A stretch of DNA of 64,000 nt, taken from contig DOSJ01000004.1 of NCBI GenBank assembly GCA_003514005.1, positions 37,533-101,532 of the forward strand. Direction: 5' to 3'. The notes below the pieces were generated by a model. That model was not told the DNA's origin. It did no database searches and saw nothing but the letters and a program-made list of their open reading frames with translations. The translations under genes and the position numbers were made by a program. This DNA is from Candidatus Falkowbacteria bacterium (lineage in GTDB: Bacteria > Patescibacteriota > Patescibacteriia > Patescibacteriales > UBA12075). Below are positions 1 through 64,000 of the stretch, in pieces; positions within the stretch are counted from its first letter, which is position 1; each line of letters starts with the position of its first letter.

Positions 1-963
1 TTATTTGTATTGTTCGTTGGAACGTCTTTTGCTGAAAAAACCACACTGAATATTGGCTCTGGCGCTGAAGGCGGCGTATATTATCGAATTATCGAGGAAA
101 TCGGAAAATTTTGCAATTCTGCCACTTTGGGAATTGAACACTATATGGTAGAAAGTGGATCTCCGGCAAAAAAACAGCCTGAAGGTGGTTCTGTAAAAAA
201 TCTGCGCAATTTACTGAATAATAATATAAATGCTGGAATTATTCAGGCAGATATTGCTCATTTGGAAAAAATGAACAATCAAGACATGAATCGGATTCAG
301 GCGTTGGTACCACTCCATAAAGAATATGTACATATTATTGTTCCAACTATTGTCAGAAAAATTGTTCAGGAAGCGACAAAGGGAAAATTCGGTTTTGGCG
401 CTAAAGAAGCGGTTTACGGAGTAGTGGAAAACCCTCTGGAAAATATTGGTCAGTTATCAGGCCTGAAAGTGGTAGCATGGGGCGGATCGATAAAAACCGC
501 AGAAATTATCAAGCTGATGAGTAACATTGGTTATGAGATTATTCCAGTAGAAGATTTAGAAGAGGCTAAGCTAAAAATTAACAATAATGAAGCTAGCGCA
601 ATTATTGCCGTTGTCGGCACACCGGCACCGTTTGTTGAGGCACTACCAAAGAGAGAGTTTAAGCTTTTGAATCTTAACAAGGCGACGCAAGACAGTCTGA
701 ACAGTATTTATGGAGTTGGAAAAGTCTCCTATGATAATCTTGGCACCTTAAGTGGCCAATCCGCGGAAGTTTTTTCAGTGGATAGTATCCTATTTACCAG
801 GGTATACAGCACTCCTCAAATGGTTTCTGCTTTGTCTGAATTGCAAAATAGCATAAAGAAAAAGATTTTTGAAATTCGGGATGCTAGCGGTACTCATCCG
901 GCGTGGCAGACTATTGACCCTTCCCGCCCAGTAAAATGGGATAACGTGTTTACCGGAAAATAG
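1..963 (+). CDS. TAXI/NMT1-like periplasmic solute-binding protein (5' end probably outside window)
   Basis: The frame-1 ORF is open to the left window edge; the listed start at 10 is an internal TTG. The glycine-rich 'TLNIGSGAEGGVYY' and 'GGSVKNLRNL..NAGIIQADIA' resemble the N-terminal signature of TAXI-type TRAP solute receptors. No HMM run. Confidence 0.5.
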   Translation, partial: LFVLFVGTSFAEKTTLNIGSGAEGGVYYRIIEEIGKFCNSATLGIEHYMVESGSPAKKQPEGGSVKNLRNLLNNNINAGIIQADIAHLEKMNNQDMNRIQALVPLHKEYVHIIVPTIVRKIVQEATKGKFGFGAKEAVYGVVENPLENIGQLSGLKVVAWGGSIKTAEIIKLMSNIGYEIIPVEDLEEAKLKINNNEASAIIAVVGTPAPFVEALPKREFKLLNLNKATQDSLNSIYGVGKVSYDNLGTLSGQSAEVFSVDSILFTRVYSTPQMVSALSELQNSIKKKIFEIRDASGTHPAWQTIDPSRPVKWDNVFTGK

Positions 964-987
964 GTAAACAGAAAAAAATAAACAAAA

Positions 988-1016
988 CCCTTAACGTCTT
1001 ACGTTAAGGGTTTTTA
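988..1016. terminator. Rho-independent terminator, probably bidirectional
   Basis: Stem CCCTTAACGT/ACGTTAAGGG with loop CTT. T5 follows on the + strand and a T-rich run on the - strand. It lies between convergent genes. Confidence 0.8.
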
Positions 1017-1073
1017 ATTTGAAAAATAAAATTTTTTAATGTTACATATTTTCTGTCTTATGTTTCATCCGAT

Positions 1074-1649
1074 TTATATTACCCCTCGTCCTCTCAATTC
1101 AAAAAAACACCGCGCGCAAGCTTTTACATCCGCCAGCGCATCGTGCGCTCCGTCAAATCCTTCGTCGAATAATTTGATATGTAATTCTGTCAGTTTTGGC
1201 CATTTGAAACCGCGGCCGTTTGCATGCGGAATGCGGCAAAAATCGGTAGCGGTTTGCATGGTGCAGAATTTATCAATATCATCCAAGCTGTTTTCGATCT
1301 TTTTGCGGAAAAATTCGGCGCCGATTATTTTTATATCAAAACTAATGTTGTGAGCGATAAGCATTTCGGAATTATTAAGCGAATCGGAAAATTCTTGCAA
1401 GGCATTATGCAAATCGATTCCCTCAGTCAACGCCCGTTCAGTTGTAATGCCATGAACGCTAGAAGCTTCTTTAGGAATTAAAAATCCTTCTGGCTTTATA
1501 ATATAATTTTGCCCGGATAAGACCTCGCCGTTATCATCAGTCGCAACCCAGGCAAGCTGGACCATGCGTGGCCAATTGTCCGTATCATGAATCGGTGCTT
1601 GCCAGTTTTTTGGTAAACCGGTTGTTTCTGTGTCAAAAAATAAGTACAT
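1074..1649 (-). CDS. DEDDh 3'-5' exonuclease (DnaQ / Pol III epsilon-like)
   Basis: Exo motifs 'FFDTETTGL', 'LIAHNISFD' and 'HDALADV' occur in the canonical order and spacing. Confidence 0.85.
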   Translation of the reverse strand: MYLFFDTETTGLPKNWQAPIHDTDNWPRMVQLAWVATDDNGEVLSGQNYIIKPEGFLIPKEASSVHGITTERALTEGIDLHNALQEFSDSLNNSEMLIAHNISFDIKIIGAEFFRKKIENSLDDIDKFCTMQTATDFCRIPHANGRGFKWPKLTELHIKLFDEGFDGAHDALADVKACARCFFELRGRGVI

Positions 1650-1704
1650 AATTTTTTATTTTTTAGTATTTAGATATTTTTTAATATAGCATGGAAACAT
1701 ATTT

Positions 1705-1713
1705 TTATCCACA
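1705..1713 (+). promoter_or_regulatory. Perfect TTATCCACA 9-mer (DnaA-box consensus), function unknown
   Basis: Exact match read in the divergent intergenic region, ~150 bp upstream of the -10 at 1859. One of four perfect copies in the window, all intergenic. Confidence 0.4.
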
Positions 1714-1837
1714 AGAGAATAATTAAATTAAAAATTAAAAATTAAGAATTAAAAATGAATTAATTTTAAAAATTTTCTTTTCTAATGTTAGTTAATTGTT
1801 AATAACAGACATAAGACAATAAATATAGATCTTACGC

Positions 1838-1867
1838 TTGTATTTTAGTGGCTAAAAATGGTACAAT
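1838..1867 (+). promoter_or_regulatory. Extended -10 promoter of the HTH gene / giant ORF 1 unit
   Basis: TTGTAT, 18 nt, then TGgTACAAT. The block AAAATGGTAYAATATAKTTAGAAAA is conserved with the promoter at 10844. Confidence 0.6.
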
Positions 1868-1917
1868 ATATTTAGAAAAGAAAAATCTCGTAGGTCGAGA
1901 TTTGACGTAAAAATTCT

Positions 1918-1949
1918 TATCTCGAGTATCGAGAATGACTAATATTAAA
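1918..1949 (+). promoter_or_regulatory. Conserved leader: hairpin TCTCGA-GTA-TCGAGA plus (A)TGAsCTAATATTAAA
   Basis: The same ~32-nt block occurs at 10871-10902. Both copies end ~25 nt before a start codon. A second similar hairpin, ATCTCG..CGAGAT, lies at 1885-1901. Confidence 0.55.
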
Positions 1950-1957
1950 TAAACAAC

Positions 1958-2371
1958 GTGAAAGACGAAAAAAACCTTATATCCTTGAAAGATGCGGCAA
2001 AAATATCTGGGTATTCAGCGGATTATATTGGACAGTTGATTCGAGCCGGAAAGATACCCGGAAAACAAGTGTGTTGCACTGTTGCCTGGATGACAACCGC
2101 TGATGCCGTTACTGCCTATAAAAACAAAGGCAATGCTGACGCTAAATTAAGTATCAAGGAAAAACTGGCGAATCAAGCGCGAATGGTGGTTATGGAATTT
2201 GATATTATCAAGCTATTTTTTAAAACATTCAAACATTCTTTGCCTTTATTATTAGTAATTTTTATCAGCTTTATCAGTATCAGTTTTTTTGTCGTTTACC
2301 TAATCGGCGCAAAAACAAATGTTAATTCAAAAAGTATTAACAATTCGTCTAGATCGGGTATGACATTCTGA
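1958..2371 (+). CDS. Small HTH (excisionase/MerR-like) protein with C-terminal transmembrane helix
   Basis: The N-terminal 'ISLKDAAKISGYSADYIGQLIRAGKIPG' is HTH-like. A hydrophobic helix 'LPLLLVIFISFISISFFVVYLI' lies near the C-terminus. GTG start. Confidence 0.5.
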   Translation: MKDEKNLISLKDAAKISGYSADYIGQLIRAGKIPGKQVCCTVAWMTTADAVTAYKNKGNADAKLSIKEKLANQARMVVMEFDIIKLFFKTFKHSLPLLLVIFISFISISFFVVYLIGAKTNVNSKSINNSSRSGMTF

Positions 2372-2534
2372 AATATATTTAATTATTTTTTTAAAATTAA
2401 GCCTTTAAACTTTAAAAATTTAAATGGTAGCACAAGACAAGATGTTTAAACTATTACTTTAACATACACGCTAATAGTAATAGACGTAAAGGCGAGTAAT
2501 TTTAAAAAAATAATTAAATATATTTCAGAATGTC
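2362..2534. repeat. Perfect 38-bp inverted repeat flanking a 97-nt spacer
   Basis: Left arm 2362-2399 (GACATTCTGAAATATATTTAATTATTTTTTTAAAATTA) is the exact reverse complement of 2497-2534. The left arm overlaps the stop codon of the HTH gene. Confidence 0.95.
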
Positions 2535-2604
2535 GCGTAAATTTATTTAATAAAGCCCAAAAAAACTTATAAATAAGTAGTTTTTGTAAATAAAAAGCAT
2601 CCCC

Positions 2605-5600
2605 ATGCTTGTGCGCAAGAACAGATATCGAAAAATTGTGAGAAATTTTTCTCGATTTTTTGGTCATAAAAACAAAATAACCAGCCAGAGGCGTGTCTAC
2701 GTTTCTGGCTGGCGTTTTGTTTTCGCAAGCTTTATCATATTTTCGATTTTTGCTTATTTTTTTCCGTTCGGACGATTGTTAAATTCGATCAAAGCCTTTG
2801 GTGGGCAAACGGAAAAAATCAACCTGTATGCCAACTATATTCAATCTGAAGAAACGGATGACTTTGCGCAAGGCTGGCACAACAAAGAAAAAGCCGGCGG
2901 CTTGCAAGACCTTGGTCCGAATGCGGACATGCTCGAGTTTTCCGATGAAAATTCCGCTTTTTATTCTGGCGGAAATTTTAGCTTGATTGCCGGGAATTTT
3001 CAATTTTTAACAGAGGCGGCGAATAAGATTATTGAAAATGAACAAGCCGAAGATATTTTGGCAGAAGAACAAGGTGCGGAAATAGTTGATGAGTCTGCTG
3101 ACCTGGAAGATGACACCGAGTCTGAAGATGAAGTCAATTCAGGTGATGAAGCTAATCTGAATGAGGTAGACGAAAATGTGTTTTTGTCAGACGAACAGGG
3201 TGATGACAATTTTGATCAAGAAGAAGAAACCATAAATTCGGCTGATTCAAATTTGACAGAGGAAGCGAACAACATTGTTGACGATAGTTTTGTTGAATCA
3301 GAAAATCTGGATAAACCAGATGTTACTTCAGAAACGACTAAGAGTGAAATTAAAGACTCGGAAGAAACAGAACCGGTTGTAGAACCATTTGACAATAGCC
3401 AAACTCAGGTTTTGATTGAAAGTATTCCAGTCGTTGAAACGGAAACCGAAGTAGTCGGATCTAATGAATCAGGGGCAGAACCCGAGGCCGAGGTGATTGG
3501 GACAGATGAGTCCGTTGCCGAGCAGGTTGTTTCTTATTTAGACAAATTTAAAAAATATTTTATTGCAAAAGCCGCGAACGCGCAAAGCTTTGTCAGCGCG
3601 GAAATTAAAACTTTGGAAGATTTGGGGACATTTAAATCAGCGGTAATTAATCTTTCTTTGGCAATCCATTCCGGAGATATTGCCGGTGATGTTATTGCGG
3701 AAAATATGGATAGCCCGGAAGCTGATACTGCGGAGACGGGGCAATTAGAATCCGATTTTGATAATTCTTTAATAACTATTTGGTATTCGCTTGGCGAACA
3801 AGCCGTGGAAACTGATTCTGACGCGGCAAGCAATACAGATAATCTTTTGTGGCAAAAGCTGGATGTGATTCAATCGAGCAGTGTTTCCAATGCCCTTAAT
3901 AACGGATACTTCAGTTTTGCGGCGCCGTTTTTGGAATCTTGGCAGGATATAGATAATCTAAAAATTAAGCTGGAAGTTTTGGATAATGGCCGGAAAAACT
4001 TGATTTATCTGGATAGTGTTTGGGTTGAGAGCGTATTTGAACGTGAGTCCGAACTGGACAAGCTAAAACAGCGCCAGCGCTGGGAAGAGGCCTTGGACGT
4101 TTTGTCTGACAACTTGATATTCAAAGCCGGTGAAGGCGGCGAGTTGAAATTCCAATACAACAAGAATGAAGAGCGGATTTGGGAAACGCTGGGAGAGTTT
4201 TTGGGTATTGGCAATTTTTGGAAGAATGTTGATTTGGCAATCGTATTGTTTGATCCTTCCGGAGCTGAAACCAATATTGATCTGACTACGATATTTGAGA
4301 GCGACGGAATATTTACCGTTCGTTTGCCGGATACGCTCGCGCTTATGCCCGGCCAATATCGATTGAAGTTTTTTATCAAAGACAGCTCAGGTGAAGCAGT
4401 GGAGGAATTTGAAAAAGTACAAGAATTTTATTGGGGAGTTTTGGCAATGAATTTTAATAAATCCGAATACGAGGCCGCGGAAACCGGTTTTGTACAGATG
4501 GCGGTCCTGGATGACGGCGGACATACGATTTGCAACGCCGAGGTGAACCTTGAGGTCAAAGATGCAAATGGCGATACGCAAATATTTTCGACAAGCGAAA
4601 CCGATGAAGCGAAGCGAATTGTCGTTTCCAAAGAATGCGGTCCAGAAACGGTTACGAATGTACCGGATTATTCGATGCATTATCAGTTTGGTGATAAGGG
4701 AAACTATGAATTCAAATTGACAGCCAAGACTTCTGCCGGAGAGAAAACTATTTTTGAAACAATTGAGGTGAAAGATGTGGGCGCTTTTAGCGTGGAGCGT
4801 TTTGGGCCGACGCGTATTTGGCCGAAAGCGGATTATGGGATGAAGATGAATGTTCTTAGTAGAGAAGATTTTGTTGGAAGTATAGTTGAGACTGTTCCGA
4901 CAGGGTTTAAAATTTCTAATTTCCAATTTCTAATTTCTAATGAATTGCAAAATTTTCAATTTTCAATTGACGAGTTAGAGAATGGAAGCCAAATTACGAT
5001 TAAAGATGTGAATTTAAAAGCTGGGGAGGTTTTGGATATCAATTATACTTTTGATGCACCGGATCGGTCGCCGGAATTGTATCTAGTTGGGCCGCTCTCA
5101 ATCCAAATCGAAAACCCGAAAAGTCCCGATGGGACATCGGGTCTTGATCGAAAATCGGAAATCGAAAATCGCTCCTGGCAGATCGCGTCCGATTCGTTTG
5201 TTAAGCGAGCGCGAACTGTTATGTTTCAGGCTGGGGTTTATAATGACGTGGCAGGCGGGACCGGGCAGAATACCAATAATGACCATGTTTTGCCGGTTTT
5301 TAATTGGAAATTGGCAGAAAGCGGCGTTACGATAAAGAACGCTTATGTTGTTATGGAAACGCAGTTTGAGGCTTATAATACTACCGGTGTTGCTTATAGC
5401 GGCTATAAGCTTGGATTTGATGCTTGCGTTGAAGATTGTACAGCCGCGGCTTTTGGCGCCGGGGGCGGTCAAATAGCAGATGACAATGCTAATGCGCTTG
5501 TGTATGATGATACAGAATCAAACAACGGGCGCTTTCTTTTGGATGTGACGAACGAGGCACAGATTAGTGCCTATACCGGTGATGGCGTATTGATGGAGTC

Positions 5601-8600
5601 GCAGTTTGGCTATCGCTTAAAAAACAGCTCGGCTTATTCTTCGATAGCGAATGCCAGTGCAATGTTGATAGTCACGTATACATATGATATTGATTCGCCG
5701 AATATTACTAATACGGTTATTTATCCTCTGGATTCCGACACCGGTACGAACTATGGCTCTATGCAAGCCGCCCAAGCTGCTTGCACGGCTGACAGCAATT
5801 GTCCGACATTTTCTTATAATATGACATTGCCAGAGTGGTCGGGAGTCGCGACTTCAAGCAATAGGGTTTCTCAGTGGTTCAAAATGTTTGCCGCGCCTAC
5901 TGCCAATACGACAACTGATTTGCGCCCATATCTAGATATTCAGACCATAAATAACAATAGCAGTGCTTTTCATTTTGAAGAAGCTCTTTCTGGCAATGGC
6001 AGTACGCCGCCGATGTATTTTTCGGACTGGTCAGGATCCGGATACGCCGAGAATTTGGCGCAACAAACCGAACTATATGTCAATACGACTAATTATGTTT
6101 TGGGCGGCGAGGTTACGGAAACTTATATCGCCTCTAGCTCCGCGCCGGTAAAAACACGGACTGTGTCTTTTCCGATGGGTGTTATTTCAAACGGTAATAC
6201 CGTTGCTTTGAATAGTCAAACAGCAAATGTGTTTTTTCCGGAAAATGGAAGCGCGACTGGTACGGTTGATATCAAGAGTGCTTGGGTTAGAATAACGGCG
6301 AATGGACATACGGTTAGCGGAACTACCTATACCGCGAATGTATCGACAAAAACCGGAAATAATACTACTACCGGAAATCTGGCTTATCAGTTTCGCTCTT
6401 CGGTTGCCGTAACTAGTCCGGTTTTAAATATAATCCATATAATACCTTCAAGTGATTATACAGAGCTGGAAAGCGCGACAGCCACATCCGGTAAGGCGGT
6501 TGTCGTGAATCTGACATATCTTAACGCCTTGTTTAATGGCGCATCCGTGGAGCTTATGATTACCTATACTTATTCCAGCGAGCAGTCTGGGTATCTTTCC
6601 AGTTTGAATCTTTTTGGCGGACAAGCGGCAAGCGCGCCGGCAACTTCTACCGTTTTGGCAACCGCCAATTCTGTGTTTCCAGAATCGGCAAACAAGACTT
6701 TACTGGCAGCCGGTTTGCGCGCGCATTATTTGAACTCAAACAGCTCAGCCGCGATGGGCACTACCGTTCATTTGTCAACGGCAAATTTGGCGATTGGAAC
6801 ACCGAATTGCGGTTCACCGGCTTATCGGGCGATTCCTGATAGTGTTAATATGACAACAGAAATGCTAGTTAGCGTCAGCGGAGCAATGACAACGGATGAT
6901 AATCAAGCGTATTCCGCCTGCTATGCCAGTGATAATACGGCTATAACAACGGATTCGGCGAAAATGAACGGGACATTGACCTATACTTACGGCTGGACCA
7001 ATACGCCTCCGGTAAGCTCTTTTAATAGCGCAGTTTTTCGGCGAGACGGCAGCGGGACAGTTGATTTGGATGTAGAGGCTGATGATGCTGATGATCATGA
7101 CGTGCGCGCAAAGCTAGAGTTTGCTACTGGAACGACCTGCGTTTTTAGTGCGCCCGGTGACCCTTTGCTTGATGAAATAAATGAAAATATTACGGCTGAT
7201 TTTGCCGATCCATATATCGAGAATGATAATATTTATCAGATTGGAACTGCTAATGGCTATATTAAAACTGCCTCTGGCTCGAATTCGGTTTCTTTTGATT
7301 GGTTGGCAAAGCAAAATTTGGACAAGGTTGAGGGAACTTATTGCCTCAGGCTGACAGCGAATGATACGTTTGCCGATCAGAGCGCGCCGGCGACGACTAC
7401 CGTATATATTGACACTTTGCCACCAACTTCGCCTGGACAATTAAGTCTGAATAGCAGGACAGGGACTAGCGTAACTTTGAATTTTGGAGCTACAACGACC
7501 GAAACAAATTTTAATGAATATAAGATATTTTATAAAATCGCGAATGGCACGGATCCGACCGAGAGCGACAATATGTGGGCATCCTCTTCAGACATTAATC
7601 TGTATAATAAATTTTTTAATGATAAATCTACCACGACAATCAATGTTAGCTTGGTCGGCAGTACGACATATAGCTTTGCGATTTGGGCTTATGATACATA
7701 CGGCAACAAAGCCAGTTCGTCGCGGGTTGATATAATGACGAATGACGCGCCTTTGAGCAGTTTTAACACAGCGGACACAAAGCAAAGAAATGATGGCAGT
7801 GGAGTTGTTGATATTTCGTTGGAGATAGACGATTTGAACGATCATAATCAGCTGTCGGCAAAGCTTGAATACGCATTGGGAGCAGATTGTATTTTTGCTC
7901 CGGGATTGGACCCGCTCTTGGATGAAAATCCGGCGCATGTATCCGCGGATTTTGGCTTGCCCGGAGTGTTGAATGAGAATGAATATCAGATTGGTAATGC
8001 AACCGGCTGGATCATGACTTCGCCTGGAGCAAACACGATTAATGTGGATTGGCTTATGCGGCAAGACGAGGAAAATGCTGATAGCACATATTGTTTGCGT
8101 TTGACAGCTAATGACAGCTTTGATATTCAAAAGACCCTAGCAACCGCGACAATTACGTTGGATAATGTTAATCCAACTGCACCTGGCGCGCTAAGTTCGG
8201 CCGGAGTAACAACCAATAGCATTGATCTGGCCTATGATACTGATAATATTTCAAGCGACACAAACGAGCCTACTGTAAACGCATACAAAGTATATTATAA
8301 AAAAGCGGAGTCAGGGGTAACAATGAACGATACAGAAATCGATAGAACGCATTTTAATACCTACGATTTTAATGGCGCGACATCAACTTTGATAAGCGGA
8401 CTAGAGCAGAATACTTGGTATGTCTTTAATATTTGGTCTTTTGACGCGTATGGCAACATGTCAACAGGAACCGAAACTGCGATCAAGACCAGCGCGACAA
8501 TCAAGAATGAATCGTTAACTTTTGTAAATCCGCGAACAGAAGGGTTGGATACAAACGTTGCGGTAGCGCGACCGGAAAATGAATGGAATTTCCGAGCCGT

Positions 8601-8991
8601 AGTTTCGGAAACAAACGGTTATTTTGCGCTGGATACCGTAAATCTGCGCTTGGCAAATCAGACCGATGATTCTTCGCCATTTTCCGATTTGGTTTTCTCA
8701 TGGGATCAAACGTCCGGCGTATTTACGGAAATAGGCGCGGATATCGGTAACGCGGCAGAGCTTGGTACAGGAAGCAGTGCAGATTGTCTGGGCAATATTT
8801 GTACTTTGGATTTTTATATAGTATTTACAAAAAATTATTTGGCTACCAGCACAGCTTATGCGGTTGGACTTTTGAGCACGAATGACAGCGCTACGACCGA
8901 TGAAGATATGTATTCAAATTTTTACCAAGTACGTTATCCGTTTGTCAGCCAGACGCATTATCGTTGGCGGAATGATGATGGAGGGGAGTAG
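2605..8991 (+). CDS. Giant membrane-anchored surface protein (2128 aa), paralogue of the 5230-aa ORF
   Basis: 6.4-kb uninterrupted ORF. It has a basic N-terminus plus one hydrophobic helix, and a ~170-aa Asp/Glu-rich tract. A ~255-aa module (aa ~606-862) is shared with aa ~158-402 of the 5230-aa ORF. It carries two cassettes of a ~130-aa 'DGSG..D...YCLRLTAND' domain plus an FN3-like 'LNFGATTTExNFxEYKIxYK'. It ends 'HYRWRNDDGGE*'. Confidence 0.9.
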   Translation: MLVRKNRYRKIVRNFSRFFGHKNKITSQRRVYVSGWRFVFASFIIFSIFAYFFPFGRLLNSIKAFGGQTEKINLYANYIQSEETDDFAQGWHNKEKAGGLQDLGPNADMLEFSDENSAFYSGGNFSLIAGNFQFLTEAANKIIENEQAEDILAEEQGAEIVDESADLEDDTESEDEVNSGDEANLNEVDENVFLSDEQGDDNFDQEEETINSADSNLTEEANNIVDDSFVESENLDKPDVTSETTKSEIKDSEETEPVVEPFDNSQTQVLIESIPVVETETEVVGSNESGAEPEAEVIGTDESVAEQVVSYLDKFKKYFIAKAANAQSFVSAEIKTLEDLGTFKSAVINLSLAIHSGDIAGDVIAENMDSPEADTAETGQLESDFDNSLITIWYSLGEQAVETDSDAASNTDNLLWQKLDVIQSSSVSNALNNGYFSFAAPFLESWQDIDNLKIKLEVLDNGRKNLIYLDSVWVESVFERESELDKLKQRQRWEEALDVLSDNLIFKAGEGGELKFQYNKNEERIWETLGEFLGIGNFWKNVDLAIVLFDPSGAETNIDLTTIFESDGIFTVRLPDTLALMPGQYRLKFFIKDSSGEAVEEFEKVQEFYWGVLAMNFNKSEYEAAETGFVQMAVLDDGGHTICNAEVNLEVKDANGDTQIFSTSETDEAKRIVVSKECGPETVTNVPDYSMHYQFGDKGNYEFKLTAKTSAGEKTIFETIEVKDVGAFSVERFGPTRIWPKADYGMKMNVLSREDFVGSIVETVPTGFKISNFQFLISNELQNFQFSIDELENGSQITIKDVNLKAGEVLDINYTFDAPDRSPELYLVGPLSIQIENPKSPDGTSGLDRKSEIENRSWQIASDSFVKRARTVMFQAGVYNDVAGGTGQNTNNDHVLPVFNWKLAESGVTIKNAYVVMETQFEAYNTTGVAYSGYKLGFDACVEDCTAAAFGAGGGQIADDNANALVYDDTESNNGRFLLDVTNEAQISAYTGDGVLMESQFGYRLKNSSAYSSIANASAMLIVTYTYDIDSPNITNTVIYPLDSDTGTNYGSMQAAQAACTADSNCPTFSYNMTLPEWSGVATSSNRVSQWFKMFAAPTANTTTDLRPYLDIQTINNNSSAFHFEEALSGNGSTPPMYFSDWSGSGYAENLAQQTELYVNTTNYVLGGEVTETYIASSSAPVKTRTVSFPMGVISNGNTVALNSQTANVFFPENGSATGTVDIKSAWVRITANGHTVSGTTYTANVSTKTGNNTTTGNLAYQFRSSVAVTSPVLNIIHIIPSSDYTELESATATSGKAVVVNLTYLNALFNGASVELMITYTYSSEQSGYLSSLNLFGGQAASAPATSTVLATANSVFPESANKTLLAAGLRAHYLNSNSSAAMGTTVHLSTANLAIGTPNCGSPAYRAIPDSVNMTTEMLVSVSGAMTTDDNQAYSACYASDNTAITTDSAKMNGTLTYTYGWTNTPPVSSFNSAVFRRDGSGTVDLDVEADDADDHDVRAKLEFATGTTCVFSAPGDPLLDEINENITADFADPYIENDNIYQIGTANGYIKTASGSNSVSFDWLAKQNLDKVEGTYCLRLTANDTFADQSAPATTTVYIDTLPPTSPGQLSLNSRTGTSVTLNFGATTTETNFNEYKIFYKIANGTDPTESDNMWASSSDINLYNKFFNDKSTTTINVSLVGSTTYSFAIWAYDTYGNKASSSRVDIMTNDAPLSSFNTADTKQRNDGSGVVDISLEIDDLNDHNQLSAKLEYALGADCIFAPGLDPLLDENPAHVSADFGLPGVLNENEYQIGNATGWIMTSPGANTINVDWLMRQDEENADSTYCLRLTANDSFDIQKTLATATITLDNVNPTAPGALSSAGVTTNSIDLAYDTDNISSDTNEPTVNAYKVYYKKAESGVTMNDTEIDRTHFNTYDFNGATSTLISGLEQNTWYVFNIWSFDAYGNMSTGTETAIKTSATIKNESLTFVNPRTEGLDTNVAVARPENEWNFRAVVSETNGYFALDTVNLRLANQTDDSSPFSDLVFSWDQTSGVFTEIGADIGNAAELGTGSSADCLGNICTLDFYIVFTKNYLATSTAYAVGLLSTNDSATTDEDMYSNFYQVRYPFVSQTHYRWRNDDGGE

Positions 8992-8992
8992 T

Positions 8993-9025
8993 GATTTGCG
9001 ATTTCCGATTTGCGATTTAGGATTT
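8993..9025. repeat. Tandem heptamers (GATTTSC)x4.7
   Basis: GATTTGC GATTTCC GATTTGC GATTTAG GATTT immediately follow the stop codon of giant ORF 1. Confidence 0.9.
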
Positions 9026-9030
9026 AAAAA

Positions 9031-9050
9031 ACGGCTGGTGCCGTTTTTTT
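9031..9050 (+). terminator. Rho-independent terminator of giant ORF 1
   Basis: ACGGC-TGGT-GCCGT followed by T7. Confidence 0.75.
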
Positions 9051-9058
9051 ATGTTTGT

Positions 9059-9088
9059 GGTAGAGACGCATTGCAATGCGTCTGTACA
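9059..9088. repeat. Palindrome GTAGAGACGCATTGC/GCAATGCGTCTGTAC
   Basis: 30-nt near-perfect palindrome with one mismatch. A related copy lies at 10659-10687 and a weaker one at ~9091-9125. Confidence 0.85.
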
Positions 9089-9123
9089 AGAGATGTTCAT
9101 TGCAACGCGTCTGCATTGAGACA

Positions 9124-9954
9124 TCACAAATATTTTTCTATTATCACCCTATAATTTTTACAAAAATCATCAATAAAATTTTGGTCGTTAAAGAAATTTT
9201 TCAGATCATAGGCTAATTTTTGCGGTGTTACATTTTTTTCGATAAGAAGTTTGATTTTATTTTTTAGTTCAGCCATATTTTTTATGCCATCAGTTTTTGC
9301 AAGTTCGCTCCAATTTGGCTCTATATCATTTTGTAAATACCAAAACAGATCATAAAAATCCCTGCCTTTGATATTTATTTCATTTTTATCGCCTTTGAAC
9401 CAGCTTCGGTTTAATAATGCTCGAATTTTTCCGGTCATTAAATATTCAAGAGAGTAGTTTTTTACAACTGTGTTGTAGCCGAATTTTGAAATTGGATTAA
9501 TTTCGATTTTTGGCTTTGTATATTCGGACTTGGAAAATTCTAGCTTAACATATAAAAAATCGCTTTCAGAAATATTTTTTGATAATCCTAAATTATTCAA
9601 GACTGGAAATTTTAAGTATAATCTTTTGTCGGATTGAATTTTTACATCAATTTCCAAAAGCCCGTTTATTTTAAAATAGTTTACCAATTCGTCGGATAAT
9701 AATTTAAGATCCAATTTTTGAAAACTGTTTGCCGGTAAATCAAAATCTAAATCTTCAGAAAGTCTTGGTAGGCCGTAGCAGATTCGCAAGCAAGAACCGC
9801 CGGTAAAGATGAAATCATTATATTTCTTATTGCTATAAAGAAAATTTAAAACCGGATATTGCAGAAATTCCTTTAAAAAATTTATGATTACAAAATTGGG
9901 AATTCCTAATTTTTGTTTTTCATTTACAATTTCTTTTAAAATATTGACTAGCAT
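9124..9954 (-). CDS. AbiEii/AbiGii-family nucleotidyltransferase toxin (type IV TA)
   Basis: 'FTGGSCLRICYGLPRLSEDLDFD' matches the GGTAL..R.S.DIDF signature of DUF1814/AbiEii. It lies immediately downstream of an AbiEi-like gene. Confidence 0.8.
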   Translation of the reverse strand: MLVNILKEIVNEKQKLGIPNFVIINFLKEFLQYPVLNFLYSNKKYNDFIFTGGSCLRICYGLPRLSEDLDFDLPANSFQKLDLKLLSDELVNYFKINGLLEIDVKIQSDKRLYLKFPVLNNLGLSKNISESDFLYVKLEFSKSEYTKPKIEINPISKFGYNTVVKNYSLEYLMTGKIRALLNRSWFKGDKNEINIKGRDFYDLFWYLQNDIEPNWSELAKTDGIKNMAELKNKIKLLIEKNVTPQKLAYDLKNFFNDQNFIDDFCKNYRVIIEKYL

Positions 9955-9960
9955 AGATTT

Positions 9961-10596
9961 TTAATAATACATTTTTTTAATTAAAGCAATTGCCATTTTA
10001 ATTTTGTTACTTCTGGCAAACACAGCGTATCCCGCCAATTCGTCAAATTCTTTGGCAGATATATTTTCCCAGTTTATCCTTAATTCTTTGATCTCATTTT
10101 CGTTGATTGGTGTGTTTTTGATAAATCGCAAATAAAGATAATCAAAAACCGCTTTGGACTTGGTTGCAACCATAATCGGCGCTGTGTCGATAAATTTGGC
10201 TTCGTATCCACAAAACAATTTAGGATTTATAGTATAATATCTGAACACACCTAATTTGTTTTTGTATTCCCTGGTGCTTTTGTTGGTGACGGATGTAATG
10301 GATCTAACTGGTTCTGATAAAAGCTGATATTTTGACATTATATATTCCAAAGAAAGATAGGACGGAGTAACCAACTGGCCGGCGGCATATTCTAGAAAAG
10401 CATCTTTGTTTACTTCATTTTTATATTGTTCGCTGAAGGTGTATAAACCGTTTTTAAGCGCAATTAAATCGTCACTATTTAGCCAGTATTTTATATTGGC
10501 ATCAAGAGTATTTGCGTTTTTTTCAAAATTTTTTAAAATATCTTTTGAAAAAATCCTTAATTTTGCTGTTTTATTTTTGATTTCGATTAATTTCAT
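9961..10596 (-). CDS. AbiEi-like antitoxin / transcriptional regulator
   Basis: 211-aa ORF ending 6 nt upstream of the AbiEii toxin start. Size and position are typical of AbiEi. A decayed homologue at 59391-59962 shares 'YLS(L/F)E(Y/W)'. Confidence 0.65.
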   Translation of the reverse strand: MKLIEIKNKTAKLRIFSKDILKNFEKNANTLDANIKYWLNSDDLIALKNGLYTFSEQYKNEVNKDAFLEYAAGQLVTPSYLSLEYIMSKYQLLSEPVRSITSVTNKSTREYKNKLGVFRYYTINPKLFCGYEAKFIDTAPIMVATKSKAVFDYLYLRFIKNTPINENEIKELRINWENISAKEFDELAGYAVFARSNKIKMAIALIKKMYY

Positions 10597-10658
10597 ATTG
10601 TTTTGGAATTAGTATATATATTATACCATATCCAAAACAATTGTCAATAACATCACAT

Positions 10659-10687
10659 GTAGAGACGCCCAATTTGGGCGTCTCTAC
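10659..10687. repeat. Perfect palindrome GTAGAGACGCCCAA-T-TTGGGCGTCTCTAC
   Basis: 14-bp arms. Same GTAGAGACG...CGTCTCTAC family as 9059-9088, on the other side of the TA cassette. Confidence 0.9.
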
Positions 10688-10703
10688 GGCAAATGTTTAT
10701 TAG

Positions 10704-10712
10704 TTATCCACA
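10704..10712 (+). promoter_or_regulatory. Perfect TTATCCACA 9-mer (DnaA-box consensus), function unknown
   Basis: Exact match ~140 bp upstream of the -10 at 10844. Confidence 0.4.
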
Positions 10713-10843
10713 AAAATAATTATTTTAATATTAGTAAAATCGTATTTTTTTAAATGCGATTTTTTGTTTTATTTTTTGGCTAATAATAAACTTTTATTTA
10801 TTAATAATTCGGAAAGAAATATTCGCTTTTTAAGCATAAAATA

Positions 10844-10852
10844 TGGTATAAT
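10844..10852 (+). promoter_or_regulatory. Extended -10 promoter of giant ORF 2
   Basis: TGgTATAAT, with flanks conserved with the promoter at 1859. Confidence 0.6.
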
Positions 10853-10870
10853 ATAGTTAGAAAAATGTTA

Positions 10871-10902
10871 TATCTCGAGTATCGAGATGAGCTAATATTA
10901 AA
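10871..10902 (+). promoter_or_regulatory. Conserved leader: hairpin TCTCGA-GTA-TCGAGA plus TGAGCTAATATTAAA
   Basis: Second copy of the block at 1918-1949. It ends 12 nt (hairpin 28 nt) before the ATG at 10915. Confidence 0.55.
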
Positions 10903-10914
10903 GATTAATTTTCA

Positions 10915-13900
10915 ATGTTTAGAACGCTAAAAAATAACTGCAAAAAGTTACTGTTTGGGGTAATTATTTTTTTGTTTATAACATTTATTTTTTCGGCAAT
11001 TCCCAGTTCTGCGTCAGATAAAAAAATAATTTATGGGAAGCAGGACATGTCCCTAGAGTTAGTTTCTGAAATTGGCGATATGAAGAGCAATAATTCCGAG
11101 TTGGAACTAAAACTTAAAAAGAAGCGTAAACTGCCCGGAGCTGTTGGCGCTTTTTTTAAAGGTTTTTTTGTGGATGAGTTTAAGAAAGCGGAAATTAGCG
11201 CGGAAATGGTAGAAGGCGAGAGTGAAGAAAGTGATTTTTTTGTTGAAACTTTTTATCAGGAAGACGGTGAATTTTCAGTTCAATTAAAGCCAAAAGGACG
11301 GCAGGTAAAACCAGGCTTGCATAAAGTAGTTATTACTTTGAAAGACGAAAAATTAACCGGTAATGAAACAATCAGTTTTGTGCAGGATTTTAGTTGGGGT
11401 GTTCTGGCTTTTAATAGTAATAAATCAATTTATCAACCGGATGAAAATGCGTATTTGCAGATGGGGGTTTTGGATGAGCTTGGACACACAGTTTGTGGCG
11501 CTGATCTGGAGATGATTATTACCGCACCGGATAAAGGTAAGGCGGTTTTAAGTACAAAAAACGGTTTGATTATCCGCAACCCGGAATGCGGGCCGGATAA
11601 TGTTATTTTAACTCCGGATTATTACGCGAATTATGGTTTGGGAGAGATTGGTGAATATACTGTGAAATTAATCGCTACTACGGAAAAAGGTTCTTGGGAG
11701 ATAAGCGATGTTATTAGCGTGCAGGCCGAATCGCCTTTTGTTGTCGAGCGCATCGGGCCGACGCGTATCAATCCGACAGCGGAGTATGGGATGATGGTGA
11801 AGATTAGGGCGAATGAGGATTTTAGCGGAAACCTTATCGAAAAAATGCCGGAGGATTTTAAAATTTCTAATTTCCAATTTCTAATTTCTAATCAATTACA
11901 AATTACAAATTACAAATTACAAATAGATGATGCTGGAAAAAATTTGATTTTGGAGAATATTATTCTTAAAAAAGGAGATGAGGCAACATTGATTTATAAG
12001 TTTGACGCGCCGGATATTTTTCCGGAATTTTATTTGCTGGGTCCGCTTGAAGCAATCTCCGCCCAAGGCGGACCAGCCATAGGCTGGGAAAATCGCAGCT
12101 GGCAGATCGCGTCGGACGGCGAGAATCAGGTGATTGTGGCACAGAAGATTGCGATTGATGCCGGTACGGCGGACACTGTAAATTGGACAGAAGCGGTTAA
12201 GGCGACATCCACGCTATTTAGCGGAGGACAGAAATATTTTGTGTATGTGACGGCTGGTTTTTCAGGAAGTGTGGCCGGTGTAATTTCGAATTTTGAAATT
12301 TTGTATGGAAGCACGATCCAATATTCCGGCTCAATTGAAGCATCCGGGGATCAAGCGAATGACGCGATGCAGATTTCTTGGTTTGATGTAATGGATCAGG
12401 CGGCAACCCCTGAGGACATTATTTTACGTTATCGCACTGTTTCCGGAACTTCGTATATAATGAACGCGCAGATTGTGGCAATGAATATCAGTAACCTGGA
12501 AACGACTGATTGGAAATATGCCGTCAATTCAACATCGCGCGCTTTAACTACAACCGTAACCGCGGACGCAAACATTACCATGAATAACGCTGATGGCGTC
12601 AAGGATTGGCTGGTGTTTGCGATGGCGGAAATTGATATTTCAAGCGCGTTAAGACAATATGTCAGCCAAATATACAATGGCGCAAGCGCCTCTATGTCAT
12701 TTCAAAGAGAAGGTGAAAATACGAATGAATTTTTACCGCACGCCATATATCGACCATTTGATAACGTGGCGCAAAATACGGTTTTTAGTATTCGCAATTA
12801 TTCAATCACTTCCAATGTTAACACGCACTTGCGCAGCCGCGTTTTTGCTTTGAATTTGAACCGTTTTGAAAGCTTTAAAACATATTATGCAGATCTTCCC
12901 TCGACCGCGATCAACGGTACCTGGACGGTGATAGGTAATTTGAATAGCGGGGGAAATTACGCCCCGCAGACAAGTGGCGACCAACTGATCTTTTCTTCGT
13001 TTATAAATGATATTACGGCAAATACGAATGAATCGGACGATCGTTTGCAAGTGAATGGGGTAACAGTGCCGACCAGCTGGAGCTGGGGGCAGTCGCCGGC
13101 CGGATACCGGACCGGTTATGACGCCGCGGACGAGCCGGTACATAATATTGTCGCAAGAGTAAGCATTCCGACAACCGGACAGACAATCAGTTTGGACGCG
13201 ATTGAGGTGCCCAATTCCACTCAGGTCGGCGACGAGGTGAGCTTGGCCGCGTTCAGTACACGGCTCAAGAATATTAATCGGCCTTTTGGCGTCGTTAATT
13301 CCAAATCTTTCCGCGCGGATGGATCCGGGGTTGTTGATTTTGCTTTTGACGTATCGGATCGCGACCTGGATGACGCGCGCGTTAAAGTCGAATATGAACA
13401 AGGAAGCACCTGCGCCTTTAGTTCGTCTGCCAAGACAACTATCAGCACGGTTGACGCCGATACTACCGCTACTTATGGCGACCCCAAGGTGGATAATACG
13501 AATGCTTATCAAGTCGGTACCACGACCGGTTGGATTACGACTACCTTCGGTACGAGCACGGTCAATTTTGATTGGACTAGTCAGGCCAATATACCTTATG
13601 CATCCAGCACTTATTGCGTGCGCCTGACCGCAAATGACGGAACAAATGATCAGCTGGTATCGGCGACTACAACTGTTTACATCGACAATTTTGATCCGAT
13701 AATTTCTGGTGTTGCGATTCCTGATCGGATGTACAAGATTGGCGACACCATGACCGCGACTATCACGCTAGCGACGGCGGAATCGGATGCACTGACAATT
13801 GGTACTAGCTCTGAAATAAATGGCGGCCCAATATTTAATTTACAGAAAATTAACAACACGACTTTTACTGCCGATTATCTGATAGCAAGCGGACAGACAG

Positions 13901-16900
13901 ATCGCGCGAGCAATACCATCCCGTTTGAAATATCCTTGGTGGATCCTTATCTTAACCAAAGCGCGTCATCATCCGGATCATTCAGCGGCGGATCGATTGA
14001 TGCTAACGCTCCTGAGATAACAGCGGTTGAAATTGTTAATCTGATGTATGGTATAGGAGACATTATGACAGCAACGATAACGACTGCCTTGGATGCCAGC
14101 CTTTATCTTTTGGAGACATCTTCGCTTAATGCCGCAACGAGCGCGACCGCGAATCTGACAAAGATCAATAACACAACCTATACGCTGGAATATACGGTTG
14201 CCGAAGGCAATGTTGATCGCGCAACCGGAACGATACCGTATCATATTGTTTTGCGCGATTCTTATGGCAATATCAATGCGCCGTATGCCGGTGTTTTTGC
14301 GAATGGATCGCTGGACGCGCATGCTCCGATTATCCAGGCCGTTTATTTGAATAACGGTGCTTATGGTATAAACAGCAGTTTGCCGATTATCATTGATACG
14401 GCGGAAACGGGTTTGGCTTTGGGAGAGAGTACCGTGAACGGAAAGACATTATCCGGCTTTTCGGACCTAGCAGATACGACTTATCAGGCATATTATATCG
14501 TGGCCGAAGGCGATATGGACAGAACGGCCGGGAATGTGCCGATTTCGATAATCATGCGCGATAATTATGGCAATGAGAACGCGGCCTATGTTACACCGGC
14601 CGCGAATACGGCTTCAGTGGATGCGCACAAACCCGAGATACTTTCGATCGTTATCCCAAATCTTGTTTACAAAATCGGCGATACGATTCGCGCGACTGCG
14701 ACGGTAGCGGCTGACGTGGCTGCCTATACGCTTGGAACGACAACTGTTAATAATGTTGCGGCAAGTAATTTGCAAAAATATGATAACTCAACTTATACTT
14801 TTGATTATACGGTCTTGTCCGGACATACGGATCGCTCGGCTGGAACGATTCCGTTTTCGCTGATGTTAAAAGATCAGCTGGAGCAGTATAATGATCCCGC
14901 CTTTACCGCGATTACCGCCAATACGGCGTCAATCGACGCGAATGCGCCGGCGGTTTCAGCGCTTAGTTTTGCGCCGTCTTCCGGAGTTCTGAAAATCGGC
15001 GATACGGCAACCGCCACGATTACGGCCGCGAGCGCGGAAACCGGATTGAGCGCGGGCGCGACAATCAATATTAATAGCAAAGACGCAAGAGCCAGCTTTA
15101 CTGAACTTGGTGGTGGAGAGTATCGGATAGTTTATATTGTCGCAGAAGGCGACGTTGATCGTCCGGATAATGATGATTTGCCGGTCAATATTATTTTACG
15201 CGATAGCGCAGGTAATGAATCCGTTGCTTTTCAATCTTCTGATCCGACCAATCGTCCGGGAGTCGATGCCAATCGTCCGGTCATTTCCAATGTAACTTTT
15301 AATATCACATCCGGCGTACTCAAAATCGGCGATACGGCAACAGCGACGATTTATACCGATGGGACAGGGTATTTGGCTGATACGATTACCGTAAACGGCA
15401 TTGATGTTTCCGGCACGTTAGTTTCGGCCGGAGGAAATGATTATACGATTACCTATACCGTGGCCGAGGGACACGATGATATTTTAGACGCCAACGATTT
15501 GCCGATTAATATAGTTTTGAGCGATCCGGCCGGAAATGATTCGATTCCATATACGACAGAAGACGCCAGTAATCGTCCGGGCGTTGATGGACACAAACCG
15601 GTAATCTCCAATGTCAGTTTTAATATCACATCGGGTGTGCTCAAAATCGGCGATATTGCCACGACCACGATTTTTGCGGATGCGTCCGGATATTCGGCCG
15701 GCGCGATAACTATCAATGGTGTTGATGTGTCCGGCACATTGGCTTCAGCCGGCGGCAATGATTATACTGTCAGCTATATTGTTATTGAGGGAAATAACGA
15801 TATTTTGGATGCAAACAATCTGCCAATCAGCATCGTGCTTCGGGATGTGGCCGGAAATAATTCCGTTACTTACGTAACGATTGATTCCGCGAATCGTCCG
15901 GGAGTGGATGCCCATCGTCCGGTAATCAATTCAGCCGTATTTGTCCCGTCATCGGGAATTTTGAAAATCGGCGCAAGCGCCACCGCTACATTATCTGTCG
16001 CGGATGCAGAAGAAAATCTCTCGATTATCAGTGCGACAATCAACTATATTAATGTTGCATCCAGTTTTTTTGAAATCGGTTCCGGTGATTACCGCTTGGT
16101 TTATACCGTTAGCGAGGGCGATAACCCGATTAATGATATTGCCGACTTGCCGGTTTATTTTGTTGTATCCGACGCGGCTGGGAATTATTCACTAGCTTTT
16201 AATTCTTCTGACCCCTCTAATCGTCCAGGAGTTGATGCCAGTCAGCCGATTATTTCCAATGTAATTTTCAATATCACATCGGGTATGCTCAAAATCGGCG
16301 ATACAGCAACGGCAACGATATATTCCGACGAGACAGGATACTCAGCTGGCACGATTACAGTAAACAACGTTGACGTATCCGGCACGCTGGCTTCGGCTGG
16401 CGGCAATAATTATACCGTTGCTTATACTGTGGCAGAAGGGCACGATGATATTTTGGATGAGAATGATTTGCCGATTAATATCGTTTTGAGAGATTCTGCC
16501 GGAAACGATTCGAATCCTTATACGACAGAAGACGCCGGCAATCGTCCGGGTGTTGACGGGCACGCGCCGGTTATTTCCAATGTCAGCTTCAATATCACAT
16601 CCGGTTTGCTCAAGATCGGCGATATAGCGACAGCGACGATTTCCGCGGATGCATCCGGCTATTTGGCCGGAGCGATTACTATTAACGGCGTTGACGTGAG
16701 CGCAAGTTTGGCTTCGGCCGGCGGAAATAATTATACGGTCAACTATATCGTCAGCGAAGGACATAATGATATTTTAGACAGTAGTGATTTGCCGATCAGC
16801 GTCGTACTTGTTGATACGAACGGTAATAATTCCTCGACCTATACGACGGCCGATGCGGGCAATCGTCCGGGTGTAGACGGTCATGCGCCGACTGTGCCGG

Positions 16901-19900
16901 GAAACCTTGGTTTTTATAGTAGGGGAAATAACTCCATTACGCTTAATTTTGGCGCGACAACAACAGAAAGCAATTTTTCCGAATATGTAATTTATTATAA
17001 GGCGGGAACAAGCGGAGTTTCCGAGAATGACAGCCGTTGGGATTCGGGCGATGACGGACATCTAGGGCATATTCTTTTTAGCGGATATGGGTCAACGACG
17101 ATAACGGGACTGCTTTCCCAGACTGCTTATGTTTTTAATATCTGGGCATATGACCAAGCCGGTAATAAGACACAGGCGACAGAGGAACTTTCGGCTGCGA
17201 CGAATTACTTACCGCTTTTATCTGATAATCTAGAACAAAGATTGAATGATAATTTTACGGTTGTTTCCAACAACGCTTGGGCGATCGATCAATCAATGGT
17301 ATTGTCGGCCAGCTCAACAGATCCGGAAGGCGGATATTTTGATTACTATTACGAAGTCATCAGCGCGACCGGCACGCTGACAACCGCGACATCGGTTCCG
17401 GCATCCAGCTGTAATTCCGGAACCGGATTTTTGCAGTGTTCGGAAAAGATTTGGAAACAATCCACCGGTCCGGATTGGTATAACGAGGAATGGCTGTATC
17501 GCAAGCAAATAGTCATTGACTCGGATTTAATCGAAGATGATATGCAGGATTTTCCGATTTTGACCAATACGGTTGATGATGATTTGCGGAGAAATGCCCG
17601 TTCTGACGGACACGATATTTTGTTTACGGCGGCCGATGGCGTTACTAAGCTTTCGTATGAAAGAAAGGTATATGATTCAAGCGATGGCGAATTGATTGCC
17701 TGGGTAAAGACTGATGTTTCTTCTTCAACAGACACGATCGTTTATATGTATTACGGAAACGCGGATGTCGCTTCGGACCAGTCAAGCGCGTCCGGCGTTT
17801 GGGATTCGAGCTACTTGGGTGTTTGGCATATGGATGAGGAGCCGACCGGATCTGCGGATGATATCAAAGATAGTTCCGGCAATAGCCGCCATATGACTTC
17901 GTTTAATATGGGAGCTAGTAAGCGTGTCAAAACCGATACCGGCTATGCTTATGAATTTGATGGCGCAGGCGATTACCTGGAGGACGCGGATGGCGAAAAT
18001 TATATTAATGGACTTTCGGAGTTTACGGTAGAGCTATGGCTGAAATCTGATTTGATTGCGACTGATCGCGGATTTATTATCGGTTCAGCCCCGGCTGGAA
18101 ACGATAGTTTTTTTACCTTGCGCTATGATGATGCCGGAGTTAACGGCGGCGGCAATGATGTGATTAAAGGGGCTATTACGACGACCGTAACTGGCGAGAT
18201 TCAGATGGAAAGTTCGAGTTTTTCCCAGACTACCGATTGGCAGCACTTGGTTTTTCGCTGGGAAAGTGGCCGGCAATATGAGCTTTTGGTTGATGGCGAT
18301 TTGGATACTCCTACTTCTAATGATCCGGCCGGCACAGGTCTTACTTCCGGCGCGTCGACTTTGCGCATCGGGCAGGGCGGAAAAGATATTACAACCGCGC
18401 TTGGTTGGGATGGTTTGATTGACGAGGTCCGCATTTCCAATGTTTACCGTTCCGATGCTTGGGTAAAAACAGCTTATAACAATCAATCCAATTTGGCTTC
18501 GTTTGCCCTATTTGGCGCGCAGGATGCCGTCCGCATATTCAATCTTCCCGAATCGGATGACGGCTATATCTGGCAGGTGATGGCTTGCGACCAGCTGGGT
18601 GCCTGTTCAGAATGGGTAAAATATAATGAAGAGTCGCCGAATTTCAAGGTGGATAATACGCCGCCGACAGCGCCGGGCAGTTTAAGCGAAAATTCCAAAA
18701 CATCAACTAGCGTTACGTTTAACCTGTCGGGCACAAGCACGGAATCGTTTTTCAGCGATTACCGCATTTATTACAAAGAATATGGCGGCGATGTTGTTTC
18801 TACTAATGATTCGTATTTCGGGACATCATCCGACGCGAATTTGTCAAATATCCTTTTTAATGGAGCGTCTACCACTACGGTTCCATTCTTGACCGCCGAT
18901 ACGGAATACCAGTTTAATATTTGGGCTTTTGATGAATCCGGCCAAAGCGCGAGCGCTACGCCGATTGTTGTTACGACAGAGATCGGCACAAATCGTCCGA
19001 CTGGTTTGTTTGACTCGGTCGAGCAGAAGCGGGACGGTTCCGGTAGGATTGATATTGGGATAATCGTGAATGACCTTGATAACAACCCTTCCCGGGCGCG
19101 GATTGATTATGTGTCGGGCGTGGCATGCAATTTTTCTTCGCCTTTGGATCCGTATCTTGATGAAGACGGCGCGAATATTTCAGCGACAAATTTACCGGCC
19201 CCTTTGATTGATAATGCTTCAGCGTACCAGGTTGGTACCGGAAGTGAATGGATTTTGACAGCGCCTGCGGCGAATAATGTAGGCTTTGATTGGCTGTCTG
19301 CGCTTAACTTGTCTGGCGTTGAAGGAAACTATTGTCTGCGTCTGACCGTGAATGACGGAGTATATAGCCAGCTGGTTCCTGCGACATCTACCGTGTATAT
19401 TGATAATGCTAGGCCAAGTTCGCCCGGCGCATTGTCATTGGCTGAAAAAAATACTGAAACCCTGGTGTTGACATTTGGGGCAACCTCTACGGAAACCAAT
19501 TTTGCCGAGTACAAGATATTTTATAAGATCGCGGATGGTACTGCGCCGGATGAATCAGACAGCGTCTTGTCATCAAGTACGGATATTAATTTGTCTGATA
19601 AATTTTTCAATACCGCGGCAACGACAACAATCAGTGATTTGATGGCCGGCACTATATATAGTATTGTGATCTGGGCGTACGATGATTATGGTAACGCCGC
19701 CAGCTCTTCGTATGTGAATTTTACCACAAACCATATTCCCTCCGCGCCGACAAACCTTCGACAATACAAAGCGGACGGAGTAACGGAAATTGTAAACAAC
19801 GGCTGGACGATAGAAGATATCGCGACGATACAAGCCGAGGTTAATGACGGCGATGCCGGCGAAAATATCAGTCTTTATTTTGAATTACTTGCGAATAGCG

Positions 19901-22900
19901 ATACGTTTAGGACTGCGACGACCGTGCCATTCAATGCTTGCGCGCCGGATGATTCCTGGTCGGATTGCGCAAGTAAAATTTGGAAAGTAACATCCGTGGC
20001 CGGCGACTACTCAGTAGCTCCTTTCAGCGGAACAACTAGTCCGGCGAACTTGCCAAATTCCAACAGCGGATTTAAATGGCAGGTTATTGCCTGTGATAAT
20101 GACAACGTCTGTTCGGAATGGACGCGTTATAATGACGCGATTCCGAATTTCAAGATTGATTTTATTGCGCCGACCGCTCCCGGCGATTTAAGCGTTGCCG
20201 CTTATACGAGCAATAGTATCACCTTGAATTTTGGCGCAACCACGACAGAAGAGAATTTTAAAGAGTATATAATTTATTACAAAGAGGGCACAAGCGGCGT
20301 AAATGAAACAAACACAAAGCACGGTTCCAGTACAGATGGCAATTTGGCGCATATTTTATTTAATAGCGCGGCTACAACGACTATTAGCGGTTTGAATGCT
20401 GGCACCGCTTATTTTTTTAATATCTGGGCGTATGACCAGGCCGGAAATAAAAATTATGCGGTTTATGAAATTAGCACGACTACGAATAACAAACCGCAAA
20501 GCAATATTGTATCAGCTATGCAAAAAACCAATGGTACAGGAGGCGTTGATATTGTAATTTCAGCCAATGACGCGGACGTGGAAAATCTGTTTGCTATGTT
20601 GGAATTCGCGACCGGAACAGATTGTTTATTTACATCTGCCGGAGACCCGACGCTTGATGAAATTGATGCTAACGCGACCTCGAGCCAAGCCGATGCCAAG
20701 ATCGAAAATGATAACGCTTATCAGATTGGTAATGCGTCCGGATGGATCGTAACGACGGGCGGAGCAAATGCGGTTTCTTTTGATTGGCTTTCTAATACGG
20801 ATTTACCCAATCAATCGGGAACATATTGTTTGCGAATAAGAACAAATGACGGCCATGAAGACAGTGTGTTTGCCACAACCACGCTCATGATCGACAATCT
20901 CAGTCCGACCGCGCCTGGAAATTTAAGCCTGATTGAAAGCCATGGAAATTATTTTGTTCTTGGTTTTGGCGCGACCAGCACGGAAACGAATTGGTTGCGC
21001 TATCGGATTTTTTATAAGCAAGGCGTATCCACGGTCAATGAAAACGATCTGGAATTAATTGATTCTGATTTGGCTGATAAAAATTATAACAATACGGCTA
21101 CGACTTCTGTTTCCGGTTTGCTTGCGAATACGCAATACAGCTTCCGCGTTTTTGCCTATGATATTTATGGCAATAAAGCGCAATCCGGACAAGAAACGTT
21201 TACTACCAATTCTTATCCGTCTTCCTCGTTCAATTCCGCGGCTCAGAAAATCGACGGTAGCGGAAGAGTGGACATTTCTTTGGAAATATACGATACGGAT
21301 GGGGACAATTGTTATGCCAAGCTGGAATTCGCGACCGGAACGGCGTGTGATTTTTCTAGTCCGGGCGACCCGGAGCTAGATGAAGGTTCAGAAAATATTT
21401 CTGTTGATTACGAACCTTTGGGGATCGCAAATACAAATGAATATCAAATCGGCACAGCGGGTGCGCCGATTATCACAGACCAAGGTTCCAATACCATTGA
21501 TCTGGATTGGCTGTCAAAAAGCAATTTGCCGACAGCGGACGGCGATTATTGTCTGCGCCTGACCGTTACGGACGGGTCGGATACGCATAGCGCGACAACG
21601 ACGCTTACGATTGACAACGCCGTTCCGCAAAGACCGGCTGATTTAACGATCGGTTATGCCGATGTCAGGACAATTCGGCTTGATTTTGGTTCGGCTGGCA
21701 GTGATACGCATTTTAAAGAGTATAAGATTTTTTATAAAGAGGGCGTAAGCGGCGTAGCGGAAACCGATAGCGCATGGGACAAGAATGACGACGCTGCCCT
21801 TGGCATAGAGGATTTTGGCGCAGCCGCGTCAACGACAATCGGCGGTCTTTTGCCTGATACGGACTATGTTTTTAATATTTGGATTTATGATGATTTTGGC
21901 AATAAGTCTTTTGCAAGCGGCGAGATATCCAGCTCAACCTTGGAAGCGGTCAGCGCAACCTGGCGCGAGACCGAGGATACGCCTGATCCGACTACTGGAG
22001 TATATGCTTCAAAAGAGCAGACTGTCCGATTGCGCGTGGCAGTAGCCAATTCCGGGACCTGGAGTACCGAAGATTATCGGTATGACTTGCAATATGGCAT
22101 TAAAGATGGAACTTGTGAAAATGTTTCCGCTTGGACTTTGGTGCCGGCAACTGCCGCGGGTGAACATTTTGAAATGAAATCAAGTGTATATTTTATTGAA
22201 AATGCGTCAACAACGCCGCGTTTAACTGGCGACGGCTATGCATTCCGACCAGGATATATGGTACAAGCACCGTTTAGTCAGACCGGAACGATTACGCTTT
22301 ATGGAAATGAGTATTCGGAATTGGAATATACGATAGCCGCGACAACTGATGCCAGTCGTAGCGCAACATATTGTTTTCGCGCGGTTAATCAGGGCGCGGG
22401 TGTCGATGATTATGGGGTTTATCCGGAATTTTCTTTGACGCCACCTCCCTTAAGCGATTTTGTTTCAGCGGTACAGAGAGACGACGGCAGCGGACGCGTC
22501 GATGTTCGTTTTACAGCCGATGATTATAGTAATCAGAATTTGCGTCTAAGAATGGATTATGCGACCGGAACCTTGTGCGACTTCAGCCAGCCGGGAGACC
22601 TAACATTTGATATTTTGAATGAGAATACAAGCGCAACCTATGGCGACCCCTTGATTGATAATGACGCACCTTATCAGATCGGAACCGGTCTTGCGTATGT
22701 TTTGACGCAATATGGCGAAAATACCGTTGATTCTGATTGGCTTTCCGGTGGCGATCTTGGCGGGATTGAAGGAGAATATTGCCTGCGTTTAACTGCTAAT
22801 GATCTTTTTGACGACCAAACCATACCGGCGACTACGACGGTAATGATAGATAACAAAGCGCCGACAGCACCGGGAAATCTGAGCCTGATGTCAAAGACAA

Positions 22901-25900
22901 TCAATAGCGTTACTATTGAATTGGGCGCGACTTCTTCAGATTTGAATTTTTTTGAATATCGGATTTATTACAAGGAAGGCGTGAGTGGAGTTACCGAATC
23001 TGATTCTATGCATGCATCTAACACTGATCCAAATTTGGGTAATGTGTTGTATAACGGCGCGGCCAGTACGACGATAAATAATTTGATTGCCAATCGGCAA
23101 TATGTTTTTCGGATTTATGCTTATGATAAATACGGCAACAAGTCCGCGTCCGTGGGAGAATTTACAACCAAACTCGTACCCTCTATTTCCGGTATTGTTT
23201 ATGCCGCTGATGGTATTACGCCAATTTTGACAGCACCGAATGTTACTATGGTAGTCAACGGTGCGGTAATGGAGACCGTGTCCGCATCGGCGGCAAACGG
23301 CAGATTTATCTTTTGGGAAATCGATCCGCCAGCAACCGGCACGCCGATGCTGGTTTATGTCAATGGCAACAGCATGAAAGGCGCGACTTATTCGCTGTAT
23401 GGCGGCGCGGGAGAAGTGACGGATATGCATATTTATTCGGAACGAGTCGTTTTACGCCATTATGGATCTGAGGTAATTGGTAATGAACATATTGAAACCT
23501 ACGACAATGATCAAGATGCGGACATCATGATTCAAATCGATGGCGGAAATCTTAGCATACTTGGTAACAGTGAACTATATATTTGGCCGGGGTCAACTTT
23601 TAAAAACAACGCAAGCGTCTTGACTTTGTTTGATGTTCGAATTGAAGGCACGCTAGACGCTTCATCAACCGAAATTATTACAGTTTCCGGTAATTGGAAT
23701 GCGGAGAATGGCATATTTAATGCGGCGTCTTCTAGCGTCAAATTTGTAGCAAACGATCAGGACAATGTAATTGTTACAAACAAACAAAAATTTTATAATT
23801 TGGAATTTGACGGTCTTGGCGGAAAATGGACACTGATTGACGGCGCGACTACGACCGCGACGACGACCATAAGTCAAGGAACGCTAGTCCAAGGTGGAGA
23901 TGTTGATTTTGAAACCGGTAGTTTGATAATCGAACTGGGCGCGAATTTTACAAAAGCCAGTGGTACTGGGGTGTTTGTGTTTGAGGATCTTGGTCAAGGA
24001 GTATTTGAAGACAAAAACGACGTTAAAAATAATCTTGGTAATGTAATAATCGGGCATTCGCCTGCCTCAACTTTTCTTGCTTCCGATATGGTTGCTGATA
24101 GCTTAACCGTTAACAGCGGCGACAGTTTATTTGCGCGCGGTTATGAATTAGATATTACGAGATTTATTACAGTTAATGGTACGCTTGATTGTATTGATGA
24201 TAGTGAGGGAGATGGAACTATTATTACGCTTGGCACAAATTGGACGGTATTGCCGACCGCGACGTTTATTGCTGGAAACTCCACGACGACTTTTGACAAC
24301 GCGACCGGCGGAATTATTAGTACAGGTGGAATTGACGCAAATCACGATTTTTATAATCTTAGTTTTGCGAAAACTGCGGCTACGACAACGGTGCTTGGCG
24401 GGTATCCGCTAAAAGTTTCCGGTGATTTGACTATTGGCGCAAACTCAACGCTGGATGTTTCATCTTCAAATTACGATATTTATGCCGGCGGCAATTGGAT
24501 TAATAACGGCGTGTATAACGCGCGAAACGCGACAACGACATTTGATTCCGTCTCGACCGGAAAAATAATAAATCCCGGACAATCCGCGTTTAACCGCATA
24601 ATATTTAATAGCGCAAGCGGCGGCTGGAATATTATCGGAAATGCAACTTCAAGCTCGGATTGGATTATGACTAGCGCATCCGCTTTTAGTGTTAGCGCGG
24701 ATAAGACCATCGAAGTACGGGGTCAATACATTTTGGCAGACACGATACCGGATATTAGTACATGGAATTCCGGTTCAACCCTGTATTTGAATAATGGCGG
24801 CGCTTATACGGTCGCGACAAAAAATCAAAGCGCGGAGACCTACGCAAATTTAAAAATCGGCGCTGATACGGATATTCGGATGTGGAATTCCGGGTCTGAT
24901 ACAGCTAGTGTTGATTCAAGCGGATCGCTTTATTCAATGGATTATGCCGGTACGAATGGCGCATTGCGCATTTGGGGAGACTACCACTCATTGGAAAGCG
25001 CTGATTATTGGAGTTATGCAAAGGATTTTGACGGCGCAGACATATCTGGTACGCCACGCGCTTGCCAAATTCAGATTTTTGGCGGATCAAATCTTGATTA
25101 TTCGAGTTCTGTCTTGGAAATTGTCGGAACGAGTGGCGCGACAACGACAATTGCCAATCAAAGTTCCGGCGCCTATTCTTTGTCAATTGCCGATACTTTT
25201 TTAACTATGGATTATTTTCAAATAAGAAACATAGATAGCAACGGCTTAAATATTTCCGGTACAACTACGCTTGGTAGTATTAACAACGGTGATTTTGAGC
25301 TTGATGTGGAAGGTGGCGCATTAATAAGCGTAACAGCAGAAACAATCAACGCAAGTTCATGGTCAACCAGCACCAATATTCGTTTTGCAACCAGCACGGG
25401 AATAGCAAATGGCAATAATGTAAAGTTAAGCGGAATACCGACAGCACCTTGGACATTCGTTTCGCACTATGGAAATCTTGCCGGCGAGGCTTTTGACAGC
25501 GACTCGGGCGATCCGCGCGGCTATATTCTTTGGGATGACAGCCCATCGTATTCACCAAAATCACAAAATTGGCGCTGGTATCATGATGAAGACAAGGAAA
25601 CGCCGCTTATTCCGATTGCCTTGGAAAACTATTCTCCGCAAATTGTTGGCAATGGCAACCTTATAAAACTTCGAATGACAATCAAAGAAACAGAAGGCAT
25701 TTCCGGTGCCAATGTAAAAATGCGCTTGCAATACTCCACAGATTCAAATTTCGATTCGGATGTCAGCTGGGTAGGAGAAAAAGGCTCAACAACCGCGCTT
25801 TGGACATGTGGCGAGGGCATTGATAACGACAATGATTTAATAAGTACTTTGGCATTGACAGACTCGTTAATTAAAGCAACCCATAATGAGTCCGGAATTT

Positions 25901-26607
25901 CAACCACCTCATTTGCACACTCCGCATTGGATGCAAACGAGTGGGAGTTTACGCTTTACGCGAATAGCCCGGCGACATCAACGACTTATTATTTTCGGGC
26001 ATTCAGCAGTTATTACAGCGTTTACAGTGATTATGAAAAAGCGGTTTTGAAAAACGGCGCGAGCGCTTATCCGAGTGTAGTCGTTTCCAGCGCGGTTTTG
26101 AATTTTACAATCGAAGGATTACCAGGTGGTACGGATACCGAGGGTATAATTACGGATTTTCCAACCACGGTTGACAGTGTTTCTTTTGGCTCCCTGCCGT
26201 TAAATACAAGAGTTGAAGGCGCGCACCGTTTTAAAATTACAACAAACGCGGAAAGCGGATATCAATTGTTTGTGTATCAAAGACAAGACCTGGTTTCGAA
26301 TACCGGAGCATATATCAGCGCCATTTCGTACACGAACAATAATCCCGGTCCTTGGCCGGAAAATCCGGATCCGGGCGCTTTTGGTTATCACAGCGGCGAT
26401 GATACTCTTTCCGGAAACTCGCCATCGCGGTTTTTACCGGATAATATGTTTGCTAAGTTTAATGGCAGTTTGGAAGAAATCTCGTATAGCCCCATACCGG
26501 TCAGTGATGACAGCGTTGATTTTGTGTATCGTTTAGAGGTAAATGACTTGCAGTCGGCAGGGGATTATCGGACAAGCATTGTATATATATTGGTACCGCA
26601 GTTTTGA
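10915..26607 (+). CDS. Giant secreted multidomain adhesin-like protein (5230 aa) with WxL-like C-terminal domain
   Basis: 15.7-kb uninterrupted ORF with a signal-peptide-like N-terminus. It carries the module shared with giant ORF 1 and ten tandem ~105-aa Ig-like repeats. It has a DUF2341-like segment ('WLYRKQIVIDS..VYMYYGN') plus a LamG/ConA-like lectin domain ('LGVWHMDE..WDGLIDEVRISN'). It also has five 'DGSG' domains, seven FN3-like domains and a long Gly/Asn/Thr-rich beta-helix-like region. Two 'WR..ED' beta-sandwich domains are present. The C-terminal ~175 aa are homologous to the 366- and 339-aa ORFs. Confidence 0.9.
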   Translation: MFRTLKNNCKKLLFGVIIFLFITFIFSAIPSSASDKKIIYGKQDMSLELVSEIGDMKSNNSELELKLKKKRKLPGAVGAFFKGFFVDEFKKAEISAEMVEGESEESDFFVETFYQEDGEFSVQLKPKGRQVKPGLHKVVITLKDEKLTGNETISFVQDFSWGVLAFNSNKSIYQPDENAYLQMGVLDELGHTVCGADLEMIITAPDKGKAVLSTKNGLIIRNPECGPDNVILTPDYYANYGLGEIGEYTVKLIATTEKGSWEISDVISVQAESPFVVERIGPTRINPTAEYGMMVKIRANEDFSGNLIEKMPEDFKISNFQFLISNQLQITNYKLQIDDAGKNLILENIILKKGDEATLIYKFDAPDIFPEFYLLGPLEAISAQGGPAIGWENRSWQIASDGENQVIVAQKIAIDAGTADTVNWTEAVKATSTLFSGGQKYFVYVTAGFSGSVAGVISNFEILYGSTIQYSGSIEASGDQANDAMQISWFDVMDQAATPEDIILRYRTVSGTSYIMNAQIVAMNISNLETTDWKYAVNSTSRALTTTVTADANITMNNADGVKDWLVFAMAEIDISSALRQYVSQIYNGASASMSFQREGENTNEFLPHAIYRPFDNVAQNTVFSIRNYSITSNVNTHLRSRVFALNLNRFESFKTYYADLPSTAINGTWTVIGNLNSGGNYAPQTSGDQLIFSSFINDITANTNESDDRLQVNGVTVPTSWSWGQSPAGYRTGYDAADEPVHNIVARVSIPTTGQTISLDAIEVPNSTQVGDEVSLAAFSTRLKNINRPFGVVNSKSFRADGSGVVDFAFDVSDRDLDDARVKVEYEQGSTCAFSSSAKTTISTVDADTTATYGDPKVDNTNAYQVGTTTGWITTTFGTSTVNFDWTSQANIPYASSTYCVRLTANDGTNDQLVSATTTVYIDNFDPIISGVAIPDRMYKIGDTMTATITLATAESDALTIGTSSEINGGPIFNLQKINNTTFTADYLIASGQTDRASNTIPFEISLVDPYLNQSASSSGSFSGGSIDANAPEITAVEIVNLMYGIGDIMTATITTALDASLYLLETSSLNAATSATANLTKINNTTYTLEYTVAEGNVDRATGTIPYHIVLRDSYGNINAPYAGVFANGSLDAHAPIIQAVYLNNGAYGINSSLPIIIDTAETGLALGESTVNGKTLSGFSDLADTTYQAYYIVAEGDMDRTAGNVPISIIMRDNYGNENAAYVTPAANTASVDAHKPEILSIVIPNLVYKIGDTIRATATVAADVAAYTLGTTTVNNVAASNLQKYDNSTYTFDYTVLSGHTDRSAGTIPFSLMLKDQLEQYNDPAFTAITANTASIDANAPAVSALSFAPSSGVLKIGDTATATITAASAETGLSAGATININSKDARASFTELGGGEYRIVYIVAEGDVDRPDNDDLPVNIILRDSAGNESVAFQSSDPTNRPGVDANRPVISNVTFNITSGVLKIGDTATATIYTDGTGYLADTITVNGIDVSGTLVSAGGNDYTITYTVAEGHDDILDANDLPINIVLSDPAGNDSIPYTTEDASNRPGVDGHKPVISNVSFNITSGVLKIGDIATTTIFADASGYSAGAITINGVDVSGTLASAGGNDYTVSYIVIEGNNDILDANNLPISIVLRDVAGNNSVTYVTIDSANRPGVDAHRPVINSAVFVPSSGILKIGASATATLSVADAEENLSIISATINYINVASSFFEIGSGDYRLVYTVSEGDNPINDIADLPVYFVVSDAAGNYSLAFNSSDPSNRPGVDASQPIISNVIFNITSGMLKIGDTATATIYSDETGYSAGTITVNNVDVSGTLASAGGNNYTVAYTVAEGHDDILDENDLPINIVLRDSAGNDSNPYTTEDAGNRPGVDGHAPVISNVSFNITSGLLKIGDIATATISADASGYLAGAITINGVDVSASLASAGGNNYTVNYIVSEGHNDILDSSDLPISVVLVDTNGNNSSTYTTADAGNRPGVDGHAPTVPGNLGFYSRGNNSITLNFGATTTESNFSEYVIYYKAGTSGVSENDSRWDSGDDGHLGHILFSGYGSTTITGLLSQTAYVFNIWAYDQAGNKTQATEELSAATNYLPLLSDNLEQRLNDNFTVVSNNAWAIDQSMVLSASSTDPEGGYFDYYYEVISATGTLTTATSVPASSCNSGTGFLQCSEKIWKQSTGPDWYNEEWLYRKQIVIDSDLIEDDMQDFPILTNTVDDDLRRNARSDGHDILFTAADGVTKLSYERKVYDSSDGELIAWVKTDVSSSTDTIVYMYYGNADVASDQSSASGVWDSSYLGVWHMDEEPTGSADDIKDSSGNSRHMTSFNMGASKRVKTDTGYAYEFDGAGDYLEDADGENYINGLSEFTVELWLKSDLIATDRGFIIGSAPAGNDSFFTLRYDDAGVNGGGNDVIKGAITTTVTGEIQMESSSFSQTTDWQHLVFRWESGRQYELLVDGDLDTPTSNDPAGTGLTSGASTLRIGQGGKDITTALGWDGLIDEVRISNVYRSDAWVKTAYNNQSNLASFALFGAQDAVRIFNLPESDDGYIWQVMACDQLGACSEWVKYNEESPNFKVDNTPPTAPGSLSENSKTSTSVTFNLSGTSTESFFSDYRIYYKEYGGDVVSTNDSYFGTSSDANLSNILFNGASTTTVPFLTADTEYQFNIWAFDESGQSASATPIVVTTEIGTNRPTGLFDSVEQKRDGSGRIDIGIIVNDLDNNPSRARIDYVSGVACNFSSPLDPYLDEDGANISATNLPAPLIDNASAYQVGTGSEWILTAPAANNVGFDWLSALNLSGVEGNYCLRLTVNDGVYSQLVPATSTVYIDNARPSSPGALSLAEKNTETLVLTFGATSTETNFAEYKIFYKIADGTAPDESDSVLSSSTDINLSDKFFNTAATTTISDLMAGTIYSIVIWAYDDYGNAASSSYVNFTTNHIPSAPTNLRQYKADGVTEIVNNGWTIEDIATIQAEVNDGDAGENISLYFELLANSDTFRTATTVPFNACAPDDSWSDCASKIWKVTSVAGDYSVAPFSGTTSPANLPNSNSGFKWQVIACDNDNVCSEWTRYNDAIPNFKIDFIAPTAPGDLSVAAYTSNSITLNFGATTTEENFKEYIIYYKEGTSGVNETNTKHGSSTDGNLAHILFNSAATTTISGLNAGTAYFFNIWAYDQAGNKNYAVYEISTTTNNKPQSNIVSAMQKTNGTGGVDIVISANDADVENLFAMLEFATGTDCLFTSAGDPTLDEIDANATSSQADAKIENDNAYQIGNASGWIVTTGGANAVSFDWLSNTDLPNQSGTYCLRIRTNDGHEDSVFATTTLMIDNLSPTAPGNLSLIESHGNYFVLGFGATSTETNWLRYRIFYKQGVSTVNENDLELIDSDLADKNYNNTATTSVSGLLANTQYSFRVFAYDIYGNKAQSGQETFTTNSYPSSSFNSAAQKIDGSGRVDISLEIYDTDGDNCYAKLEFATGTACDFSSPGDPELDEGSENISVDYEPLGIANTNEYQIGTAGAPIITDQGSNTIDLDWLSKSNLPTADGDYCLRLTVTDGSDTHSATTTLTIDNAVPQRPADLTIGYADVRTIRLDFGSAGSDTHFKEYKIFYKEGVSGVAETDSAWDKNDDAALGIEDFGAAASTTIGGLLPDTDYVFNIWIYDDFGNKSFASGEISSSTLEAVSATWRETEDTPDPTTGVYASKEQTVRLRVAVANSGTWSTEDYRYDLQYGIKDGTCENVSAWTLVPATAAGEHFEMKSSVYFIENASTTPRLTGDGYAFRPGYMVQAPFSQTGTITLYGNEYSELEYTIAATTDASRSATYCFRAVNQGAGVDDYGVYPEFSLTPPPLSDFVSAVQRDDGSGRVDVRFTADDYSNQNLRLRMDYATGTLCDFSQPGDLTFDILNENTSATYGDPLIDNDAPYQIGTGLAYVLTQYGENTVDSDWLSGGDLGGIEGEYCLRLTANDLFDDQTIPATTTVMIDNKAPTAPGNLSLMSKTINSVTIELGATSSDLNFFEYRIYYKEGVSGVTESDSMHASNTDPNLGNVLYNGAASTTINNLIANRQYVFRIYAYDKYGNKSASVGEFTTKLVPSISGIVYAADGITPILTAPNVTMVVNGAVMETVSASAANGRFIFWEIDPPATGTPMLVYVNGNSMKGATYSLYGGAGEVTDMHIYSERVVLRHYGSEVIGNEHIETYDNDQDADIMIQIDGGNLSILGNSELYIWPGSTFKNNASVLTLFDVRIEGTLDASSTEIITVSGNWNAENGIFNAASSSVKFVANDQDNVIVTNKQKFYNLEFDGLGGKWTLIDGATTTATTTISQGTLVQGGDVDFETGSLIIELGANFTKASGTGVFVFEDLGQGVFEDKNDVKNNLGNVIIGHSPASTFLASDMVADSLTVNSGDSLFARGYELDITRFITVNGTLDCIDDSEGDGTIITLGTNWTVLPTATFIAGNSTTTFDNATGGIISTGGIDANHDFYNLSFAKTAATTTVLGGYPLKVSGDLTIGANSTLDVSSSNYDIYAGGNWINNGVYNARNATTTFDSVSTGKIINPGQSAFNRIIFNSASGGWNIIGNATSSSDWIMTSASAFSVSADKTIEVRGQYILADTIPDISTWNSGSTLYLNNGGAYTVATKNQSAETYANLKIGADTDIRMWNSGSDTASVDSSGSLYSMDYAGTNGALRIWGDYHSLESADYWSYAKDFDGADISGTPRACQIQIFGGSNLDYSSSVLEIVGTSGATTTIANQSSGAYSLSIADTFLTMDYFQIRNIDSNGLNISGTTTLGSINNGDFELDVEGGALISVTAETINASSWSTSTNIRFATSTGIANGNNVKLSGIPTAPWTFVSHYGNLAGEAFDSDSGDPRGYILWDDSPSYSPKSQNWRWYHDEDKETPLIPIALENYSPQIVGNGNLIKLRMTIKETEGISGANVKMRLQYSTDSNFDSDVSWVGEKGSTTALWTCGEGIDNDNDLISTLALTDSLIKATHNESGISTTSFAHSALDANEWEFTLYANSPATSTTYYFRAFSSYYSVYSDYEKAVLKNGASAYPSVVVSSAVLNFTIEGLPGGTDTEGIITDFPTTVDSVSFGSLPLNTRVEGAHRFKITTNAESGYQLFVYQRQDLVSNTGAYISAISYTNNNPGPWPENPDPGAFGYHSGDDTLSGNSPSRFLPDNMFAKFNGSLEEISYSPIPVSDDSVDFVYRLEVNDLQSAGDYRTSIVYILVPQF
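13681..16872 (+). repeat. Ten tandem ~315-325-bp coding repeats (Ig-like, Big_5/SbsA-type guess)
   Basis: Each unit starts D(A/G)(N/H)xP and contains 'KIGDTxTATI' and 'Y(T/I)VAEG..D'. Units 5-7 and 8-10 form a duplicated three-unit super-repeat. Confidence 0.85.
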
Positions 26608-26636
26608 TAATCGCTGATTCACGCGGATATAATAGT

Positions 26637-26645
26637 TTATCCACA
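26637..26645 (+). promoter_or_regulatory. Perfect TTATCCACA 9-mer (DnaA-box consensus), function unknown
   Basis: Exact match 30 nt after the stop of giant ORF 2 and ~160 bp upstream of the -10 at 26801. Confidence 0.4.
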
Positions 26646-26656
26646 GTGCTGGTAAA

Positions 26657-26684
26657 ATATTCAATATTCAATATTCAATATTCA
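26657..26684. repeat. Tandem heptamers (ATATTCA)x4
   Basis: Four perfect copies. The same heptamer array recurs at 32037-32090. Confidence 0.9.
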
Positions 26685-26777
26685 TTAAATATTTAATATA
26701 AAATAAATAAATTTTTTTTAAAAAATAAAATTAAAAGCTAATATTTAATTTAATCATGTTATTAACAATAATATAGA

Positions 26778-26806
26778 TTGACCTTATTGCTAAAATAGTG
26801 TATAAT
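26778..26806 (+). promoter_or_regulatory. Near-consensus sigma70-type promoter
   Basis: TTGACC, 17 nt, then TATAAT, with TG at -15/-14. Confidence 0.7.
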
Positions 26807-26977
26807 AAAATTAAGTATAGTAGTATAGTACTATATTAAAAAAAGAAAAAAATCAAAAAAAATAAAAATTGCCCAAAATAGGCGAAAAACAAAAATGAAA
26901 ACCCAAAATCAAATACAATTTAAGATATATATTCAGAAACTTTTTTGTGGAAAAGTTTTTTTTGTTGTTTAAAAATA

Positions 26978-27075
26978 ATTACGAATGCACAAATTTATTC
27001 ACAAATTTACAAATGTTTATTTAAGAATTTTATTAAATATTCGTGTATTTGTGAATAAATTCGTGTATTTGTAAT
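26978..27075. repeat. Imperfect 38-nt inverted repeat built from ACAAAT-type repeats
   Basis: ATTACGAATGCACAAATTTATTCACAAATTTACAAATG pairs with TATTCGTGTATTTGTGAATAAATTCGTGTATTTGTAAT at ~31/38, with a 22-nt spacer. Confidence 0.8.
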
Positions 27076-27140
27076 CTTAATAAAAAAGGTCGAAAACAAA
27101 AATGCCGGAAGGCAAAAATAAAAATTAAAAAATAAACTTT

Positions 27141-27356
27141 ATGCAAGATAAAAAATATCGCCTAAAGGATATTCAGGAAAAAATCGATCGAGACAAGACT
27201 ACCTTGATACGCTGGGAAAAAGAAGGTTTAATACCCGAAGCCAAGCGGGACTCGCGCGGATGGCGGTATTATAACCAAAACGAAGTCAGTAGTATCATAA
27301 ATTTAGTCTTAAGCTCGGATTATTTCCGAAATATTCATAGCCGATCAACTATTTAA
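27141..27356 (+). CDS. Small MerR-type HTH DNA-binding protein
   Basis: '[39 protein letters not shown]' fits the MerR-family N-terminal HTH pattern (TLRxWExxGLI..R...G.R.Y). First gene after the 26778 promoter. Confidence 0.6.
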
Positions 27357-27373
27357 TATAAAAATAAAACAAT

Positions 27374-28474
27374 ATGAACCAATTTAAAAAACAAAAAAAA
27401 GCCATCTCAACTCTCCTCGTCGTAGCGATTATGGTTGCGATGTATGGCTTTATTCCCCGCCCGAATAATGCCAACGCAGTCGACGCAATCGTTGACGCGC
27501 GCGATTTGATTAGCGATTCCGATTTAGGCGTGTCCGCTAACCACACGCTGACTTTTACAACTAGCACCTCGACCCCAGCAACCGATTATATAGAATTTGT
27601 TTTGCCTGCCCAGTTCGGAACTACAACATTGGCAAACACTACTTGTCCTGATGGCGGTACGGATTGGACTGAGGCTCTTTCAAATGGCGATAGAACTTTA
27701 CGATGTACCAGAACAGGCGCGACAAGAGCGGCGGGAGCGGCAACAACAACTATAAATAGCGTTATAAATCCTATTTCCGAAGCGTCACGTTATATTAGTA
27801 TTACCCATTATGATAGTCTTGGAAATGTCAGGGAACGTGTTGATGTTGCGGTTGCAATCATCGAAGACGTTCTAATGACGGCGAGAGTGAGTTCCACTTT
27901 GACATTTGTCGTGAGCGGAACATCAACTGCCGGCAGAGTAGGTGGCATTCCTTGTTCAAATGAATCAACTGCCACAAATACGCCTTTTGGAACCTTGGTT
28001 GTCAACGCTACTTCAACAGTTTGTCAAACCCTTAAAGTAACGACAAACGCGGACGACGGCTATACTGTGACCGTATTTGAAGATGATGAGCTTACCTCTG
28101 ATTCCGGATCAAATATCAACAGCTTTAACAACGCTTTTGATAATACTGGTTCTACTACGGCTGCGGCTTGGTTAGCCCCACAAAATTTGTTGGACCAGTA
28201 TTATACATATGGCCACATGGGTTTGCATTCCGAAGATGCGGACTTAGACACTCTTGGCGGTTATACAAATCAAAACTTTGATAATGGCGGAACCTTGTTT
28301 GCCGGTTTGAATGCCTCTGATCCTTTGCCGATTATGCATCATGACGGACCTTCTGATGGTCTGACACCAAACAAAGGTACAACAAACGTGATTTACCAGG
28401 TACAAATCGGTTCATTACAGGAAGCTGGTGACTACCAAAATACTCTTACCTATATTTGTACGCCTATCTTCTAG
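27374..28474 (+). CDS. Secreted surface protein A (366 aa) with WxL-like C-terminal domain
   Basis: Signal peptide 'LLVVAIMVAMYGFIPRPNNANA'. The N-terminal module 'D.ISDS....ANHT.TF' is shared with the 339- and 623-aa ORFs. The C-terminal domain (27872-28471) ends 'QEAGDYQNTLTYICTPIF*'. Confidence 0.85.
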   Translation: MNQFKKQKKAISTLLVVAIMVAMYGFIPRPNNANAVDAIVDARDLISDSDLGVSANHTLTFTTSTSTPATDYIEFVLPAQFGTTTLANTTCPDGGTDWTEALSNGDRTLRCTRTGATRAAGAATTTINSVINPISEASRYISITHYDSLGNVRERVDVAVAIIEDVLMTARVSSTLTFVVSGTSTAGRVGGIPCSNESTATNTPFGTLVVNATSTVCQTLKVTTNADDGYTVTVFEDDELTSDSGSNINSFNNAFDNTGSTTAAAWLAPQNLLDQYYTYGHMGLHSEDADLDTLGGYTNQNFDNGGTLFAGLNASDPLPIMHHDGPSDGLTPNKGTTNVIYQVQIGSLQEAGDYQNTLTYICTPIF

Positions 28475-28497
28475 CTCTTAGGGCGATACAGTAAAAA

Positions 28498-28529
28498 ACT
28501 CCGCCTTTCGCGAAAGGCGGAGTTTTTTT
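28498..28529 (+). terminator. Rho-independent terminator
   Basis: ACTCCGCCTTT-CGCG-AAAGGCGGAGT followed by T7. Confidence 0.9.
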
Positions 28530-28530
28530 A

Positions 28531-28560
28531 TTGGTGAAAAATTTAATTTTGTGTTATAAT
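28531..28560 (+). promoter_or_regulatory. Extended -10 promoter of surface protein B
   Basis: TTGGTG, 18 nt, then TGtTATAAT. Confidence 0.6.
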
Positions 28561-28576
28561 AAAAAACATAACAAAA

Positions 28577-28598
28577 TTATCCATAGGAGTGTGGATAA
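28577..28598. promoter_or_regulatory. Inverted pair of TTATCCACA-like boxes (operator-like)
   Basis: TTATCCATA-GGAG-TGTGGATAA. The right half is a perfect reverse-complement DnaA box. It lies ~20-40 nt downstream of the -10 at 28552. Confidence 0.45.
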
Positions 28599-28736
28599 AA
28601 AAGGTCGAAATTTTGTTATGCACATTAAAAATAAGCTTATTTTTCTTGCCTTTTTATAAAGGTAAGACATTATTTATTTTTTCTAAGAATTTAGCAAATA
28701 AAATTTTTATAATTTTATTATCTAGATTTTATCCCC

Positions 28737-29756
28737 ATGCAAAAAATAAAAAGAAGCAAGATTGCAATCGTTGCTGTTTTGATTTTTTCGATGTTGGCGA
28801 TTTATGGGTCTGTTCCGACTGTCAAAGCCGTTTCTTTGGATTTGGCAAAGGATACGATCAGTGATTCGTCACCAAGTTCAAGCGGAGTAACACATACAAT
28901 CGTTTTTGATTTGGGCACTGCCCTGAGCCAAGGCGAATATGTGAACTTTACTTTTGAATCCGGAATTGTTTTAACTGCGGCAACAACAACTTGCCCGTTT
29001 AATACGACCGGATCGGTTGTAAGCGCGCAAGTAATTCGTTGTACAGTAGACTCCGGACAAACCTTGGCGTCCACAACCGCTACATCAACAATCGTTGTTG
29101 ACGCAGTAAATCCCGCTACTTCCAACGATTATAGCGTAACCATCAGTACGCATCAGACTGGTGGTACCGAAATTGAATCTTCTGAAGTGAAGATCTATAT
29201 CATTGACGAAGTTACGGTTACCGCACATGTGCCCGCAACTTTGACATTTACAATCGGTACTACTACTCCTGATGATACGCTCAATAGCCAAAATTTTTCA
29301 GGAACTTCCAGTCCAACATCAATTCCTTTTGGAACTCTTAGCACAACCGAAAAGTTAATGGGTCAAGTATTGAGTGTCTCCACTAACGCTGATGATGGAT
29401 TTAATGTTACCGTGCAGCAAGATGGAAATTTACGTAGCGCGGGAGCGGCAGATATTGATAGTTTTTCAACATCTTCCGCAGTCGTATGGGCTGCACCTAC
29501 ACCAAATATTGATAATGAAAATACTTGGGGTCATATGGGTGTAACATCTGATGATTCTGGAGTATTTACATCAAATACATATAGAGGTTTTGACGGGGTA
29601 AATGCCTTAAGCATTTTTAGCCATAATGGACCGACCAATTCAACCGGCACTGGTACAGGTACCGCTATTGTCGGTTTTAAAATCCAAGTTTCCGCAATGC
29701 AGGAAGCCGGTGATTATCAAAACAAATTGACTTATATTTGCACGCCTACATACTAA
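28737..29756 (+). CDS. Secreted surface protein B (339 aa) with WxL-like C-terminal domain
   Basis: Signal peptide 'IAIVAVLIFSMLAIYGSVPTVKA'. The C-terminal domain (29207-29753) carries 'FGTL', 'STNADDGFNVTV' and ends 'QEAGDYQNKLTYICTPTY*'. Confidence 0.85.
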   Translation: MQKIKRSKIAIVAVLIFSMLAIYGSVPTVKAVSLDLAKDTISDSSPSSSGVTHTIVFDLGTALSQGEYVNFTFESGIVLTAATTTCPFNTTGSVVSAQVIRCTVDSGQTLASTTATSTIVVDAVNPATSNDYSVTISTHQTGGTEIESSEVKIYIIDEVTVTAHVPATLTFTIGTTTPDDTLNSQNFSGTSSPTSIPFGTLSTTEKLMGQVLSVSTNADDGFNVTVQQDGNLRSAGAADIDSFSTSSAVVWAAPTPNIDNENTWGHMGVTSDDSGVFTSNTYRGFDGVNALSIFSHNGPTNSTGTGTGTAIVGFKIQVSAMQEAGDYQNKLTYICTPTY

Positions 29757-29807
29757 ATCTTTTGCAAATAGATTGTTGAAAATTTTTTGATAGTTTACAT
29801 AAAAATG

Positions 29808-29841
29808 CCCTCTTAAATTATTTTGAGAGGGTGTTTTTTTT
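29808..29841 (+). terminator. Rho-independent terminator
   Basis: CCCTCTT / GAGAGGG stem followed by TGT8. Confidence 0.8.
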
Positions 29842-29948
29842 GTTTAAGAATTATTTGTAATCCTGACTAAAAAATGTTAAAATATAAAAAGTAAAAACAC
29901 TTAAGCACAGGTGTTAATTTTTATATTTAATGATTAATAAAACGTAAA

Positions 29949-31064
29949 ATGACAATAAAAAAAGGCTTTTTGTTTGTAGTCGCTTTGACGGCAATAATTT
30001 TTTTTAAAACTGATATTGTTTTCGCGCAAGAAGGTGCGGGGATAAAGATTAGTCCGGTGCGGATTGAAGAGATGGTTGATCCAGGACAGGCACTACACTC
30101 TGAAGTAAGTGTGACTAACGAATCGGGTGAGGCAAAGACATTTTACGTTTATTTGCGCGATTTTAAATCCGAGGGTGAGTCCGGAAGTGCGCGTTTGATT
30201 GAACCGGGGACGGAAGAAGGCAATTATTTGGCGTCTTGGATTGTTATTAGCAATGAAGGGACTTTATTACAATCGGGAGAAACAAAAACGTTTCCTTTCC
30301 AAGTCATTGTTCCGGCTGAAGTCGGTCCGGGGGGGTATTTCGGAGCAATCGTATTTGGAACAGAACCACCACGCATCCAGATGGAGAATGAAGACAAGGG
30401 AGCGGGCATGGCAATCGCCCAGCAAACAGCGTGTTTGGTGTTGTTGCGCGTAAAAGGCGACGTGTATGAAGACGCGCAAATAGTTGAATTTAATACTGAT
30501 AAAGATTTTTATTCTACGCCCTTTTCCGTTGATTTTACGGTTCGGATCGAGAATATCGGCAATGTTCATATCAAGCCGCGCGGTTCAATATCCATCAAAA
30601 ACATGTTTGGGAAAGAGGTCTCAATTGTAAAGATTAATGAAAAAGGCGGTAATATTTTGCCTAAATCAATTAGAAATTTTGGCCAAAATTTTTGGAACGG
30701 AGACAATGCTTTTGGAAAATATACCGCAAGTTTAGGCATTACCTATGGTGTTTCAGCGGATGAAGGCGGACAAGGAAAAAATAGCTTGGTTTCCGTGAAA
30801 ACATTTTGGATTATTCCTTGGCGGATTTTAATCCCGATAACGTTGATTCTTTTGTTTATCAGCGGAACATTTATGCTTTTTATCAGGTTGTACAAGAACA
30901 AGGCAGTGCGAAAAGCCATGGAAAGGGCGGGATTACCTAATGTCCGTTATGTTAAAACGCGAAAAAATTCTTCACCGACTGTGCATTTTATGGTTATCCT
31001 GGTAATCGTATTTATAATGATGTTTATTTTATTGAGTGGATTATATTTCTTGTTTTTTTCTTAA
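29949..31064 (+). CDS. DUF916/DUF3324-like (CscA / WxL-interacting-protein-like) membrane-anchored surface protein, paralogue 1
   Basis: Signal peptide, then 'GIKISPVRIEEMVDPGQ..VSVTNES', 'PGGYFGAIVFG' and a second Ig-like half 'IENIGNVHIKPRGSISI'. C-terminal TM helix 'ILIPITLILLFISGTFMLFI' plus a basic tail. Confidence 0.65.
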   Translation: MTIKKGFLFVVALTAIIFFKTDIVFAQEGAGIKISPVRIEEMVDPGQALHSEVSVTNESGEAKTFYVYLRDFKSEGESGSARLIEPGTEEGNYLASWIVISNEGTLLQSGETKTFPFQVIVPAEVGPGGYFGAIVFGTEPPRIQMENEDKGAGMAIAQQTACLVLLRVKGDVYEDAQIVEFNTDKDFYSTPFSVDFTVRIENIGNVHIKPRGSISIKNMFGKEVSIVKINEKGGNILPKSIRNFGQNFWNGDNAFGKYTASLGITYGVSADEGGQGKNSLVSVKTFWIIPWRILIPITLILLFISGTFMLFIRLYKNKAVRKAMERAGLPNVRYVKTRKNSSPTVHFMVILVIVFIMMFILLSGLYFLFFS

Positions 31065-31068
31065 AATA

Positions 31069-32037
31069 ATGTTTGCAAAAAGAATCAAAATGATAATAAT
31101 CGTAATATTGTTTTTTTCTTGTTTTCGCTTGGTTCAGGCTGAGGAGGGCGGTATTGTGATTAGTCCGTATGTGATTGATGAAAAGGCCAAGGCTTCGGAA
31201 CAGATTGAGAGGATGATAAAGATAAAAAATAATACCGAGTTTAAAGTAGATCTTTATCCGATGGTAAACGACGTATCTTCCGAAGGAGGAAAACAGGAAT
31301 TTATAGATCCGGGAAAATTGGACAAGTCCACTTCATTGGCGCGTTGGATTCGGATACAGCGCGGTGCGATCCAACTTATGCCTGGCGAGGAAACGGAAAT
31401 GCCGTTTAAAATCGAAGTCAATGCCAGCGCGGTTCCGGGCAAGCGATACGCAATCGTTTCATTTCCGGCAGGCGCGAATACCGAGGTAGCGGCTGAAAAT
31501 TTAAAAAAGAACAATACAACTTCGCTTTTAATTAATCTTGAGATAGAAGACGTGTCGGTTGAGAAAGCGCAGTTGATTACCTTTGAAGCGGAGCGGACTA
31601 CTTTTTTTAAATGGCCGGTTAAGTTTAACGCAAGTCTAAAAAATACCGGTACGGTAGATCTTGCGCCAAAAGGTACGATCAGTATTTTTAATCGACGTGG
31701 ACAGTATCTGGAAAAGATTGATGTTAATCCGGAAAATATAAATATTTTATCCGGAGAAACAAAAGATTTTTATATAACTTGGGACAAGAATCGGGGAATT
31801 GGAAAATTCAAAGCTAAATTGGAGCTTGAATATGGCGATAAAGAGAAGCACGATTTAGCGGATACGGTTTATTTTTGGATATTGCCTCTGCCTTTTGTTT
31901 TGTTTTTTATCGGGGGCTTATTTATTTCCGTTTCGGTTTTGGTGTATTATCTTTTTCGCCGGACATATATTCATCATCAGCACAAGCATGAAGATGAGGA
32001 GGAGGATGTTGTGATTAATTTAAGAAAGCTTGAGTAA
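31069..32037 (+). CDS. DUF916/DUF3324-like membrane-anchored surface protein, paralogue 2
   Basis: Same architecture. I prefer the ATG at 31069 ('MFAKRIKMIIIVILFF') over the listed 31036 start, which overlaps the previous gene. Confidence 0.65.
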   Translation: MFAKRIKMIIIVILFFSCFRLVQAEEGGIVISPYVIDEKAKASEQIERMIKIKNNTEFKVDLYPMVNDVSSEGGKQEFIDPGKLDKSTSLARWIRIQRGAIQLMPGEETEMPFKIEVNASAVPGKRYAIVSFPAGANTEVAAENLKKNNTTSLLINLEIEDVSVEKAQLITFEAERTTFFKWPVKFNASLKNTGTVDLAPKGTISIFNRRGQYLEKIDVNPENINILSGETKDFYITWDKNRGIGKFKAKLELEYGDKEKHDLADTVYFWILPLPFVLFFIGGLFISVSVLVYYLFRRTYIHHQHKHEDEEEDVVINLRKLE

Positions 32038-32090
32038 TATTCAATGTTCAATATTCAATAATCAATATACAATATTCATTCAATATTCTA
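32037..32090. repeat. Degenerate tandem heptamers (ATATTCA)x~7
   Basis: Same unit as 26657-26684. It begins at the stop codon of paralogue 2. Confidence 0.85.
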
Positions 32091-32143
32091 ATAATTTGAG
32101 ATTTGAAAAAAATCTTCATTATTTAATACTAATTTTCCCCATT

Positions 32144-32233
32144 TGTCATTCCCGTACCCCTCCGGGCATAAACTCCGGCGGGAATCCAGGGGTTATCGTC
32201 CGAATCTGGATTCCCGCCTACACGAGAATGACA
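32144..32233. repeat. Nested palindromic GC-rich element (TGTCATTCCCG...GCGGGAATCCAG/CTGGATTCCCGC...AGAATGACA)
   Basis: Outer arms TGTCATTCCCGT / ACGAGAATGACA. The inner arms are a perfect 12-bp inverted repeat, 32178-32189 / 32206-32217. A GC-rich island in AT-rich spacer, which explains the spurious ORF 32030-32287. Confidence 0.85.
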
Positions 32234-32283
32234 GAAAAAAATAATTTCCAAGTTTTAATATTTATTGTTATTTTGATTACAGT

Positions 32284-33354
32284 ATGAAAAAAATAGTAGT
32301 TGTATTTATATTTTTGTTAGTATTTATTAATGTTCCGTTTGTTTTTGCGCAAGAGGGGATCACTTTATCCATTACTCCTCCGCTAATCAAAAATAACATG
32401 AATCCGGGGGATATTTGGAAGAGTACGATCAAGGTGGCTAACAATAATCCAGAGGAACATACTATATATGTTGAGGCGGTTGATTTTCGCGCTAAACAAG
32501 AAGATGGCGTGGTTGAATTTTTGTCATCAGAAAAAACTGGCACATCTTCGGAAGGTGTGAGTCCGTTTTTGAGTCAATGGATAGTGCTTGAAGAAAACGA
32601 AGTTGTGATACCGGCATTTGGCAGTCGCGAAATTCCTTATATTATCGATGTCCCGGAGAACGCATCACCTGGCGGGCATTATGCCGCTATTTTGGCGGGA
32701 ACGCGACCGCCGGCAGATAGTGTTAGCGGCTCGGTAATAAAGGTATCATCGCTTTTAGCTTCTTTGGTGCTTTTGAATGTAAAAGGCGATGTCGAAGAAC
32801 GCGGCGTTATCCGTGAATTTGTTTCAGATAAGGTTTTTTATGACAAGACGGATGTTGGGTTCAAAGTGCGCTTTGAAAATTTGGGCAATGTCCATCTTCA
32901 GCCATTGGGAGAAATAAAAATATATGCGCCTTTTAATAAGCTAAAAAATACAATAACCATCAACCACAATTCCGAATTTGGCAATGTACTCCCAGAAAGC
33001 ATTCGCAAATGGGAATTCAATTGGAAGGGAGATAAAAATTTATTGGAAATGGGACGTTATCGCGCCGAGCTGATATTGGGTTATGGCGAAGAAGGCCGCC
33101 AGGCGGATAATCGCGTCATATATTTTTGGGTTATTTATCCAAAACCGGTTATATTTGCTGTGTCAGCAGTTATTATATTTATATTATTAATCACCGTATT
33201 AATTCGTCTTTATATCCGGCGCGCAATCCGAAATACCACCGGTTTGAATACGCAAATAGTCGGCAAAAAATCAGAACCTGCAAAAAAGATATTTTTTAAA
33301 AGGAGTCAGTCAAAGCCAGAAAAAAAAGACGATGTGATTAATTTGAAAAAATAA
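32284..33354 (+). CDS. DUF916/DUF3324-like membrane-anchored surface protein, paralogue 3
   Basis: 'GITLSITPPLIKNNMNPGD', 'PGGHYAAILAG' and 'FENLGNVHLQPLGEIKI'. C-terminal TM helix 'IFAVSAVIIFILLITVLI' plus a basic tail. Confidence 0.65.
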   Translation: MKKIVVVFIFLLVFINVPFVFAQEGITLSITPPLIKNNMNPGDIWKSTIKVANNNPEEHTIYVEAVDFRAKQEDGVVEFLSSEKTGTSSEGVSPFLSQWIVLEENEVVIPAFGSREIPYIIDVPENASPGGHYAAILAGTRPPADSVSGSVIKVSSLLASLVLLNVKGDVEERGVIREFVSDKVFYDKTDVGFKVRFENLGNVHLQPLGEIKIYAPFNKLKNTITINHNSEFGNVLPESIRKWEFNWKGDKNLLEMGRYRAELILGYGEEGRQADNRVIYFWVIYPKPVIFAVSAVIIFILLITVLIRLYIRRAIRNTTGLNTQIVGKKSEPAKKIFFKRSQSKPEKKDDVINLKK

Positions 33355-33360
33355 AAACAA

Positions 33361-34209
33361 ATGCGAAAAACCATTAATTTGAAAAAGAAAAGCCTGATCG
33401 GAAAACGAGAGCTTATAGTAATGATAACTGCCGTGGTTTTGACAACGGCCGGTATCAAAGCAAGCGACACCTTGCTTAATCCAAATGAAAGCGCGGCCGT
33501 ACCGAGCGGACCCTGTGAAGAAAGTATGGTTTTGGTAACGAATAGTTCGGGAAATTTTTGCATAGACAAATATGAAGCTGCTCCGGGAAAAGGCTGTCCG
33601 TACCAAGATCCGTCGAATCAGACCGATACGCGCCTGAATCTTGACTATAGCGATTGCAAGCCGGAATCACGCCCGCAGGCTTTGCCGTGGCGCTTTATAT
33701 CACAGAACCAGGCGGCAATGGCATGCGCAAAAGCCGGAAAACGCTTGCCTACGAATAATGAATGGTTAAGCGCGTCATTGGGAACACCGGATATAAATAA
33801 TTCGTGGAGCACAAATGATTGTCAGGTTGCGAAAAATTGGCAAGTTCAGCCGGGCGCGAGCGGTTCCGGAGAAAACTGCAAATCATCCGCGGGCGCGTAC
33901 GATATGATCGGAAATGTTTGGGAATGGGTGGAAGGGACAGTTAATGACGGGCAATACAAAGAAAAGGCCTTGCCGGAAAGCGGTTTTGTTCTGGGTGTAG
34001 ACGACGAGGCAATGCCAAGCGTAACACGCGCGGAATCCGGAGATGAAAATTATTATAATGATTTTTTTTGGATAAAGCAAAAAGGCATCCGCGGCATGGC
34101 GCGCGGCGGCTACTGGGACAATGCGTCCGATGCCGGACAATATTCGCTATACGTTGTTTCCGAACCGTCTTTTGCCGGTACGGGCGTGGGGTTTCGGTGT
34201 GTTAAATAG
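33361..34209 (+). CDS. Membrane-anchored FGE-sulfatase (SUMF1/C-lectin fold) domain protein 1
   Basis: N-terminal TM helix. Also 'FCIDKYEA', 'ACAKAGKRLPTNNEW', 'YDMIGNVWEWV', 'ARGGYW' and 'GVGFRC', which are hallmarks of the FGE-sulfatase domain. Confidence 0.8.
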   Translation: MRKTINLKKKSLIGKRELIVMITAVVLTTAGIKASDTLLNPNESAAVPSGPCEESMVLVTNSSGNFCIDKYEAAPGKGCPYQDPSNQTDTRLNLDYSDCKPESRPQALPWRFISQNQAAMACAKAGKRLPTNNEWLSASLGTPDINNSWSTNDCQVAKNWQVQPGASGSGENCKSSAGAYDMIGNVWEWVEGTVNDGQYKEKALPESGFVLGVDDEAMPSVTRAESGDENYYNDFFWIKQKGIRGMARGGYWDNASDAGQYSLYVVSEPSFAGTGVGFRCVK

Positions 34210-34210
34210 T

Positions 34211-34292
34211 GATTAGTTAATTAGTTAATTAGGTGTTTGGAGATGAAAAAGTAATTTTTTAACTCCCTAATTAACTAATCAACTAATTAACT
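34211..34292. repeat. Imperfect inverted repeat of TTAATTAG-type repeats
   Basis: GATTAGTTAATTAGTTAATTAGG pairs with CCTAATTAACTAATCAACTAATTAAC. Confidence 0.7.
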
Positions 34293-34299
34293 AAACTAT

Positions 34300-34692
34300 A
34301 TGCTACACAAATCAATATCAATCATCCATCAGCTCCGAGTATATTTTTTGCTTGCGATTATCATCGTTTTTTTCGCGTCAGCCGGCATCAATCCCGTTGA
34401 TGTCGGGATTTTTTATGGATCCAAAGTCGGCTCGGCAGTCGGTATGTCGTCCAGTGTAGCGGAAAATCCGTTCAACAAGCTGGCGCTGGATTTGAAGAAC
34501 AAAGAAAACAGCCTAAGCCAGAAAGAGCAGGCCTTGAATGCGAGAGAGGCGGAATTGAATAGCCGCAGCGGACTTAATCAGACGGTTTTGCTGTGGGTGG
34601 TTATTGTTGGAATATTCATATTATTTATTTTGATAATAATCAATTTTATTCTTGATTATCGCAGAAGAAAAAATGAAAAAAATATTTCTTAA
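34300..34692 (+). CDS. Small bitopic/two-TM protein with extracytoplasmic coiled coil
   Basis: Hydrophobic helices near both ends, with a central 'LDLKNKENSLSQKEQALNAREAELN'. No recognisable family. Confidence 0.5.
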   Translation: MLHKSISIIHQLRVYFLLAIIIVFFASAGINPVDVGIFYGSKVGSAVGMSSSVAENPFNKLALDLKNKENSLSQKEQALNAREAELNSRSGLNQTVLLWVVIVGIFILFILIIINFILDYRRRKNEKNIS

Positions 34693-35521
34693 AATATTGA
34701 AATATTTAAGCATTGGTACGGCAGCGATAATTTTGGTTTCGGTTGGGATTGACGCTGCTGATAATTATGACAACATTCCCGAATCGATTTTGGGAAAAGT
34801 GATATTCGGCAAACCGGAAGGTCCTTGTCCCGAAGAAATGGCTTTTATACCATCGGAAAACGGCGGTTTTTGCATAGATAAATATGAAAATTCACCGAAT
34901 GAAAAATGCCAGAACAAAGTCGTGACCAATCAGTCGGAGACCAGGTCAAATCTTGATTACGCGGATTGTTTTCCGGTTTCAGTAAAAAATGCCGAGCCGT
35001 GGCGCTTTATTTCCCAGACGCAAGCGATTGCCGCGTGCGCCAAAGCCGGCAAAAGACTGCCGACTAGCGAGGAATGGTTTGTTGCTTCGCAAGGCAGTCC
35101 TGACAAGAATACTGATTGGGATTCTGATGATTGCCAAGTGGATAACAATTGGCCAAATCAGCCGGGACTTACCGGAACAGGTGAGAAATGCGTTTCGGCA
35201 TTCGGCGCTTTTGACATGATCGGCAATGTTTGGGAGTGGGTAAAAGGTGAAATTAACAATGGCATGCTTGACGGACGCGCTCTTCCCGAATCAGGGTATA
35301 TTATTTCTGCTGACAGCAGCGGTTTACCTACGGAAATAAACAAAGAAAAAGCAGATGAAAATTATAATGAAGACTTTTTTTGGATTAAGAATAATGAAGT
35401 GCGCGGCATGGCTCGCGGCGGATATTGGGAAAATAAGTCTGATGCTGGATTGTATTCTATGTACTTGGTTTCTCCGCCGTCTTTCGCCGGAACCGGCGTC
35501 GGGTTCCGGTGCGCGAAGTAA
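34673..35521 (+). CDS. Membrane-anchored FGE-sulfatase (SUMF1/C-lectin fold) domain protein 2
   Basis: Paralogue of 33361-34209 ('FCIDKYEN', 'FDMIGNVWEWV', 'ARGGYW', 'GVGFRC'). Start taken at 'MKKIFLKILKYL'; the listed 34652 start is also possible. Confidence 0.8.
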   Translation: MKKIFLKILKYLSIGTAAIILVSVGIDAADNYDNIPESILGKVIFGKPEGPCPEEMAFIPSENGGFCIDKYENSPNEKCQNKVVTNQSETRSNLDYADCFPVSVKNAEPWRFISQTQAIAACAKAGKRLPTSEEWFVASQGSPDKNTDWDSDDCQVDNNWPNQPGLTGTGEKCVSAFGAFDMIGNVWEWVKGEINNGMLDGRALPESGYIISADSSGLPTEINKEKADENYNEDFFWIKNNEVRGMARGGYWENKSDAGLYSMYLVSPPSFAGTGVGFRCAK

Positions 35522-35539
35522 TAAAAAATTGAAAGTTGA

Positions 35540-35608
35540 AAGTATAAAGTTGAAAGTTGTAAAGTTAAATTTTGAAGATCATACTTTATAACTTTTAACT
35601 TTATACTT
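35540..35608. repeat. Imperfect inverted repeat of AAGTTGA/AAGTATA repeats
   Basis: AAGTATAAAGTTGAAAGTTGTAAAGT pairs with ATACTTTATAACTTTTAACTTTATACTT. Confidence 0.7.
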
Positions 35609-35616
35609 AGTAAAAA

Positions 35617-37488
35617 ATGTTAAAAAAATTTGTTTTACTATTTATAGTTGTTATCTGCATCTGCGGTTTTCTTTTTGCATCGTATAATTCGGCGAATGCT
35701 TTGTATCGTGCCAGTGATAGGATATCTACTTCCTGGCCCAGTACGGGAGCGAACCATATTTTTGAATTTCGCAATGTTAATGAAATTCCGGCTGGCGGAA
35801 AAATTGTACTTGATTTTGACGATGATTTCATGATTCCAAATGAGATGGATTTATCTGATATTGATTTTACGGTTGCGGATAATTCTAGCGGGCCTTATGT
35901 TGATCGGCAATTGGCAACAACCAGCTCTATTGTTGACGATGGAATTGCGATTGCGACAACAACAAGAATGATAGAGATTCATTTGAATAGCTCGGACGGA
36001 GTTTTAGCGCGCAGATACATGCGGATCATTGTCGGAAATCAAGCCGTTTATGGATCTGTTGGAACAAGAAACATTATAAATCCGGCAGTCGTTGGCTCAT
36101 ATCATATAAATGCGAGAATTTATAATTCAGGGAACAACTATTTGGAGGCTGCTTCAATCATCATCGCCGTTGTTGATCCGGTTGGAATGAGCACATATTC
36201 CAAGACGAGATACTTGGGCGCTTCACCGGTCGGCTGGCTGAATTTTGGTACGACACAAACTATTATGTCTATGACTACAAATTATCCAGCCCGTTGTCGT
36301 TATGCGACTGCTTCAGGCACGCCATATTCAAGCATGACCGAAAGCTTTAATTATGCTTCTACTACGGCATATTATTTTAATCATACGGTTATTTTGGATG
36401 ACTTGGTAAACGGTGGAGATTATTATTATTATGTCCGCTGTACGGACCAATTCGGTGTCCGGGATATTGTTAATGATTGTTTTTATTCCAGTGCTAGTAC
36501 TACGCCGTATTTTACGGCATCCGGCGTCCCTGTTACTTATTTGGAATGCGTTGATTATTATATTCCTTTTTCGATTTCCGGACAAGCAGGCGAAGGCGGT
36601 GGAGTTGACGACGGTGAGGGCGGAGACGACCCGGAAGAAACTGACTCAGGCACCAGTCATGGCGGCGGCACTGGCACAGGCAGCGGTGGTGGAGGAGGCG
36701 GTGGTGTCGGCTCGGCTCCATCGATGTATTTGCCTTACCCCCCACCTCCGGGAGCGCCGGGGGTTGTCTTTACCGGCTGGGCATATCCTGGAAAAGAAGT
36801 AGTTTTTTTGCAGGACGGCGTTGAACAGGGCAGGGTATTGGCAAAACCAGACGCTTCTTTTTCCGCTTATGTCGAGGAGTTGGTTCGCGGAGTATATACT
36901 TTTGGAATTTGGTCAGAGGATTCGTTAAAGCGCCGTTCAAGCACTTTTTCAACCACTTTTTGGCTGGAAGCCAACACCCAGACAACAATATCGGATATTA
37001 TCTTAACTCCGACGATTTCCGTAACTAATTCAGCTGTAACAGCCGGGCAGATGCTGGAAGTTTCCGGACAGACTGTACCGGAAAGTAATGTTGAAGCATG
37101 GCTTTATCCAGAAAAAAATATCAAAGTCCTTGATTTGGAGATTGTAAAAAAAATAGGCTTATCAAGTAAAAACGGAGATTGGTCATTGTATCTGGATACA
37201 AAAGATTTGGATGACGGTGCATATCTGGTAAAAGCGCGTACAACAATAAATGGCAAGGGCACTAGCGATTTTGGAAAAATTTTGAAAATAAGCATTGGCG
37301 CTGCGCCGATTGTAAAAGAAAGCGTATGTTCGGGGGCGGATCTTAATCTTGACGGCAAGGTCAATTTAACGGATTTTTCGATTTTATTATATCATTGGGG
37401 TGGAAGCAATGAATGTGCCGACCAAAACCATGATGGGATTGTCAATCTGACGGATTTTAGTATTATGATGTTCCATTGGACAGGTTGA
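35617..37488 (+). CDS. Secreted protein with C-terminal dockerin (623 aa)
   Basis: Signal peptide. The N-terminal module 'DRISTSWPSTGANHIFEF' is shared with surface proteins A and B. A Gly/Pro-rich linker follows. The C-terminus has the duplicated 'DLNLDGKVNLTDFSILL' / 'DQNHDGIVNLTDFSIMM' dockerin EF-hand-like repeats. Confidence 0.8.
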   Translation: MLKKFVLLFIVVICICGFLFASYNSANALYRASDRISTSWPSTGANHIFEFRNVNEIPAGGKIVLDFDDDFMIPNEMDLSDIDFTVADNSSGPYVDRQLATTSSIVDDGIAIATTTRMIEIHLNSSDGVLARRYMRIIVGNQAVYGSVGTRNIINPAVVGSYHINARIYNSGNNYLEAASIIIAVVDPVGMSTYSKTRYLGASPVGWLNFGTTQTIMSMTTNYPARCRYATASGTPYSSMTESFNYASTTAYYFNHTVILDDLVNGGDYYYYVRCTDQFGVRDIVNDCFYSSASTTPYFTASGVPVTYLECVDYYIPFSISGQAGEGGGVDDGEGGDDPEETDSGTSHGGGTGTGSGGGGGGGVGSAPSMYLPYPPPPGAPGVVFTGWAYPGKEVVFLQDGVEQGRVLAKPDASFSAYVEELVRGVYTFGIWSEDSLKRRSSTFSTTFWLEANTQTTISDIILTPTISVTNSAVTAGQMLEVSGQTVPESNVEAWLYPEKNIKVLDLEIVKKIGLSSKNGDWSLYLDTKDLDDGAYLVKARTTINGKGTSDFGKILKISIGAAPIVKESVCSGADLNLDGKVNLTDFSILLYHWGGSNECADQNHDGIVNLTDFSIMMFHWTG

Positions 37489-37496
37489 GAAAGTGC

Positions 37497-37643
37497 CGAA
37501 TGTCGAGTGTCGAGTGTCGAATTTTAATAACTGTTTATTAATTTTGTTTTCTTATTAATTTATGTTATAATATGTTTATAAATATTTTGTTAATTATTTT
37601 TAAAATTAACACTCGAAATTCGACACTCGACACTCGACATTCG
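37497..37643. repeat. Perfect 28-bp inverted repeat flanking a 91-nt spacer that contains a promoter
   Basis: CGAATGTCGAGTGTCGAGTGTCGAATTT (37497-37524) is the exact reverse complement of 37616-37643. The spacer carries TGTTATAAT at ~37563-37571, pointing at the Hsp20 gene. Confidence 0.95.
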
Positions 37644-37666
37644 AAAATCGACATTCGAAAATTTCT

Positions 37667-38119
37667 ATGAGTTTTTTAGATAAATTAAAAGTAAAAGTTG
37701 AAGAAAATAAAGACACAAGCGAGATTAAAGACGGTAAAGTTGATAAAAGCGCAGGTTTTATGCAGCTTGAAGTTGATATTTTTCAGACTGCTTCCGATAT
37801 TTTTGTGATTGCTCCAATGCCGGGTGTTGATATCAAGGATGTTGATATAAGTATTGAAAATGAAAACGATGTAGTAACTATCCAAGGCAAAAAAGACCGG
37901 CCTGCGGTAACAGAATTAAGTGAGGAAAAAGATGATGATTCAAAATTTTTGCGCCAGGAATGCAAATGGGGATTGTTTTATCGCCAAATAATTTTACCCC
38001 AAGAGATAAACGTGGCTGAGGTAGAGGCAAAATTTAAAAAAGGCATCTTAATATTAAGATTACCCATGCTTTTGCTCCAGACAAAAGGAAAGAAAAAGAT
38101 TACCATCAACAACGCCTAG
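37667..38119 (+). CDS. Hsp20/alpha-crystallin small heat-shock protein
   Basis: 'DIFQTASDIFVIAPMPGVDIKDVDISIENENDVVTIQGKK' and 'AKFKKGILILRLP' fit the alpha-crystallin domain pattern. Confidence 0.85.
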   Translation: MSFLDKLKVKVEENKDTSEIKDGKVDKSAGFMQLEVDIFQTASDIFVIAPMPGVDIKDVDISIENENDVVTIQGKKDRPAVTELSEEKDDDSKFLRQECKWGLFYRQIILPQEINVAEVEAKFKKGILILRLPMLLLQTKGKKKITINNA

Positions 38120-38160
38120 GATTTTTGTGTAAATATTTAATGTTGAAATTATTTTAAATT

Positions 38161-39921
38161 ATGAAGAAATTTTTTAGCGTACTTCTTTTGTTTTTTTTAT
38201 CGTACGCAAATATTTTACCGATTACCGATTCATTGGCCCAGACCAAGAATGCGGTTTTATTTTTGTCTCCTAATTCTGGTTCTTATACTGTAAATTCAAG
38301 TTTTTCAGTTAAAGTCGCAGTTAATAGCGGCGGCGGTACTGGCATAAATGCGGCCGAGGGTTTGATTAAATTCGACAATTCATTTTTGACAGTTACAAAA
38401 GTCGCAGACACCGGCTCTATTTTCAAGCTCTGGACAACGGATCCTACATTTTCAAATTCCGCCGGGACTATCAGCTTTGGCGGAGGATCCCCCGGGCCTT
38501 ATACCGGCAATAACGGGACAATATTTACGATTTCTTTTACTTCAAAAAAAGCTGGTACGACTGCGGTCAATTTCACTTCCGGTATTGTTCTGGCAGCCGA
38601 TGGCAAGGGCACTAATGTTTTCTCAGGATTTGGCAATGCCAGTTTTAATATAACAGAAGCGCAAAAAACCGAAGAAAAGCCGATAGAAAAACCAAAGGCA
38701 GAAGAAGAAAAACCGACAGCGAAAGGATTGCTTCCGCCTTTGCCGGAAGTATCCTCGGAAACTCATCCTGAAACTGATATCTGGTACATGAATAATCATC
38801 CGCAATTTTCTTGGAAGCTATTAGCTGATTTGATCGGTGTTAGCTACGATATTAGCACTAATCCAACAGCTGATCCGGGGGCTGAAATCGACGGTATTAT
38901 CGAGGATGTGCTTTTTGAAGAAGCGGTTCCGGATGGTGAACAATATTTTCATATTAAATATAAGAACAAGAGTGGTTGGGGACAGATTGCTCACCGCAAG
39001 CTTTTGGTGGACGCGACACCGCCAAAGAGTTTTAATGTTACCGTTGATAACGGGGGAGATGAAACCAATCCTGTGCCACAGTTACGATTCAAAACGATTG
39101 ATGAAGCATCTAGTTTGGATTATTACAAATTGAATGTTAATGAAAAAATTGAGCAGATAAAGCCGGAAGATATGGAAAAAGGCTATTATCAGCTTCAGCC
39201 GCTTGCGCCGGGTGAGTATTTGGCAGATATCGCCGCTTTTGATAAGGCCGGTAATGTGTCGTCTTCGACAGTAAAATTTTTAGTTGAGCCTTTGCGAGCG
39301 CCGATTATTACAAGTATACCAAAAACAGTCAATAGTAAAGAAGAATTGGTAATACGCGGCACATCATTTTATCCGCGGGTGAATGTAAAAATTTTCATCA
39401 TGAAGGACGGCAATGACCCGATCGAAGCATCTGTAAAAACCGATGATGATGGCAATTGGTCATATTTCCGCAATGAAATATTAGAAAAAGGTAATTATGA
39501 AGTATGGGCAAAAATAGTTGATGATCGCGGCGCGCAAAGTTCGGATAGTACCAGATATATCTTGTCTGTCATTTCCCTTTCTTTTATAGAAAGATTCAGC
39601 CTTTGGATTATTATTTTGCTGTTAACGATAATCGTTGCCTTGGTCTTGTATATTATTTATCAACGCCGGGAATATTTGGACGAAAAGCGAAGGATTATGC
39701 GTGAAACAGAAGAAGTAAAGGTAAAACTTGCCAAAATTTTCATGGCTTTGCGCGAAGAAGTGGATGAATTGATTGAGATGGCTGACAAAAAACCAGGGCT
39801 TTCCGATGCCGAGCGCCGCGTCAAGGAGCGGTTGCAGGAGTCGCTTGATATTTCCGAAGAGTTTATAAACAAAGAAGTGACTGACGTTGAGAAAGAAATC
39901 AAATTGCCAAAGAAAAAATAA
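38161..39921 (+). CDS. Cohesin-domain surface protein with C-terminal TM anchor and cytoplasmic coiled-coil tail (586 aa)
   Basis: After the signal peptide comes 'VLFLSPNSGSYTVNSSFSVKVAVNSGGGTGINAAEGLIKFDNSFLTV..GTISFGGG..FTISFTSKKAGTTAVNF', which is a cohesin-like pattern. TM helix 'LWIIILLLTIIVALVLYIIY' is followed by a charged helical tail. Confidence 0.75.
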   Translation: MKKFFSVLLLFFLSYANILPITDSLAQTKNAVLFLSPNSGSYTVNSSFSVKVAVNSGGGTGINAAEGLIKFDNSFLTVTKVADTGSIFKLWTTDPTFSNSAGTISFGGGSPGPYTGNNGTIFTISFTSKKAGTTAVNFTSGIVLAADGKGTNVFSGFGNASFNITEAQKTEEKPIEKPKAEEEKPTAKGLLPPLPEVSSETHPETDIWYMNNHPQFSWKLLADLIGVSYDISTNPTADPGAEIDGIIEDVLFEEAVPDGEQYFHIKYKNKSGWGQIAHRKLLVDATPPKSFNVTVDNGGDETNPVPQLRFKTIDEASSLDYYKLNVNEKIEQIKPEDMEKGYYQLQPLAPGEYLADIAAFDKAGNVSSSTVKFLVEPLRAPIITSIPKTVNSKEELVIRGTSFYPRVNVKIFIMKDGNDPIEASVKTDDDGNWSYFRNEILEKGNYEVWAKIVDDRGAQSSDSTRYILSVISLSFIERFSLWIIILLLTIIVALVLYIIYQRREYLDEKRRIMRETEEVKVKLAKIFMALREEVDELIEMADKKPGLSDAERRVKERLQESLDISEEFINKEVTDVEKEIKLPKKK

Positions 39922-40052
39922 TTTTACACGAAACATGTAGCACGCAGCACGCAACAATTATAAGTTGCGTGCTGTTTGTTTTGTGTCGTATTGCTTGTTG
40001 CATGTTGCTTGATGCGTGTTGCGTGCTATGTGTTGCAATATTTTTTAACGCT

Positions 40053-40061
40053 TGTTATAAT
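40053..40061 (+). promoter_or_regulatory. Extended -10 promoter only ~10 nt from the ATG (leaderless or near-leaderless mRNA)
   Basis: TGTTATAAT ends at 40061 and the start codon is at 40071. Confidence 0.45.
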
Positions 40062-40070
40062 TAAAGCACT

Positions 40071-40685
40071 ATGAATCGATTGAATCTAATCGCGAATAAG
40101 CGCGCGCTCGTGATAGTCGCGCATCCGGACGACGAGACAATCTGGATGGGAGGAACGATCCGCAAGCAAACCGATGTCTTATGGACTATTTTTTCTTTGT
40201 GCCGTGAAAGCGACAAAGATCGCGAGCCAAAATTTCGCCGTGTTTGTGCGTACTACAAAGCCGAGTGCTTGATTGCCGATCTTGACGATGAGGGCAAGCT
40301 TGATTTAAACGAAGCCAAGGAAGAGGCAAAAAAAATATTAACAGTTACGCTGAAAGAAAATAATTATGACTATATTTTTACGCACGGTACAAATGGCGAA
40401 TATGGACACTTGCTTCATATCGCAGTCCACAAGGCGGTTGCCGAATTGATAAAAGAAGAGAAACTAAAACCGGAGGCGGTTTTTTATTTTGATTATACAA
40501 AAAAAGGCTCAAAATTAATTTCAGGAAACAAAAGCCTGACTGTTGAATTGACCAAGGATGAGATATTGAAAAAAAAACAGATTGTCGCGGAAATGTACGG
40601 ATATGCACCGGATGGAATCGATGTCGGCTACTGCACAAATCCGGAAGCATTTACGCGGTGCGTAGTAAAAAGTAAAAAGTTATAA
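40071..40685 (+). CDS. PIG-L/LmbE-family deacetylase
   Basis: 'LVIVAHPDDETIWMGG' and 'THGTNGEYGHLLH' motifs. Confidence 0.8.
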   Translation: MNRLNLIANKRALVIVAHPDDETIWMGGTIRKQTDVLWTIFSLCRESDKDREPKFRRVCAYYKAECLIADLDDEGKLDLNEAKEEAKKILTVTLKENNYDYIFTHGTNGEYGHLLHIAVHKAVAELIKEEKLKPEAVFYFDYTKKGSKLISGNKSLTVELTKDEILKKKQIVAEMYGYAPDGIDVGYCTNPEAFTRCVVKSKKL

Positions 40686-40710
40686 AGTTTTAAATTTAAT
40701 TATAAAATTT

Positions 40711-41853
40711 ATGAAAATCGCAGTACTTCACGCGTATCCGGTCGAACCGGATGGTCTTTCGATCCAGGGCAACCTGCTTTATCGAGGACTAAAAGAGATT
40801 GGAGTAGATGTTATGCCATGCCACTATGTTCCAAATTTTCAAAAGCAATGGCTTTTTGACGCCTATAAGCCGGACATCGCGATCGGCGTCGGTTGCTGGA
40901 CCTATACGCCGGATATTATCTACAGTCCGCAAAATCATGGCGTAATTCCTGTGCCGTGGTTTGTGGCCGATGGCTGGGTGGCAAATTATCACGATGTTAT
41001 TGGCAAACTACCGCTGGTTCTTACGACTAGCAACTGGGTAACAGATACGTATAAGCGCGATGGTGTTAATGTGAATAATTTTCGCACTTTGCCAATCGGT
41101 TTTGATGCGGATGAGATGCGCCCAATTCTAAAGAGCGATCCCAAAATCATCAAGCTGCGCGAAATGCTCGGCATTCAGCCGCATGAAAAGATGATTTTGA
41201 CAGTCGGCGGCGACGTAACCAGTAAAGGGGCGCAAGAAATGTTTCATGCCTTGGCTGAGGTTGATAAAACTTTCAAAGATTGGAAATACGTTCTTAAACA
41301 CTGGGATTGCGAGTCGGCCGAGGTTCATGGCAAGGAAGAGGACGTGCTAATCGACCAGCTTGGGCTGGATCGCGGCAAAATCCAGTTTTTGTCCGGCGCC
41401 TTTTCCCATGATTTTATGGCCTATCTATTATCGGCCGCGGATATATACGCCGCCCCGAGTCGCCTGGAAGGTTTTGGCATGATTCAAATGGAAGCGGAAG
41501 CTTGCGGAGTGCCTGTTATTTCCATTAATGTCGGCGGTCCGGTAGATACGATTGTTCATGGCAAGACCGGTTATTTGGCGTCAATCGGCAGTACAGTCGC
41601 TTTGACAGAGGAGTGGGCGTATGAAAGCATGGGCTTTGAAGCAGATCACAAGGTAAAATTTGACGAACCGAAAGTATTTGCTTATCGCGCGGACATTGCC
41701 GAGTTGGCAAAATACACTTTGGAACTTTTGACCAACGACAAGCTGCGTGAAGAGATGGGTCAGAACGGACGCGCGCACGCGATGGCAAATTTCCAATACA
41801 AGGACGTAGCGCAAAAAGCTATGAAATTTATTGAAGAGAATATTAAGCTTTAA
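40711..41853 (+). CDS. GT4-family glycosyltransferase
   Basis: C-terminal 'PSRLEGFGMIQMEAEACGVPVISINVGGPVDTIVHGKTGYL' (EX7E motif region). Confidence 0.85.
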   Translation: MKIAVLHAYPVEPDGLSIQGNLLYRGLKEIGVDVMPCHYVPNFQKQWLFDAYKPDIAIGVGCWTYTPDIIYSPQNHGVIPVPWFVADGWVANYHDVIGKLPLVLTTSNWVTDTYKRDGVNVNNFRTLPIGFDADEMRPILKSDPKIIKLREMLGIQPHEKMILTVGGDVTSKGAQEMFHALAEVDKTFKDWKYVLKHWDCESAEVHGKEEDVLIDQLGLDRGKIQFLSGAFSHDFMAYLLSAADIYAAPSRLEGFGMIQMEAEACGVPVISINVGGPVDTIVHGKTGYLASIGSTVALTEEWAYESMGFEADHKVKFDEPKVFAYRADIAELAKYTLELLTNDKLREEMGQNGRAHAMANFQYKDVAQKAMKFIEENIKL

Positions 41854-41869
41854 TTTTTATTGTGCAAAC

Positions 41870-41901
41870 AACCCCGCCCTTCGTGAAGGGCGGGGTTTTT
41901 G
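41870..41901 (+). terminator. Rho-independent terminator
   Basis: AACCCCGCCCT-TCGTGA-AGGGCGGGGTT followed by a T-run. Confidence 0.9.
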
Positions 41902-41911
41902 CTAAAATTGA

Positions 41912-43345
41912 ATGGAATATCAGGAAAAAATCAGGATTTTTTATTATATTTGCATATCATACATTTTTGGCATTCTTGTTGCTTCGTTTTTACCGCAAAA
42001 AATTATTAAAAATATTTTTTTATTTTTTTGCATATTTGTATTGCTCACCAGTTTAATTTTTATTTTTAATAAAAAAAGAATTAAATTAATTCTATTGATC
42101 TTTGCTGTTTTGTTTTTTGCATTATGGCGTTATGCTTTTTATTTACCGCAAGACACTTTAGAAAATATTTGGCATTATAATGGTGAGTTAATTACCTTTC
42201 GCGGACTAGTAAACAAAGAAGCTGATGCTAGATTAAATAATCAAAAACTGGAAATTTCTGAATTGGCAATAATGAGTAACCACACGAAAAAGGTTCAGGG
42301 GAAGGTGCTGGTCACAACCGAATTGTTTCCGGCATATGCGTATGGCGAAGAACTGGAAATTACCTGCGATTTAAAAAAACCCGAGCCGTTTTCCGGTTTT
42401 GATTATGACCGTTATTTGGCGCGTCATGATATTTTTTCTGTTTGTTATTATCCTAAAATATTAAAAATAAAATCAGAAAATAAATTTAGTCTAAAACAAA
42501 ATTTTTATAAAAATATTTTTTTGTTCAAAGATAAAATGCGATACCTAATCGAGGGTGGATTATCAAAAACAGAAGCGGATTTTGCCAAAGCGATTATTTT
42601 GGGAGATATGAACGCGATTTCAAAAGAGTGGCAAGAAATATTTTCTCGGGCCGGAATCAGTCATATCGTTTCGATTTCCGGAACACACATCAGTATACTA
42701 GCTGTCATTGTCATGTCGTTTTTGCTAAATATTGGTCTTTGGCGCAAGCATGCTTTTTATCTGACAAATATTTTTTTGGCGGTTTATATTATTTTAATCG
42801 GCATGCCGGCCAGCGCTATGCGTGCCGGATTAATGGGGTTTTGCGTTCTTTGGGCATTAAAATTGGGGAGAATAAGTAAAATTTTTAATTCGCTTTTGTT
42901 ATCGGCCGTTATTTTACTTTTAATCAATCCTTTACTGTTGAGAGACGATATTGGCTTTCAATTGTCATTTTTGGCAGTTTTTGGAATTGTTTATGTTCTG
43001 CCATATATAAAAAAATATTCTGAAAAAATTTTGGGAGAAAAACTGGCTAATCAAAAAATTTTAAAAATAATAATTGATGTTTTTGGCATTACTCTTGCCG
43101 CCCAGGTGTTTACTTTGCCGATTATATATTATAATTTTGGTAGTATATCATTGGTAGCGCCTCTGACTAATTTACTTGTGCTCTGGGTTTTCCCACCGCT
43201 TATGATTTTTTTATTGTTAGCAATGCTTGTCGGCTGGTTTTTTCCATCTTGGCTAATCGTTATATTCTTTCCGGCAAAAATTCTTTTGGCTTACACCTTG
43301 TTTGTCTCGCATTTGCTAGGGGCATGGAAATATGCGATTTTTTAA
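41912..43345 (+). CDS. comEC: ComEC/Rec2-family DNA internalisation channel protein
   Basis: Polytopic membrane protein. It has an N-terminal DUF4131-like OB region and the competence-domain motif 'AGISHIVSISGTHISILA'. No C-terminal metallo-beta-lactamase domain. Confidence 0.75.
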   Translation: MEYQEKIRIFYYICISYIFGILVASFLPQKIIKNIFLFFCIFVLLTSLIFIFNKKRIKLILLIFAVLFFALWRYAFYLPQDTLENIWHYNGELITFRGLVNKEADARLNNQKLEISELAIMSNHTKKVQGKVLVTTELFPAYAYGEELEITCDLKKPEPFSGFDYDRYLARHDIFSVCYYPKILKIKSENKFSLKQNFYKNIFLFKDKMRYLIEGGLSKTEADFAKAIILGDMNAISKEWQEIFSRAGISHIVSISGTHISILAVIVMSFLLNIGLWRKHAFYLTNIFLAVYIILIGMPASAMRAGLMGFCVLWALKLGRISKIFNSLLLSAVILLLINPLLLRDDIGFQLSFLAVFGIVYVLPYIKKYSEKILGEKLANQKILKIIIDVFGITLAAQVFTLPIIYYNFGSISLVAPLTNLLVLWVFPPLMIFLLLAMLVGWFFPSWLIVIFFPAKILLAYTLFVSHLLGAWKYAIF

Positions 43346-43808
43346 TTTATTACTGAGTTTCAGATATGTTGACTTAATGATATTTTAATATTTGATATGG
43401 TATGATATAATCAAATAAAGATAAACAATTATTAGTTCTTTAATAAAATATCAGCTAAAACGAGAAAATATATTTCTCGTGAACTGAAAAAGCTTCACCA
43501 TTCGTTTATACAAGATTTGGATTAAATAATTAGCATGGCTTTCCGTTTCCTTCGTTTCTTTGGAAACGTAGGTAGGAATAAAGAGTATTAAATCTGTATC
43601 AACCTATTTTCTTTTGGAACAAAAAAATTTCTAAGAGATTTTAACAGGATACAATCTGCGATTAAATTTGCAGAACTCTCTAAATATAGCCATTTCTTGG
43701 ATACTGCTTCTGGTGGAGCTTTTTTAGTTTTCTTTTTCTTTATAAAACATTAACATTTTTCTCTCTTTACAAAATTTATAAATATTGTAAGATTAAAGAA
43801 TATTTATG

Positions 43809-43879
43809 CGGGCTGTAGTATAATGGTAGTACGCGAGGCTGGGGGTCTTGTAGCCCGAGTTCGATTCTCGGCAGCCCGA
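43809..43879 (+). tRNA. tRNA-Pro (anticodon GGG)
   Basis: Hand-folded cloverleaf. Acceptor CGGGCTG/CAGCCCG, D-stem GTAT/GTAC, anticodon stem CGAGG/TCTTG with loop CT-GGG-GG, T-arm CCGAG-TTCGATT-CTCGG, discriminator A. No encoded CCA. Confidence 0.85.
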
Positions 43880-43895
43880 CGTCGTATCCAAATGT

Positions 43896-43998
43896 AAAAT
43901 GTAAATCTCAAAATTCAAAATTGCAATGTAAAATTTAAAAATTTATTTATTAATTTTTCATTTTAAACTGCAATTTTGAATTATGAGATTTACATTTT
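43896..43998. repeat. Imperfect ~39-nt inverted repeat (hairpin) between the two tRNAs
   Basis: AAAATGTAAATCTCAAAATTCAAAATTGCAATGTAAAAT pairs with CATTTTAAACTGCAATTTTGAATTATGAGATTTACATTTT. 24-nt loop. Confidence 0.8.
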
Positions 43999-44077
43999 AA
44001 ATTATACTAATTTATATAATCATGGGATTTTAATATTTAAAACAAGTTTAAAACCAAAAATATTAAATTAAATAAAG

Positions 44078-44159
44078 GGGTGCGTGGCGAAACTGGTAGA
44101 CGCATACGCTTCAGGTGCGTACGGAGCAATCTGTGTGGGTTCGAGTCCCACCGCGCCCA
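44078..44159 (+). tRNA. tRNA-Leu (anticodon CAG)
   Basis: Hand-folded type II tRNA. Acceptor GGGTGCG/CGCGCCC, D-arm GCG-AAACTGGTAGA-CGC, anticodon stem TACGC/GCGTA with loop TT-CAG-GT, long variable arm, T-arm GTGGG-TTCGAGT-CCCAC, discriminator A. Confidence 0.9.
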
Positions 44160-44213
44160 CTGATTTTTTGTTCATTTTATTTTTTATAAAAACTATTAAC
44201 AAGGGGGGGCATA

Positions 44214-44717
44214 ATGGAAAACCAAAAATTTACCGCCGAAGAAATAGGTAGACTACTAACGACTGATGAAATTAATCAAAAATTGAATTTGTTTTTCAAC
44301 GAACACAAAGAAATACTTCCCAAAACCGTTCATGAAACAAAAGAGCATTTGCTGACTTTGGATTTGGTGCCAGTACAAAATTCTACTGTTGAACTTCCCA
44401 TAGCTTTTAGATCCAATGTTACTCAGTCCCCAGATTACTATAAACAAAGCTGGAAACACGAAGTTAATAATGGATTTTGGCTTAATGGGCAAAGAATAAA
44501 AGTGGCGTGCGCAATGTGCGATATATATTTTGGCGCATCTGTGCCCCAGCTGTACCAATGTCTTAAAAGTTCTTTAGATCACTCAAATAACAATAAAAAA
44601 CCACCGTTTGTTTTTATAACAGATAGAGCGAAAAACTCATTTAATGGGGTGCCATCCGGGACTGTGGTTGTAAAGACATCAAAAAAATATAAGGAAACCA
44701 AGATTCGATTAGTGTAA
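44214..44717 (+). CDS. Hypothetical protein (167 aa)
   Basis: Strong SD (AAGGGGGGG) 6 nt upstream, and a terminator follows. No recognisable motif. Confidence 0.6.
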   Translation: MENQKFTAEEIGRLLTTDEINQKLNLFFNEHKEILPKTVHETKEHLLTLDLVPVQNSTVELPIAFRSNVTQSPDYYKQSWKHEVNNGFWLNGQRIKVACAMCDIYFGASVPQLYQCLKSSLDHSNNNKKPPFVFITDRAKNSFNGVPSGTVVVKTSKKYKETKIRLV

Positions 44718-44738
44718 TATTCAATAAAAGTAGATAAA

Positions 44739-44767
44739 AGGTCCGTAAAAAATGCGGACCTGTTTTT
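44739..44767 (+). terminator. Rho-independent terminator
   Basis: AGGTCCG..CGGACCT followed by GT5. Confidence 0.8.
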
Positions 44768-44828
44768 ATATAAGGAATTGCTTAAAATACAAAAAAAGTG
44801 TATTATTTAAATAGGAAAATAATAATAT

Positions 44829-45131
44829 ATGTCATATTTTGGCGTGTTAATTGATAAAATTTCGGCTTATCCTTGGGTTGTAAAAGTGTTATTTTATATC
44901 TATTCTCTGAATTCAGAGGAGATTTGGATAATTATAATCATTACGGCATTACTTTTTGCGATTTTGGTTTATCGTTTGTGGGGTGCGACATTAATGTGGG
45001 TTTTGATGTTCTTGTATATGATAAGCTATGTTTTATATTCCGCAAATATTTTTGGGTATTATAAGGATAATAACAAAAGTAATGAGATACGGATGAACCA
45101 GATTCAAAATGAAATAAATAAGACAGAGTAA
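44829..45131 (+). CDS. Small integral membrane protein (100 aa)
   Basis: Three hydrophobic helices. Tightly coupled to the next gene (6-nt gap). Confidence 0.5.
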   Translation: MSYFGVLIDKISAYPWVVKVLFYIYSLNSEEIWIIIIITALLFAILVYRLWGATLMWVLMFLYMISYVLYSANIFGYYKDNNKSNEIRMNQIQNEINKTE

Positions 45132-45137
45132 AGAATT

Positions 45138-46355
45138 ATGTTAAATAAAATAGTATACCTAGTTTGTTCGCTTTTAGTTTTATTAAGTCCTATTGAAACA
45201 AAAGCGGTTTTTGAAGAGTTAAGCGGAAGAATTTTATTGCAGGTTGAAAGCCATGGTGAAGCTTGGTATTTTTCTCCTGTTGTTAAAAAACGTTTTTATC
45301 TTGGCCGTCCGGATGATGCCTTTCGGATTATGCGTGAGCAGGGAGTGGGAATTTCGAATCAAGATTTGGAGAAAATTCCGACAAGAGACGAACGCGCATC
45401 TTTTAATTTGGAATTTGCCAAAAAGCATAAGGGTAAAATATTTTTGGCAGTCGAAGACAAAGGTCAAGCTTGGTATATTAACCCTTTGGATTTGAAAAGA
45501 TATTATTTGGGCCGTCCTGCCGATGCATTTGCAATTTTACAACTTTTTGGACTTGGTATAAGCAATGCAAATTTATCAAAGATACCGGCTGTTTATGATA
45601 AATTGGAATATCTATCGCTAGAAAAACGGATTAATGATTTGATAAATAAAGAAAGAACAAAATCGGGCTTGAATGAACTTGCATATTCCGATGAGATTGC
45701 CGCTGTCGCAAGAGAACATAGTGAAAATCTTGCAAGAGAAAATAAAGCATTTACATCAATAAACAAAGTCTGCGATTTGCCAATGATTCATCATGAAGGA
45801 CTGGATTTTGGGATATCGCATAGCGAGCGATTGAATAATCGCAATATTTATAATTTTAGCCGCAGTGGTGAAAATATTGCCTTGATTGCTTCGCTTGATT
45901 ATAGCATCGAATATATTCCGGGTGATAATGTCGAGGCGGAATTGAAAGCTTGTGATCCGATTAGGCAGAAGGCTGAACTTGATTTTAAGGAAAAAATTAA
46001 TAATGCGAAAGAAGGCGACGAAAAATTAAATATTATAAAAAAAGAAATAACCAAACGTGTAAATTTTTTTAATAATTCCGCAAATATAGAGCCAATCAAT
46101 ATTGAAAATCATAGTGAAGAGAAAATTGCGGAAAAGACAGTCTTGGGTTGGATGGAAAGTCCGGGACACAAAAAAAATATTTTAACAGCCGAATATGATA
46201 CGACCGGAATCGGCGTAGCGATTATTGATACCTATATTATCGCGACGCAGGTTTTTACTAAAAAATCTGAGTGTGGCTTTTTTAACGGCCATTGCTGTGA
46301 ATCTGGCGGTTGTTATGTGCCGTATACATGCGGTAATGATGGAATGTGTCGATAA
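45138..46355 (+). CDS. Secreted CAP/SCP (YkwD-like) domain protein with two N-terminal GEAWY repeats
   Basis: Two copies of 'G(R/K)I(L/F)LxVExxGxAWYxxPxxxKR(F/Y)YLGRPxDAF'. The CAP-domain motifs 'AREHSENLA', 'GENIA' and 'GWMESPGHKKNIL' follow, then a Cys-rich tail. Confidence 0.75.
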   Translation: MLNKIVYLVCSLLVLLSPIETKAVFEELSGRILLQVESHGEAWYFSPVVKKRFYLGRPDDAFRIMREQGVGISNQDLEKIPTRDERASFNLEFAKKHKGKIFLAVEDKGQAWYINPLDLKRYYLGRPADAFAILQLFGLGISNANLSKIPAVYDKLEYLSLEKRINDLINKERTKSGLNELAYSDEIAAVAREHSENLARENKAFTSINKVCDLPMIHHEGLDFGISHSERLNNRNIYNFSRSGENIALIASLDYSIEYIPGDNVEAELKACDPIRQKAELDFKEKINNAKEGDEKLNIIKKEITKRVNFFNNSANIEPINIENHSEEKIAEKTVLGWMESPGHKKNILTAEYDTTGIGVAIIDTYIIATQVFTKKSECGFFNGHCCESGGCYVPYTCGNDGMCR

Positions 46356-46373
46356 TAAAATATTAATAATTAT

Positions 46374-46979
46374 ATGCAAACATACATTATTTACGGAGCA
46401 ATATCAGCGATTATAATTTATTTTTTAAGTAAATTTATTTTTGATCTTTTGTTGCGCGGTTTTTCGCCATTTATCCAATCCCGGCCATGGGTGGTTGACC
46501 AGATTTCTTCGCACTTAAAAATAACGCAAAAAAATCCGAACTTTTTAGCCCTAAGCTCAGGCCGTTCTGGTTTTTTTAATGTTCTTGCAAAAAAATATCC
46601 GACCGCAAAATTGACAGGAGTTGAGCCGTATTTTTTTTCTTATTTGGTCGCGATAACGCAAATTTTTATCAGGCGCAGTCCAATAAAAATTATCCATCAA
46701 GCCGTCCATCATGTAAATTATAAAGAAGCAGACCTTGTTTATTGTCATTTAGAGCCGGATCAGATGCGCGACCTGGGTGCAAAATTGAAGTTTGAATGCA
46801 AACCGGGCGCGTTGATTGTCAGTACCGGTTTTAACATTGTCGGCCTCAAACCATCTAAAGTAATTGATTTGCCAGATCGCAAAGGCAGGCTGGATTGGCT
46901 TTCAAAAAACCAAAAACTATTTCAAGCAAAGCATAAGAAATATAAAAAGGAAAAAAAGGCTTATTTTTATGAGATTTAG
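46374..46979 (+). CDS. Putative class I SAM-dependent methyltransferase-like protein (weak)
   Basis: N-terminal TM helix. 'LALSSGRSGFFNVLAKKYPTAKLTGVE' loosely resembles motifs I/II of Rossmann methyltransferases. Confidence 0.35.
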   Translation: MQTYIIYGAISAIIIYFLSKFIFDLLLRGFSPFIQSRPWVVDQISSHLKITQKNPNFLALSSGRSGFFNVLAKKYPTAKLTGVEPYFFSYLVAITQIFIRRSPIKIIHQAVHHVNYKEADLVYCHLEPDQMRDLGAKLKFECKPGALIVSTGFNIVGLKPSKVIDLPDRKGRLDWLSKNQKLFQAKHKKYKKEKKAYFYEI

Positions 46980-47051
46980 AGGTAATTTGCAATAATATAG
47001 TTTTTTGCTAAAATAAGTTTAATAAAATAATCTCGTCATTTTAATCGTCAC

Positions 47052-47179
47052 GCAAATGTTTGATATTTCTTATTTTTCCTCCTGTCCCCTTCGGGACTCG
47101 CACACACCATGTGGTAGTTCAATTATTTTTTAGGCTCAAACAGTCCTCGGAGTAAAAATAAGAAATATCAAACATTTGC
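47052..47179. repeat. Structured ~125-nt repeat, copy 1 (long covarying stem; MITE-like or RNA element)
   Basis: GCAAATGTTTGATATTTCTTATTTTTCCTCC ... GGAGTAAAAATAAGAAATATCAAACATTTGC. The second copy is at 52995-53115. It lies in the argS 5' UTR, with a putative promoter TTGCAA-16-TAAAAT at ~46986-47013. Confidence 0.85.
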
Positions 47180-47202
47180 TAACTAAAATAAATACATTTT
47201 TT

Positions 47203-48966
47203 ATGTACTCACTTAATAAAATAAAACAAACTATTGCAGAAGAGGTAAATCGGATTGTTGGTGCTGATATTGTTTTGGCTGAAAATCTGGTCTATCCGCC
47301 GAATGCCGAGATGGGGGATTTGAGTTTGCCGTGTTTTGTTTTGGCAAAACAGCTAGGTAAAAATCCGGCGCAGGTGGCGGAATTTTTGGTAGGTCAAATA
47401 AAATCCAAGGGCGCAATCGCGGGCGTGAGCGCGCTTGGGCCGTATTTTAACATCAAGCTTGTTAAAAATGTATTGGCTAGTTCGGTTATTCATGAGATTA
47501 ATGAACAAAAAGAAAAATATGGAATTAACGAAAGTGGCGAAAGGCAAAAGCTATTGATTGAATTTTCCAATGTGAATACGCACAAGGAGTATCATGCCGG
47601 ACATTTGCGCAATCTTTGTTATGGCGACGCGGTTACGCGGATCATGTCCGCAAATGATTATCAGGCCATACCGGTTTCGTATGTGAACGATTTCGGAATT
47701 CATGTGGCAAAAACATTGTGGGCGCTCATCGCTTATTACCTAGACGACAAGCTTGGGGCGGATATTGACGAAGATTTGAAAAAAGTTCCTGATAATGGCA
47801 ATCGGGGCGCGTTTTTGGGCGGTGTTTATGTAAAAGCGAGCCAGGAATTAAAAGAAAATAAAATTGCCAAATCGTTGGTTGAAATAATAATGAAAAAGAT
47901 CGAAAGCCGGAGCGGACAAGAATACGCGCTTTGGCAGAAAACGCGTGAATGGTCAATCGCGCAATTCGCGAAAATTTACGAAGAGCTTGGTGTTAATTTT
48001 ATTAAGACCTATTATGAAAGCGAATTTATTGATCGCGGGCGGGAGTTGGTTTTTGAATTATTAGATAAAGGGATCTTGCGCAAGAGCGAGGGCGCGGTGA
48101 TTGCCGATCTAGAAGAATACGGGCTTGGCGTCCTCGTCGTGTTGCGTACCGACGGTACGGCTACTTATCCGGTAGCTGACATTCCTTTGGCAATGGCAAA
48201 GTTCAAGGAGTACGAACCGGATGCTTCAATCTATATCGTGGATATCCGGCAGGCGCTATATTTCAAGCAGTTATTTCAGATTATGAAATTAATGGACTAT
48301 AAAAAGCCGATGATCCATTTGGGTTATGATGTTGTAAAATTACCGACCGGTATGATGTCGTCGCGTTCGGGCAATGTTATTACTTATGAAGATTTGAAAG
48401 AAAAATTAATTTCAAAGGCTAGCGCGGAAACGGTCGCGCGCCATCCGGAATGGGCAAAAGAAAAAATTGATTCTGTCGTAAACGCATTGGTTAAGGGCAC
48501 AATAAAATTTGAAATGTTAAAAATAGGACAGGATCAACCGATAACTTTTGACATGGAAAAGGCTTTGAGTTTTAGCGGTTTTACAGCGGCGTATTTGCAG
48601 TATACTTTTGCGCGGATGCAGAGTATTATTCGGAAAGACTATGAGTTAAGTAAGAAGTTAGAAGTAAGAAGTGAGAAGGATTTTAATTTGAGTAATCTTA
48701 CTGAAGAAAAAGAGCACAAATTGGTATTAAAGCTGGCAAAGTATCCGGAGGCGGTGAAGCAGGGTGGGAAGAATTTTGATCCTTCGGAAATTGCGCGGTA
48801 TCTTTTTGAATTGGCGCAGGAATTGAACGATTATTATCATAGTGTTCCGATCTTAAAAGTCGAAGCAGATGTTTGTCTTGCTAGGTTGCAACTGATTGTT
48901 TCCGCGTGCCAGATTATTTCAAATGGTCTTGGTTTACTGGGTATAGAAACGATCGATGAGATGTAA
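47203..48966 (+). CDS. argS: Arginyl-tRNA synthetase
   Basis: 'FSNVNTHKEYHAGHLRN' (HIGH region) and 'MSSRSGN' (KMSKS variant). The anticodon-binding DALR-type C-terminus ends in '..DEM'. The ATG at 47203 is preferred over the listed TTG at 47176. Confidence 0.9.
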   Translation: MYSLNKIKQTIAEEVNRIVGADIVLAENLVYPPNAEMGDLSLPCFVLAKQLGKNPAQVAEFLVGQIKSKGAIAGVSALGPYFNIKLVKNVLASSVIHEINEQKEKYGINESGERQKLLIEFSNVNTHKEYHAGHLRNLCYGDAVTRIMSANDYQAIPVSYVNDFGIHVAKTLWALIAYYLDDKLGADIDEDLKKVPDNGNRGAFLGGVYVKASQELKENKIAKSLVEIIMKKIESRSGQEYALWQKTREWSIAQFAKIYEELGVNFIKTYYESEFIDRGRELVFELLDKGILRKSEGAVIADLEEYGLGVLVVLRTDGTATYPVADIPLAMAKFKEYEPDASIYIVDIRQALYFKQLFQIMKLMDYKKPMIHLGYDVVKLPTGMMSSRSGNVITYEDLKEKLISKASAETVARHPEWAKEKIDSVVNALVKGTIKFEMLKIGQDQPITFDMEKALSFSGFTAAYLQYTFARMQSIIRKDYELSKKLEVRSEKDFNLSNLTEEKEHKLVLKLAKYPEAVKQGGKNFDPSEIARYLFELAQELNDYYHSVPILKVEADVCLARLQLIVSACQIISNGLGLLGIETIDEM

Positions 48967-49050
48967 TAAATTTTAGTATTAAGTATATAGTATATAGTAT
49001 TAAGTAAATTATTATTAAATAATTTATTTAATTTATATACTAAAAATTTT

Positions 49051-49755
49051 ATGAAAAAAATAGTAATTATTACGCTTAGTTTAGTTTTTTGTCTGAGCAT
49101 GACTGCCTGCGGTAAAAAAGCTGTGCAAAATAGTGCGCCAGCACCAACTGGAGGTTTGGAAGTCAAGGAGAATAATACCTTGCTGGGCTGGTTGAAAAAA
49201 GGCAAGGCGATCGAATGTGAAGTGCTTAGTCCAAGCGGCAGAGTGGCGATTAAATCCAAAAACGAAGCAGTGCGCATGGAGGGGATTCCATTCTTTTCAC
49301 CGGATTCCACCGGCGCACAGCCAAATGCCGCAAATGGCGTATTGCTAAACGCTAACGGTTGGACATATATGTGGGATCAAGAAACAAAAAAAGGTACCAA
49401 AATCAATGACGCGGAATTGGCAGAGCTTAGTGGCGAAGAAGAGGCCGCGGATGTGAGCAAAGATTGGAATGAGATGGTAAAAGAATGGGATGAGGCGCAG
49501 ATCGGCTATGATTGCAAAGAAGCGGCCTTGGGCGATGAGCTATTTTCAGAACCGACTGATATTGAATTTACGGATTTGACCGAAATATTGACCGGAGCAA
49601 AAAATATGGCAGACGAAGCTCTAAAAAATCTACCTATACCCGAAGCTCCGGAAGATATCAATATGGACGGCGTAACCATTCCAGAAGGCGCGACTCAGGA
49701 AGATATTGAAAAATTACTGGAAGAGCAGAATAGCGCAAGCGACATGGCGTTATAA
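49051..49755 (+). CDS. Lipoprotein, acidic C-terminal half
   Basis: Signal peptide with the lipobox-like 'LSMTAC'. No recognisable family. Confidence 0.6.
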   Translation: MKKIVIITLSLVFCLSMTACGKKAVQNSAPAPTGGLEVKENNTLLGWLKKGKAIECEVLSPSGRVAIKSKNEAVRMEGIPFFSPDSTGAQPNAANGVLLNANGWTYMWDQETKKGTKINDAELAELSGEEEAADVSKDWNEMVKEWDEAQIGYDCKEAALGDELFSEPTDIEFTDLTEILTGAKNMADEALKNLPIPEAPEDINMDGVTIPEGATQEDIEKLLEEQNSASDMAL

Positions 49756-49775
49756 TTATTAATAATCATATCCTT

Positions 49776-49806
49776 CCGCCCCGGTATATCCGGGGCGGTT
49801 TTTTGT
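49776..49806 (+). terminator. Rho-independent terminator
   Basis: CCGCCCCGG-TATAT-CCGGGGCGG followed by T6. Confidence 0.9.
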
Positions 49807-49908
49807 TTTTTAATCTGCCTTGACTTTTAACGTAATTCTTGGTAATTTGTTTGGTAGCTGTTTAACAATTTAGGTAAGTAGTAATAACTTATAACAAGGA
49901 GAAAAGCA

Positions 49909-51141
49909 ATGGCAAAAAATTTTTTGGTAGTGTCACCGAGTTTTGTGGAAGAAATGAAAGAAACAAAAGCAAAAATAGACAGAATGGCGGTATTTGCAGA
50001 AATATTTTTAATTCTTGATGATAAGTATGAAATTAATTTGCCACAAGCGGAGATTTTAATAATTTTAGAAAAAAAAGGATTTAACTATTCAATTTCAGTT
50101 ATACGGAATTTTCTAAAAATAATTAGAGAAACAAGAGAATTTTTATTTGATAAGTCAGAAAATAAAATTGCAGATTTTGTGAATTATTTCAATGAAACAG
50201 CTACGAGAAGTGGTTATACAAGATTTGTGAATATTGGAATATCTTGTTTTATTGCGGATAAAATAACTAGCTGGGAGCAAGTTGAAAAACTTATGTCAGG
50301 AAAAAATGACGAAGTTGTCGATATTCCTTCGTTTGAAATCAAGCCAGACGTTGAAAAAAATTTGGCAGAAGAATGTGTTGATAGAGTTTCTGACTTGTTT
50401 AAATCTTTGATAGATGAGTATGATTTATTAAAAAATGAAAATGATTCAATGCATAAGTCAATAAGCTTTTATGAAAATGGATTTAAGAAGCTACAATCGG
50501 AGCACTGCGAATGTCTTGATGAATTAAAAGATTTGAAAAGTGTTGAAGAAATTAATATCGGCTTAATCGAAGAGATGGAAAAATTTAAATTAGAGATAGC
50601 TGGTTTAAAAAAGGAAAAAAGCCAAGACAATAAAACCATTGAATTCTTGAAGGAAACAAAACAGCAATTAGATTCGGAAATTACCAGATTAAAACAAGAG
50701 ATTGAAGAATTAAAAAAAACCGATATACAAAAAGTTTATTCAATGATTACAAATTTGACGGAAAAAGGATTGGAGCGAGGAGGCCAGGCAAAAATTATAG
50801 GGAACGGAAAAGAAAAGTTTCAAAATAGTGATCTTTTGCCAAAAAAATATATACCTGAAGGAAATGATATCGTATATTCAAAATTATTTATTGCTCAATT
50901 CAATGATTTAGACCGGACGGTGGCAAAAAATATTTCAAAAACCATTCGATTAATTTCGGAGAACGGTCTTAATGTTATATCGGCTAGCAACAAGAAAGTA
51001 ATTCAAAAATGTGTTACAGGAGTACCTGATAAATCAATCCAGGTAACAATAAAAAAATACCGGACTATGTGCAGGGTATTTGCTCATGTATTGTATTTTT
51101 ATGATGTGTTCCATCGAAAAAATTCACCATACGCAAGTTAA
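49909..51141 (+). CDS. Coiled-coil protein with RelE/ParE-like C-terminal region (410 aa)
   Basis: Central heptad-rich Glu/Lys region. The last ~95 aa ('FIAQFNDLDRTVAKNISKTIRLI...KKYRTMCRVFAHVLYFYDVFHRKNSPY') resemble the RelE/ParE pattern (YRiiY....v.il.v.HRk..Y). Confidence 0.55.
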   Translation: MAKNFLVVSPSFVEEMKETKAKIDRMAVFAEIFLILDDKYEINLPQAEILIILEKKGFNYSISVIRNFLKIIRETREFLFDKSENKIADFVNYFNETATRSGYTRFVNIGISCFIADKITSWEQVEKLMSGKNDEVVDIPSFEIKPDVEKNLAEECVDRVSDLFKSLIDEYDLLKNENDSMHKSISFYENGFKKLQSEHCECLDELKDLKSVEEINIGLIEEMEKFKLEIAGLKKEKSQDNKTIEFLKETKQQLDSEITRLKQEIEELKKTDIQKVYSMITNLTEKGLERGGQAKIIGNGKEKFQNSDLLPKKYIPEGNDIVYSKLFIAQFNDLDRTVAKNISKTIRLISENGLNVISASNKKVIQKCVTGVPDKSIQVTIKKYRTMCRVFAHVLYFYDVFHRKNSPYAS

Positions 51142-51150
51142 ATAATTTCT

Positions 51151-51184
51151 GGGTTCTGCTAAAAAAAAGCAGAGCCCTTTTTTA
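51151..51184 (+). terminator. Rho-independent terminator
   Basis: GGGTTCTGC-A8-GCAGAGCCC followed by T6. Confidence 0.85.
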
Positions 51185-51212
51185 TTGACAAGAAAAATAA
51201 ATAATATATAAT
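51185..51212 (+). promoter_or_regulatory. Consensus sigma70-type promoter of the glyQS leader
   Basis: TTGACA, 16 nt, then TATAAT. Confidence 0.75.
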
Positions 51213-51218
51213 GAGAAT

Positions 51219-51370
51219 ATAAGCAATTTTGGGAGATTGGCACCCGAAAAAAATTGCTTATCAATCAAGGCGCCCCGGTTGCGATCGGGGAAACTAGATG
51301 GAACCGCGGGAATTACCTCGTTCTAGTACTTAAAAATAATTTTTTAAGTATTGGAACGAGGTCTTTTTTT
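51219..51370 (+). promoter_or_regulatory. Glycine T-box riboswitch leader (minimal Stem I) with intrinsic terminator
   Basis: Stem I AAGCAATTTT..AAAATTGCTT has the apical loop AGAUUGGCA, with the GGC Gly codon followed by A. Stem III is CCCCG-GTTGCGAT-CGGGG. The T-box is AACTAGATGGAACCGCGGG, with UGGA in the bulge. The antiterminator ACTAGA/TCTAGT competes with the terminator ACCTCGTTC...GAACGAGGT + CT7 (51315-51370). It lies upstream of glyQS. Confidence 0.7.
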
Positions 51371-51378
51371 ATAAAGAA

Positions 51379-51522
51379 TACAAATTACAAATTGCTACAA
51401 ATATCACAAATATTAATTAAAAAATTAGTTATAATTAAGACGTTTAAACTAGGTGATTATCTTTGTTAAAAAAAATGTAAACGAAAAGTATTTGTGTAAT
51501 TTATAGCAATTTGTAATTTGTA
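51379..51522. repeat. Imperfect 34-nt inverted repeat of ATTACAA-type heptamers flanking a 76-nt AT-rich spacer
   Basis: TACAAATTACAAATTGCTACAAATATCACAAATA pairs with TATTTGTGTAATTTATAGCAATTTGTAATTTGTA (3 mismatches). The spacer contains GTTATAAT. Confidence 0.85.
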
Positions 51523-51563
51523 ATCTTAAAATAATTTGTAATCTTATAATAATTCAAAAAAAT

Positions 51564-52964
51564 ATGCAAAATCAAACAACAATTGAAAAAATCACATCAC
51601 TTGCAAAACGGCGGGGTTTTGTGTTTCCGTCTTCGGAAATATATGGGGGCTTTGCGGCCGTGTACGATTACGGTCATTATGGCATTTTGTTAAAAAATAA
51701 TTTGGCGGCGGCTTGGTGGAAGCATATGGTGCAGTTGCGTCCGGATGTTGTTGGTTTGGATTCGGCGATATTTATGCATCCGACAACCTGGAAAGCGAGC
51801 GGGCATGTGGACGGCTTTGATGATCCACAGATCGATTGCCGCGATTGTAAAGCGCGCATGCGCGCGGATCATATGCTCGAAGCTTTTGGAATCGACGCGG
51901 ACAAGATGAGTGCGGCAGAAATAAATGAACAGATTGAAAAATTAAAAACAGAGGGCAAGGAATTGAAATGTATTTCCTGCGGGAAAAAGAACTTAACTCC
52001 TGCAAAAAGATTTTCGCTTATGGTAAAGTCCAATCTTGGTTCACCGACCGATGCTTTAAGCGAAGAGAATGTGGTATATTTGCGTCCGGAAACATGTGGT
52101 GGAATTTATTTGAATTATAAAAATACATTGGATTCAACCAGGGTTAAATTGCCGTTTGGTATTGCCCAAGTCGGTAAAGCTTTTCGCAATGAAATAGTCG
52201 CGCGCCAATTTATATTCCGCACGCGCGAATTTGAGCAGATGGAAATGCAATATTTTTTGCATCCATCCGACATGAACCGGAAATACGAGGAATGGAAAGA
52301 AGCGCGTTGGCAGTGGTATTTGGAATATGGCATTAAGGCGGAAAATCTGCGCTGGTACAAGCATATTAAGCTCGCGCATTACGCGGCCGCGGCTTTTGAT
52401 ATCGAATATAACTATACAGCACTTGGCGGATTCAAGGAGATGGAAGGTATTCATCAACGCGGTGATTGGGATTTGTCACAGCATAGTAAATTTTCAGGAC
52501 AGAAATTGGATTATACGGATCCAAAAAGCGGCGAGAAATTTATTCCGCACATCATGGAGACATCAGTTGGTCTCAATCGTATGTTTTTTGCATTTTTGCA
52601 CGAGGCTTATACCGAGGAAGGCGAGGGCGAAGATATGCGCGTTGTATTAAAATTCGACAAACGTTTGGCGCCGGTTAAAATAGCGGTTTTCCCTTTGCTA
52701 AAAAATAAGCCGGAGCTGGTTGCGAAGGCCGAAGAAGTCTTTAAAAATCTGGCAAAAAATTATATGTGCGAGTTTGATGATAACGGCAATATCGGCAAAC
52801 GCTATCGTCGTCAAGACGAGATCGGTACGCCGTATTGCGTTACAATCGATTTTGATACTTTGGAAAAAGATAATTGCGTAACCGTCCGTGATCGGGATAC
52901 TATGCAGCAAGAGCGGGTTAGTTTGGAAAATTTAAGTGTTTATTTTGCAGAAAAATTTGTATAA
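51564..52964 (+). CDS. glyQS: Glycyl-tRNA synthetase (alpha2 dimeric type)
   Basis: The N-terminal 'LAKRRGFVFPSSEIYGGFAAVYDYGHYG' and class II motifs ('FRNEI..R..FIFRTREFEQME', 'GIHQRGDWDL', 'ETSVGLNR') are typical of GlyQS. Confidence 0.9.
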   Translation: MQNQTTIEKITSLAKRRGFVFPSSEIYGGFAAVYDYGHYGILLKNNLAAAWWKHMVQLRPDVVGLDSAIFMHPTTWKASGHVDGFDDPQIDCRDCKARMRADHMLEAFGIDADKMSAAEINEQIEKLKTEGKELKCISCGKKNLTPAKRFSLMVKSNLGSPTDALSEENVVYLRPETCGGIYLNYKNTLDSTRVKLPFGIAQVGKAFRNEIVARQFIFRTREFEQMEMQYFLHPSDMNRKYEEWKEARWQWYLEYGIKAENLRWYKHIKLAHYAAAAFDIEYNYTALGGFKEMEGIHQRGDWDLSQHSKFSGQKLDYTDPKSGEKFIPHIMETSVGLNRMFFAFLHEAYTEEGEGEDMRVVLKFDKRLAPVKIAVFPLLKNKPELVAKAEEVFKNLAKNYMCEFDDNGNIGKRYRRQDEIGTPYCVTIDFDTLEKDNCVTVRDRDTMQQERVSLENLSVYFAEKFV

Positions 52965-52994
52965 AATTTTTGAAACTATTTTTAAATCACGAAC

Positions 52995-53115
52995 GCAAAT
53001 CTTAAATATTTCTTATTTTTCCTCCTGCGGAACTCGCCCACACCGCCAGATAATCCAGTCATTGTTTAGGCTCGAACAGTCCTCGGAGTAAAAATAAGAA
53101 ATATTTAAGATTTGC
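52995..53115. repeat. Structured ~125-nt repeat, copy 2
   Basis: GCAAATCTTAAATATTTCTTATTTTTCCTCC ... GGAGTAAAAATAAGAAATATTTAAGATTTGC. Arm differences from copy 1 are compensated on the opposite arm. Confidence 0.85.
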
Positions 53116-53199
53116 TAGAAAAAAAATGACGTTTAATCTTTTAATAAGTGAACGTTATTTTTTTGCAAATCGCATAAAAAAATGCTAATATAATAGCAT

Positions 53200-54546
53200 A
53201 TGGAATTTATAAAAAATAAAAAAGAATTAGGGATTACACGGATGCGAGAGCGGGCGTTGAGTTTTTTGGAGGCCGGTCTTTTTGCGATTGATCCGTTTTC
53301 TTTAATGAAAAAATCTTTGTTGTACAGTGAAAAATTCAATTGTTTAACTGTGCAGAATACGGAATTTAATATTATTAGCGGACGGATTTTTGTTGTGGGC
53401 GGCGGTAAAGCGGCCGGACGGATGGCTGAGGCTTTGGAGGATGTTATCGGTGAAAAAAATATTACCGCGGGTTTTGTTAATGCATTGGAAAAAAACAGCA
53501 AATTGAAAATAATAAAAGTTACCAAGGCTGGACATCCATTGCCGGATAAAAATGGCGTTTTAGGGGTTGAGAAAATGCTTGCATTAAAAGAGGAATATGA
53601 TATTAATAAAAAAGATCTGGTTGTTGTCCTGCTCTCCGGCGGCGGATCAGCGCTTTTGCCTGCGCCTGTTTCCGGCATCAGTTTGGATGATAAGCAGAAA
53701 ACTACAGATATCCTGATTAAATCAGGCGCGAATATCCGCGAGATTAATACTGTACGCAAACATTTGTCGCGGATAAAAGGCGGACGTTTGGCCGAATATT
53801 TCGCGCCGGCCAAAGTCGTTTCATTGATTATTTCCGATGTATTGGATAATGATCCGCAAACAATCGCATCGGGTCCGGGGGCGATTGACAAGACGGTTTA
53901 TCACGATGCTTACGCGGTTTTGGAAAAATACCAGTTAATCCAAAAAGTGCCGACGGCAGTTGAAAATTATTTAAGAAAGTGCGCGCAAGAAAATGTTCGG
54001 GATACGCCCAAAAAACTTCCCAATGCCAGCAGTTTTATTATCGGTTCCAATCTGGAGCTTTTGGATGCGATGACACTGCTTGCTAAAAAGCAGAAAATGA
54101 AACCGCTCGTCATTACTTCGCGCATGTGCCGTGATGTTCTGACCGAGGCCAAGGAATTGGCAACCGATATTATAGCAGGCAAGTACAAAGATTATGATGT
54201 CTTGTTATTTGCCGGTGAAACTTTGATAAACGTTCTTGGGAAAAGCGGTAAAGGTGGACGCAATCAGCATTTTTCCGCTCTATTCATGCCGTATCTAAAA
54301 AACTTTGACAAAGAATGGGTGCTAGCCAGCATCAGCACGGACGGACGGGATTACATCGCCGGCGTTGGTGGCGCTATTATTGATAACAATTCTCTTCATC
54401 AGGCGCAAAGCGCGAATTTGGCATATGAAAAATATTTGAATGATTTTGATGCCTATAATCTTTTAAAAAAATTGAAAAATTCATTAATCAATACCGAAAA
54501 TACCGGAACGAATGTCGGGGATGCAGGCGTATTTATTTTAAAATAA
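53200..54546 (+). CDS. Glycerate 2-kinase / hydroxypyruvate reductase-like (DUF4147 + MOFRL family)
   Basis: 'VVGGGKAAGRMAEAL', 'GHPLPD', 'LLSGGGSALL', 'INTVRKHLSRIKGG', 'ISDVLDNDPQTIASGP' and 'STDGRD'. Confidence 0.8.
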   Translation: MEFIKNKKELGITRMRERALSFLEAGLFAIDPFSLMKKSLLYSEKFNCLTVQNTEFNIISGRIFVVGGGKAAGRMAEALEDVIGEKNITAGFVNALEKNSKLKIIKVTKAGHPLPDKNGVLGVEKMLALKEEYDINKKDLVVVLLSGGGSALLPAPVSGISLDDKQKTTDILIKSGANIREINTVRKHLSRIKGGRLAEYFAPAKVVSLIISDVLDNDPQTIASGPGAIDKTVYHDAYAVLEKYQLIQKVPTAVENYLRKCAQENVRDTPKKLPNASSFIIGSNLELLDAMTLLAKKQKMKPLVITSRMCRDVLTEAKELATDIIAGKYKDYDVLLFAGETLINVLGKSGKGGRNQHFSALFMPYLKNFDKEWVLASISTDGRDYIAGVGGAIIDNNSLHQAQSANLAYEKYLNDFDAYNLLKKLKNSLINTENTGTNVGDAGVFILK

Positions 54547-54568
54547 TTTTATAATTAATAAAAACTTT

Positions 54569-55720
54569 ATGAAAAATTTTAAACCCATTTTTTTCATTCT
54601 GCTCTTTCTCTTTTTCTTGTCCCCGATTGTCGCATTTGCCTTTACAGCTGAAAAAGGCACCTCAATCTATGTAGGAGAAACAAAAACAATCGAAGGAAAC
54701 TATTTTGTAGCAGCCGCAAATATTACCATCGATGGTCATATAACCGGTGACATTTTTTGCGCTGCGCAATCCGTTGTAATAAATGGTACTGTTGATGGTG
54801 ATGTGATTTGTGTCGGACAGTCTATTAGTGTCAACGGTAAAGTTGGGGGTAGTCTGCGAACAGCGGCAAGCGATATCAATATCCGCGGAACAATTGATCG
54901 CGGAGTTTCACTCGCGGCGGCAAATGTGAATATTGAAAAATCAGGCAAAATCGGCTGGGACGCTTTGATCGCGGCCGCAAACGCGCAAATACGCGGCGAG
55001 CTTGGACGTTCTTTGCATGGCGCCGGCGCTAATTATACCTTGGGTGGAAAAATTGTTGGAGATGTGGACATTTATCTGGATAATAATCAAAAAACAACGA
55101 GCAATGAACTAGTTGTCGGCGAGACCGCGGAGATTGGCGGCAAGCTGAATTATATGAGCAAGACTGATGCAAAAATTTCCGAGCAAGCACAGATTGCGGG
55201 CGAGGTCATTCATAAAGCTTTCCCGGTAAAGAGAGAAAGAAAAGCCGCGAAAGGCGGTTATGCTACCCTTATGTTTATTGCTATGCTTTCCGCCCTGATT
55301 GTCGGGACAGTATTGGTCAAGCTTTGGCGCGCTCCGATTTTAGAGATTACGGAAAACATGCTGAAAAAATTCTGGCCGACATTAGGCTGGGGCTTTGTCC
55401 TAACAATTATTACGCCAATCGCCGCTTTCTTGATCGCGATAACCATTATCGGTGCCAGGCTTGCTTTGATAATTTTTTCCGTCTGGATGCTTATGATGAT
55501 GTTTTCAAAAATTATGGCCGCGATCGCGTTTGGCGTATGGTTGGTAAGGAATTATTGGTCAGCTAAAAAAGATTCGTTAATTACCGCTATGGTTCTCGGC
55601 ATAATCATATCTTGGCTGATTTTCTATATCCCATTTTTCGGCTTTATTGTTTCGGCTATAGCGCTATGGTGGGGGATGGGCGGATTGCTTGTTTATCTTA
55701 AAAAAAGGTACGAGAAATAA
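54569..55720 (+). CDS. Membrane protein with bactofilin-like (polymer-forming beta-helix) repeats
   Basis: Signal/TM helix, then repeated 'I(D/N)G.(I/V).GD(I/V)' turns ('ITIDGHITGDIFCAAQSVVINGTVDGDVICVGQSISVNGKVGG'), then four to five C-terminal TM helices. Confidence 0.55.
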   Translation: MKNFKPIFFILLFLFFLSPIVAFAFTAEKGTSIYVGETKTIEGNYFVAAANITIDGHITGDIFCAAQSVVINGTVDGDVICVGQSISVNGKVGGSLRTAASDINIRGTIDRGVSLAAANVNIEKSGKIGWDALIAAANAQIRGELGRSLHGAGANYTLGGKIVGDVDIYLDNNQKTTSNELVVGETAEIGGKLNYMSKTDAKISEQAQIAGEVIHKAFPVKRERKAAKGGYATLMFIAMLSALIVGTVLVKLWRAPILEITENMLKKFWPTLGWGFVLTIITPIAAFLIAITIIGARLALIIFSVWMLMMMFSKIMAAIAFGVWLVRNYWSAKKDSLITAMVLGIIISWLIFYIPFFGFIVSAIALWWGMGGLLVYLKKRYEK

Positions 55721-55746
55721 AATTATGTAGATTTTTATAAAAAAAT

Positions 55747-55779
55747 ACGGGCTCGCTTTCAAGCTTGCCCGTTTTTTTT
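55747..55779 (+). terminator. Rho-independent terminator
   Basis: ACGGGC..GCCCGT followed by T8. Confidence 0.85.
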
Positions 55780-55904
55780 GCTGTTTATGCATCCACCTTG
55801 TTTTCTTCCCTTATTTGTTTCTTCTTTTTGTAGTTAAGATGTAATTGCCCTTTTTTACTTTTTATCACATAAATATGTTTTTATAAAGCATTTATTTTTT
55901 TTTG

Positions 55905-56531
55905 TTAGGTTTTACGTCTTGATTTGATTGTTTCTGTAATAAATGGAATAATCGAGATTAAAATAATTGCGATAATAACATATTCAAAATGCGTTTGTAC
56001 AAAAGGAATGGAGCCTAAATAATAACCGGTAAAAACAAAAAGACTTGTCCAAGCGAATGCGCCAGCAATATTGTAAAAAATAAAGGCAGAGTAATGCATT
56101 TTTCCAATTCCAGCAACAAAAGGGGCAAAGGTGCGTATAATTGGAATGAATCTAGCTAGTATAATTGTCATGCCGCCGCGTTTTTCGTAAAATGCTTGGG
56201 CTTTTAGCAGATATGCCTTATTAAAAAGCCGTGAATTGTCTTTTGAAAAAACTTTTGGTCCAACATGGTAGCCGATCATATAGTTTACTGTATCGCCGAT
56301 AATTGCTGCTGCAACAATAACAGTATATATTGTCCAAATATTAAGACTGCCGCTTCCGGCAAATGCGCCAGCGGCAAATATTAAAGAATCGCCTGGCAAA
56401 AAAGGCGTAACCACTAAGCCGGTTTCGGCAAATATGATCAAAAAGATAAACACATAAGTTCCTGAACCGAATAATGTTATTATACTTGCCAAATATTTGT
56501 CGATGTGTAGGATAAATTTGATTATTTCCAT
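55905..56531 (-). CDS. DedA-family membrane protein
   Basis: 'FAETGLVVTPFLPGDSLIFAAGAFA' and 'RFIPIIRTFAPFVAG' are DedA/SNARE-associated signatures. Confidence 0.85.
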   Translation of the reverse strand: MEIIKFILHIDKYLASIITLFGSGTYVFIFLIIFAETGLVVTPFLPGDSLIFAAGAFAGSGSLNIWTIYTVIVAAAIIGDTVNYMIGYHVGPKVFSKDNSRLFNKAYLLKAQAFYEKRGGMTIILARFIPIIRTFAPFVAGIGKMHYSAFIFYNIAGAFAWTSLFVFTGYYLGSIPFVQTHFEYVIIAIILISIIPFITETIKSRRKT

Positions 56532-56648
56532 TTTATTTCAGTTAATTTTTTAATACTTTTTTAGTATAACATTAAAATTGAAAAATAAAAATGCCAGAAG
56601 TTCGCTGTTGATTTTCTCGTTAATAAAGACTAAAATGAAAACATCTTT

Positions 56649-57362
56649 ATGAATAACCAAAAAATAAAAGTCTCAAAAAATGGTCCATATCTGGTGTCTG
56701 GAAAAATACCGCTTGCCAAGGAAATTGCAATTGGAAATGCTAATAATGGCCCGACAGATTGGGTGCGGGAGGAGGAAATGGAGGTTTTGGAAAATTATGC
56801 CTTGTGTCGTTGTGGTCATTCGCGCAACAAACCATTTTGTGATGGCACGCATCAAAAAATATATTTTGTTGCGTTGGATATTATTGACCAGCAACTATTT
56901 ACTGAGAAAGCTAGTAAAATAGTAGGACCAGAACTGGATCTGTATGATTATCAAAAACTCTGTTCTGGTGCTAGGTTTTGTCATCTGGGACAAAGCACCT
57001 GGAATGACGTGATCAATTCAAATAATCTAGAAGCCAAGCAAAATGCTATCCGGTCTGCCTGTAATTGTCCTTCGGGTCGTTTGGTAGTTGTAGATAAACA
57101 AACTGGAAAAATGATTGAACCAGATTATCAGCCAGTAATTGGTATTACCGAAGATCCGTTAGCCGGTGTTAGTGGGCCGCTAGCAGTGAAAGGTAATATT
57201 GAAATCGAAACTTCTGATGGTGAAAAATATGAAACCAGAAATCGTGTTACGCTTTGCCGTTGCGGACTATCAAAAAATATGCCTTTTTGTGATGCAAAAC
57301 ACTTGGGTTCGTCATTTAATGATGGGGATAAAAGTTTGAAACCCAAAAGAAATAACGAATAA
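56649..57362 (+). CDS. CDGSH iron-sulfur domain protein (two CDGSH motifs)
   Basis: 'CRCGHSRNKPFCDGTH' and 'CRCGLSKNMPFCDAKH'. Confidence 0.85.
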   Translation: MNNQKIKVSKNGPYLVSGKIPLAKEIAIGNANNGPTDWVREEEMEVLENYALCRCGHSRNKPFCDGTHQKIYFVALDIIDQQLFTEKASKIVGPELDLYDYQKLCSGARFCHLGQSTWNDVINSNNLEAKQNAIRSACNCPSGRLVVVDKQTGKMIEPDYQPVIGITEDPLAGVSGPLAVKGNIEIETSDGEKYETRNRVTLCRCGLSKNMPFCDAKHLGSSFNDGDKSLKPKRNNE

Positions 57363-57488
57363 GAAGAATTAAATTAATTTAATTACTTTTTAATTAAAAA
57401 TTCATTACTTTGTGTTATATTAATAATGAAAGAGAAGAGGACGCAAATACGTCCTTTTAACTGACGTTTAGCGCCAGTATCTATTTCA

Positions 57489-57533
57489 AAAAAATAAAAA
57501 AAGACGTAGTTAAAACCATGGTAGGTCTACGTC
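57489..57533 (-). terminator. Rho-independent terminator of the SHOCT gene
   Basis: GACGTAG..CTACGTC stem, followed on the - strand by T7AT4. Confidence 0.7.
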
Positions 57534-57569
57534 AATTTTTAATTGCGGTTTGATTTTTTATGTATAAAA

Positions 57570-57815
57570 CTATATCAAATCTTTCTTCTTCTCTTCAAAC
57601 TCTTTTTTATCAATCTCGCCTTTTGCATAGCGCTCTTTCAGAATATTCAATGCTGAGTTATTTTTTTCTTGTGAATGATTGCACCATTTTCCACTATGCC
57701 CAGACGCCATGCGTACAAAAGTGACAATCGCAAAAATGATCATTCCCCAAAAGAGTATCATAAAAATCGGTCCCAAAAAACCGTAGTCAAAAGGCGAGTA
57801 TCCAAAGTTCATCAT
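57570..57815 (-). CDS. Small membrane protein with C-terminal SHOCT domain
   Basis: One TM helix, then 'ALNILKERYAKGEIDKKEFEEKKKDL'. Confidence 0.75.
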   Translation of the reverse strand: MMNFGYSPFDYGFLGPIFMILFWGMIIFAIVTFVRMASGHSGKWCNHSQEKNNSALNILKERYAKGEIDKKEFEEKKKDLI

Positions 57816-57971
57816 ATTATTATAATTATTTAATTAATTGGAATTGTTAATTTCCTCTACTATTTATAATAGCTTTTTAATATTAAGAATAGATTAATAC
57901 GATAATTGTATTAATCTTTATGCATGATGTATAATGATTGTATTATATAGATTAATAATTAAACTAATTTT

Positions 57972-58466
57972 ATGAAAAAAATATTCTTAACACTGATACT
58001 TTCAATATTAATCAGTGGTTGCAGTCACACTAGTATTGTAAATACAGAGCCGGCTTTAAATAATACTTCTTCAGCGCCGGCTATTCAGACAGATAATGTT
58101 TTGAATCTGAGCCAAAAAAATTTAACAAAAATCGATATGTCTGTTTTTGATAAAACTGATCTGGTAGAACTAGATATTTCCAATAACCAATTAATCGGCG
58201 CACTGCCCTCGCAAATCGGGAAGTTAAAAAATCTAAAAGTACTTAAAGCCGGTAATAATCAAATGACCGGAGTGCCCGCAGAAATCGGTCAATTGAACAA
58301 TCTGGAAATATTAGATTTATCTAATAATCAACTGACTGGTTTACCAAATGAATTGGCAAATCTTAAAAACCTGAAAACTTTGAACCTGTCCGGTAATCAG
58401 TACTCCGAACAAGATTTAAATATCATTCGTAATAGTTTGCCAAATGTTAATTATATTTTAAAATAA
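57972..58466 (+). CDS. Leucine-rich-repeat lipoprotein
   Basis: Lipobox 'LISGC'. Four to five 23-aa LRRs ('LxxLxLSNNQLTGLPxELxNLKNLK'). Confidence 0.85.
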   Translation: MKKIFLTLILSILISGCSHTSIVNTEPALNNTSSAPAIQTDNVLNLSQKNLTKIDMSVFDKTDLVELDISNNQLIGALPSQIGKLKNLKVLKAGNNQMTGVPAEIGQLNNLEILDLSNNQLTGLPNELANLKNLKTLNLSGNQYSEQDLNIIRNSLPNVNYILK

Positions 58467-58488
58467 ATAATAATTTTGACATATGCAC

Positions 58489-58638
58489 GACTTACGCATC
58501 CGTTGTTTAATTCGAAAAGTATTTGCTGATATTTTATAATTATTCGATTTGGGCGACTGCACCTTCCATACGCCCCATGAGAAGAATTATAAAATATCAG
58601 CAAATACGGTGGTTGCATAAAAATCAAACGCGTAAGTC
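58489..58638. other. ~150-nt extended hairpin (possible sRNA, MITE or bidirectional terminator)
   Basis: Outer stem GACTTACGC/GCGTAAGTC. The middle stem is 26/27 bp (58519-58545 / 58581-58607). Apical stem GGGCG/CGCCC. It lies between convergent genes. Confidence 0.8.
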
Positions 58639-58696
58639 CTAATTTGCAAAAATAGAAAAAAATAAAATGTAAAGATAAATTAGAAAAATCCTGTTA

Positions 58697-58725
58697 ATAA
58701 AAAAACTCCTCAAAAGAGGAGTTTT
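58697..58725. terminator. Bidirectional rho-independent terminator
   Basis: ACTCCTC-AAAA-GAGGAGT flanked by an A-run and a T-run. Confidence 0.8.
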
Positions 58726-58743
58726 AAAAATTTGTAATATAAA

Positions 58744-59100
58744 TTATAAATATTTTTTTGCCAATTCAATAAAGTCGGTTTTATCCAAATCATTTTTGTT
58801 GATTATTTTTTCCGCACCCAGTTTTCTGACTTTGGCTATATTTTCTGCATCTTCAACAGCAGTAACAACGATTACCGGAATATTTTTGGTTCTTTCATTT
58901 TCTTTAAGCTCTTTGAGGGTTTCAAAGCCGTCTTTTGATGGCATTATCAGATCAAGAAATATTAAAATCGGTATTGCCACCTTTGCTTTTCCCAGCGCCT
59001 GGTTACCGTTTTCCGCTTCAATAATTTCTATGCCCTCAATTGTTCCAAGCTGGCTCTTGATTACTGTACGCGCAAAATTTTGATCATCTCCGATAAGAAT
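58744..59100 (-). CDS. Stand-alone response-regulator receiver domain (no canonical start codon)
   Basis: The frame is open from 59103: 'KILIGDDQNFARTV...ILIFLDLIMPSKDG...VVVTAV...' with the DD pocket, phospho-acceptor Asp, Thr and Lys. The only canonical start (GTG at 58980) would delete beta1/alpha1. A TGCTATAAT promoter lies at ~59144-59136. Confidence 0.55.
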   Translation of the reverse strand: MLIGDDQNFARTVIKSQLGTIEGIEIIEAENGNQALGKAKVAIPILIFLDLIMPSKDGFETLKELKENERTKNIPVIVVTAVEDAENIAKVRKLGAEKIINKNDLDKTDFIELAKKYL

Positions 59101-59390
59101 TTTTTATAATTTTTTGATTATTTATAAATTATGTTTTAATTATAGCATATTTTTTAAATACAATCTATTTATTTTTCAAATATGATATTTTTAAATCATC
59201 TTAAGTAGCATGTTTTTGCTTGGCTTAGAAAAATAATTATATTAATGATACAATAATATTAACAGTTATGTTAATAATTAGGTATCACAAAATATGTATG
59301 AAAATCAACTAAACGAGTATATTAAAGAATTTGAAAATGAATTAAAAGTATTTTTACCAAAAAAATATTATCCAATCATTAATCAACTAT

Positions 59391-59962
59391 ATGAGCAACT
59401 TGGAAAAACAATTAAATAAAATAAAAAAGAGTTATTTTTCTTTTGCAGATTTGCGGAAAATATCATTGTTAGATGATGCAGGTTTAAGAGTTGCAATTAG
59501 TCGTCTAGTTAAAGCTGAAAAATTATATAAAATTTACAAAGGCTATTATTGTTTGGACAAATCAAGAGTAGACTTGTAAAAAATAGCATTAGAAATTTAT
59601 AAACCATGCTATTTGTCTTTTGAATGGGTGTTGGGAAGATATAATATTCTTAGTCAAAAATCATATGCTTTAACTTTGGCGACTACCAAACGCGCCTCCG
59701 CAAAAGAGGTTTGCGATACGGTCCTAAATTATCATCACATTCAGAAAAATTTATTTTTTGGTTATAATTTAAAAGATGGTTATTTGATTGCCGAACCGGA
59801 AAAAGCTTTTTTGATTTGGCTTATTTGTCATTAAATGGTTATGCCAATTTTGATATAGAAGAAATGAATCTTATATTGCTTGATAAAAAAAGGATTAAAT
59901 ATTTTTTAAAAAAGTTTAAAAATAAGAGATTGGATGGATTGATTGGAAAAGTATTAAAATAA
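59391..59962 (+). pseudogene. Decayed AbiEi-like antitoxin gene (in-frame stop plus frameshift), no partner toxin
   Basis: Homologous to 9961-10596 ('YLSFEWVLGRYNILSQ' vs 'YLSLEYIMSKYQLLSE'). TAA at 59577-59579 is in frame. The T6 run at 59807-59812 needs one more T to continue into '..DLAYLSLNGYANFDIEEMN..'. Confidence 0.7.
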
Positions 59963-60112
59963 TAATTTGAAATAGTACAAAAATACTCTTTGTAAATCCA
60001 TAATAAAACTGTCCCATGAAAGACAGTTTTATTTTTGGGTCGGCTAATCGAGAAAATTGGAAAACATTTTTATTGGATAATATTTACTCTATCGGGAAAA
60101 TAATTATATCGA

Positions 60113-60619
60113 TTATTTTATTTCACACACCATCTCGTATTCATCATAATATTTTCCATCACCTAATAACTGATCTTTATGAGTATCCAAAATGGTAAAA
60201 CCTAATTTTTTATACAATGAAATGGCGGCAAGTTGATCTACGTTAACCCTTAAAAATGCCTTAAGGGTTTTTCTGATTTTTAACTCTTCTCTTATTGATG
60301 ATAATAATTTATTTCCGATGCCTTTCCCTCTATTGTTTGGCTTTGTATAAATTGCAATTATATTCCATTCATTATTTTCTTCTTGAAAGGCGCCACCTAT
60401 AGCAACAAGCTTTTCGTCAATTTGAGCTGCGTAGTAAAACTTACTACTTTTGCTTGATTCAATATCTTTGAACTTTTTTTGCCAATCTTCATCGCTTCTT
60501 TTAAATTCGGTGTCATAAGAACTGCCAAAAGCACTCGGTTCATTTTTTAAAGCCTCAAGGCGAATTTCTTTATATAATTTCCAATCCGATTTTTTTAGTT
60601 TTTTTATTTTATAGTTCAT
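60113..60619 (-). CDS. GNAT-family N-acetyltransferase
   Basis: 'IIAIYTKPNNRGKGIGNKLLSSI' acetyl-CoA-binding motif (Q/RxxGxG/A). Confidence 0.85.
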   Translation of the reverse strand: MNYKIKKLKKSDWKLYKEIRLEALKNEPSAFGSSYDTEFKRSDEDWQKKFKDIESSKSSKFYYAAQIDEKLVAIGGAFQEENNEWNIIAIYTKPNNRGKGIGNKLLSSIREELKIRKTLKAFLRVNVDQLAAISLYKKLGFTILDTHKDQLLGDGKYYDEYEMVCEIK

Positions 60620-60773
60620 ATGATTGGTCTAATGTTGGTTTTCATTATTTCCTATTTTTTTTAAAGTTTATTGACTACAAGGAATTTGTGAATAAGATGG
60701 GCTATTTAAGATTTTCTAAAATATAGAGATTATATGACTAATGTTAGAGAAAGTCTGAAGGGAATATATGATT

Positions 60774-62123
60774 TTACTTTTTCTTAAATAATTCATTTAT
60801 TTTTTCAGTTGGATAATAAAAAACATTTCTGCCTTCTTTTTGCGCGGTTAAGAACCCATTGCCTTCTAGTTCCCTTAAGTCTTTTATAGCTGTCATTTTA
60901 GCAACTTGAAATATATTAATGTGCGTCTTCATGTTGGTCCGCTCATCTGGATCACCACAAAAATATTGTAAAACCTGTATTTGCCTTTCATTGAATTTGT
61001 ATTTAACTTTTACTTCCTTATTTATTTCTTTATTGTTTTTAGATTGTGTCTCGACATAGTTTTGAAAATCTACCATTGCTTGTTTGATTTTCTTGATATT
61101 ATAGTCAATAAAGTAGGTCAAATCATTATCGTCTTGTTCACTGTATACATAGGCCATTTTATATTGGACGGGGGATTTTTTTATAATTGCAGATATAGGT
61201 AGGTAGGCAAATGCCCAATAATCATGTTTTAGTAAGTACCAATAAAATAAAAGTCTAGCTAAACGACCATTACCATCAGTGAATGGGTGAAGAAATCCAA
61301 GCCAAAAATGAAGCATTATTGCCTTGATTACGGGATGAATAAAATGATCACCTTCAAGTCCATCGTTCGCAAATTTAAAAAAATTTTTCAATTCTTTTTT
61401 AACAAAACATATGTCAGGTGCTGTATGATAAATTTCTCCATTTGATCTATCTGCTACATAAATTAAGTCCTTTGCTGTCCTTAACATGGGAATTTTGCCA
61501 TCACCATCCACTGTATTTTTCGTAATCATCCCTTGAAGCTCTGATAACAGCTCCATGCCCATCTTTTTGTCTCTGTATTTTTCTTCTAATGCAAGCATCG
61601 TTTGGTAATTATTCATTATCATTTGCTCTGATTCATTTCTTGGCTTTCTTCCTTCTTTAATCATTTTTTTTGCAACCTGCCTGCTTGTGACAGCACCCTC
61701 AAGTTGAGAGGATGCAATTGCCTCTTCCATAATTCCTCTTGATATAAATTTTTGTTTATTCTTAATATCGCTTTCTTTTTTTGTGATCGCTAATTCCCCT
61801 CCCAGATTAAGATCAAGGTTATGAAAAAAAGCTTCATAACTTGGTAGTTTATGCCATTTGAAATTCTTGTCGCTTATGTCTTTAATATCAGTTGATAACG
61901 ATGAAGATTCGCGAATAAATTTAATTATCATCCATAAAATTTCTGGTTTAATATTTTTCGGCATTGGTTTTTTATATTGCACCTTGTCCCAATAAAGATA
62001 TTCTGGTTCATTTGATTTTTTAACAAAATCAAAAATTTCATCCTTTTTTTTATTAAGCAATGCCTCAGAGAATTCTTCTTTTTTTATTTTATTTAAATTT
62101 GGTTTTTTAAGTTTATAATGCAT
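60774..62123 (-). CDS. Fic-family protein (class II, N-terminal inhibitory helix) with C-terminal wHTH
   Basis: Fic motif 'HPFTDGNGRLARLL'. The upstream 'SSQLEGA' matches the (S/T)xxxE(G/N) auto-inhibition motif. Confidence 0.85.
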   Translation of the reverse strand: MHYKLKKPNLNKIKKEEFSEALLNKKKDEIFDFVKKSNEPEYLYWDKVQYKKPMPKNIKPEILWMIIKFIRESSSLSTDIKDISDKNFKWHKLPSYEAFFHNLDLNLGGELAITKKESDIKNKQKFISRGIMEEAIASSQLEGAVTSRQVAKKMIKEGRKPRNESEQMIMNNYQTMLALEEKYRDKKMGMELLSELQGMITKNTVDGDGKIPMLRTAKDLIYVADRSNGEIYHTAPDICFVKKELKNFFKFANDGLEGDHFIHPVIKAIMLHFWLGFLHPFTDGNGRLARLLFYWYLLKHDYWAFAYLPISAIIKKSPVQYKMAYVYSEQDDNDLTYFIDYNIKKIKQAMVDFQNYVETQSKNNKEINKEVKVKYKFNERQIQVLQYFCGDPDERTNMKTHINIFQVAKMTAIKDLRELEGNGFLTAQKEGRNVFYYPTEKINELFKKK

Positions 62124-62336
62124 ATTTTTAAATAGGTCTAATTATACCTTTACTATACCTATAGTATACCTATTTATACATATTGTCAATAGGTCTAATT
62201 ACATATTTATAACACAAAAACCCGCTATTTCGCGGGTTTTGTGTAAAGTTAAATTTAACTTCGAGTGGGTTGGCATTCGATAAAGTCGGAAAACTTTTTT
62301 GATGGATTTTATAGTGAGCCAAAATTTTTAATTGAT

Positions 62337-63116
62337 TCATGTTTTATTTATAACATCACCATATCTTTCAGATCGCTCCCAACATAACTTTAAAAAATCT
62401 TCAAACGAGTTCTTGCTTGTTAAATGTTTTTTATATAAATTTTCAAAATAAGGAATCAGTTTTTTACCACCGATTTTAATATCTTGAAATTCTTTATAAC
62501 CAGGCGAATATGCTTTAACCATTTTATGTATTTCTGGATGATGATTTGAAATAATGGGTGCTAATATTTCGCTCAGTTTCCAAACAAGATAAGGCGAGTC
62601 CATTTCTTTTCTTTTGGTATTTGGAAATACCTCTAACCATTTTTTAAAATGCAAGAAATGCATTATCTCATGCGTGGCAATTCTTCTCATGTATTCCGGT
62701 CTGTTATATTGGACGTTAAATGACCACTCGTCAAGAAAGCGAGGACAAATCGGATTTATTGAAACATACGCAATGATTATTTTTTTATTTTTTGGGTAAT
62801 TCGTTTCAAAATGCTTTGATAAAATTTTTAAATATTTTTCACCAAATTTATCCCACTCCTTTTGAAAATCAGCAACAGCGCCTTTAAGTTCTTTTTTATT
62901 TTCTTTAATAAACTTATTTGCATATTTACTACACTGATCAAAAAACTTATCTTTGTTTTTTATGCCAACTACTAGTTTTTTTAACTCTGGATGTTGTTTA
63001 TAAACTCTACCGCTCCAATCCCAGCCAGTTGGTCTTGGATGACAAAAACCATAAAGCATATTTGCTTCTCTTTCAAGCGTTGGAAGTTTGAATTTTATTT
63101 TTGGAATACACATCAT
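62337..63116 (-). CDS. Hypothetical protein with HExxH motif (possible zinc metallopeptidase)
   Basis: 'RRIATHEIMHFLHF'. No other recognisable features. Confidence 0.35.
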   Translation of the reverse strand: MMCIPKIKFKLPTLEREANMLYGFCHPRPTGWDWSGRVYKQHPELKKLVVGIKNKDKFFDQCSKYANKFIKENKKELKGAVADFQKEWDKFGEKYLKILSKHFETNYPKNKKIIIAYVSINPICPRFLDEWSFNVQYNRPEYMRRIATHEIMHFLHFKKWLEVFPNTKRKEMDSPYLVWKLSEILAPIISNHHPEIHKMVKAYSPGYKEFQDIKIGGKKLIPYFENLYKKHLTSKNSFEDFLKLCWERSERYGDVINKT

Positions 63117-63499
63117 AGTTTTAAAGAGTTAATTTTGTAATTTTATTTTATCATGAATTATATAAAACAAAAACAGTGTCCAAAAACACTGCTTTTGTAA
63201 GAATGGGTCAGGCACTGTCGGGTCTTATAACAGTGCTCGAGGATAAAGAATATATGGTTACTTTACGCGAAAAAATGAATAACATCAAGAAAGTTGCCAA
63301 GTTTTACAACTACGACCTCCTACTAGCCAAAAAATAAAACATTGTTGCCCCTTGTCTGCCCTTGTGGCGAGCTTTGCACCCCAGGTAGACCCTTGACACC
63401 TCCTGCGACCATAGCCCACCGGTTTGACGAAATTTGCGAGCCTAGAACAATTTGCTTAACTTCGGAAAAATTAAGCAAATTGCACCGAGTCATATTTGC

Positions 63500-63790
63500 T
63501 TAACCTTTTCGCTTTTTTGATTTAGAGACTTCCTTCCGATCTGCCTGAATATTTTTAACGATTTCCGCCTGCTCTGCTAGCCACTTATCATAGTCCGGTC
63601 CTGCAAAACTCGGTTCGCCGCCGGTGTCGATATACTTCTGGATATCCTCCATAGCGAATTTCCCCAGAGCATCGTAAAAGTTAAGCAAGTTAAATGCTTC
63701 ATCCGAGGCTTCCTGATCCGTCCATTCAACACCAAAATCTCTTTTGACCAATTCCTTTAACTCGTCGATTTTCTTTTTTGATGGAATCAT
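63500..63790 (-). CDS. Hypothetical protein (96 aa)
   Basis: Clean ORF, 4 nt downstream of the 59-aa acidic ORF. Confidence 0.5.
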   Translation of the reverse strand: MIPSKKKIDELKELVKRDFGVEWTDQEASDEAFNLLNFYDALGKFAMEDIQKYIDTGGEPSFAGPDYDKWLAEQAEIVKNIQADRKEVSKSKKRKG

Positions 63791-63794
63791 AAAA

Positions 63795-63974
63795 TTAAAG
63801 ACTTTCTTCGATTTCGACGGCGTCGTCCTCGTCTACACCCAAGTCCTCCATAATCTCTTGAACACGCTCGGCTGTGTCCTTATCAAGATCGTGGGTTTCC
63901 ATAAGCTCGGCGACTTCCTCGTCCGGAGTTTCTTCTATTGCGTCGTCTTTAGCTGAATTAATACTATCAGTCAT
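63795..63974 (-). CDS. Small acidic protein (59 aa), not in the ORF track
   Basis: Hand-translated: 'MTDSINSAKDDAIEETPDEEVAELMETHDLDKDTAERVQEIMEDLGVDEDDAVEIEESL*'. Its stop lies 4 nt before the next ATG. Confidence 0.4.
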   Translation of the reverse strand: MTDSINSAKDDAIEETPDEEVAELMETHDLDKDTAERVQEIMEDLGVDEDDAVEIEESL

Positions 63975-64000
63975 AAATCATTGATTCTTTAGTTTACAAT

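Follow-up and report, generated by a model that had tools for sequence, protein, structure and literature searches.

The region upstream of giant ORF 1 (G1) in the analysed window, i.e. the whole stretch of 64,000 nucleotides, carries a perfect inverted repeat (2362-2534), which we read, with modest confidence, as a young inverted duplication inside a conserved operon that adds a long hairpin to the mRNA of this operon. The 10 nt that end the upstream HTH gene and the 28 nt behind them would have been copied in reverse complement 97 nt further downstream, and the likeliest cause would be a single replication template-switch or fold-back event. The element is neither a mobile element nor a member of a repeat family.

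The left arm (GACATTCTGAAATATATTTAATTATTTTTTTAAAATTA) extends from 2362 to 2399 on the plus strand and consists of the native 3' end of the HTH gene followed by 28 nt of AT-rich sequence. The native part, G-ACA-TTC-TGA, occupies 2362-2371 (plus strand). The right arm (2497-2534, plus strand) is the exact reverse complement of the left arm, and the two are separated by a spacer, or loop, of 97 nt (2400-2496). All 38 of the 38 arm positions are complementary, so that the perfect 38-bp arms and the 97-nt spacer described in the first-pass annotation were found again, and the total element measures 173 nt. The same annotation had stated that, besides this element, only the repeat at 37497-37643 is perfect, and indeed the other intergenic repeats of the window are 72-97% complementary. 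Its placement of the element between the two genes holds except for the left arm, whose first 10 nt still belong to the HTH gene and contain its stop codon TGA (2369-2371). This stop codon forms stem positions 8-10, and the outer end of the right arm, TCAGAATGTC, mirrors the stop codon and the last two codons of the gene. Each arm contains a 10-nt palindrome, which in the left arm is AAATATATTT at 2371-2380. TGAAATATATTTCA does not form an uninterrupted palindrome of 14 nt in the window.

At the AT-rich composition of the region, approximately 8e-12 such repeats would be expected by chance in the whole window. Arms and spacer together have an A+T content of 76%, and only 4 of the 38 pairs of the stem are GC pairs. 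Folding of a 261-nt region as RNA yielded one long stem-loop with -68.1 kcal/mol (z = -8.5), and folding of the region as DNA again gave a single long stem-loop (z = -10.5). The spacer alone has no significant structure (fold z = -1.5 for the plus strand and -2.0 for the minus strand); on the minus strand it could form a weak 13-bp hairpin followed by UUUAAAC. Neither a scan of the whole window against Rfam at gathering thresholds nor an E-value scan of 2250-2750 returned a match within the element.

The repeat lies at the junction of two genes on the plus strand. The first gene of the pair, the HTH-TM gene (1958-2371), codes for 137 aa with a weak HTH_17 match and a C-terminal hydrophobic helix. 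The second, G1 (2605-8991), codes for 2128 aa with a weak fn3 match and an N-terminal TM anchor, and its product is probably surface-exposed. For comparison we used 63 loci from GTDB representative genomes, 80 loci from metagenomes and three close relatives obtained by exact-protein look-ups. Homologous HTH proteins come from genomes with the annotation Candidatus Parcubacteria or Falkowbacteria, which places the organism of the window among the CPR/Patescibacteria. The arrangement of the HTH gene followed by a large ORF on the same strand was found in about 110 distinct CPR loci. The downstream ORF of the relatives often exceeds 1000 aa and runs off the contig, and the gap between the two genes usually ranges from -29 to about 110 nt, overlaps of 4-14 nt being frequent. 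Judged by gene order and spacing, the HTH-TM gene and the giant ORF are a conserved, ancestrally tight operon, and we infer that co-transcription of G1 with the HTH gene is ancestral.

None of the about 110 loci of the relatives has a homologue of the repeat described here. In L072, the nearest relative with a full-length sequence (77% protein identity), the two genes lie 72 nt apart, compared with 233 nt in the window. What remains of the ancestral intergenic sequence is found at 2535-2604 (plus strand), which ends in a conserved ATCCCC just before the ATG and is partly alignable with L072 (CGTAAAT…CATCCCC). In this right flank, GCGTAAAT…CATCCCC-ATG, homology to the 3' portion of the L072 intergenic region can still be recognised.

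The ends of the HTH genes indicate which of the two arms came first. In the window the gene ends with ATG-ACA-TTC-TGA (M-T-F-stop), in L070 with ATT-ACT-TTT-TGA (I-T-F-stop), in L071 and L072 with ATG-GTT-TTT-TAA (M-V-F-stop), and in L007-L009 with L-S-F-stop. The terminal residue is F or Y in 48 of the 48 aligned homologues, and the terminal dipeptide TF occurs in 16 of these 48, tied with SF as the commonest. Because the homologue ends are conserved in this way, the 10 nt with which the left arm begins (G-ACA-TTC-TGA) can be assigned to ancestral coding sequence. The 9 nt that come next in the left arm, AATATATTT, also follow the stop codon, without any difference, in L071 and L072, both 77% relatives. 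The junctions with the relatives were read by eye; MAFFT misplaced the gene end of L072 against the right arm, since each arm holds the 10-nt palindrome AAATATATTT.

With the left arm being native, the outer end of the right arm must be the reverse-complement copy. An accidental pairing of the outer 10 nt would have a chance of only about 1.5e-5. One arm that appears ancestral and another that is its exact reverse complement is the configuration by which template switching is recognised. A single template switch has been described to generate a perfect stem that is tens of bases long (PMC8794818), and two further reports state that template switching can homogenise or expand the arms of repeats and even invert spacers (PMC8604942, PMC13100816). 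The intergenic sequence of this strain is barely alignable with those of the 77% relatives, and alignable only at its ends. Since against this background the 76 arm positions are free of mismatches, either the copy is very recent or the arms have been kept identical by selection or gene conversion.

The HTH protein was found on contigs of many assemblies (29 index blocks listed). The complete element is present, identical and in the same orientation, in seven contigs, which derive from ENA and JGI assemblies of different samples made with different assemblers. Therefore, the element is no assembly artefact. An eighth contig (Logan) ends inside the left arm. Over kilobases the carrier contigs are 100% identical to the window with one difference, located at 2964 in L005. 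The seven carrier contigs are consensus assemblies of one clonal population that was sampled repeatedly, and the inverted duplication looks like a strain-specific, lineage-specific novelty.

A candidate operon promoter on the plus strand was read from the sequence at 1838-1867 (TTGTAT, 18 nt, TGgTACAAT with an extended -10). The tight ancestral operon structure implies that G1 needs no promoter of its own, and no site of the TGnTAWWNT type was found on the plus strand in 2372-2604. A generic sigma-70 scan yielded two weak 9-of-12 matches there, both in the left arm, and the total of this generic promoter scan is at background (8 matches, 6.1 ± 3.0 expected). The extended -10-like sequence that the first-pass annotation had pointed out on the minus strand of the spacer, TGTTAAAGT, does exist at 2456-2464, but it does not stand out as a promoter. 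The window holds 119 occurrences of its motif class, which corresponds to about 0.18 occurrences expected per spacer (both strands), so that its presence is at chance level. Furthermore, TGTTAAAGT departs from the TGnTAWAAT form that is found upstream of G2 (10844), 28737, hsp20 (37563), 40071 and others.

An intrinsic terminator, which has a GC-rich stem, a short loop and a U-tract immediately behind it, was considered and rejected for the repeat itself. The stem with 4 GC pairs in 38 encloses a 97-nt loop, the tail GCGUAAAUUU has no direct U-tract, and the terminator scan made no call here. Consequently, of the stable attenuator hairpin that had been proposed between the regulator gene and G1 as an alternative, the stability stands and agrees with our explanation, whereas a classical attenuator, which would have a U-tract, does not.

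Since G1 appears to lack a promoter of its own, the repeat would be transcribed within the operon mRNA and would fold into a 173-nt stem-loop with a perfect, AU-rich duplex of 38 bp and a 97-nt loop. A perfect dsRNA of 38 bp is a textbook substrate of RNase III. Stems cut by this enzyme have at least about 20 bp of uninterrupted dsRNA, and the predicted duplex has 38 perfect bp at its putative location in the transcript. The duplex could serve as RNase III substrate and as roadblock, by which read-through transcripts would be cut or destabilised. In this way the expression of G1 would be uncoupled from that of the HTH gene and probably be lowered relative to it, altering the G1:HTH ratio. As the stem includes the stop codon, a ribosome that completes the HTH ORF would melt the outer stem, and hairpin formation would thereby be coupled to upstream translation. 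No rnc gene is located within the window. If the element acts at all, it most likely acts as a processing or attenuating hairpin.

The same inverted duplication could also be without any regulatory consequence and be one of the numerous intergenic hairpins that come and go in this AT-rich genome. We regard this as a real, though less probable, possibility. The carriers all belong to one clonal population and the element is absent from every relative, so it may indeed be functionless. Moreover, the spacer shows no significant structure or motif, and long AT-rich inverted repeats at various stages of decay (72-97% complementary) occupy about 10 of the about 24 intergenic gaps of at least 96 nt in the window, that is approximately 40% of the larger gaps. 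On the other hand, a perfect 38-bp duplex within an operon transcript would be unlikely to escape RNase III or the transcription and translation machinery. In addition, hairpins have been gained independently at the very same junction, which may hint at a recurrent advantage: L098 has an unrelated hairpin with perfect arms of 20 nt and a 121-nt spacer, and L011/L081 have an unrelated AT-rich hairpin. Possibly L070 is a further case, as it is suggested that its junction holds a different palindromic element.

The contig of L070, an 85% relative, ends 52 nt past the stop codon, within a 13-nt match to an arm of the window repeat I6. The window has no second copy of this I6 arm, and viral contigs do not contain it.

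The headline of the first-pass annotation named the element an inverton candidate. In such an inverton a recombinase would flip the 97-bp segment and thereby switch a promoter or terminator toward or away from G1, resulting in phase variation. We consider this improbable. The geometry is suitable: inverton repeats have 10-40 nt (PMC11892184), a range which includes the 38-nt arms, and more than 75% of the invertons are smaller than 300 nt (PMC11602134), as is the element with its 173 nt. The arms are perfect, as they would be if maintained by recombination, and the element is situated upstream of a giant, probably surface-exposed protein. After inversion, the weak minus-strand hairpin of 13 bp with UUUAAAC would face G1. 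However, only the geometry speaks for an inverton. All seven contigs have one orientation, though as consensus sequences of one clonal population they could hide a minority orientation. The earlier statement that the window lacks a recombinase agrees with our search, in which no integrase, resolvase, transposase or recombinase Pfam domain was detected in the window ORFs of at least 150 aa (64 kb); the Pfam annotations recorded in L001 for the called genes of the 4 kb upstream contain no recombinase either. Invertases usually serve groups of sites, but the arms share no motif with any other repeat of the window. An orientation-dependent promoter or terminator was not found: as described above, the -10-like motif is at chance level and the promoter scan at background. 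Finally, the inferred ancestral co-transcription of G1 with the HTH gene and the absence of the element from all relatives argue against a switch.

We likewise give little credence to a working switch that would toggle the expression of the 2128-aa surface protein in a CPR/Patescibacteria episymbiont by an invertase encoded elsewhere or by template-switch flipping. A literature search on phase variation in Patescibacteria returned no paper. If true, the element would be the first phase-variation inverton described in CPR/Patescibacteria, observed shortly after an inverted duplication of the upstream gene's end had given rise to it.

No second copy of arm or spacer is present in the 64-kb window and the 147 related loci, and nothing meaningful was found in viral contigs, phages and plasmids, the sole matches in those collections being AT-rich matches of 41 nt to Streptococcus phages (E = 1e-3). 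A BLAST search with the spacer, run against the window and all loci, turned up nothing beyond AT-rich matches of 11-17 nt. These results bear on the idea that a MITE or Correia-like mobile element with 38-bp terminal inverted repeats was inserted between the two genes. Its size of 173 bp and the terminal repeats are MITE-like, it represents an insertion relative to L072, and these genomes contain other palindromic elements, some of which are multi-copy (I7/I8). Nevertheless, a MITE was rejected on three grounds, and we assign it hardly any probability: the left "terminal repeat" holds the native last codons and the stop codon of the HTH gene (ACA-TTC-TGA), which excludes a transposon with terminal repeats of its own; the flanks GGGTAT and GCGTAA show no direct target-site duplication; and the element is single-copy in the 64 kb.

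It is just as hard to believe that the arms are paired operators through which a regulator that dimerises or loops the DNA, perhaps the HTH protein, would control the operon: each arm has its 10-nt palindrome and the outer heptamer GACATTC/GAATGTC recurs as tandem GARTGTC repeats in the 28-nt arms of I10 (37497-37643), the other perfect inverted repeat, which brackets the hsp20 promoter, but the heptamer is not enriched outside these two elements (6 other matches, about 8 expected) and such sites are missing in the relatives, although they have the same HTH protein. A recognition motif shared with I10, GARTGTC at the outer ends of both elements, was therefore discarded as AT-rich noise without enrichment elsewhere. 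The longer similarity, an alignment of 31 columns between the arm and the I10 spacer, was not significant, as 13 of 60 shuffled arms scored as well.

The terminator scan did call a terminator-like hairpin inside G1, on the plus strand at 2681-2723. It has a 14-bp stem with 8 GC pairs; the hairpin proper (2681-2712) starts 77 nt inside the ORF and is followed by CGTTTTGTTTT. Relatives have hairpins at the same place whose inner stems differ in sequence and yet pair, namely CCAGCCGGAAC/GTTCCGGCTGG, CCAGCTGAAA/TTTCAGCTGG, CCCCGCGCTTTTC/GAAAAGCGCGGGG and AATCCCGC/GCGGGATT. In an ungapped RNAalifold analysis of 14 sequences the outer CCAGC/GCTGG pairs were nearly invariant, and one inner pair was GC in five sequences, AU in four and CG in one. 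With strict criteria, a hairpin followed by a T-run was found within the first 240 nt of the giant ORF in 29 of 107 loci, while about 3.5 are expected from ORF bodies. The T-runs encode the TM helix; conditioned on them the enrichment is still 3.1-fold (p = 0.0014). On the evidence of this comparison the hairpin is ancestral; it predates the 38-bp repeat, has arisen independently of it, and is a candidate for an intragenic, translation-coupled attenuator of the giant gene.

From these analyses two aspects appear to be of importance. First, a small membrane-anchored HTH protein and a giant surface protein form a tight operon that is widely conserved in Parcubacteria-like CPR. Features of this operon are the conserved start context ATCCCC-ATG and the conserved terminator-like hairpin in the first approximately 110 nt of the giant gene. 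Together with the gene pairing, these conserved features are better leads on the regulation of giant CPR genes. Second, the repeat would be a clean natural example of a perfect long hairpin arising in one step inside a bacterial operon, the mode of origin being the reverse-complement copying of the end of the neighbouring gene. This is of modest interest for the origin of RNA structures and of regulatory inverted repeats.

Among the known systems, invertons (fimS, hin, the polysaccharide and surface-protein switches of Bacteroides, PhaseFinder-type elements) resemble the element in their repeats of 10-40 nt, in the segment of less than 300 bp and in the position upstream of a surface-protein gene. 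They differ in having a second orientation that can be seen, a nearby invertase gene, a shared arm motif and a significant promoter, whereas here the arms repeat the terminal part of the upstream gene, and G1 downstream has been operonic since ancestral times. Intrinsic terminators and attenuators are similar as stable hairpins between two co-oriented genes. In the element, however, only 4 of the 38 stem pairs are GC, the loop comprises 97 nt and GCGUAAAUUU… follows without a direct U-tract; it is the hairpin at 2681-2712 which was called instead.

The Correia elements and other MITEs of Neisseria are co-transcribed and their stems are cut by RNase III. Correia elements are multi-copy, have terminal repeats of their own and duplicate a TA target. 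Like the element described here, they comprise about 100-170 bp between genes, carry long terminal inverted repeats and form a dsRNA stem that is expected to alter expression, which makes them the closest functional analogue. In contrast to them, the element is single-copy, lacks a target duplication and has a left arm consisting of host gene sequence.

With respect to origin, the template-switch hairpins (Löytynoja & Goldman 2017, PMC5453318; Mönttinen & Löytynoja 2022, PMC8794818) offer the matching case: one arm is older local sequence, the other lies close by as its exact reverse complement, the stem is perfect over tens of bases, intermediates are missing and the occurrence is lineage-specific. 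The published examples mostly have short loops and stem from eukaryotic and from rRNA/miRNA contexts, whereas here a loop of 97 nt is found at the junction of a bacterial operon. The element is best described as a newly arisen inverted duplication within a conserved CPR operon, an ordinary kind of event seen at an unusually clean stage.

The gene pair at 1958-8991 is accompanied by about 110 related loci (L007-L154) with the same arrangement. The first gene codes for a small HTH protein, which gives a weak match to HTH_17 and carries a C-terminal TM helix. The second gene is a giant ORF, frequently longer than 1000 aa, and the gap between the two measures -29 to about 110 nt. This HTH-TM/giant-ORF pair is widely conserved in Parcubacteria/Falkowbacteria-like CPR genomes.

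In a large share of the relatives, down to about 45% identity of the HTH protein, the motif [A/T]TCCCC stands directly 5' of the giant ORF's start codon, ATG. In the window the motif and the start codon are found at 2599-2607, and most relatives have them at the corresponding place, such as 4472 in L007, 3766 in L010, and 2224 in the 77% relative L072. In two loci, L023 and L125, the same CCCCATG is situated before the HTH gene. A Shine–Dalgarno sequence is not evident. The window sequence AAGCAU-CCCC-AUGCUU can fold into a hairpin of 6 bp that encloses the start codon of the giant ORF.

A terminator-like hairpin followed by a T-run was identified at 2681-2723, within the 5' coding region of giant ORF 1. 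Its position is conserved among the relatives (L007-L009, L012, L015, L019, L047, L071, L072, L078, L092, L096, L101, and others), in which hairpin and T-run fall into the initial ~70-220 nt of the giant gene's coding sequence, and the inner stems vary in sequence while pairing is retained. This feature was present in 29 of 107 loci as compared to about 3.5 expected, and when conditioned on T-runs the odds ratio was 3.1 (p = 0.0014). The hairpin at 2681-2723 together with its counterparts in the relatives is a candidate for a translation-coupled intragenic attenuator.

In the contig of one sample (ERZ27254807; L005, position 1753) the T at 2964 is changed to A, so that codon 120 of giant ORF 1 reads TAA, a stop, in place of TAT, and the gene caller split the gene at this point. 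The change is either a loss-of-function allele or an error owing to low coverage. The low-coverage contig L004 (ERZ4902888) shows no difference from the window sequence from 1493 on, but its positions 1-1444 contain other genes where the window has the RNase_T gene, upstream of 1493. This contig comes from a recombinant strain or is an assembly chimera. The contig of the 85% relative L070 stops 52 nt past the HTH stop codon, in the sequence GTATTTGCTGATA. This sequence (L070 1850-1862) is identical to window 58519-58531, the start of an arm of the inverted repeat I6, and suggests that a different palindromic element lies at the same HTH/giant-ORF junction in the L070 lineage.

A DNA-pattern scan of metagenome contigs missed the 97-nt spacer of the perfect repeat at this junction, yet the JGI contigs L073 and L074 carry it. 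The contig set that was scanned evidently differs from the one that includes L073 and L074, so a null result of such a scan calls for a positive control.

On the minus strand at 9124-10596, between the giant ORFs, lie a gene for a toxin of the AbiEii type (E = 2.9e-24) and, upstream of it, a 211-aa ORF that gave no Pfam match. Both are in a stretch of lower GC content (27-33%).

Throughout the window, long (26-53 nt) AT-rich inverted repeats occur in about 10 of the about 24 intergenic gaps of at least 96 nt, for example at 26978-27075, 34198-34309, 35540-35608, 43891-44003, 51367-51534, and 58519-58607. Their arms are often made of short tandem repeats such as AATGTAAA, ACAAATT, TTAGTTAA, and AAGTTGA. 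These repeats probably represent the gene-end hairpins of the organism.

One further element is present in two copies, at 47052-47179 upstream of the ArgRS gene and at 52995-53115 upstream of a DUF4147/MOFRL gene. Arms of 31 nt, 97% complementary, enclose a GC-richer core of 59-66 nt with the common motifs CTCGCnCACACC and TTTAGGCTCnAACAGTCCTC. The copies differ at three stem positions by compensatory double changes, and a search of Rfam yielded no credible match to the element. Both a structured RNA and a small mobile palindromic element are candidate readings.

The other perfect repeat, at 37497-37643, has 28-nt arms and an AT-rich spacer of 91 nt. The arms consist of three tandem GARTGTC heptamers, a fourth copy of which is found at 37650, and the spacer contains a consensus extended -10 sequence, TGTTATAAT (37563-37571), directed at an Hsp20 gene (37667-38119). 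In appearance, this arrangement is closer to a heat-shock promoter framed by operator repeats than to an inverton.

Follow-up and report, generated by a model that had tools for sequence, protein, structure and literature searches.

A 36-nt heptanucleotide block identical in two diverged giant surface protein genes of a Candidatus Falkowbacteria bacterium

The 36-mer TTTAAAATTTCTAATTTCCAATTTCTAATTTCTAAT occurs exactly twice, both times on the forward strand, in the 64,000-nt stretch of Candidatus Falkowbacteria DNA analysed here (the window), at 4906-4941 in the gene G1 and at 11857-11892 in its diverged paralogue G2. It is composed of three codons conserved in the protein family (F-K-I) followed by the heptanucleotide array (AATTTCT)x4.4, and it is a heptanucleotide simple-sequence repeat that does not owe its identity to conservation of the peptide. 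With moderate confidence we favour, as its probable origin, the recent ectopic transfer of a short tract from G2 to G1, by conversion or by template switching, between pre-existing arrays and selected for an open frame. The block is real but fairly ordinary, the 7-nt repeat type being common in this bacterium and its relatives.

The identical block and its surroundings

G1 (2605-8991, forward strand; 2128 aa, with an fn3 match) and G2 (10915-26607, forward strand; 5230 aa) are giant surface protein genes. The two block copies lie 6951 bp apart in a common frame, both in codon phase 0, and occupy codons 768-779 of G1 and 315-326 of G2, each encoding FKISNFQFLISN. Within the 64-kb window there was no further match to the 36-mer with up to three mismatches, and the number of matches expected from shuffled sequences was 0. 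Indeed, the block is the longest exact direct repeat of the window and the sole long exact match between G1 and G2, the next ones measuring 17, 17, 15 and 14 nt. Its GC content is 14%, versus about 44% for the G1 gene.

Both copies are part of a shared N-terminal module (G1, 4219-5244, aa 539-880; G2, 11179-12174, aa 89-420; both forward strand), which is only 40% identical in protein and 53% in nucleotides, with saturated third codon positions (38% identical). The preliminary description, which had reported exact identity amid diverged surroundings, was thus accurate on both points. It had also proposed a sliding-window comparison, and this left the block as the sole identity island: values above 0.9 were confined to the 12-codon windows covering it, and the next-longest identical run inside the aligned module was 15 nt. 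The result is the sharp-bordered island in diverged paralogues (36/36 nt against a 53% background) that is a hallmark of gene conversion. Since other such islands are absent, general recent conversion between G1 and G2 is ruled out, exact matches besides the block being 17 nt or shorter. Selection at the protein level is likewise ruled out as the reason for the shared peptide by the identity of all 12 codons: identical residues outside the block have identical codons in 53% of cases, giving a probability of ~5e-4 for 12 of 12, and the value computed from codon usage is ~8e-5. Nor is the peptide a conserved motif, as the orthologues encode other peptides. A CRISPR repeat was dismissed on the grounds that there are just two copies, 6951 bp apart and within open reading frames, and a phage origin was dismissed because a 29-mer of the block had 0 matches in viral contigs.

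The G1 module was recognised as two Ig-like beta-sandwich domains by alignment, AlphaFold2 and Foldseek, the module model matching Ig-like, MG, integrin and pilin domains in the last of these; the G2 copy was delimited by alignment and has a weak Pfam MG2 match at aa 169-209. A Pfam scan of both proteins returned fn3, DUF2341, CopC, MG2, NDNF and Ig-type matches only. The block had been placed in a loop of an Ig-like domain, and it indeed falls in a length-variable part of such a domain, the second one; AlphaFold2, however, predicts a beta-strand or beta-hairpin extension (model residues 171-193, pLDDT ~84) rather than an unstructured loop. The site ranges from 177 to 294 nt among orthologues, and the reading frame stays open through the arrays, as expected of in-frame insertion at a structurally permissive site of the host protein. 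Between the two block copies, on the reverse strand (9124-10596), are an AbiEii toxin gene (9124-9954; Pfam AbiEii, E = 2.9e-24) and a gene for a 211-aa protein (9961-10596).

Heptanucleotide arrays in the window and in orthologues

The block begins with TTTAAAATT (4906-4914 in G1, 11857-11865 in G2; forward strand), the F-K-I codons of a conserved P-x-x-F-x-I motif, which act as the array seed; the array itself spans 4911-4941 in G1 (TRF: period 7, 4.4 copies, 91% matches) and 11862-11892 in G2 (also detected by TRF), again on the forward strand. The earlier statement that the block is made of AATTTCT heptamers accordingly holds for the array, but the first 9 nt are the family's own codons and no insert. 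The tandem head-to-tail 7-nt copies exceed chance, as in long simple-sequence repeats generally, and the informative 27-mer of the block is TCTAATTTCCAATTTCTAATTTCTAAT. In both copies unit 2 is AATTTCC, a T>C change that turns an in-frame TAA into CAA.

Further arrays adjoin the block in each gene, all on the forward strand. G1 has a second array, (AATTTTC)x2.6 at 4951-4968, encoding NFQFS, with the same unit and frame as the first array of the orthologue L013, and its next variable stretch contains an in-frame (ATCGAAA)x3.6 array (5147-5171, KSEIENRS). In G2 the second array is a perfect (AATTACA)x4.4 (11894-11924; TRF). Rotated to ACAAATT, this unit is the reverse complement of AATTTCT with a G>C change that removes an in-frame TAG; together with the block the array forms a weak, mismatched hairpin (MFE -10 kcal/mol, z = -0.5), and the same unit is found in intergenic hairpin arms at 51379 and 51508. 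G2 also carries a GC-rich double mini-hairpin element (12059-12087), translated in frame as AQGGPAIGW; the array loop of the orthologue L004 contains a version of it that matches at 28/29 positions.

Such repeats are widespread in these genomes. Across 950 kb, comprising the 64-kb window and related loci, we counted 41 period-7 arrays, half of them within long open reading frames, while none of the other periods between 4 and 12 had more than 8. The intergenic heptamer arrays, made of other units, pair up in inverted orientation to form long hairpins that bridge whole spacers (z = -7 to -11), which corroborates the kinship with intergenic hairpin arms noted in the preliminary description. The arrays also occur in ArgS, as (AAGTAAG)x4.4 in the window and, in the matching loop of the L068 protein, as (AATTTCC)x4.4 encoding ISNFQFPISN. 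The only members of known RNA families in the 64-kb window were two tRNAs.

Orthologues across Parcubacteria carry heptamer arrays at the block site, seeded by F-K-I codons and differing in their units. The exact 36-mer was present in 0 of ~75 orthologous loci, an outcome that the preliminary description had named as evidence against conservation. Related AATTTYY arrays were found at the site in L004, L013 (AATTTTC x4 plus AATATCC x4), L017 and L078, the last from an assembly with many fragmented ORFs. The sequence TTTAAAAT stands at the seed position in L005, L006 and L077, each array starting in those codons, and L022 has the same F-K-I codons; the site reads TTTAAAATTGGAAATTGGAAATTGG in L077 and TTTAAAATTAAAAATTA..., followed by AATTAAG units, in L005. 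Other units include AGAATTA types (L034, L003, L037), AAATTGA x8 (L066) and ATACTGA x4 (L012). The basal form of the family is without an array, its ER.GPTRI and FDAP motifs being 216 nt apart. Thus the AT-rich TTT-AAA-ATT codons, which open the length-variable beta-hairpin of the second Ig-like domain, have repeatedly seeded 7-nt tandem arrays with lineage-specific units.

In a neighbour-joining tree of distant relatives, computed without bootstrap support and not including L077 (P0007), G1 grouped with L005, L006 and L007, and G2 with L004, L017, L001 and L002. The G1-G2 distance (0.64) exceeded those from G1 to its orthologues (0.53) and from G2 to its own (0.43), and by these sequence comparisons G1 and G2 are old paralogues. 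The closest database match of G1 is L077 (P0007). G1 shares an N-terminal extension with P0007 and an SFVKRARTV motif with L005-L007, both of which we regard as synapomorphies of the G1 type.

Origin of the identity

The arrays at the site conflict with this grouping. The nearest relatives of G1 have AAATTGG or AATTAAG arrays together with a DP[FY]G loop, which is missing from G1, whereas AATTTCT-like arrays are present in the G2 relatives L004 and L017. The tract therefore joins the paralogues while the flanks join the orthologues, a phylogenetic discordance to be read with the distance of the relatives and the unbootstrapped tree in mind, and a transfer from G2 to G1 is the best reading of the distribution of units. 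The preliminary description had put forward three causes, namely conversion, insertion and selection on the nucleic acid; the first, if recent, is the best supported, and selection on RNA structure is disfavoured by folds that resemble those of shuffled sequences. The relatives compared are too distant for the event to be dated or given a direction with certainty: G1 is only 48% identical to its best orthologue.

According to this proposal, AATTT-type arrays would already have been present in both genes in a common register, and a recent ectopic event would have laid G2 sequence over part of the G1 array. Gene conversion may have brought this about, or else template switching during replication, in either case between arrays 7 kb apart and with the repeats as the sole homology. 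The nearest identical stretch to the block is 14 nt long and lies ~100 nt upstream, and no flanking identical stretch exceeds 14-15 nt; as the flanking homology normal for RecA-mediated conversion and needed for strand invasion is lacking, the event would have to be templated by microhomology or by the arrays themselves. Furthermore, G1 and G2 differ directly 3' of the block, so that a conversion tract would need to end within the repeat region. We consider classical RecA-mediated conversion and template switching between repeats equally likely. Which versions of the array survive would then depend on selection to keep the frame open: a perfect (AATTTCT)n in the block frame would give TAA at the seventh codon, which the change in unit 2 mends, and a second TAA would fall two codons beyond the block end, where both arrays stop. 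The array would be tolerated because its amphipathic peptide merely lengthens a surface beta-hairpin, and the block peptide is without demonstrated function of its own.

The main competitor, which we think unlikely, treats the block as the left arm of a small palindromic element, mobile or copied in some other way and resembling the Rickettsia RPEs, in which an AATTTCT array is followed by a centre of the CAAAATTTTG type and then by a GAAAATT array. Elements of this kind are normally intergenic in Patescibacteria; here one would have entered both genes in frame at the same permissive site, by insertion or copying, and later lost its stop codons, a scenario that we likewise find doubtful. It draws on the first 29 nt of the block matching three unrelated metagenome contigs (L068, L069 and L070), in all cases in intergenic DNA, with 35/36 nt in L068 and L069, including the AATTTCC unit and the TTTAAA prefix, and 29 nt in L070. 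Avoidance of stop codons does not explain the C of AATTTCC in the intergenic L068 and L069 copies, which suggests a dispersed element or a preferred sequence. In L068 a longer element is present twice; both versions have ...TCTAAACAATTTCCAATGA and a GAAAATT array in common and extend through the spacer as far as the following start codon, and L012 is arranged alike (X-AATTTCC-X-X-AATCAATTT). The second array of G2 is complementary to the block at 6/7 positions. In L004, a relative of G2, the site is occupied by an element that folds strongly (z = -5.6), has AATTTCT and AGAAATT/GAAAATT arms and contains stop codons, GC-rich palindromic elements lie at or near the site in L002 and L003, and the in-frame mini-hairpin element is common to G2 and L004. 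In-frame palindromic insertion also has a precedent in the Rickettsia RPEs (PMC10969869).

However, no other copy of the block or AATTTCT array was seen in the 64-kb window plus 8 kb upstream, and the F-K-I codons at the start of the block would make an element boundary coincide with host sequence. The hairpin with defined ends and the target-site duplication that mark RPEs and MITEs are lacking: neither terminal inverted repeats nor target-site duplications were seen at the block, the fold scores are z = -1.1 in G1 and -0.5 in G2, there is one mismatch per heptad, and the coding arrays of intact orthologues fold no better than shuffles. In addition, no units are more common in these genomes than those of the AATTTYY type, perfect arrays of which recur in the unrelated L005, L013, L068 and L078; with so restricted a repertoire, exact chance recurrence is possible in a collection of 241 million records. 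It is only tentatively that we mention Patescibacteria as possible hosts of actively propagating heptamer-armed hairpin elements, which would fill spacers from stop to start codon and repeatedly settle in frame at the same permissive sites of the giant Ig-domain surface proteins and ArgS; TTTAAAATTTCTAATTTCCAATTTCTAATTTCTAA would be one family member, spread between genomes and loci. The G1/G2 identity would in that improbable case reflect dispersal of the element, or homogenisation directed by it, and not ordinary conversion.

It is still less probable that the two paralogues grew AATTTCT arrays independently from the F-K-I seed, homogenisation and TAA avoidance leaving few solutions. The conserved codons do fix both seed and register, and a perfect array must break at the seventh codon and end at most two codons from the block end. 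The same reasoning would apply elsewhere: the distant orthologues L003, L005 and L034 have an identical 18-nt stretch, GAATTAAGAATTAAGAAT, that stops at the point where a TAA would be created, and the AATTTCC array of L068 ArgS is independent and has the register of the block. Yet at least eight units occur at the site among ~14 array-bearing orthologues, which makes the same unit in both paralogues unlikely; seven single-base changes could remove the TAA and both copies share one; and the clade of G1 itself has other units and the DP[FY]G loop.

We give equally little credence to functional DNA or RNA as the keeper of the identity, whether a binding site or internal promoter, a ribosome-pausing hairpin or a slippage-prone contingency tract. 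Sigma-70-like matches with the second hexamer, TAAAAT, inside the block exist in both copies (TTGAGA-16-TAAAAT at 4886-4913, TCGAAA-16-TAAAAT at 11837-11864), and both operons have a common leader motif (1909-1949 and 10862-10902). The region is not richer in promoter-like sites than its shuffles, however (39 versus 30.8 +/- 6.5), and an internal promoter was rejected. RNA structure was rejected as well, the folds of the coding copies being no better than shuffles (z = -1.1 for G1, -0.5 for G2), as was the case for most orthologue coding arrays. As read from the sequence, TTTAAAA is out of the X-XXY-YYZ register of the reading frame, which eliminated a -1 frameshift site, and the orthologue units differ, so that no specific sequence is conserved.

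As for phase variation, a single 7-nt slip would shift the frame and switch the giant proteins on or off. In G2 the tract sits near the start of the gene (codon 315 of 5230), as is the case in contingency genes; in G1 it does not (768 of 2128). NeuO owes its phase variation to heptanucleotide repeats within the coding region (PMC13001214), and in L001-L004 and L062 the ORF is broken at this site or close to it. With 4.4 units, however, the array is short, and AATTTCC interrupts it; the second array of G2 is perfect but also has 4.4 units only. In L001-L003 the ORF is broken by a nonsense point mutation or by inserted palindromic elements and not by slips of 7 nt. Neither copy-number polymorphism between strains nor a frame-switching change in tract length was detected in the consensus assemblies, in which the exact G1 protein recurred in 26/26 long-contig blocks of this genome without length variants; over 19,954 nt, L071-L073 match the window at 100% identity.

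The preliminary description had presented the block as a recombination point. With a common frame and 6951 bp between the copies, a crossover would give an in-frame G1/G2 fusion, and deletion through the 36 bp of identity could occur in a RecA-dependent manner, rarely and as a side effect rather than a purpose. The assemblies show no sign of such use: the order HTH-G1-AbiEii-211 aa-G2 is kept in 19/19 long-contig blocks holding the upstream HTH gene, and the same 26/26 blocks retain the exact G1 protein. The suggested search for chimeric junctions, which would join the G1 left flank GTTCCGACAGGG, the block and the G2 right flank CAATTACAAATTAC, found no such deletion chimera in the assembled long contigs, and a metagenome scan with the block gave 0 contigs with G1 or G2 flanks. 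Recombination at the block is a theoretical possibility only.

Comparison with known repeats

A survey of prokaryotic genomes by Mrazek et al. (2007), summarised in PMC4679880, is reported to have found heptanucleotides to be the commonest class of long simple-sequence repeats in most of them. The present arrays resemble such repeats, the heptamer arrays of cyanobacteria and the TAACTGA repeats of Beggiatoaceae included, in their head-to-tail arrangement of 2 to 6 or more copies, in the strong over-representation of period 7, in being mostly intergenic and often adjoining stop or start codons, and in the few cases in ORFs, which are limited by stop codons and encode the protein periphery. They differ from the repeats described there in having locus-specific units instead of one genome-wide heptamer, in the inverted intergenic pairs that form spacer-bridging hairpins, and in recurring at an orthologous permissive site across a phylum-level group.

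The Rickettsia RPEs (PMC10969869) are alike in that an intergenic-type repeat is translated in unrelated host proteins (here ArgS and the giant proteins) at places that the fold can accommodate. RPEs, however, are ~150 bp long and form defined families with a conserved peptide, whereas the block is an array of 27 to 36 nt that starts in host codons, is without defined ends and shows weak or no palindromy in the window. NeuO, the O-acetyltransferase of E. coli K1, likewise has a 7-nt coding unit in a surface-related gene, where the frame survives length changes in steps of three units only; it is reported to be phase-variable through these repeats (PMC13001214), while the block has 4.4 interrupted units and is constant in 26 assembly blocks. 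Ectopic conversion of paralogous surface genes also leaves a sharp identity island absent from the orthologues of one paralogue, but the tract here is very short, lies within a tandem repeat and has neither flanking homology nor a donor cassette system. PARCELs (palindromic amphipathic repeat coding elements) are much longer protein-domain repeats and have reportedly been found in TM7. The arrays share with them palindromic repeat DNA, amphipathic peptides and an occurrence in surface proteins of small-genome bacteria (PMC2996958), which we take as resemblance only.

The identity island can thus be explained without a special function, and it should be taken neither for a conserved motif or regulatory site nor for a recombination switch that has been demonstrated. 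In this CPR bacterium, heptamer arrays emerge as the dominant class of tandem repeats, which build intergenic hairpin arms, are repeatedly born at AT-rich codons and, once cleared of stops, are translated and lengthen surface beta-hairpins; they are a cheap source of sequence novelty for giant surface proteins. The dispersed element, if real, would add an RPE-like phenomenon to CPR. For annotators of Patescibacteria MAGs, identical low-complexity blocks, "gene splits" and short ORFs can be repeat artefacts of evolution or assembly. The idea of a split gene, with an N-terminal protein and a giant protein separated by a translated spacer, was rejected in this context: the breaks in L001-L004 fall inside a beta-sandwich domain and were treated as decay or error, the contigs being short or of low coverage (e.g. 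cov 2.4). In several orthologues a gene boundary does seem real ~30 codons beyond, after LLGPL.F[YH][ED].

A codon-level identity island in two giant genes

We located the block, the 36-mer TTTAAAATTTCTAATTTCCAATTTCTAATTTCTAAT, as exact + strand copies at 4906-4941 and 11857-11892, within the paralogous giant surface-protein genes G1 (2605-8991, + strand, 2128 aa) and G2 (10915-26607, + strand, 5230 aa), respectively. Both copies are in frame (codon phase 0, at codon 768 of G1 and codon 315 of G2) and, as the preliminary description had stated, encode the same peptide, FKISNFQFLISN. The window contains no third copy at up to three mismatches (0 expected from shuffles), and the block is its longest exact direct repeat. 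The flanks are indeed diverged: across the N-terminal module that the two genes share (G1 aa 539-880, G2 aa 89-420), identity is only 40% at the protein level and 53% at the nucleotide level, falling to 38% at third codon positions, which is saturation. In sliding 12-codon windows across the module, identity exceeded 0.9 over the block alone, and other long identical stretches, which would have pointed to general conversion, were absent, the next longest exact G1-G2 matches being 17, 17, 15 and 14 nt. Outside the block, 53% of the identical residues use the same codon; hence, 12/12 identical codons in the block have P ~5e-4, or ~8e-5 by codon usage. These results confirmed the block as a genuine island of identity that chance does not explain.

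Tandem Repeats Finder reported (AATTTCT)x4.4 at both sites (period 7, 91% matches), in agreement with the heptamer composition first read by eye, together with a second array at each, (AATTTTC)x2.6 in G1 (4951-4968) and a perfect (AATTACA)x4.4 in G2 (11894-11924). The GC content is 14% in the block and ~44-48% in the host genes. The block is read as TTT AAA ATT TCT AAT TTC CAA TTT CTA ATT TCT AAT; a perfect AATTTCT array in this frame would give TAA as the seventh codon, and the deviant unit AATTTCC yields CAA instead. A perfect array prolonged beyond the block would continue as TTC TAA, and both G1 and G2 exit the array there. The second G2 array, when rotated, reads ACAAATT, which is AGAAATT (the reverse complement of AATTTCT) with a G>C change that abolishes the in-frame TAG of such an arm. 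It forms a weak, mismatched hairpin with the block (-10 kcal/mol, z = -0.5), and the G1 block showed no significant hairpin (z = -1.1).

Recurrent arrays at the orthologous site

We then compared the site among relatives. The module was found in 63 loci of GTDB genomes at up to 44% identity, all in Patescibacteria-type MAGs, some of them mislabelled, and also in 19 metagenome proteins. In the basal form, the stretch from ER.GPTRI to FDAP is 216 nt and repeat-free, and in many lineages it is lengthened to 243-294 nt. The added DNA lies directly 3' of a conserved P-x-x-F-x-I motif, as heptamer arrays that begin within the F-K-I codons. The identical 36-mer sought in homologous genes was not recovered; the array unit at the site differs by lineage: TTTAAAATTGGAAATTGGAAATTGG with a small GC hairpin after it in L077 (the closest G1 match, 48%), TTTAAAATTAAAAATTATGAATTAAGAATTAAG in L005, AATTTTC x4 + AATATCC x4 in L013, an AGAATTA-type array and then a partly complementary one in L034, L003 and L037, AAATTGA x8 in L066, ATACTGA x4 in L012, and ATTTCTG-like and AATTTCT units in L017 and L004. 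The site is thus a recurrent birthplace of arrays, and the block opens with 9 nt of host codons, the conserved F-K-I codons in which the arrays start. Coding arrays of intact orthologues showed no significant folding (z = -1.7 to +1.0), and the L004 copy, whose ORF is interrupted, folds significantly (z = -5.6).

For G1 aa 599-885, AlphaFold2 predicted two beta-sandwich domains from an 8-sequence alignment (mean pLDDT 70, pTM 0.71). The Ig-like fold that had been proposed was supported by Foldseek, which returned generic Ig-like folds (integrin leg domains, Fab, pilins, complement MG domains), and Pfam gave only a weak MG2 match. The proposed loop was not, since the block peptide (model residues 170-181) is a predicted strand at 171-179, with further strands following at 182-184 and 188-193 (pLDDT ~84), and is thus modelled as a lengthened beta-hairpin, not coil. 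In sum, the block is a heptanucleotide SSR array; conserved codons seeded it, and a surface beta-hairpin tolerates it.

In five orthologues, the giant-gene ORF is broken at or near the array site. Slips of 7 nt were ruled out as the cause; instead, we found a TCA>TAA-type nonsense change relative to L017 (L001, 1345-1420), insertions of GC-rich palindromic elements with frameshifts (L002, 3090-3190; L003, 2150-2260), an intergenic-type hairpin with stops (L004, 3110-3257) and apparently a long insert with an in-frame stop (L062, ~10660-10840). The contigs concerned are short or of low coverage, and the interrupted genes may be pseudogenes, split genes or assembly errors. The palindromic elements at the interruptions translate as CHCERPK.../...SLLAMT. 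Furthermore, G2 itself contains at 12059-12087 a GC-rich double mini-hairpin, CCGCCCAAGGCGGACCAGCC..(A/C)GGCTGG, translated in frame as AQGGPAIGW, which is identical at 28/29 positions to L004 3130-3158, where it occupies the heptamer-array loop in another frame. With this double mini-hairpin, the giant genes harbour repeat DNA of a second kind, and such translated, repeat-derived inserts resemble the in-frame Rickettsia palindromic elements (PMC10969869).

In several relatives (proteins P0005, P0006, P0008, P0010, P0015 and P0016), the N-terminal two-domain module forms a separate ~340-400-aa protein ending in ...LLGPL.F[YH][ED], and these sequences suggest a real gene boundary ~30 codons 3' of the array site, by fission or fusion. 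Separately, in the Patescibacteria contig L078, whose assembly contains numerous fragmented ORFs, the gene at 9040-9690 gave a weak Pfam match to Y1 transposases (IS200/IS605 or RAYT-like); it lies between G1-like gene fragments and the gene of another giant fn3 protein, and may be relevant to the mobility of the hairpin elements.

Origin of the shared block

A neighbour-joining tree, built from the module part upstream of the array, placed G1 with L005, L006 and L007, and G2 with L004 and with L017, L001 and L002; G1 and G2 were 0.64 apart, and the nearest orthologues lay at 0.53 (G1) and 0.43 (G2). The G1 grouping is supported by a long N-terminal extension (also in P0007) and by SFVKRARTV after SWQIASD (also in L005-L007). 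The G1 relatives carry AAATTGG or AATTAAG arrays with a DP[FY]G loop, which G1 lacks, and AATTTCT-like arrays are present in the G2 relatives; the AATTTTC array just 3' of the G1 block encodes NFQFS, as in L013. On balance, we lean towards a recent G2-to-G1 event as the origin of the common block, either a short ectopic conversion or a template switch. In the simplest history, AATTT-type arrays would already have been present in both paralogues, in one and the same register, and a short stretch of the G2 array would recently have overwritten part of the G1 array, by ectopic conversion or a replication template switch with the arrays as homology. Since the flanks share no identical stretch longer than 15 nt, the homology would have to be the arrays themselves.

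We also considered a dispersed RPE-like element shared by G1 and G2. A metagenome scan and blastn detected the first 29 nt of the block in three contigs otherwise unrelated to the window, with 35/36 nt in L068 and L069, including TTTAAA and the AATTTCC unit, and 29 nt in L070. All of these copies are intergenic: immediately past a stop codon, with pgk starting 40 nt further on (L069), adjoining the start of an aminoacyl-tRNA synthetase gene (L068) and upstream of a pilin-like gene (L070). L068 holds a second, related copy; both run on as ...TCTAAACAATTTCCAATGA..., with a centre resembling CAAAATTTTG and an array of GAAAATT units, and each fills a spacer. L012 reads X-AATTTCC-X-X-AATCAATTT, where X = AATTTTT. 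Since the C of AATTTCC cannot be stop-codon repair in intergenic copies, these favour a dispersed element or a preferred sequence. However, AATTTYY-type units are the commonest in these genomes, with four such arrays in 10 kb of L068, and perfect arrays recur in unrelated genomes, so that chance may account for part of the exact recurrence among 241 million records; we regard a dispersed element as unlikely. The 29-mer was absent from viral contigs.

The 18-mer GAATTAAGAATTAAGAAT is identical in the distant orthologues L003, L005 and L034 and ends where the next codon would be TAA, a case that shows how identity edges can be sharpened by the reading-frame constraint; parallel evolution of both arrays under tight constraints is nevertheless improbable as the source of the block. 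That the DNA or RNA itself is under direct selection, be it as a phase-variation switch or otherwise, is hardly probable either: sigma-70-like matches use the TAAAAT of the block (4886-4913 in G1, 11837-11864 in G2), but such sites are not enriched in the region (39 vs 30.8 +/- 6.5 in shuffles), and an Rfam scan of the window yielded two tRNAs and nothing else.

The proposed recombination point holds as geometry, the copies being direct, in frame and 6951 bp apart, and 36 bp is about the minimal length reported for RecA-dependent exchange in E. coli; an actual recombinant did not appear in the available assemblies. Three loci, including DMOD01000015.1 of NCBI GCA_003453605.1, match the window at 100% identity along 19,954 nt and contain both block copies. 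The exact 2128-aa G1 protein occurs in 26/26 assembly blocks with contigs >50 kb, and the order HTH-G1-AbiEii-211 aa-G2 is kept in all long contigs with the upstream HTH gene (19 blocks). Neither an array-length variant nor a G1/G2 deletion chimera was thus seen at the consensus level of these assemblies. The AbiEii protein encoded between G1 and G2 (Pfam E = 2.9e-24) is indexed in 39 assembly blocks.

Upstream of G1, between the HTH gene (1958-2371) and the G1 start (2605), lies a perfect 38-nt inverted repeat (2362-2399 / 2497-2534, 97-nt spacer), which could form a long hairpin or an invertible segment. In addition, a leader motif, (T)ATCTCGAGTATCGAGA..CTAATATTAAA plus a small hairpin, precedes both the HTH-G1 unit (1909-1949) and G2 (10862-10902) with 80% identity over 41 nt, suggesting their common regulation.

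Heptamer arrays and hairpins in the window and its relatives

The more interesting by-product is that a heptamer-array and hairpin architecture pervades the source genome and its relatives. Many period-7 arrays occur throughout the window, the unit differing from array to array, and the intergenic ones are inverted pairs that form long hairpins, spanning from the stop codon or just past it to just short of the next start. Both arms consist of tandem repeats, of period 7 except for one case of period 8, and each locus has its own unit. Such hairpins lie at 34205-34300 (z = -7.4), 35520-35612 (z = -7.5), 37492-37660, 39939-40036, 43880-44015 (between tRNA-Pro and tRNA-Leu, z = -10.6) and 51379-51530; possible roles include terminator, mRNA stabiliser and translational coupling. 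In 950 kb of the window and related Patescibacteria loci, we counted 41 period-7 arrays, and no other period between 4 and 12 exceeded 8; of the 41, half are in long ORFs, and the top units are AATTTTC, AAGAATT and AATTTCT.

The housekeeping gene ArgS behaves like the giant genes in this respect. Window ArgS (47176-48966) contains an in-frame (AAGTAAG)x4.4 at 48648-48678, encoding ELSKKLEVRSEKD in a loop after ARMQSIIRK, and the same loop, past the ARxxSI motif, holds (AATTTCC)x4.4 (86-116, translated as ISNFQFPISN) in ArgS of L068, an unrelated Patescibacteria contig.

Heptanucleotide arrays as such are an already known phenomenon. As far as the survey of Mrazek et al. 2007 is represented in PMC4679880, heptanucleotides were the commonest long SSR class in most surveyed genomes, and polymerase slippage over 7 nt was proposed. 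MacGregor 2015 described TAACTGA arrays as intergenic, and inside ORFs only at the protein periphery, a confinement ascribed to the stop codons they generate (PMC4679880). Our literature search found no publication on heptamer arrays of this sort in the CPR.

Two further elements were observed in the window. A ~125-nt palindromic element occurs at 47052-47179, just upstream of argS, and at 52995-53120, with a variable centre, stems conserved as exact matches of 30 and 22 nt, and no Rfam match. A GC-richer, structured-looking intergenic stretch (GGCACCCG...GGCGCCCCGGTTGCGATCGGGG...) at 51240-51370, with no Rfam hit at the gathering threshold, lies upstream of an aminoacyl-tRNA synthetase gene (51564-52964).

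Follow-up and report, generated by a model that had tools for sequence, protein, structure and literature searches.

Among the closest described systems is the neuO gene of Escherichia coli K1 (CUS-3 prophage), which carries a 5'-AAGACTC-3' heptanucleotide tract in its 5' coding region (PMC13001214). This tract comprises 3-53 units, commonly about 20, and varies both between and within strains; one culture was 93% ON with 21 repeats, and 65.6% of 64 genomes were phase-OFF (PMC13001214). In Haemophilus influenzae, heptanucleotide SSRs of 13-38 copies lie upstream of hmw1A and hmw2A, where they are strain-variable and the promoter tracts grade transcription, and in strain PittAA an (AATTTTG)14 tract inside the 7.3-kb hmw1A adhesin ORF is associated with a frameshift (PMC2651432). 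On a genomic scale, heptameric SSRs are over-represented in many bacteria, with polymerase slippage proposed as the cause (PMC4692102). They were reported in 2007 in many genomes, with examples in Calothrix/Nostoc, Xanthomonas (GGGAATC) and Beggiatoaceae (TAACTGA); period 7 dominates the longer SSRs, the arrays are mainly intergenic, some of them form inverted pairs, and both length and sequence vary widely between related organisms (PMC4692102, PMC4679880). Finally, fast-evolving tandem repeats arise independently in the ORFs of Borg elements, where they add peptide segments and create disordered regions (PMC9879509).

In this study, we analyzed a stretch of 64,000 nucleotides from a Candidatus Falkowbacteria bacterium (the window), which contains two giant genes on the forward strand: G1 (2605..8991; ORF of 2128 aa) and G2 (10915..26607; ORF of 5230 aa). 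Pfam assigned only fn3, DUF2341 and PKD-like domains to their products, G1 having a weak fn3 match and G2 fn3 x5 together with DUF2341 and PKD-like domains and a hydrophobic N-terminal segment. The source records label the proteins hypothetical or fibronectin type-III domain-containing, and they are called adhesins here in a putative sense only. Both genes carry heptamer tracts, as a preliminary description of this DNA had claimed: sequence reading, TRF and pattern search agreed on them, and they were absent from shuffles. Array 1 of G2 (11862..11889, + strand) consists of AATTTCT x4 with a variant second unit (in order, AATTTCT/AATTTCC/AATTTCT/AATTTCT) and encodes (K)ISNFQFLIS. A 4-nt spacer, AATC, separates it from four perfect AATTACA units (11894-11921), which TRF stretches to 11924 with 100% matches (array 2, 11894..11924, + strand; AATTACA x4.4, encoding LQITNYKLQI); what had been described as eight contiguous heptamers is actually two arrays. 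The translation of the G2 tract, KISNFQFLISNQLQITNYKLQI, matches the earlier reading, and the AATTACA unit is also present at x3.6 in one homologous locus (L106).

In G1, array 1 (4911..4938, + strand) is a 28-mer identical to array 1 of G2 that occupies the homologous codons in the same phase. Downstream, TRF identified array 2 (4951..4968, + strand; AATTTTC x2.6, encoding NFQFS), which stands where G2 has its AATTACA array and had previously been recorded as ATTTTCA x2, that is, the same array in another register. The third array of G1 (5147..5171, + strand; ATCGAAA x3.6, in frame) marks a second variable site between LVGPL and ENRSWQIASD, at which L012 and L034 also have heptamer arrays. 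The 28-mer of G2 array 1 has two matches in the window versus 0.00 expected, and each of the 28-mers was expected 0.00 times per 100 dinucleotide-preserving shuffles. The tracts are in frame within both ORFs, located 6% of the way into the G2 ORF and 36% into that of G1, and are, as proposed before, non-triplet microsatellites of the slipped-strand type. They resemble the neuO tract in being in-ORF heptanucleotides whose copy number decides whether the full-length protein stays in frame, and the hmw tracts in that an AT-rich heptamer tract is tied to a very large surface protein gene.

One reading of these tracts is that of a contingency locus, in which slipped-strand gain or loss of heptamers would toggle the giant surface proteins at high frequency as a form of bet-hedging. 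Several features agree with it: the unit length is not divisible by three, the tracts lie inside surface-protein genes, heptanucleotide switches in coding regions have precedents in neuO and in hmw1A of PittAA (PMC13001214, PMC2651432), repetitiveness is kept at one site throughout the family, and array turnover would need either 21-nt steps or out-of-frame intermediates. In addition, the expectation that unit gain or loss shifts the frame and truncates the proteins was borne out in silico, as changes of +/-1 or 2 units introduced stops at aa 328-342 of 5230 in G2 and at aa 775-796 of 2128 in G1. Three-unit steps do keep the frame, as had been stated; in the AATTTCT tract, however, growth by any number of units, +3 included, yields an in-frame TAA. 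Therefore, a perfect AATTTCT run is untranslatable, which explains the presence of the AATTTCC variant unit. On the other hand, this property argues against a switch, since array 1 has just four units, one of them imperfect, and its growth creates a stop. G1 and G2 also share both copy number and variant unit, which would be unexpected for independently hypermutating tracts.

Comparison of assemblies and relatives likewise argued against contingency. At least 7 named MAG records contain proteins identical to G1 and G2, and an identical G1 was found in 26 of 26 assembly blocks that have the locus on contigs >50 kb, blocks that may not be independent. Over 20 kb, the locus is 100% identical in the JGI, ENA and NCBI assemblies, an invariance read from consensus sequences, which hide minority alleles; this identity also rules out an assembly artefact. 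A collection of 15 billion proteins yielded no in-frame variants of either giant protein that differ in length, and their 90% identity clusters were devoid of length variants. Same-species variants were also sought in metagenome and GTDB contig scans, whose best match was only 56% identical, and exact-protein look-ups replaced these scans for the same-species comparison. Among more distant relatives, two contig scans revealed that all homologous loci (159/159) are in frame across the site, in contrast with the 65.6% of neuO genomes that are OFF. Loci with at least 98% identical flanks had segments that were identical or equally long, with no change in unit number in any such pair, and the longest perfect tract at the site among 138 distinct segments was 5.0 units. 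Relatives thus differ only by frame-preserving steps, the very pattern that the preliminary description had named as contradicting its proposal.

We also asked whether truncated homologs might represent OFF alleles, and simple unit change explained none of the four closest protein matches (P0001-P0004), which terminate at the site or close to it, when their contigs were inspected. L001 has a single in-frame point TAA 21 nt beyond the array, and L002 a frameshift in non-repetitive DNA. The contig of L003 runs into unrelated dehydrogenase-like sequence, suggesting a chimera or rearrangement, and L004 has stops in all three frames, its contig end being an AAAATTG array. Eight further short homologs that end after LLGPL (P0005-P0010, P0012 and P0014) were considered as OFF alleles of a second site. 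This was rejected for P0005 and P0006, whose contigs showed genuine stop codons after LLGPL followed by unrelated genes, so that these two are stand-alone proteins of ~380 aa.

Taken together, the tracts have two hallmarks of phase-variable loci, a non-triplet tract within an ORF and loss of the full-length product upon unit change, and lack two others, a hypermutable tract length and copy-number polymorphism with out-of-frame alleles. In contrast with neuO, whose unit number varies between isolates, array 1 of either gene has four units, the assemblies are invariant and all relatives are in frame; in contrast with hmw, the tracts are short, capped and conserved. Thus, the view of the tracts as working on/off loci appears quite improbable, given that they are short, stable across consensus assemblies and in frame at every homologous locus.

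To what kind of structure the tracts contribute is suggested by modelling. They fall within homologous N-terminal modules of G2 (11371..12120, + strand; aa 153-402) and G1 (4420..5190, + strand), which share 37% aa identity. An AF2 model of the G2 module, built on a 16-sequence alignment, is all-beta (pLDDT 79), comprises two tandem Ig-like beta-sandwiches and matches complement and alpha-2-macroglobulin MG domains, integrin legs and RbmA. The array-coded residues correspond to modelled strands 164-172 and 180-186 (pLDDT 84-88), so that the heptamer site is predicted to form a beta-hairpin between two strands of the N-terminal Ig-like module. Array 1 would code for its first strand (164-172, pLDDT about 87) and array 2 for the turn and the second strand. 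Conserved motifs, 'E..P..F.I' and 'LK.G....Y.FDAPD', flank this variable hairpin, which appears dispensable because some homologs have just 9-12 residues there. Translation of three successive heptamers, each in a different phase, yields a peptide unit of seven residues (ISNFQFL, ITNYKLQ), for which the model shows a beta-strand. A 7-residue peptide repeat from three units within a folded protein is also known from neuO, and G1 and G2 share this property in their modelled strands. Borg repeats are similar in that in-ORF tandem repeats supply new protein segments. However, the 7-nt unit of G1 and G2 is read in three phases into a modelled beta-strand, whereas the segments of Borgs are reported to be disordered regions. 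Known Borg ORF repeats have unit lengths divisible by three. Patescibacteria carry the module in two settings, by itself in proteins of ~380 aa and at the head of giant surface proteins.

Analysis of the homologous loci revealed that the site is a heptamer-array hot spot throughout Patescibacteria. Period 7 (lag-7 identity of at least 0.45) was detected in 33 of the 129 distinct variable segments that reach 50 nt (26%) versus 12 of 1453 flanking windows (0.8%), and it outscored every other period in 44 of these segments. Segment length at the site ranged from 27 to 273 nt among the 159 loci, all of which are in frame. The segments of L004 and L172 contain GC-rich mini-hairpins, and the gene of L003 has a Y1 transposase gene as its neighbor. 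The unit sequence varies by lineage (CAATATC, GGAAATT, ATTCAAA, TAAATTC, ATACAGA/ATACAAG, CAGCAGA, GAGACAA and CGAATTA), which amounts to array turnover between lineages; even the two loci nearest to G2, L084 and L008, have GGAAATT x5 and CAATTTT+CAATATC, respectively. L139 and L155 differ by a concerted unit swap without length change (ATACAAG versus ATACAGA), and an ungapped comparison of L118 with L148 showed a variable segment replaced wholesale downstream of 450 nt that are 92% identical. Variation between lineages concerned unit and length rather than adenine-specific substitutions. A DGR target was rejected, as no template copy was found and the only copies of the tract are the two in-gene ones, which are 100% identical.

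Such variability might indicate selected diversification, in which in-frame slippage would vary an exposed hairpin in contact with host or phage, providing antigenic or specificity variation instead of an on/off switch; three-unit steps or compensating changes in two adjacent arrays would be the route. That so deep a radiation has its hot spot at a single structural site is consistent with this idea, as are the recurrence of two adjacent arrays with unlike units (G2, G1, L008, L086 and L056), the wholesale replacement between L118 and L148, and the convergence of different units on peptides of the form I-x-N-x-x-aromatic/L-x (ISNFQFL, ITNYKLQ, IGNWKLE and IQNTEYR). However, segment length is constant between sister clades (72, 54 or 78 nt), whose differences are mostly substitutions, the protein collection contained no in-frame length variant of G1 or G2, and the convergent peptide form may be a simple product of AT-rich units that contain AAT and ATT. 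We therefore regard diversification by selection as unlikely, though a better candidate than a switch.

A separate question concerns the identity of the first array between the two paralogs. It belongs to a 36-nt island that is 100% identical between G2 (11857..11892, + strand; TTTAAAATTTCTAATTTCCAATTTCTAATTTCTAAT) and G1 (4906..4941, + strand), whereas the module DNA around it is just 51% identical and the next longest identical run is 15 nt. Codon bias was ruled out as the source, because two genes encoding this peptide would agree in all 12 codons with a probability of 7e-5 and the island uses the rare codons TTC, CTA and TCT. Island identity within such divergent DNA thus points to homogenisation within the genome. 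Short-tract gene conversion between the old paralogs is most likely responsible, even though conversion over 36 nt without flanking homology is unusual; the alternative is parallel homogenisation from a shared ancestral AATTTC-type unit, and AATTTC-related units do occur in L086, L118 and P0011.

The island might also be considered a nucleotide-level element, that is, a recombination or protein-binding site or an RNA signal whose peptide is immaterial, serving for instance the exchange or deletion of N-terminal cassettes between G1 and G2. Indeed, apart from the complete identity (36/36), the copies are direct repeats that share a codon phase, and therefore recombination between them would fuse G1N to G2C in frame as a chimera; the DNA that separates them includes an AbiEii-like gene pair. 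On the other hand, the 36-mer is unique to this genome (other loci reach at most 30/36), paralog pairs of other genomes hold unrelated segments, and the locus is unrearranged in all assemblies. The in-gene tracts showed no RNA structure beyond chance (folding z-scores of -1.0 and +1.3) and no inverted partner, and Rfam identified only two tRNAs in the window and nothing at the tracts. Moreover, nearly each array in the window has its own unit sequence, which makes a sequence-specific binding protein unlikely. Hence, such an element seems highly improbable. Two other candidates were discarded: programmed -1 frameshifting, as the ORF is continuous and no X XXY YYZ slippery pattern occurs in the coding frame, and insertion of a mobile element, as no repeated element was found despite the mini-hairpins of L004 and L172 and the transposase gene beside L003.

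The general repeat content of these genomes provides a context for the tracts. Almost half of the TRF arrays (48/104) in 480 kb of related loci have period 7. Among exact arrays of at least 3 copies with periods 5-12, the window contains period 7 only (3 arrays versus 0 in shuffles). It holds 17 heptamer arrays, of which 11 are wholly intergenic and one overlaps a stop codon, although intergenic DNA makes up 14% of the window; the intergenic arrays include inverted pairs, and two that are perfect occupy 1725-1745 and 26656-26684. These observations match the over-represented heptameric SSRs of other bacteria, in that period 7 predominates, arrays are mostly intergenic and units vary between relatives. 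However, those genomes use one or few units each, compared with nearly one unit per array here, and they are not known for a protein family in which in-frame arrays recur at one structural position. Among the papers listed by literature searches, none described a strong period-7 tandem-repeat bias in this group, and none SSR phase variation or heptamer repeats in CPR. The novelty claimed earlier should nevertheless be tempered, as heptanucleotide tracts within coding sequences, including that of a giant adhesin gene, are already known from neuO and hmw1A of PittAA.

On balance, we favor, with some reservation, the explanation that the tracts are slippage-born heptanucleotide microsatellites tolerated in a dispensable, variable hairpin, which they remodel over evolution; the hairpin arrays are possibly also exploited there. 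Tandem duplication of 7 nt, the dominant repeat class, would arise by replication slippage, presumably the generator of the tracts. Most arrays would settle in intergenic DNA and survive within genes only where the protein tolerates them, as in this hairpin, which is predicted to project between two core strands of the N-terminal Ig-like module. Selection would hold the tract translatable and short, the AATTTCC unit removing the TAA and perfect runs remaining at or below about 5 units family-wide. New units would then arise, spread along the array and decay, so that length and sequence of the hairpin would be reshaped between lineages, whereas gene conversion over short tracts would hold the first array identical between the G1 and G2 paralogs. 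Gain or loss of one or two units would knock out the protein, on present evidence as a deleterious accident rather than a used switch.

The arrays presumably persist through tolerance or diversification. Tolerance alone would predict arrays in other loops and linkers as well, yet over the 22 kb of both genes only one further site, at 5147, has any. Repetitiveness has been kept at one position across a deep radiation, and therefore mutability itself could be selected. A 7-nt microsatellite would then be conserved for its mutability: slippage would rewrite the hairpin, compensated or three-unit changes would supply variation, and out-of-frame intermediates would act as a low-frequency OFF state. 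We consider this possibility doubtful, about as much so as selected diversification. If true, episymbiotic CPR bacteria would have a system that combines antigenic with phase variation, built on a lineage-wide heptamer slippage that also makes long intergenic hairpins.

CPR/Patescibacteria rely on surface contact with their hosts and are not cultivable alone. On an on/off reading, G1 and G2 would have given this group its first proposed contingency locus, and the evidence against that reading spares a wrong annotation. What emerges is a conserved Ig-like module with one hairpin at which heptamer microsatellites repeatedly arise, homogenise and get replaced, always in frame. This hairpin marks the variable and probably exposed face of the giant proteins, and it offers a natural case for how non-triplet repeats build protein sequence.

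Both giant surface-protein genes, G1 (ORF 2605-8991, 2128 aa) and G2 (ORF 10915-26607, 5230 aa), carry the heptamer tracts reported in the preliminary description, as confirmed by sequence reading, TRF, shuffled controls and the ORF positions. In G2, a first array of four units (AATTTCT, with AATTTCC as second unit; 11862-11889) is followed, after the 4-nt spacer AATC, by four perfect AATTACA units (11894-11921; extended to 11924 by TRF, with 4.4 copies and 100% matches). G1 has an identical 28-nt first array (4911-4938), an AATTTTC x2.6 array downstream of it (4951-4968) and a further array at a second site (5147-5171). The translated tract peptides are FKISNFQFLISNELQNFQFS in G1 and FKISNFQFLISNQLQITNYKLQI in G2. 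The expected number of each 28-mer was 0.00 (100 dinucleotide-preserving shuffles), and only period 7 was found in the window among exact arrays with at least three copies and periods of 5-12 (three arrays versus none in the shuffles).

Exact look-ups assigned both proteins to Candidatus Falkowbacteria, which belongs to the Parcubacteria group of Patescibacteria, under the names 'hypothetical' or 'fibronectin type-III domain-containing'. Pfam matches in G2 comprised fn3 (five stretches, E = 3e-35), DUF2341 and PKD-like domains, and G1 had a weak fn3 match only; thus, the earlier term 'adhesin' is interpretive, and 'giant extracellular protein' is a reasonable description. A 321-nt tandem repeat inside G2 (15250-15927; 2.1 copies, 71% matches) is likely to reflect a duplication of Ig-like or fn3-like domains.

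As had been anticipated, gain or loss of one or two units would truncate the protein, whichever of the four tracts is affected, with computed stops at aa 328-342 of 5230 in G2 and at aa 775-796 of 2128 in G1. The accompanying statement that three-unit steps preserve the frame was correct for the frame itself, but failed for the AATTTCT tract. Over 21 nt, a perfect AATTTCT run is read in each of the three codon phases, one of which gives TTC TAA. This is the very stop abolished by the T-to-C change in the second unit, where the codons become TTC CAA; according to our computation, any additional perfect AATTTCT unit, even in a frame-preserving +3 step, brings TAA back in frame. Thus, the AATTTCT tract is at its translatable limit, and it is shaped by selection for read-through, not mutability.

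Homologs of the tract-bearing module were collected by protein search (14 sequences) and by contig scans of GTDB species representatives (79 loci) and metagenomes (80 loci). All 159 contig-scan loci were in frame through the site in the assembled sequences, 153 by an automatic anchor test and six by inspection (L008, L009, L084, L088, L113 and L140, which had been missed by the regular expressions only and all read through). Where the flanks of two loci were at least 98% identical, their segments were identical or of equal length and no change in unit number was observed, and sister clades kept a constant length (72, 54 or 78 nt) and differed by substitutions. The window's genome was recovered with 100% identity over 20 kb in JGI 3300025309, ENA ERZ27254739 and NCBI GCA_003453605.1, and exact G1 and G2 accessions occurred in three Rifle MAG records (US73, US83 and US93) and four TPA MAGs (HAM, HAY, HBI and HBT). 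The exact 2128-aa G1 protein was listed in 26 collection blocks, which may not be independent; this figure matches the number of blocks with the neighbouring gene on contigs >50 kb (7 between 50 and 200 kb, 19 between 0.2 and 1 Mb). The 90% identity clusters of G1 and G2 contained no length variants. Perfect heptamer tracts at the site reached at most 5.0 units among 138 distinct segments, in contrast with 13-38 copies in hmw tracts (PMC2651432) and with neuO, which has 3-53 units and was OFF in 65.6% of 64 genomes (PMC13001214). Hence, the comparative evidence is against the contingency locus that had been proposed, and a true on/off switch, in which unit changes would silence the giant proteins by truncation, is quite improbable. 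Four truncated protein-search homologs were considered as OFF alleles and rejected, as they were not unit-number changes; among short homologs ending after LLGPL, the two with contigs examined were genuine stand-alone proteins.

The site is modelled as a variable hairpin in the N-terminal Ig-like module shared by G1, G2 and their homologs. When G2 residues 153-422 were modelled with AlphaFold2 on our protein alignment, two tandem beta-sandwiches were predicted (mean pLDDT 79, pTM 0.73), with structure matches to the MG domains of complement and alpha-2-macroglobulin, to the leg domains of integrins and to RbmA. In this model the first array codes for strand 164-172 and the second for a turn plus strand 180-186, with a pLDDT of 84-88 in this region. 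The hairpin is missing from homologs that have only 9-12 residues at the site, and it therefore lies outside the core fold.

The variable segment, flanked by the conserved motifs 'E.VP.GF.I' and 'K.I.W.V..K.GE...L.Y.FDAPD.SP.YLLGPL', ranged from 27 to 273 nt. A lag-7 self-identity of at least 0.45 was found in 33 of 129 (26%) distinct segments of at least 50 nt, versus 12 of 1453 (0.8%) equally long flanking windows, and 44 of these 129 segments had 7 as their best period. The unit varied by lineage: CAATATC (L007, L008), GGAAATT (L084, L009), ATTCAAA (L001), TAAATTC (L040), ATACAGA (L148), ATACAAG (L139), CAGCAGA x4.4, perfect (L012), GAGACAA (L061, L045), CGAATTA (L034) and CAATTTT (L086, L118). 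Adjacent arrays with differing units, as in G2, were seen repeatedly, and the second array site also bears arrays in L012 and L034. L139 and L155 had equal array length and register with the unit changed throughout, a case of concerted evolution from which continuing turnover, by slippage or by conversion, can be deduced. Sequence comparison thus portrays the site as an old, still active heptamer-array hot spot. That a single site is repetitive across a deep radiation is the main argument for selected mutability, together with the presence of just one more array (5147-5171) in the remaining loops and linkers of both giant genes (22 kb). We regard selected in-frame diversification as unlikely.

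Several other features were noted at these loci. L118 and L148 were 92% identical over the upstream 450 nt (ungapped) and only 66% downstream, with unrelated variable segments; the pair is a mosaic whose recombination breakpoint falls in the hairpin or close to it. In-frame GC-rich mini-hairpins within the AT-rich heptamer segment of L004 (3131-3160; CCGCC-CAA-GGCGG plus CCAGCC-TTC-GGCTGG) and L172 (4028-4041; CCGCC-AGTG-GGCGG) look like small inserted elements. Nearly the same peptide, QRGTDAEQNAE[QL]T, was present at different module positions in two protein-search homologs (P0009, alignment columns 219-233; P0014, columns 328-347), suggesting that a small sequence can enter the module in frame at multiple positions. 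In L003, the gene immediately upstream of the module gene encodes a Y1 (IS200/IS605-type) transposase (157-831); in L172, the upstream neighbour has 23S_rRNA_IVP-family genes on both sides (1-26 and 2554-2925).

The tracts of G1 and G2 occupy the equivalent position of a homologous module with 37% protein identity and 51% DNA identity (1218 aligned nt). Across the first array, 4906-4941 (G1) and 11857-11892 (G2) were identical at 36 of 36 nt, the next-longest identical run being 15 nt. Given the identical peptide, the probability of 12 identical codons was ~7e-5 under the window's codon usage; this 36-mer uses rare codons (TTC 13%, CTA 7%, TCT 14%), and in the rest of the module the codon was shared at only 52% of identical residues. 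The 36-mer was absent from all other loci compared (best match 30/36), and the closest relatives of G2, L084 and L008 (53-56% identity, versus 43% for G1), had different arrays (GGAAATT x5, and CAATTTT x3 plus CAATATC x4, respectively). Therefore, the identity is an intragenomic phenomenon, for which short-tract gene conversion or parallel homogenisation is the simplest explanation. The equal copy number and shared variant unit of the two genes would be unexpected if the tracts were independently hypermutable. A recombination or binding site acting at the nucleotide level is very improbable; neither an inverted partner nor structure beyond chance was detected for the in-gene tracts by partner search and folding. 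Between the two giant genes, and between the direct 36-mer copies, the opposite strand carries an AbiEii-like gene (PF08843, 276 aa) with a partner of 211 aa (9124-10596, minus strand).

Heptamers were the main class of tandem repeats (48 of 104 TRF arrays with at least three copies in 480 kb of related loci). Of 17 such heptamer arrays in the window, 11 were wholly intergenic, with intergenic sequence accounting for only 14% of the window, and one overlapped a stop codon. They often started 2-8 nt past a stop codon or ended 9-12 nt ahead of a start codon; the unit sequence was particular to each array or inverted pair. Six intergenic arrays had a complementary-unit array nearby (e.g., CGAGTGT and ACACTCG); inverted pairs lie at 1649-1756, 35525-35608, 37492-37658, 39938-40036 and 43890-44003. 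Long hairpins were predicted at 35540-35608 (26-bp stem, z = -7.95) and between 37497-37525 and 37615-37643 (29-bp stem, z = -9.5; AT-rich, promoter-like loop). No Rfam family matched these inverted arrays, for which a terminator, an RNA-processing site or translational coupling are possibilities. The pair formed by AAATGTA x7.4 (43890-43940) and its partner (43967-44003) lies exactly between tRNA genes (43809-43879 and 44078-44159). A GATTTGC x3.7 array (8993-9050 region) begins 2 nt past the G1 stop codon and is directly followed by a classical intrinsic terminator, AAAAAACGGCTGGTGCCGTTTTTTT. The only coding heptamer array of the window outside G1 and G2 is an in-frame AAGTAAG x4.4 (48648-48678; ORF 47176-48966).

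Bacterial heptamer arrays have been described as mainly intergenic and variable among relatives, with polymerase slippage proposed as the cause (PMC4692102; see also PMC4679880); no such description for Patescibacteria was present in the papers listed by our literature searches. There are precedents for in-coding heptanucleotide tracts, for the heptad peptides derived from such tracts and for a period-7 bias of SSRs in general. The new elements are the Patescibacteria giant-protein setting, the repeated appearance of arrays with changing units at a single fixed structural position, the strict frame maintenance with short capped tracts and the homogenisation between paralogs. The most economical account, which we consider fairly probable, is that of slippage-seeded arrays tolerated in the hairpin and turning over there. 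Replication slippage favouring 7-nt registers would seed arrays throughout these genomes; within genes they would persist only at tolerant places such as the G1/G2 hairpin, where selection would keep them in frame, stop-free and short. Long-term turnover of the arrays would remodel the hairpin, and in this genome the first array would be held identical between the two paralogs.
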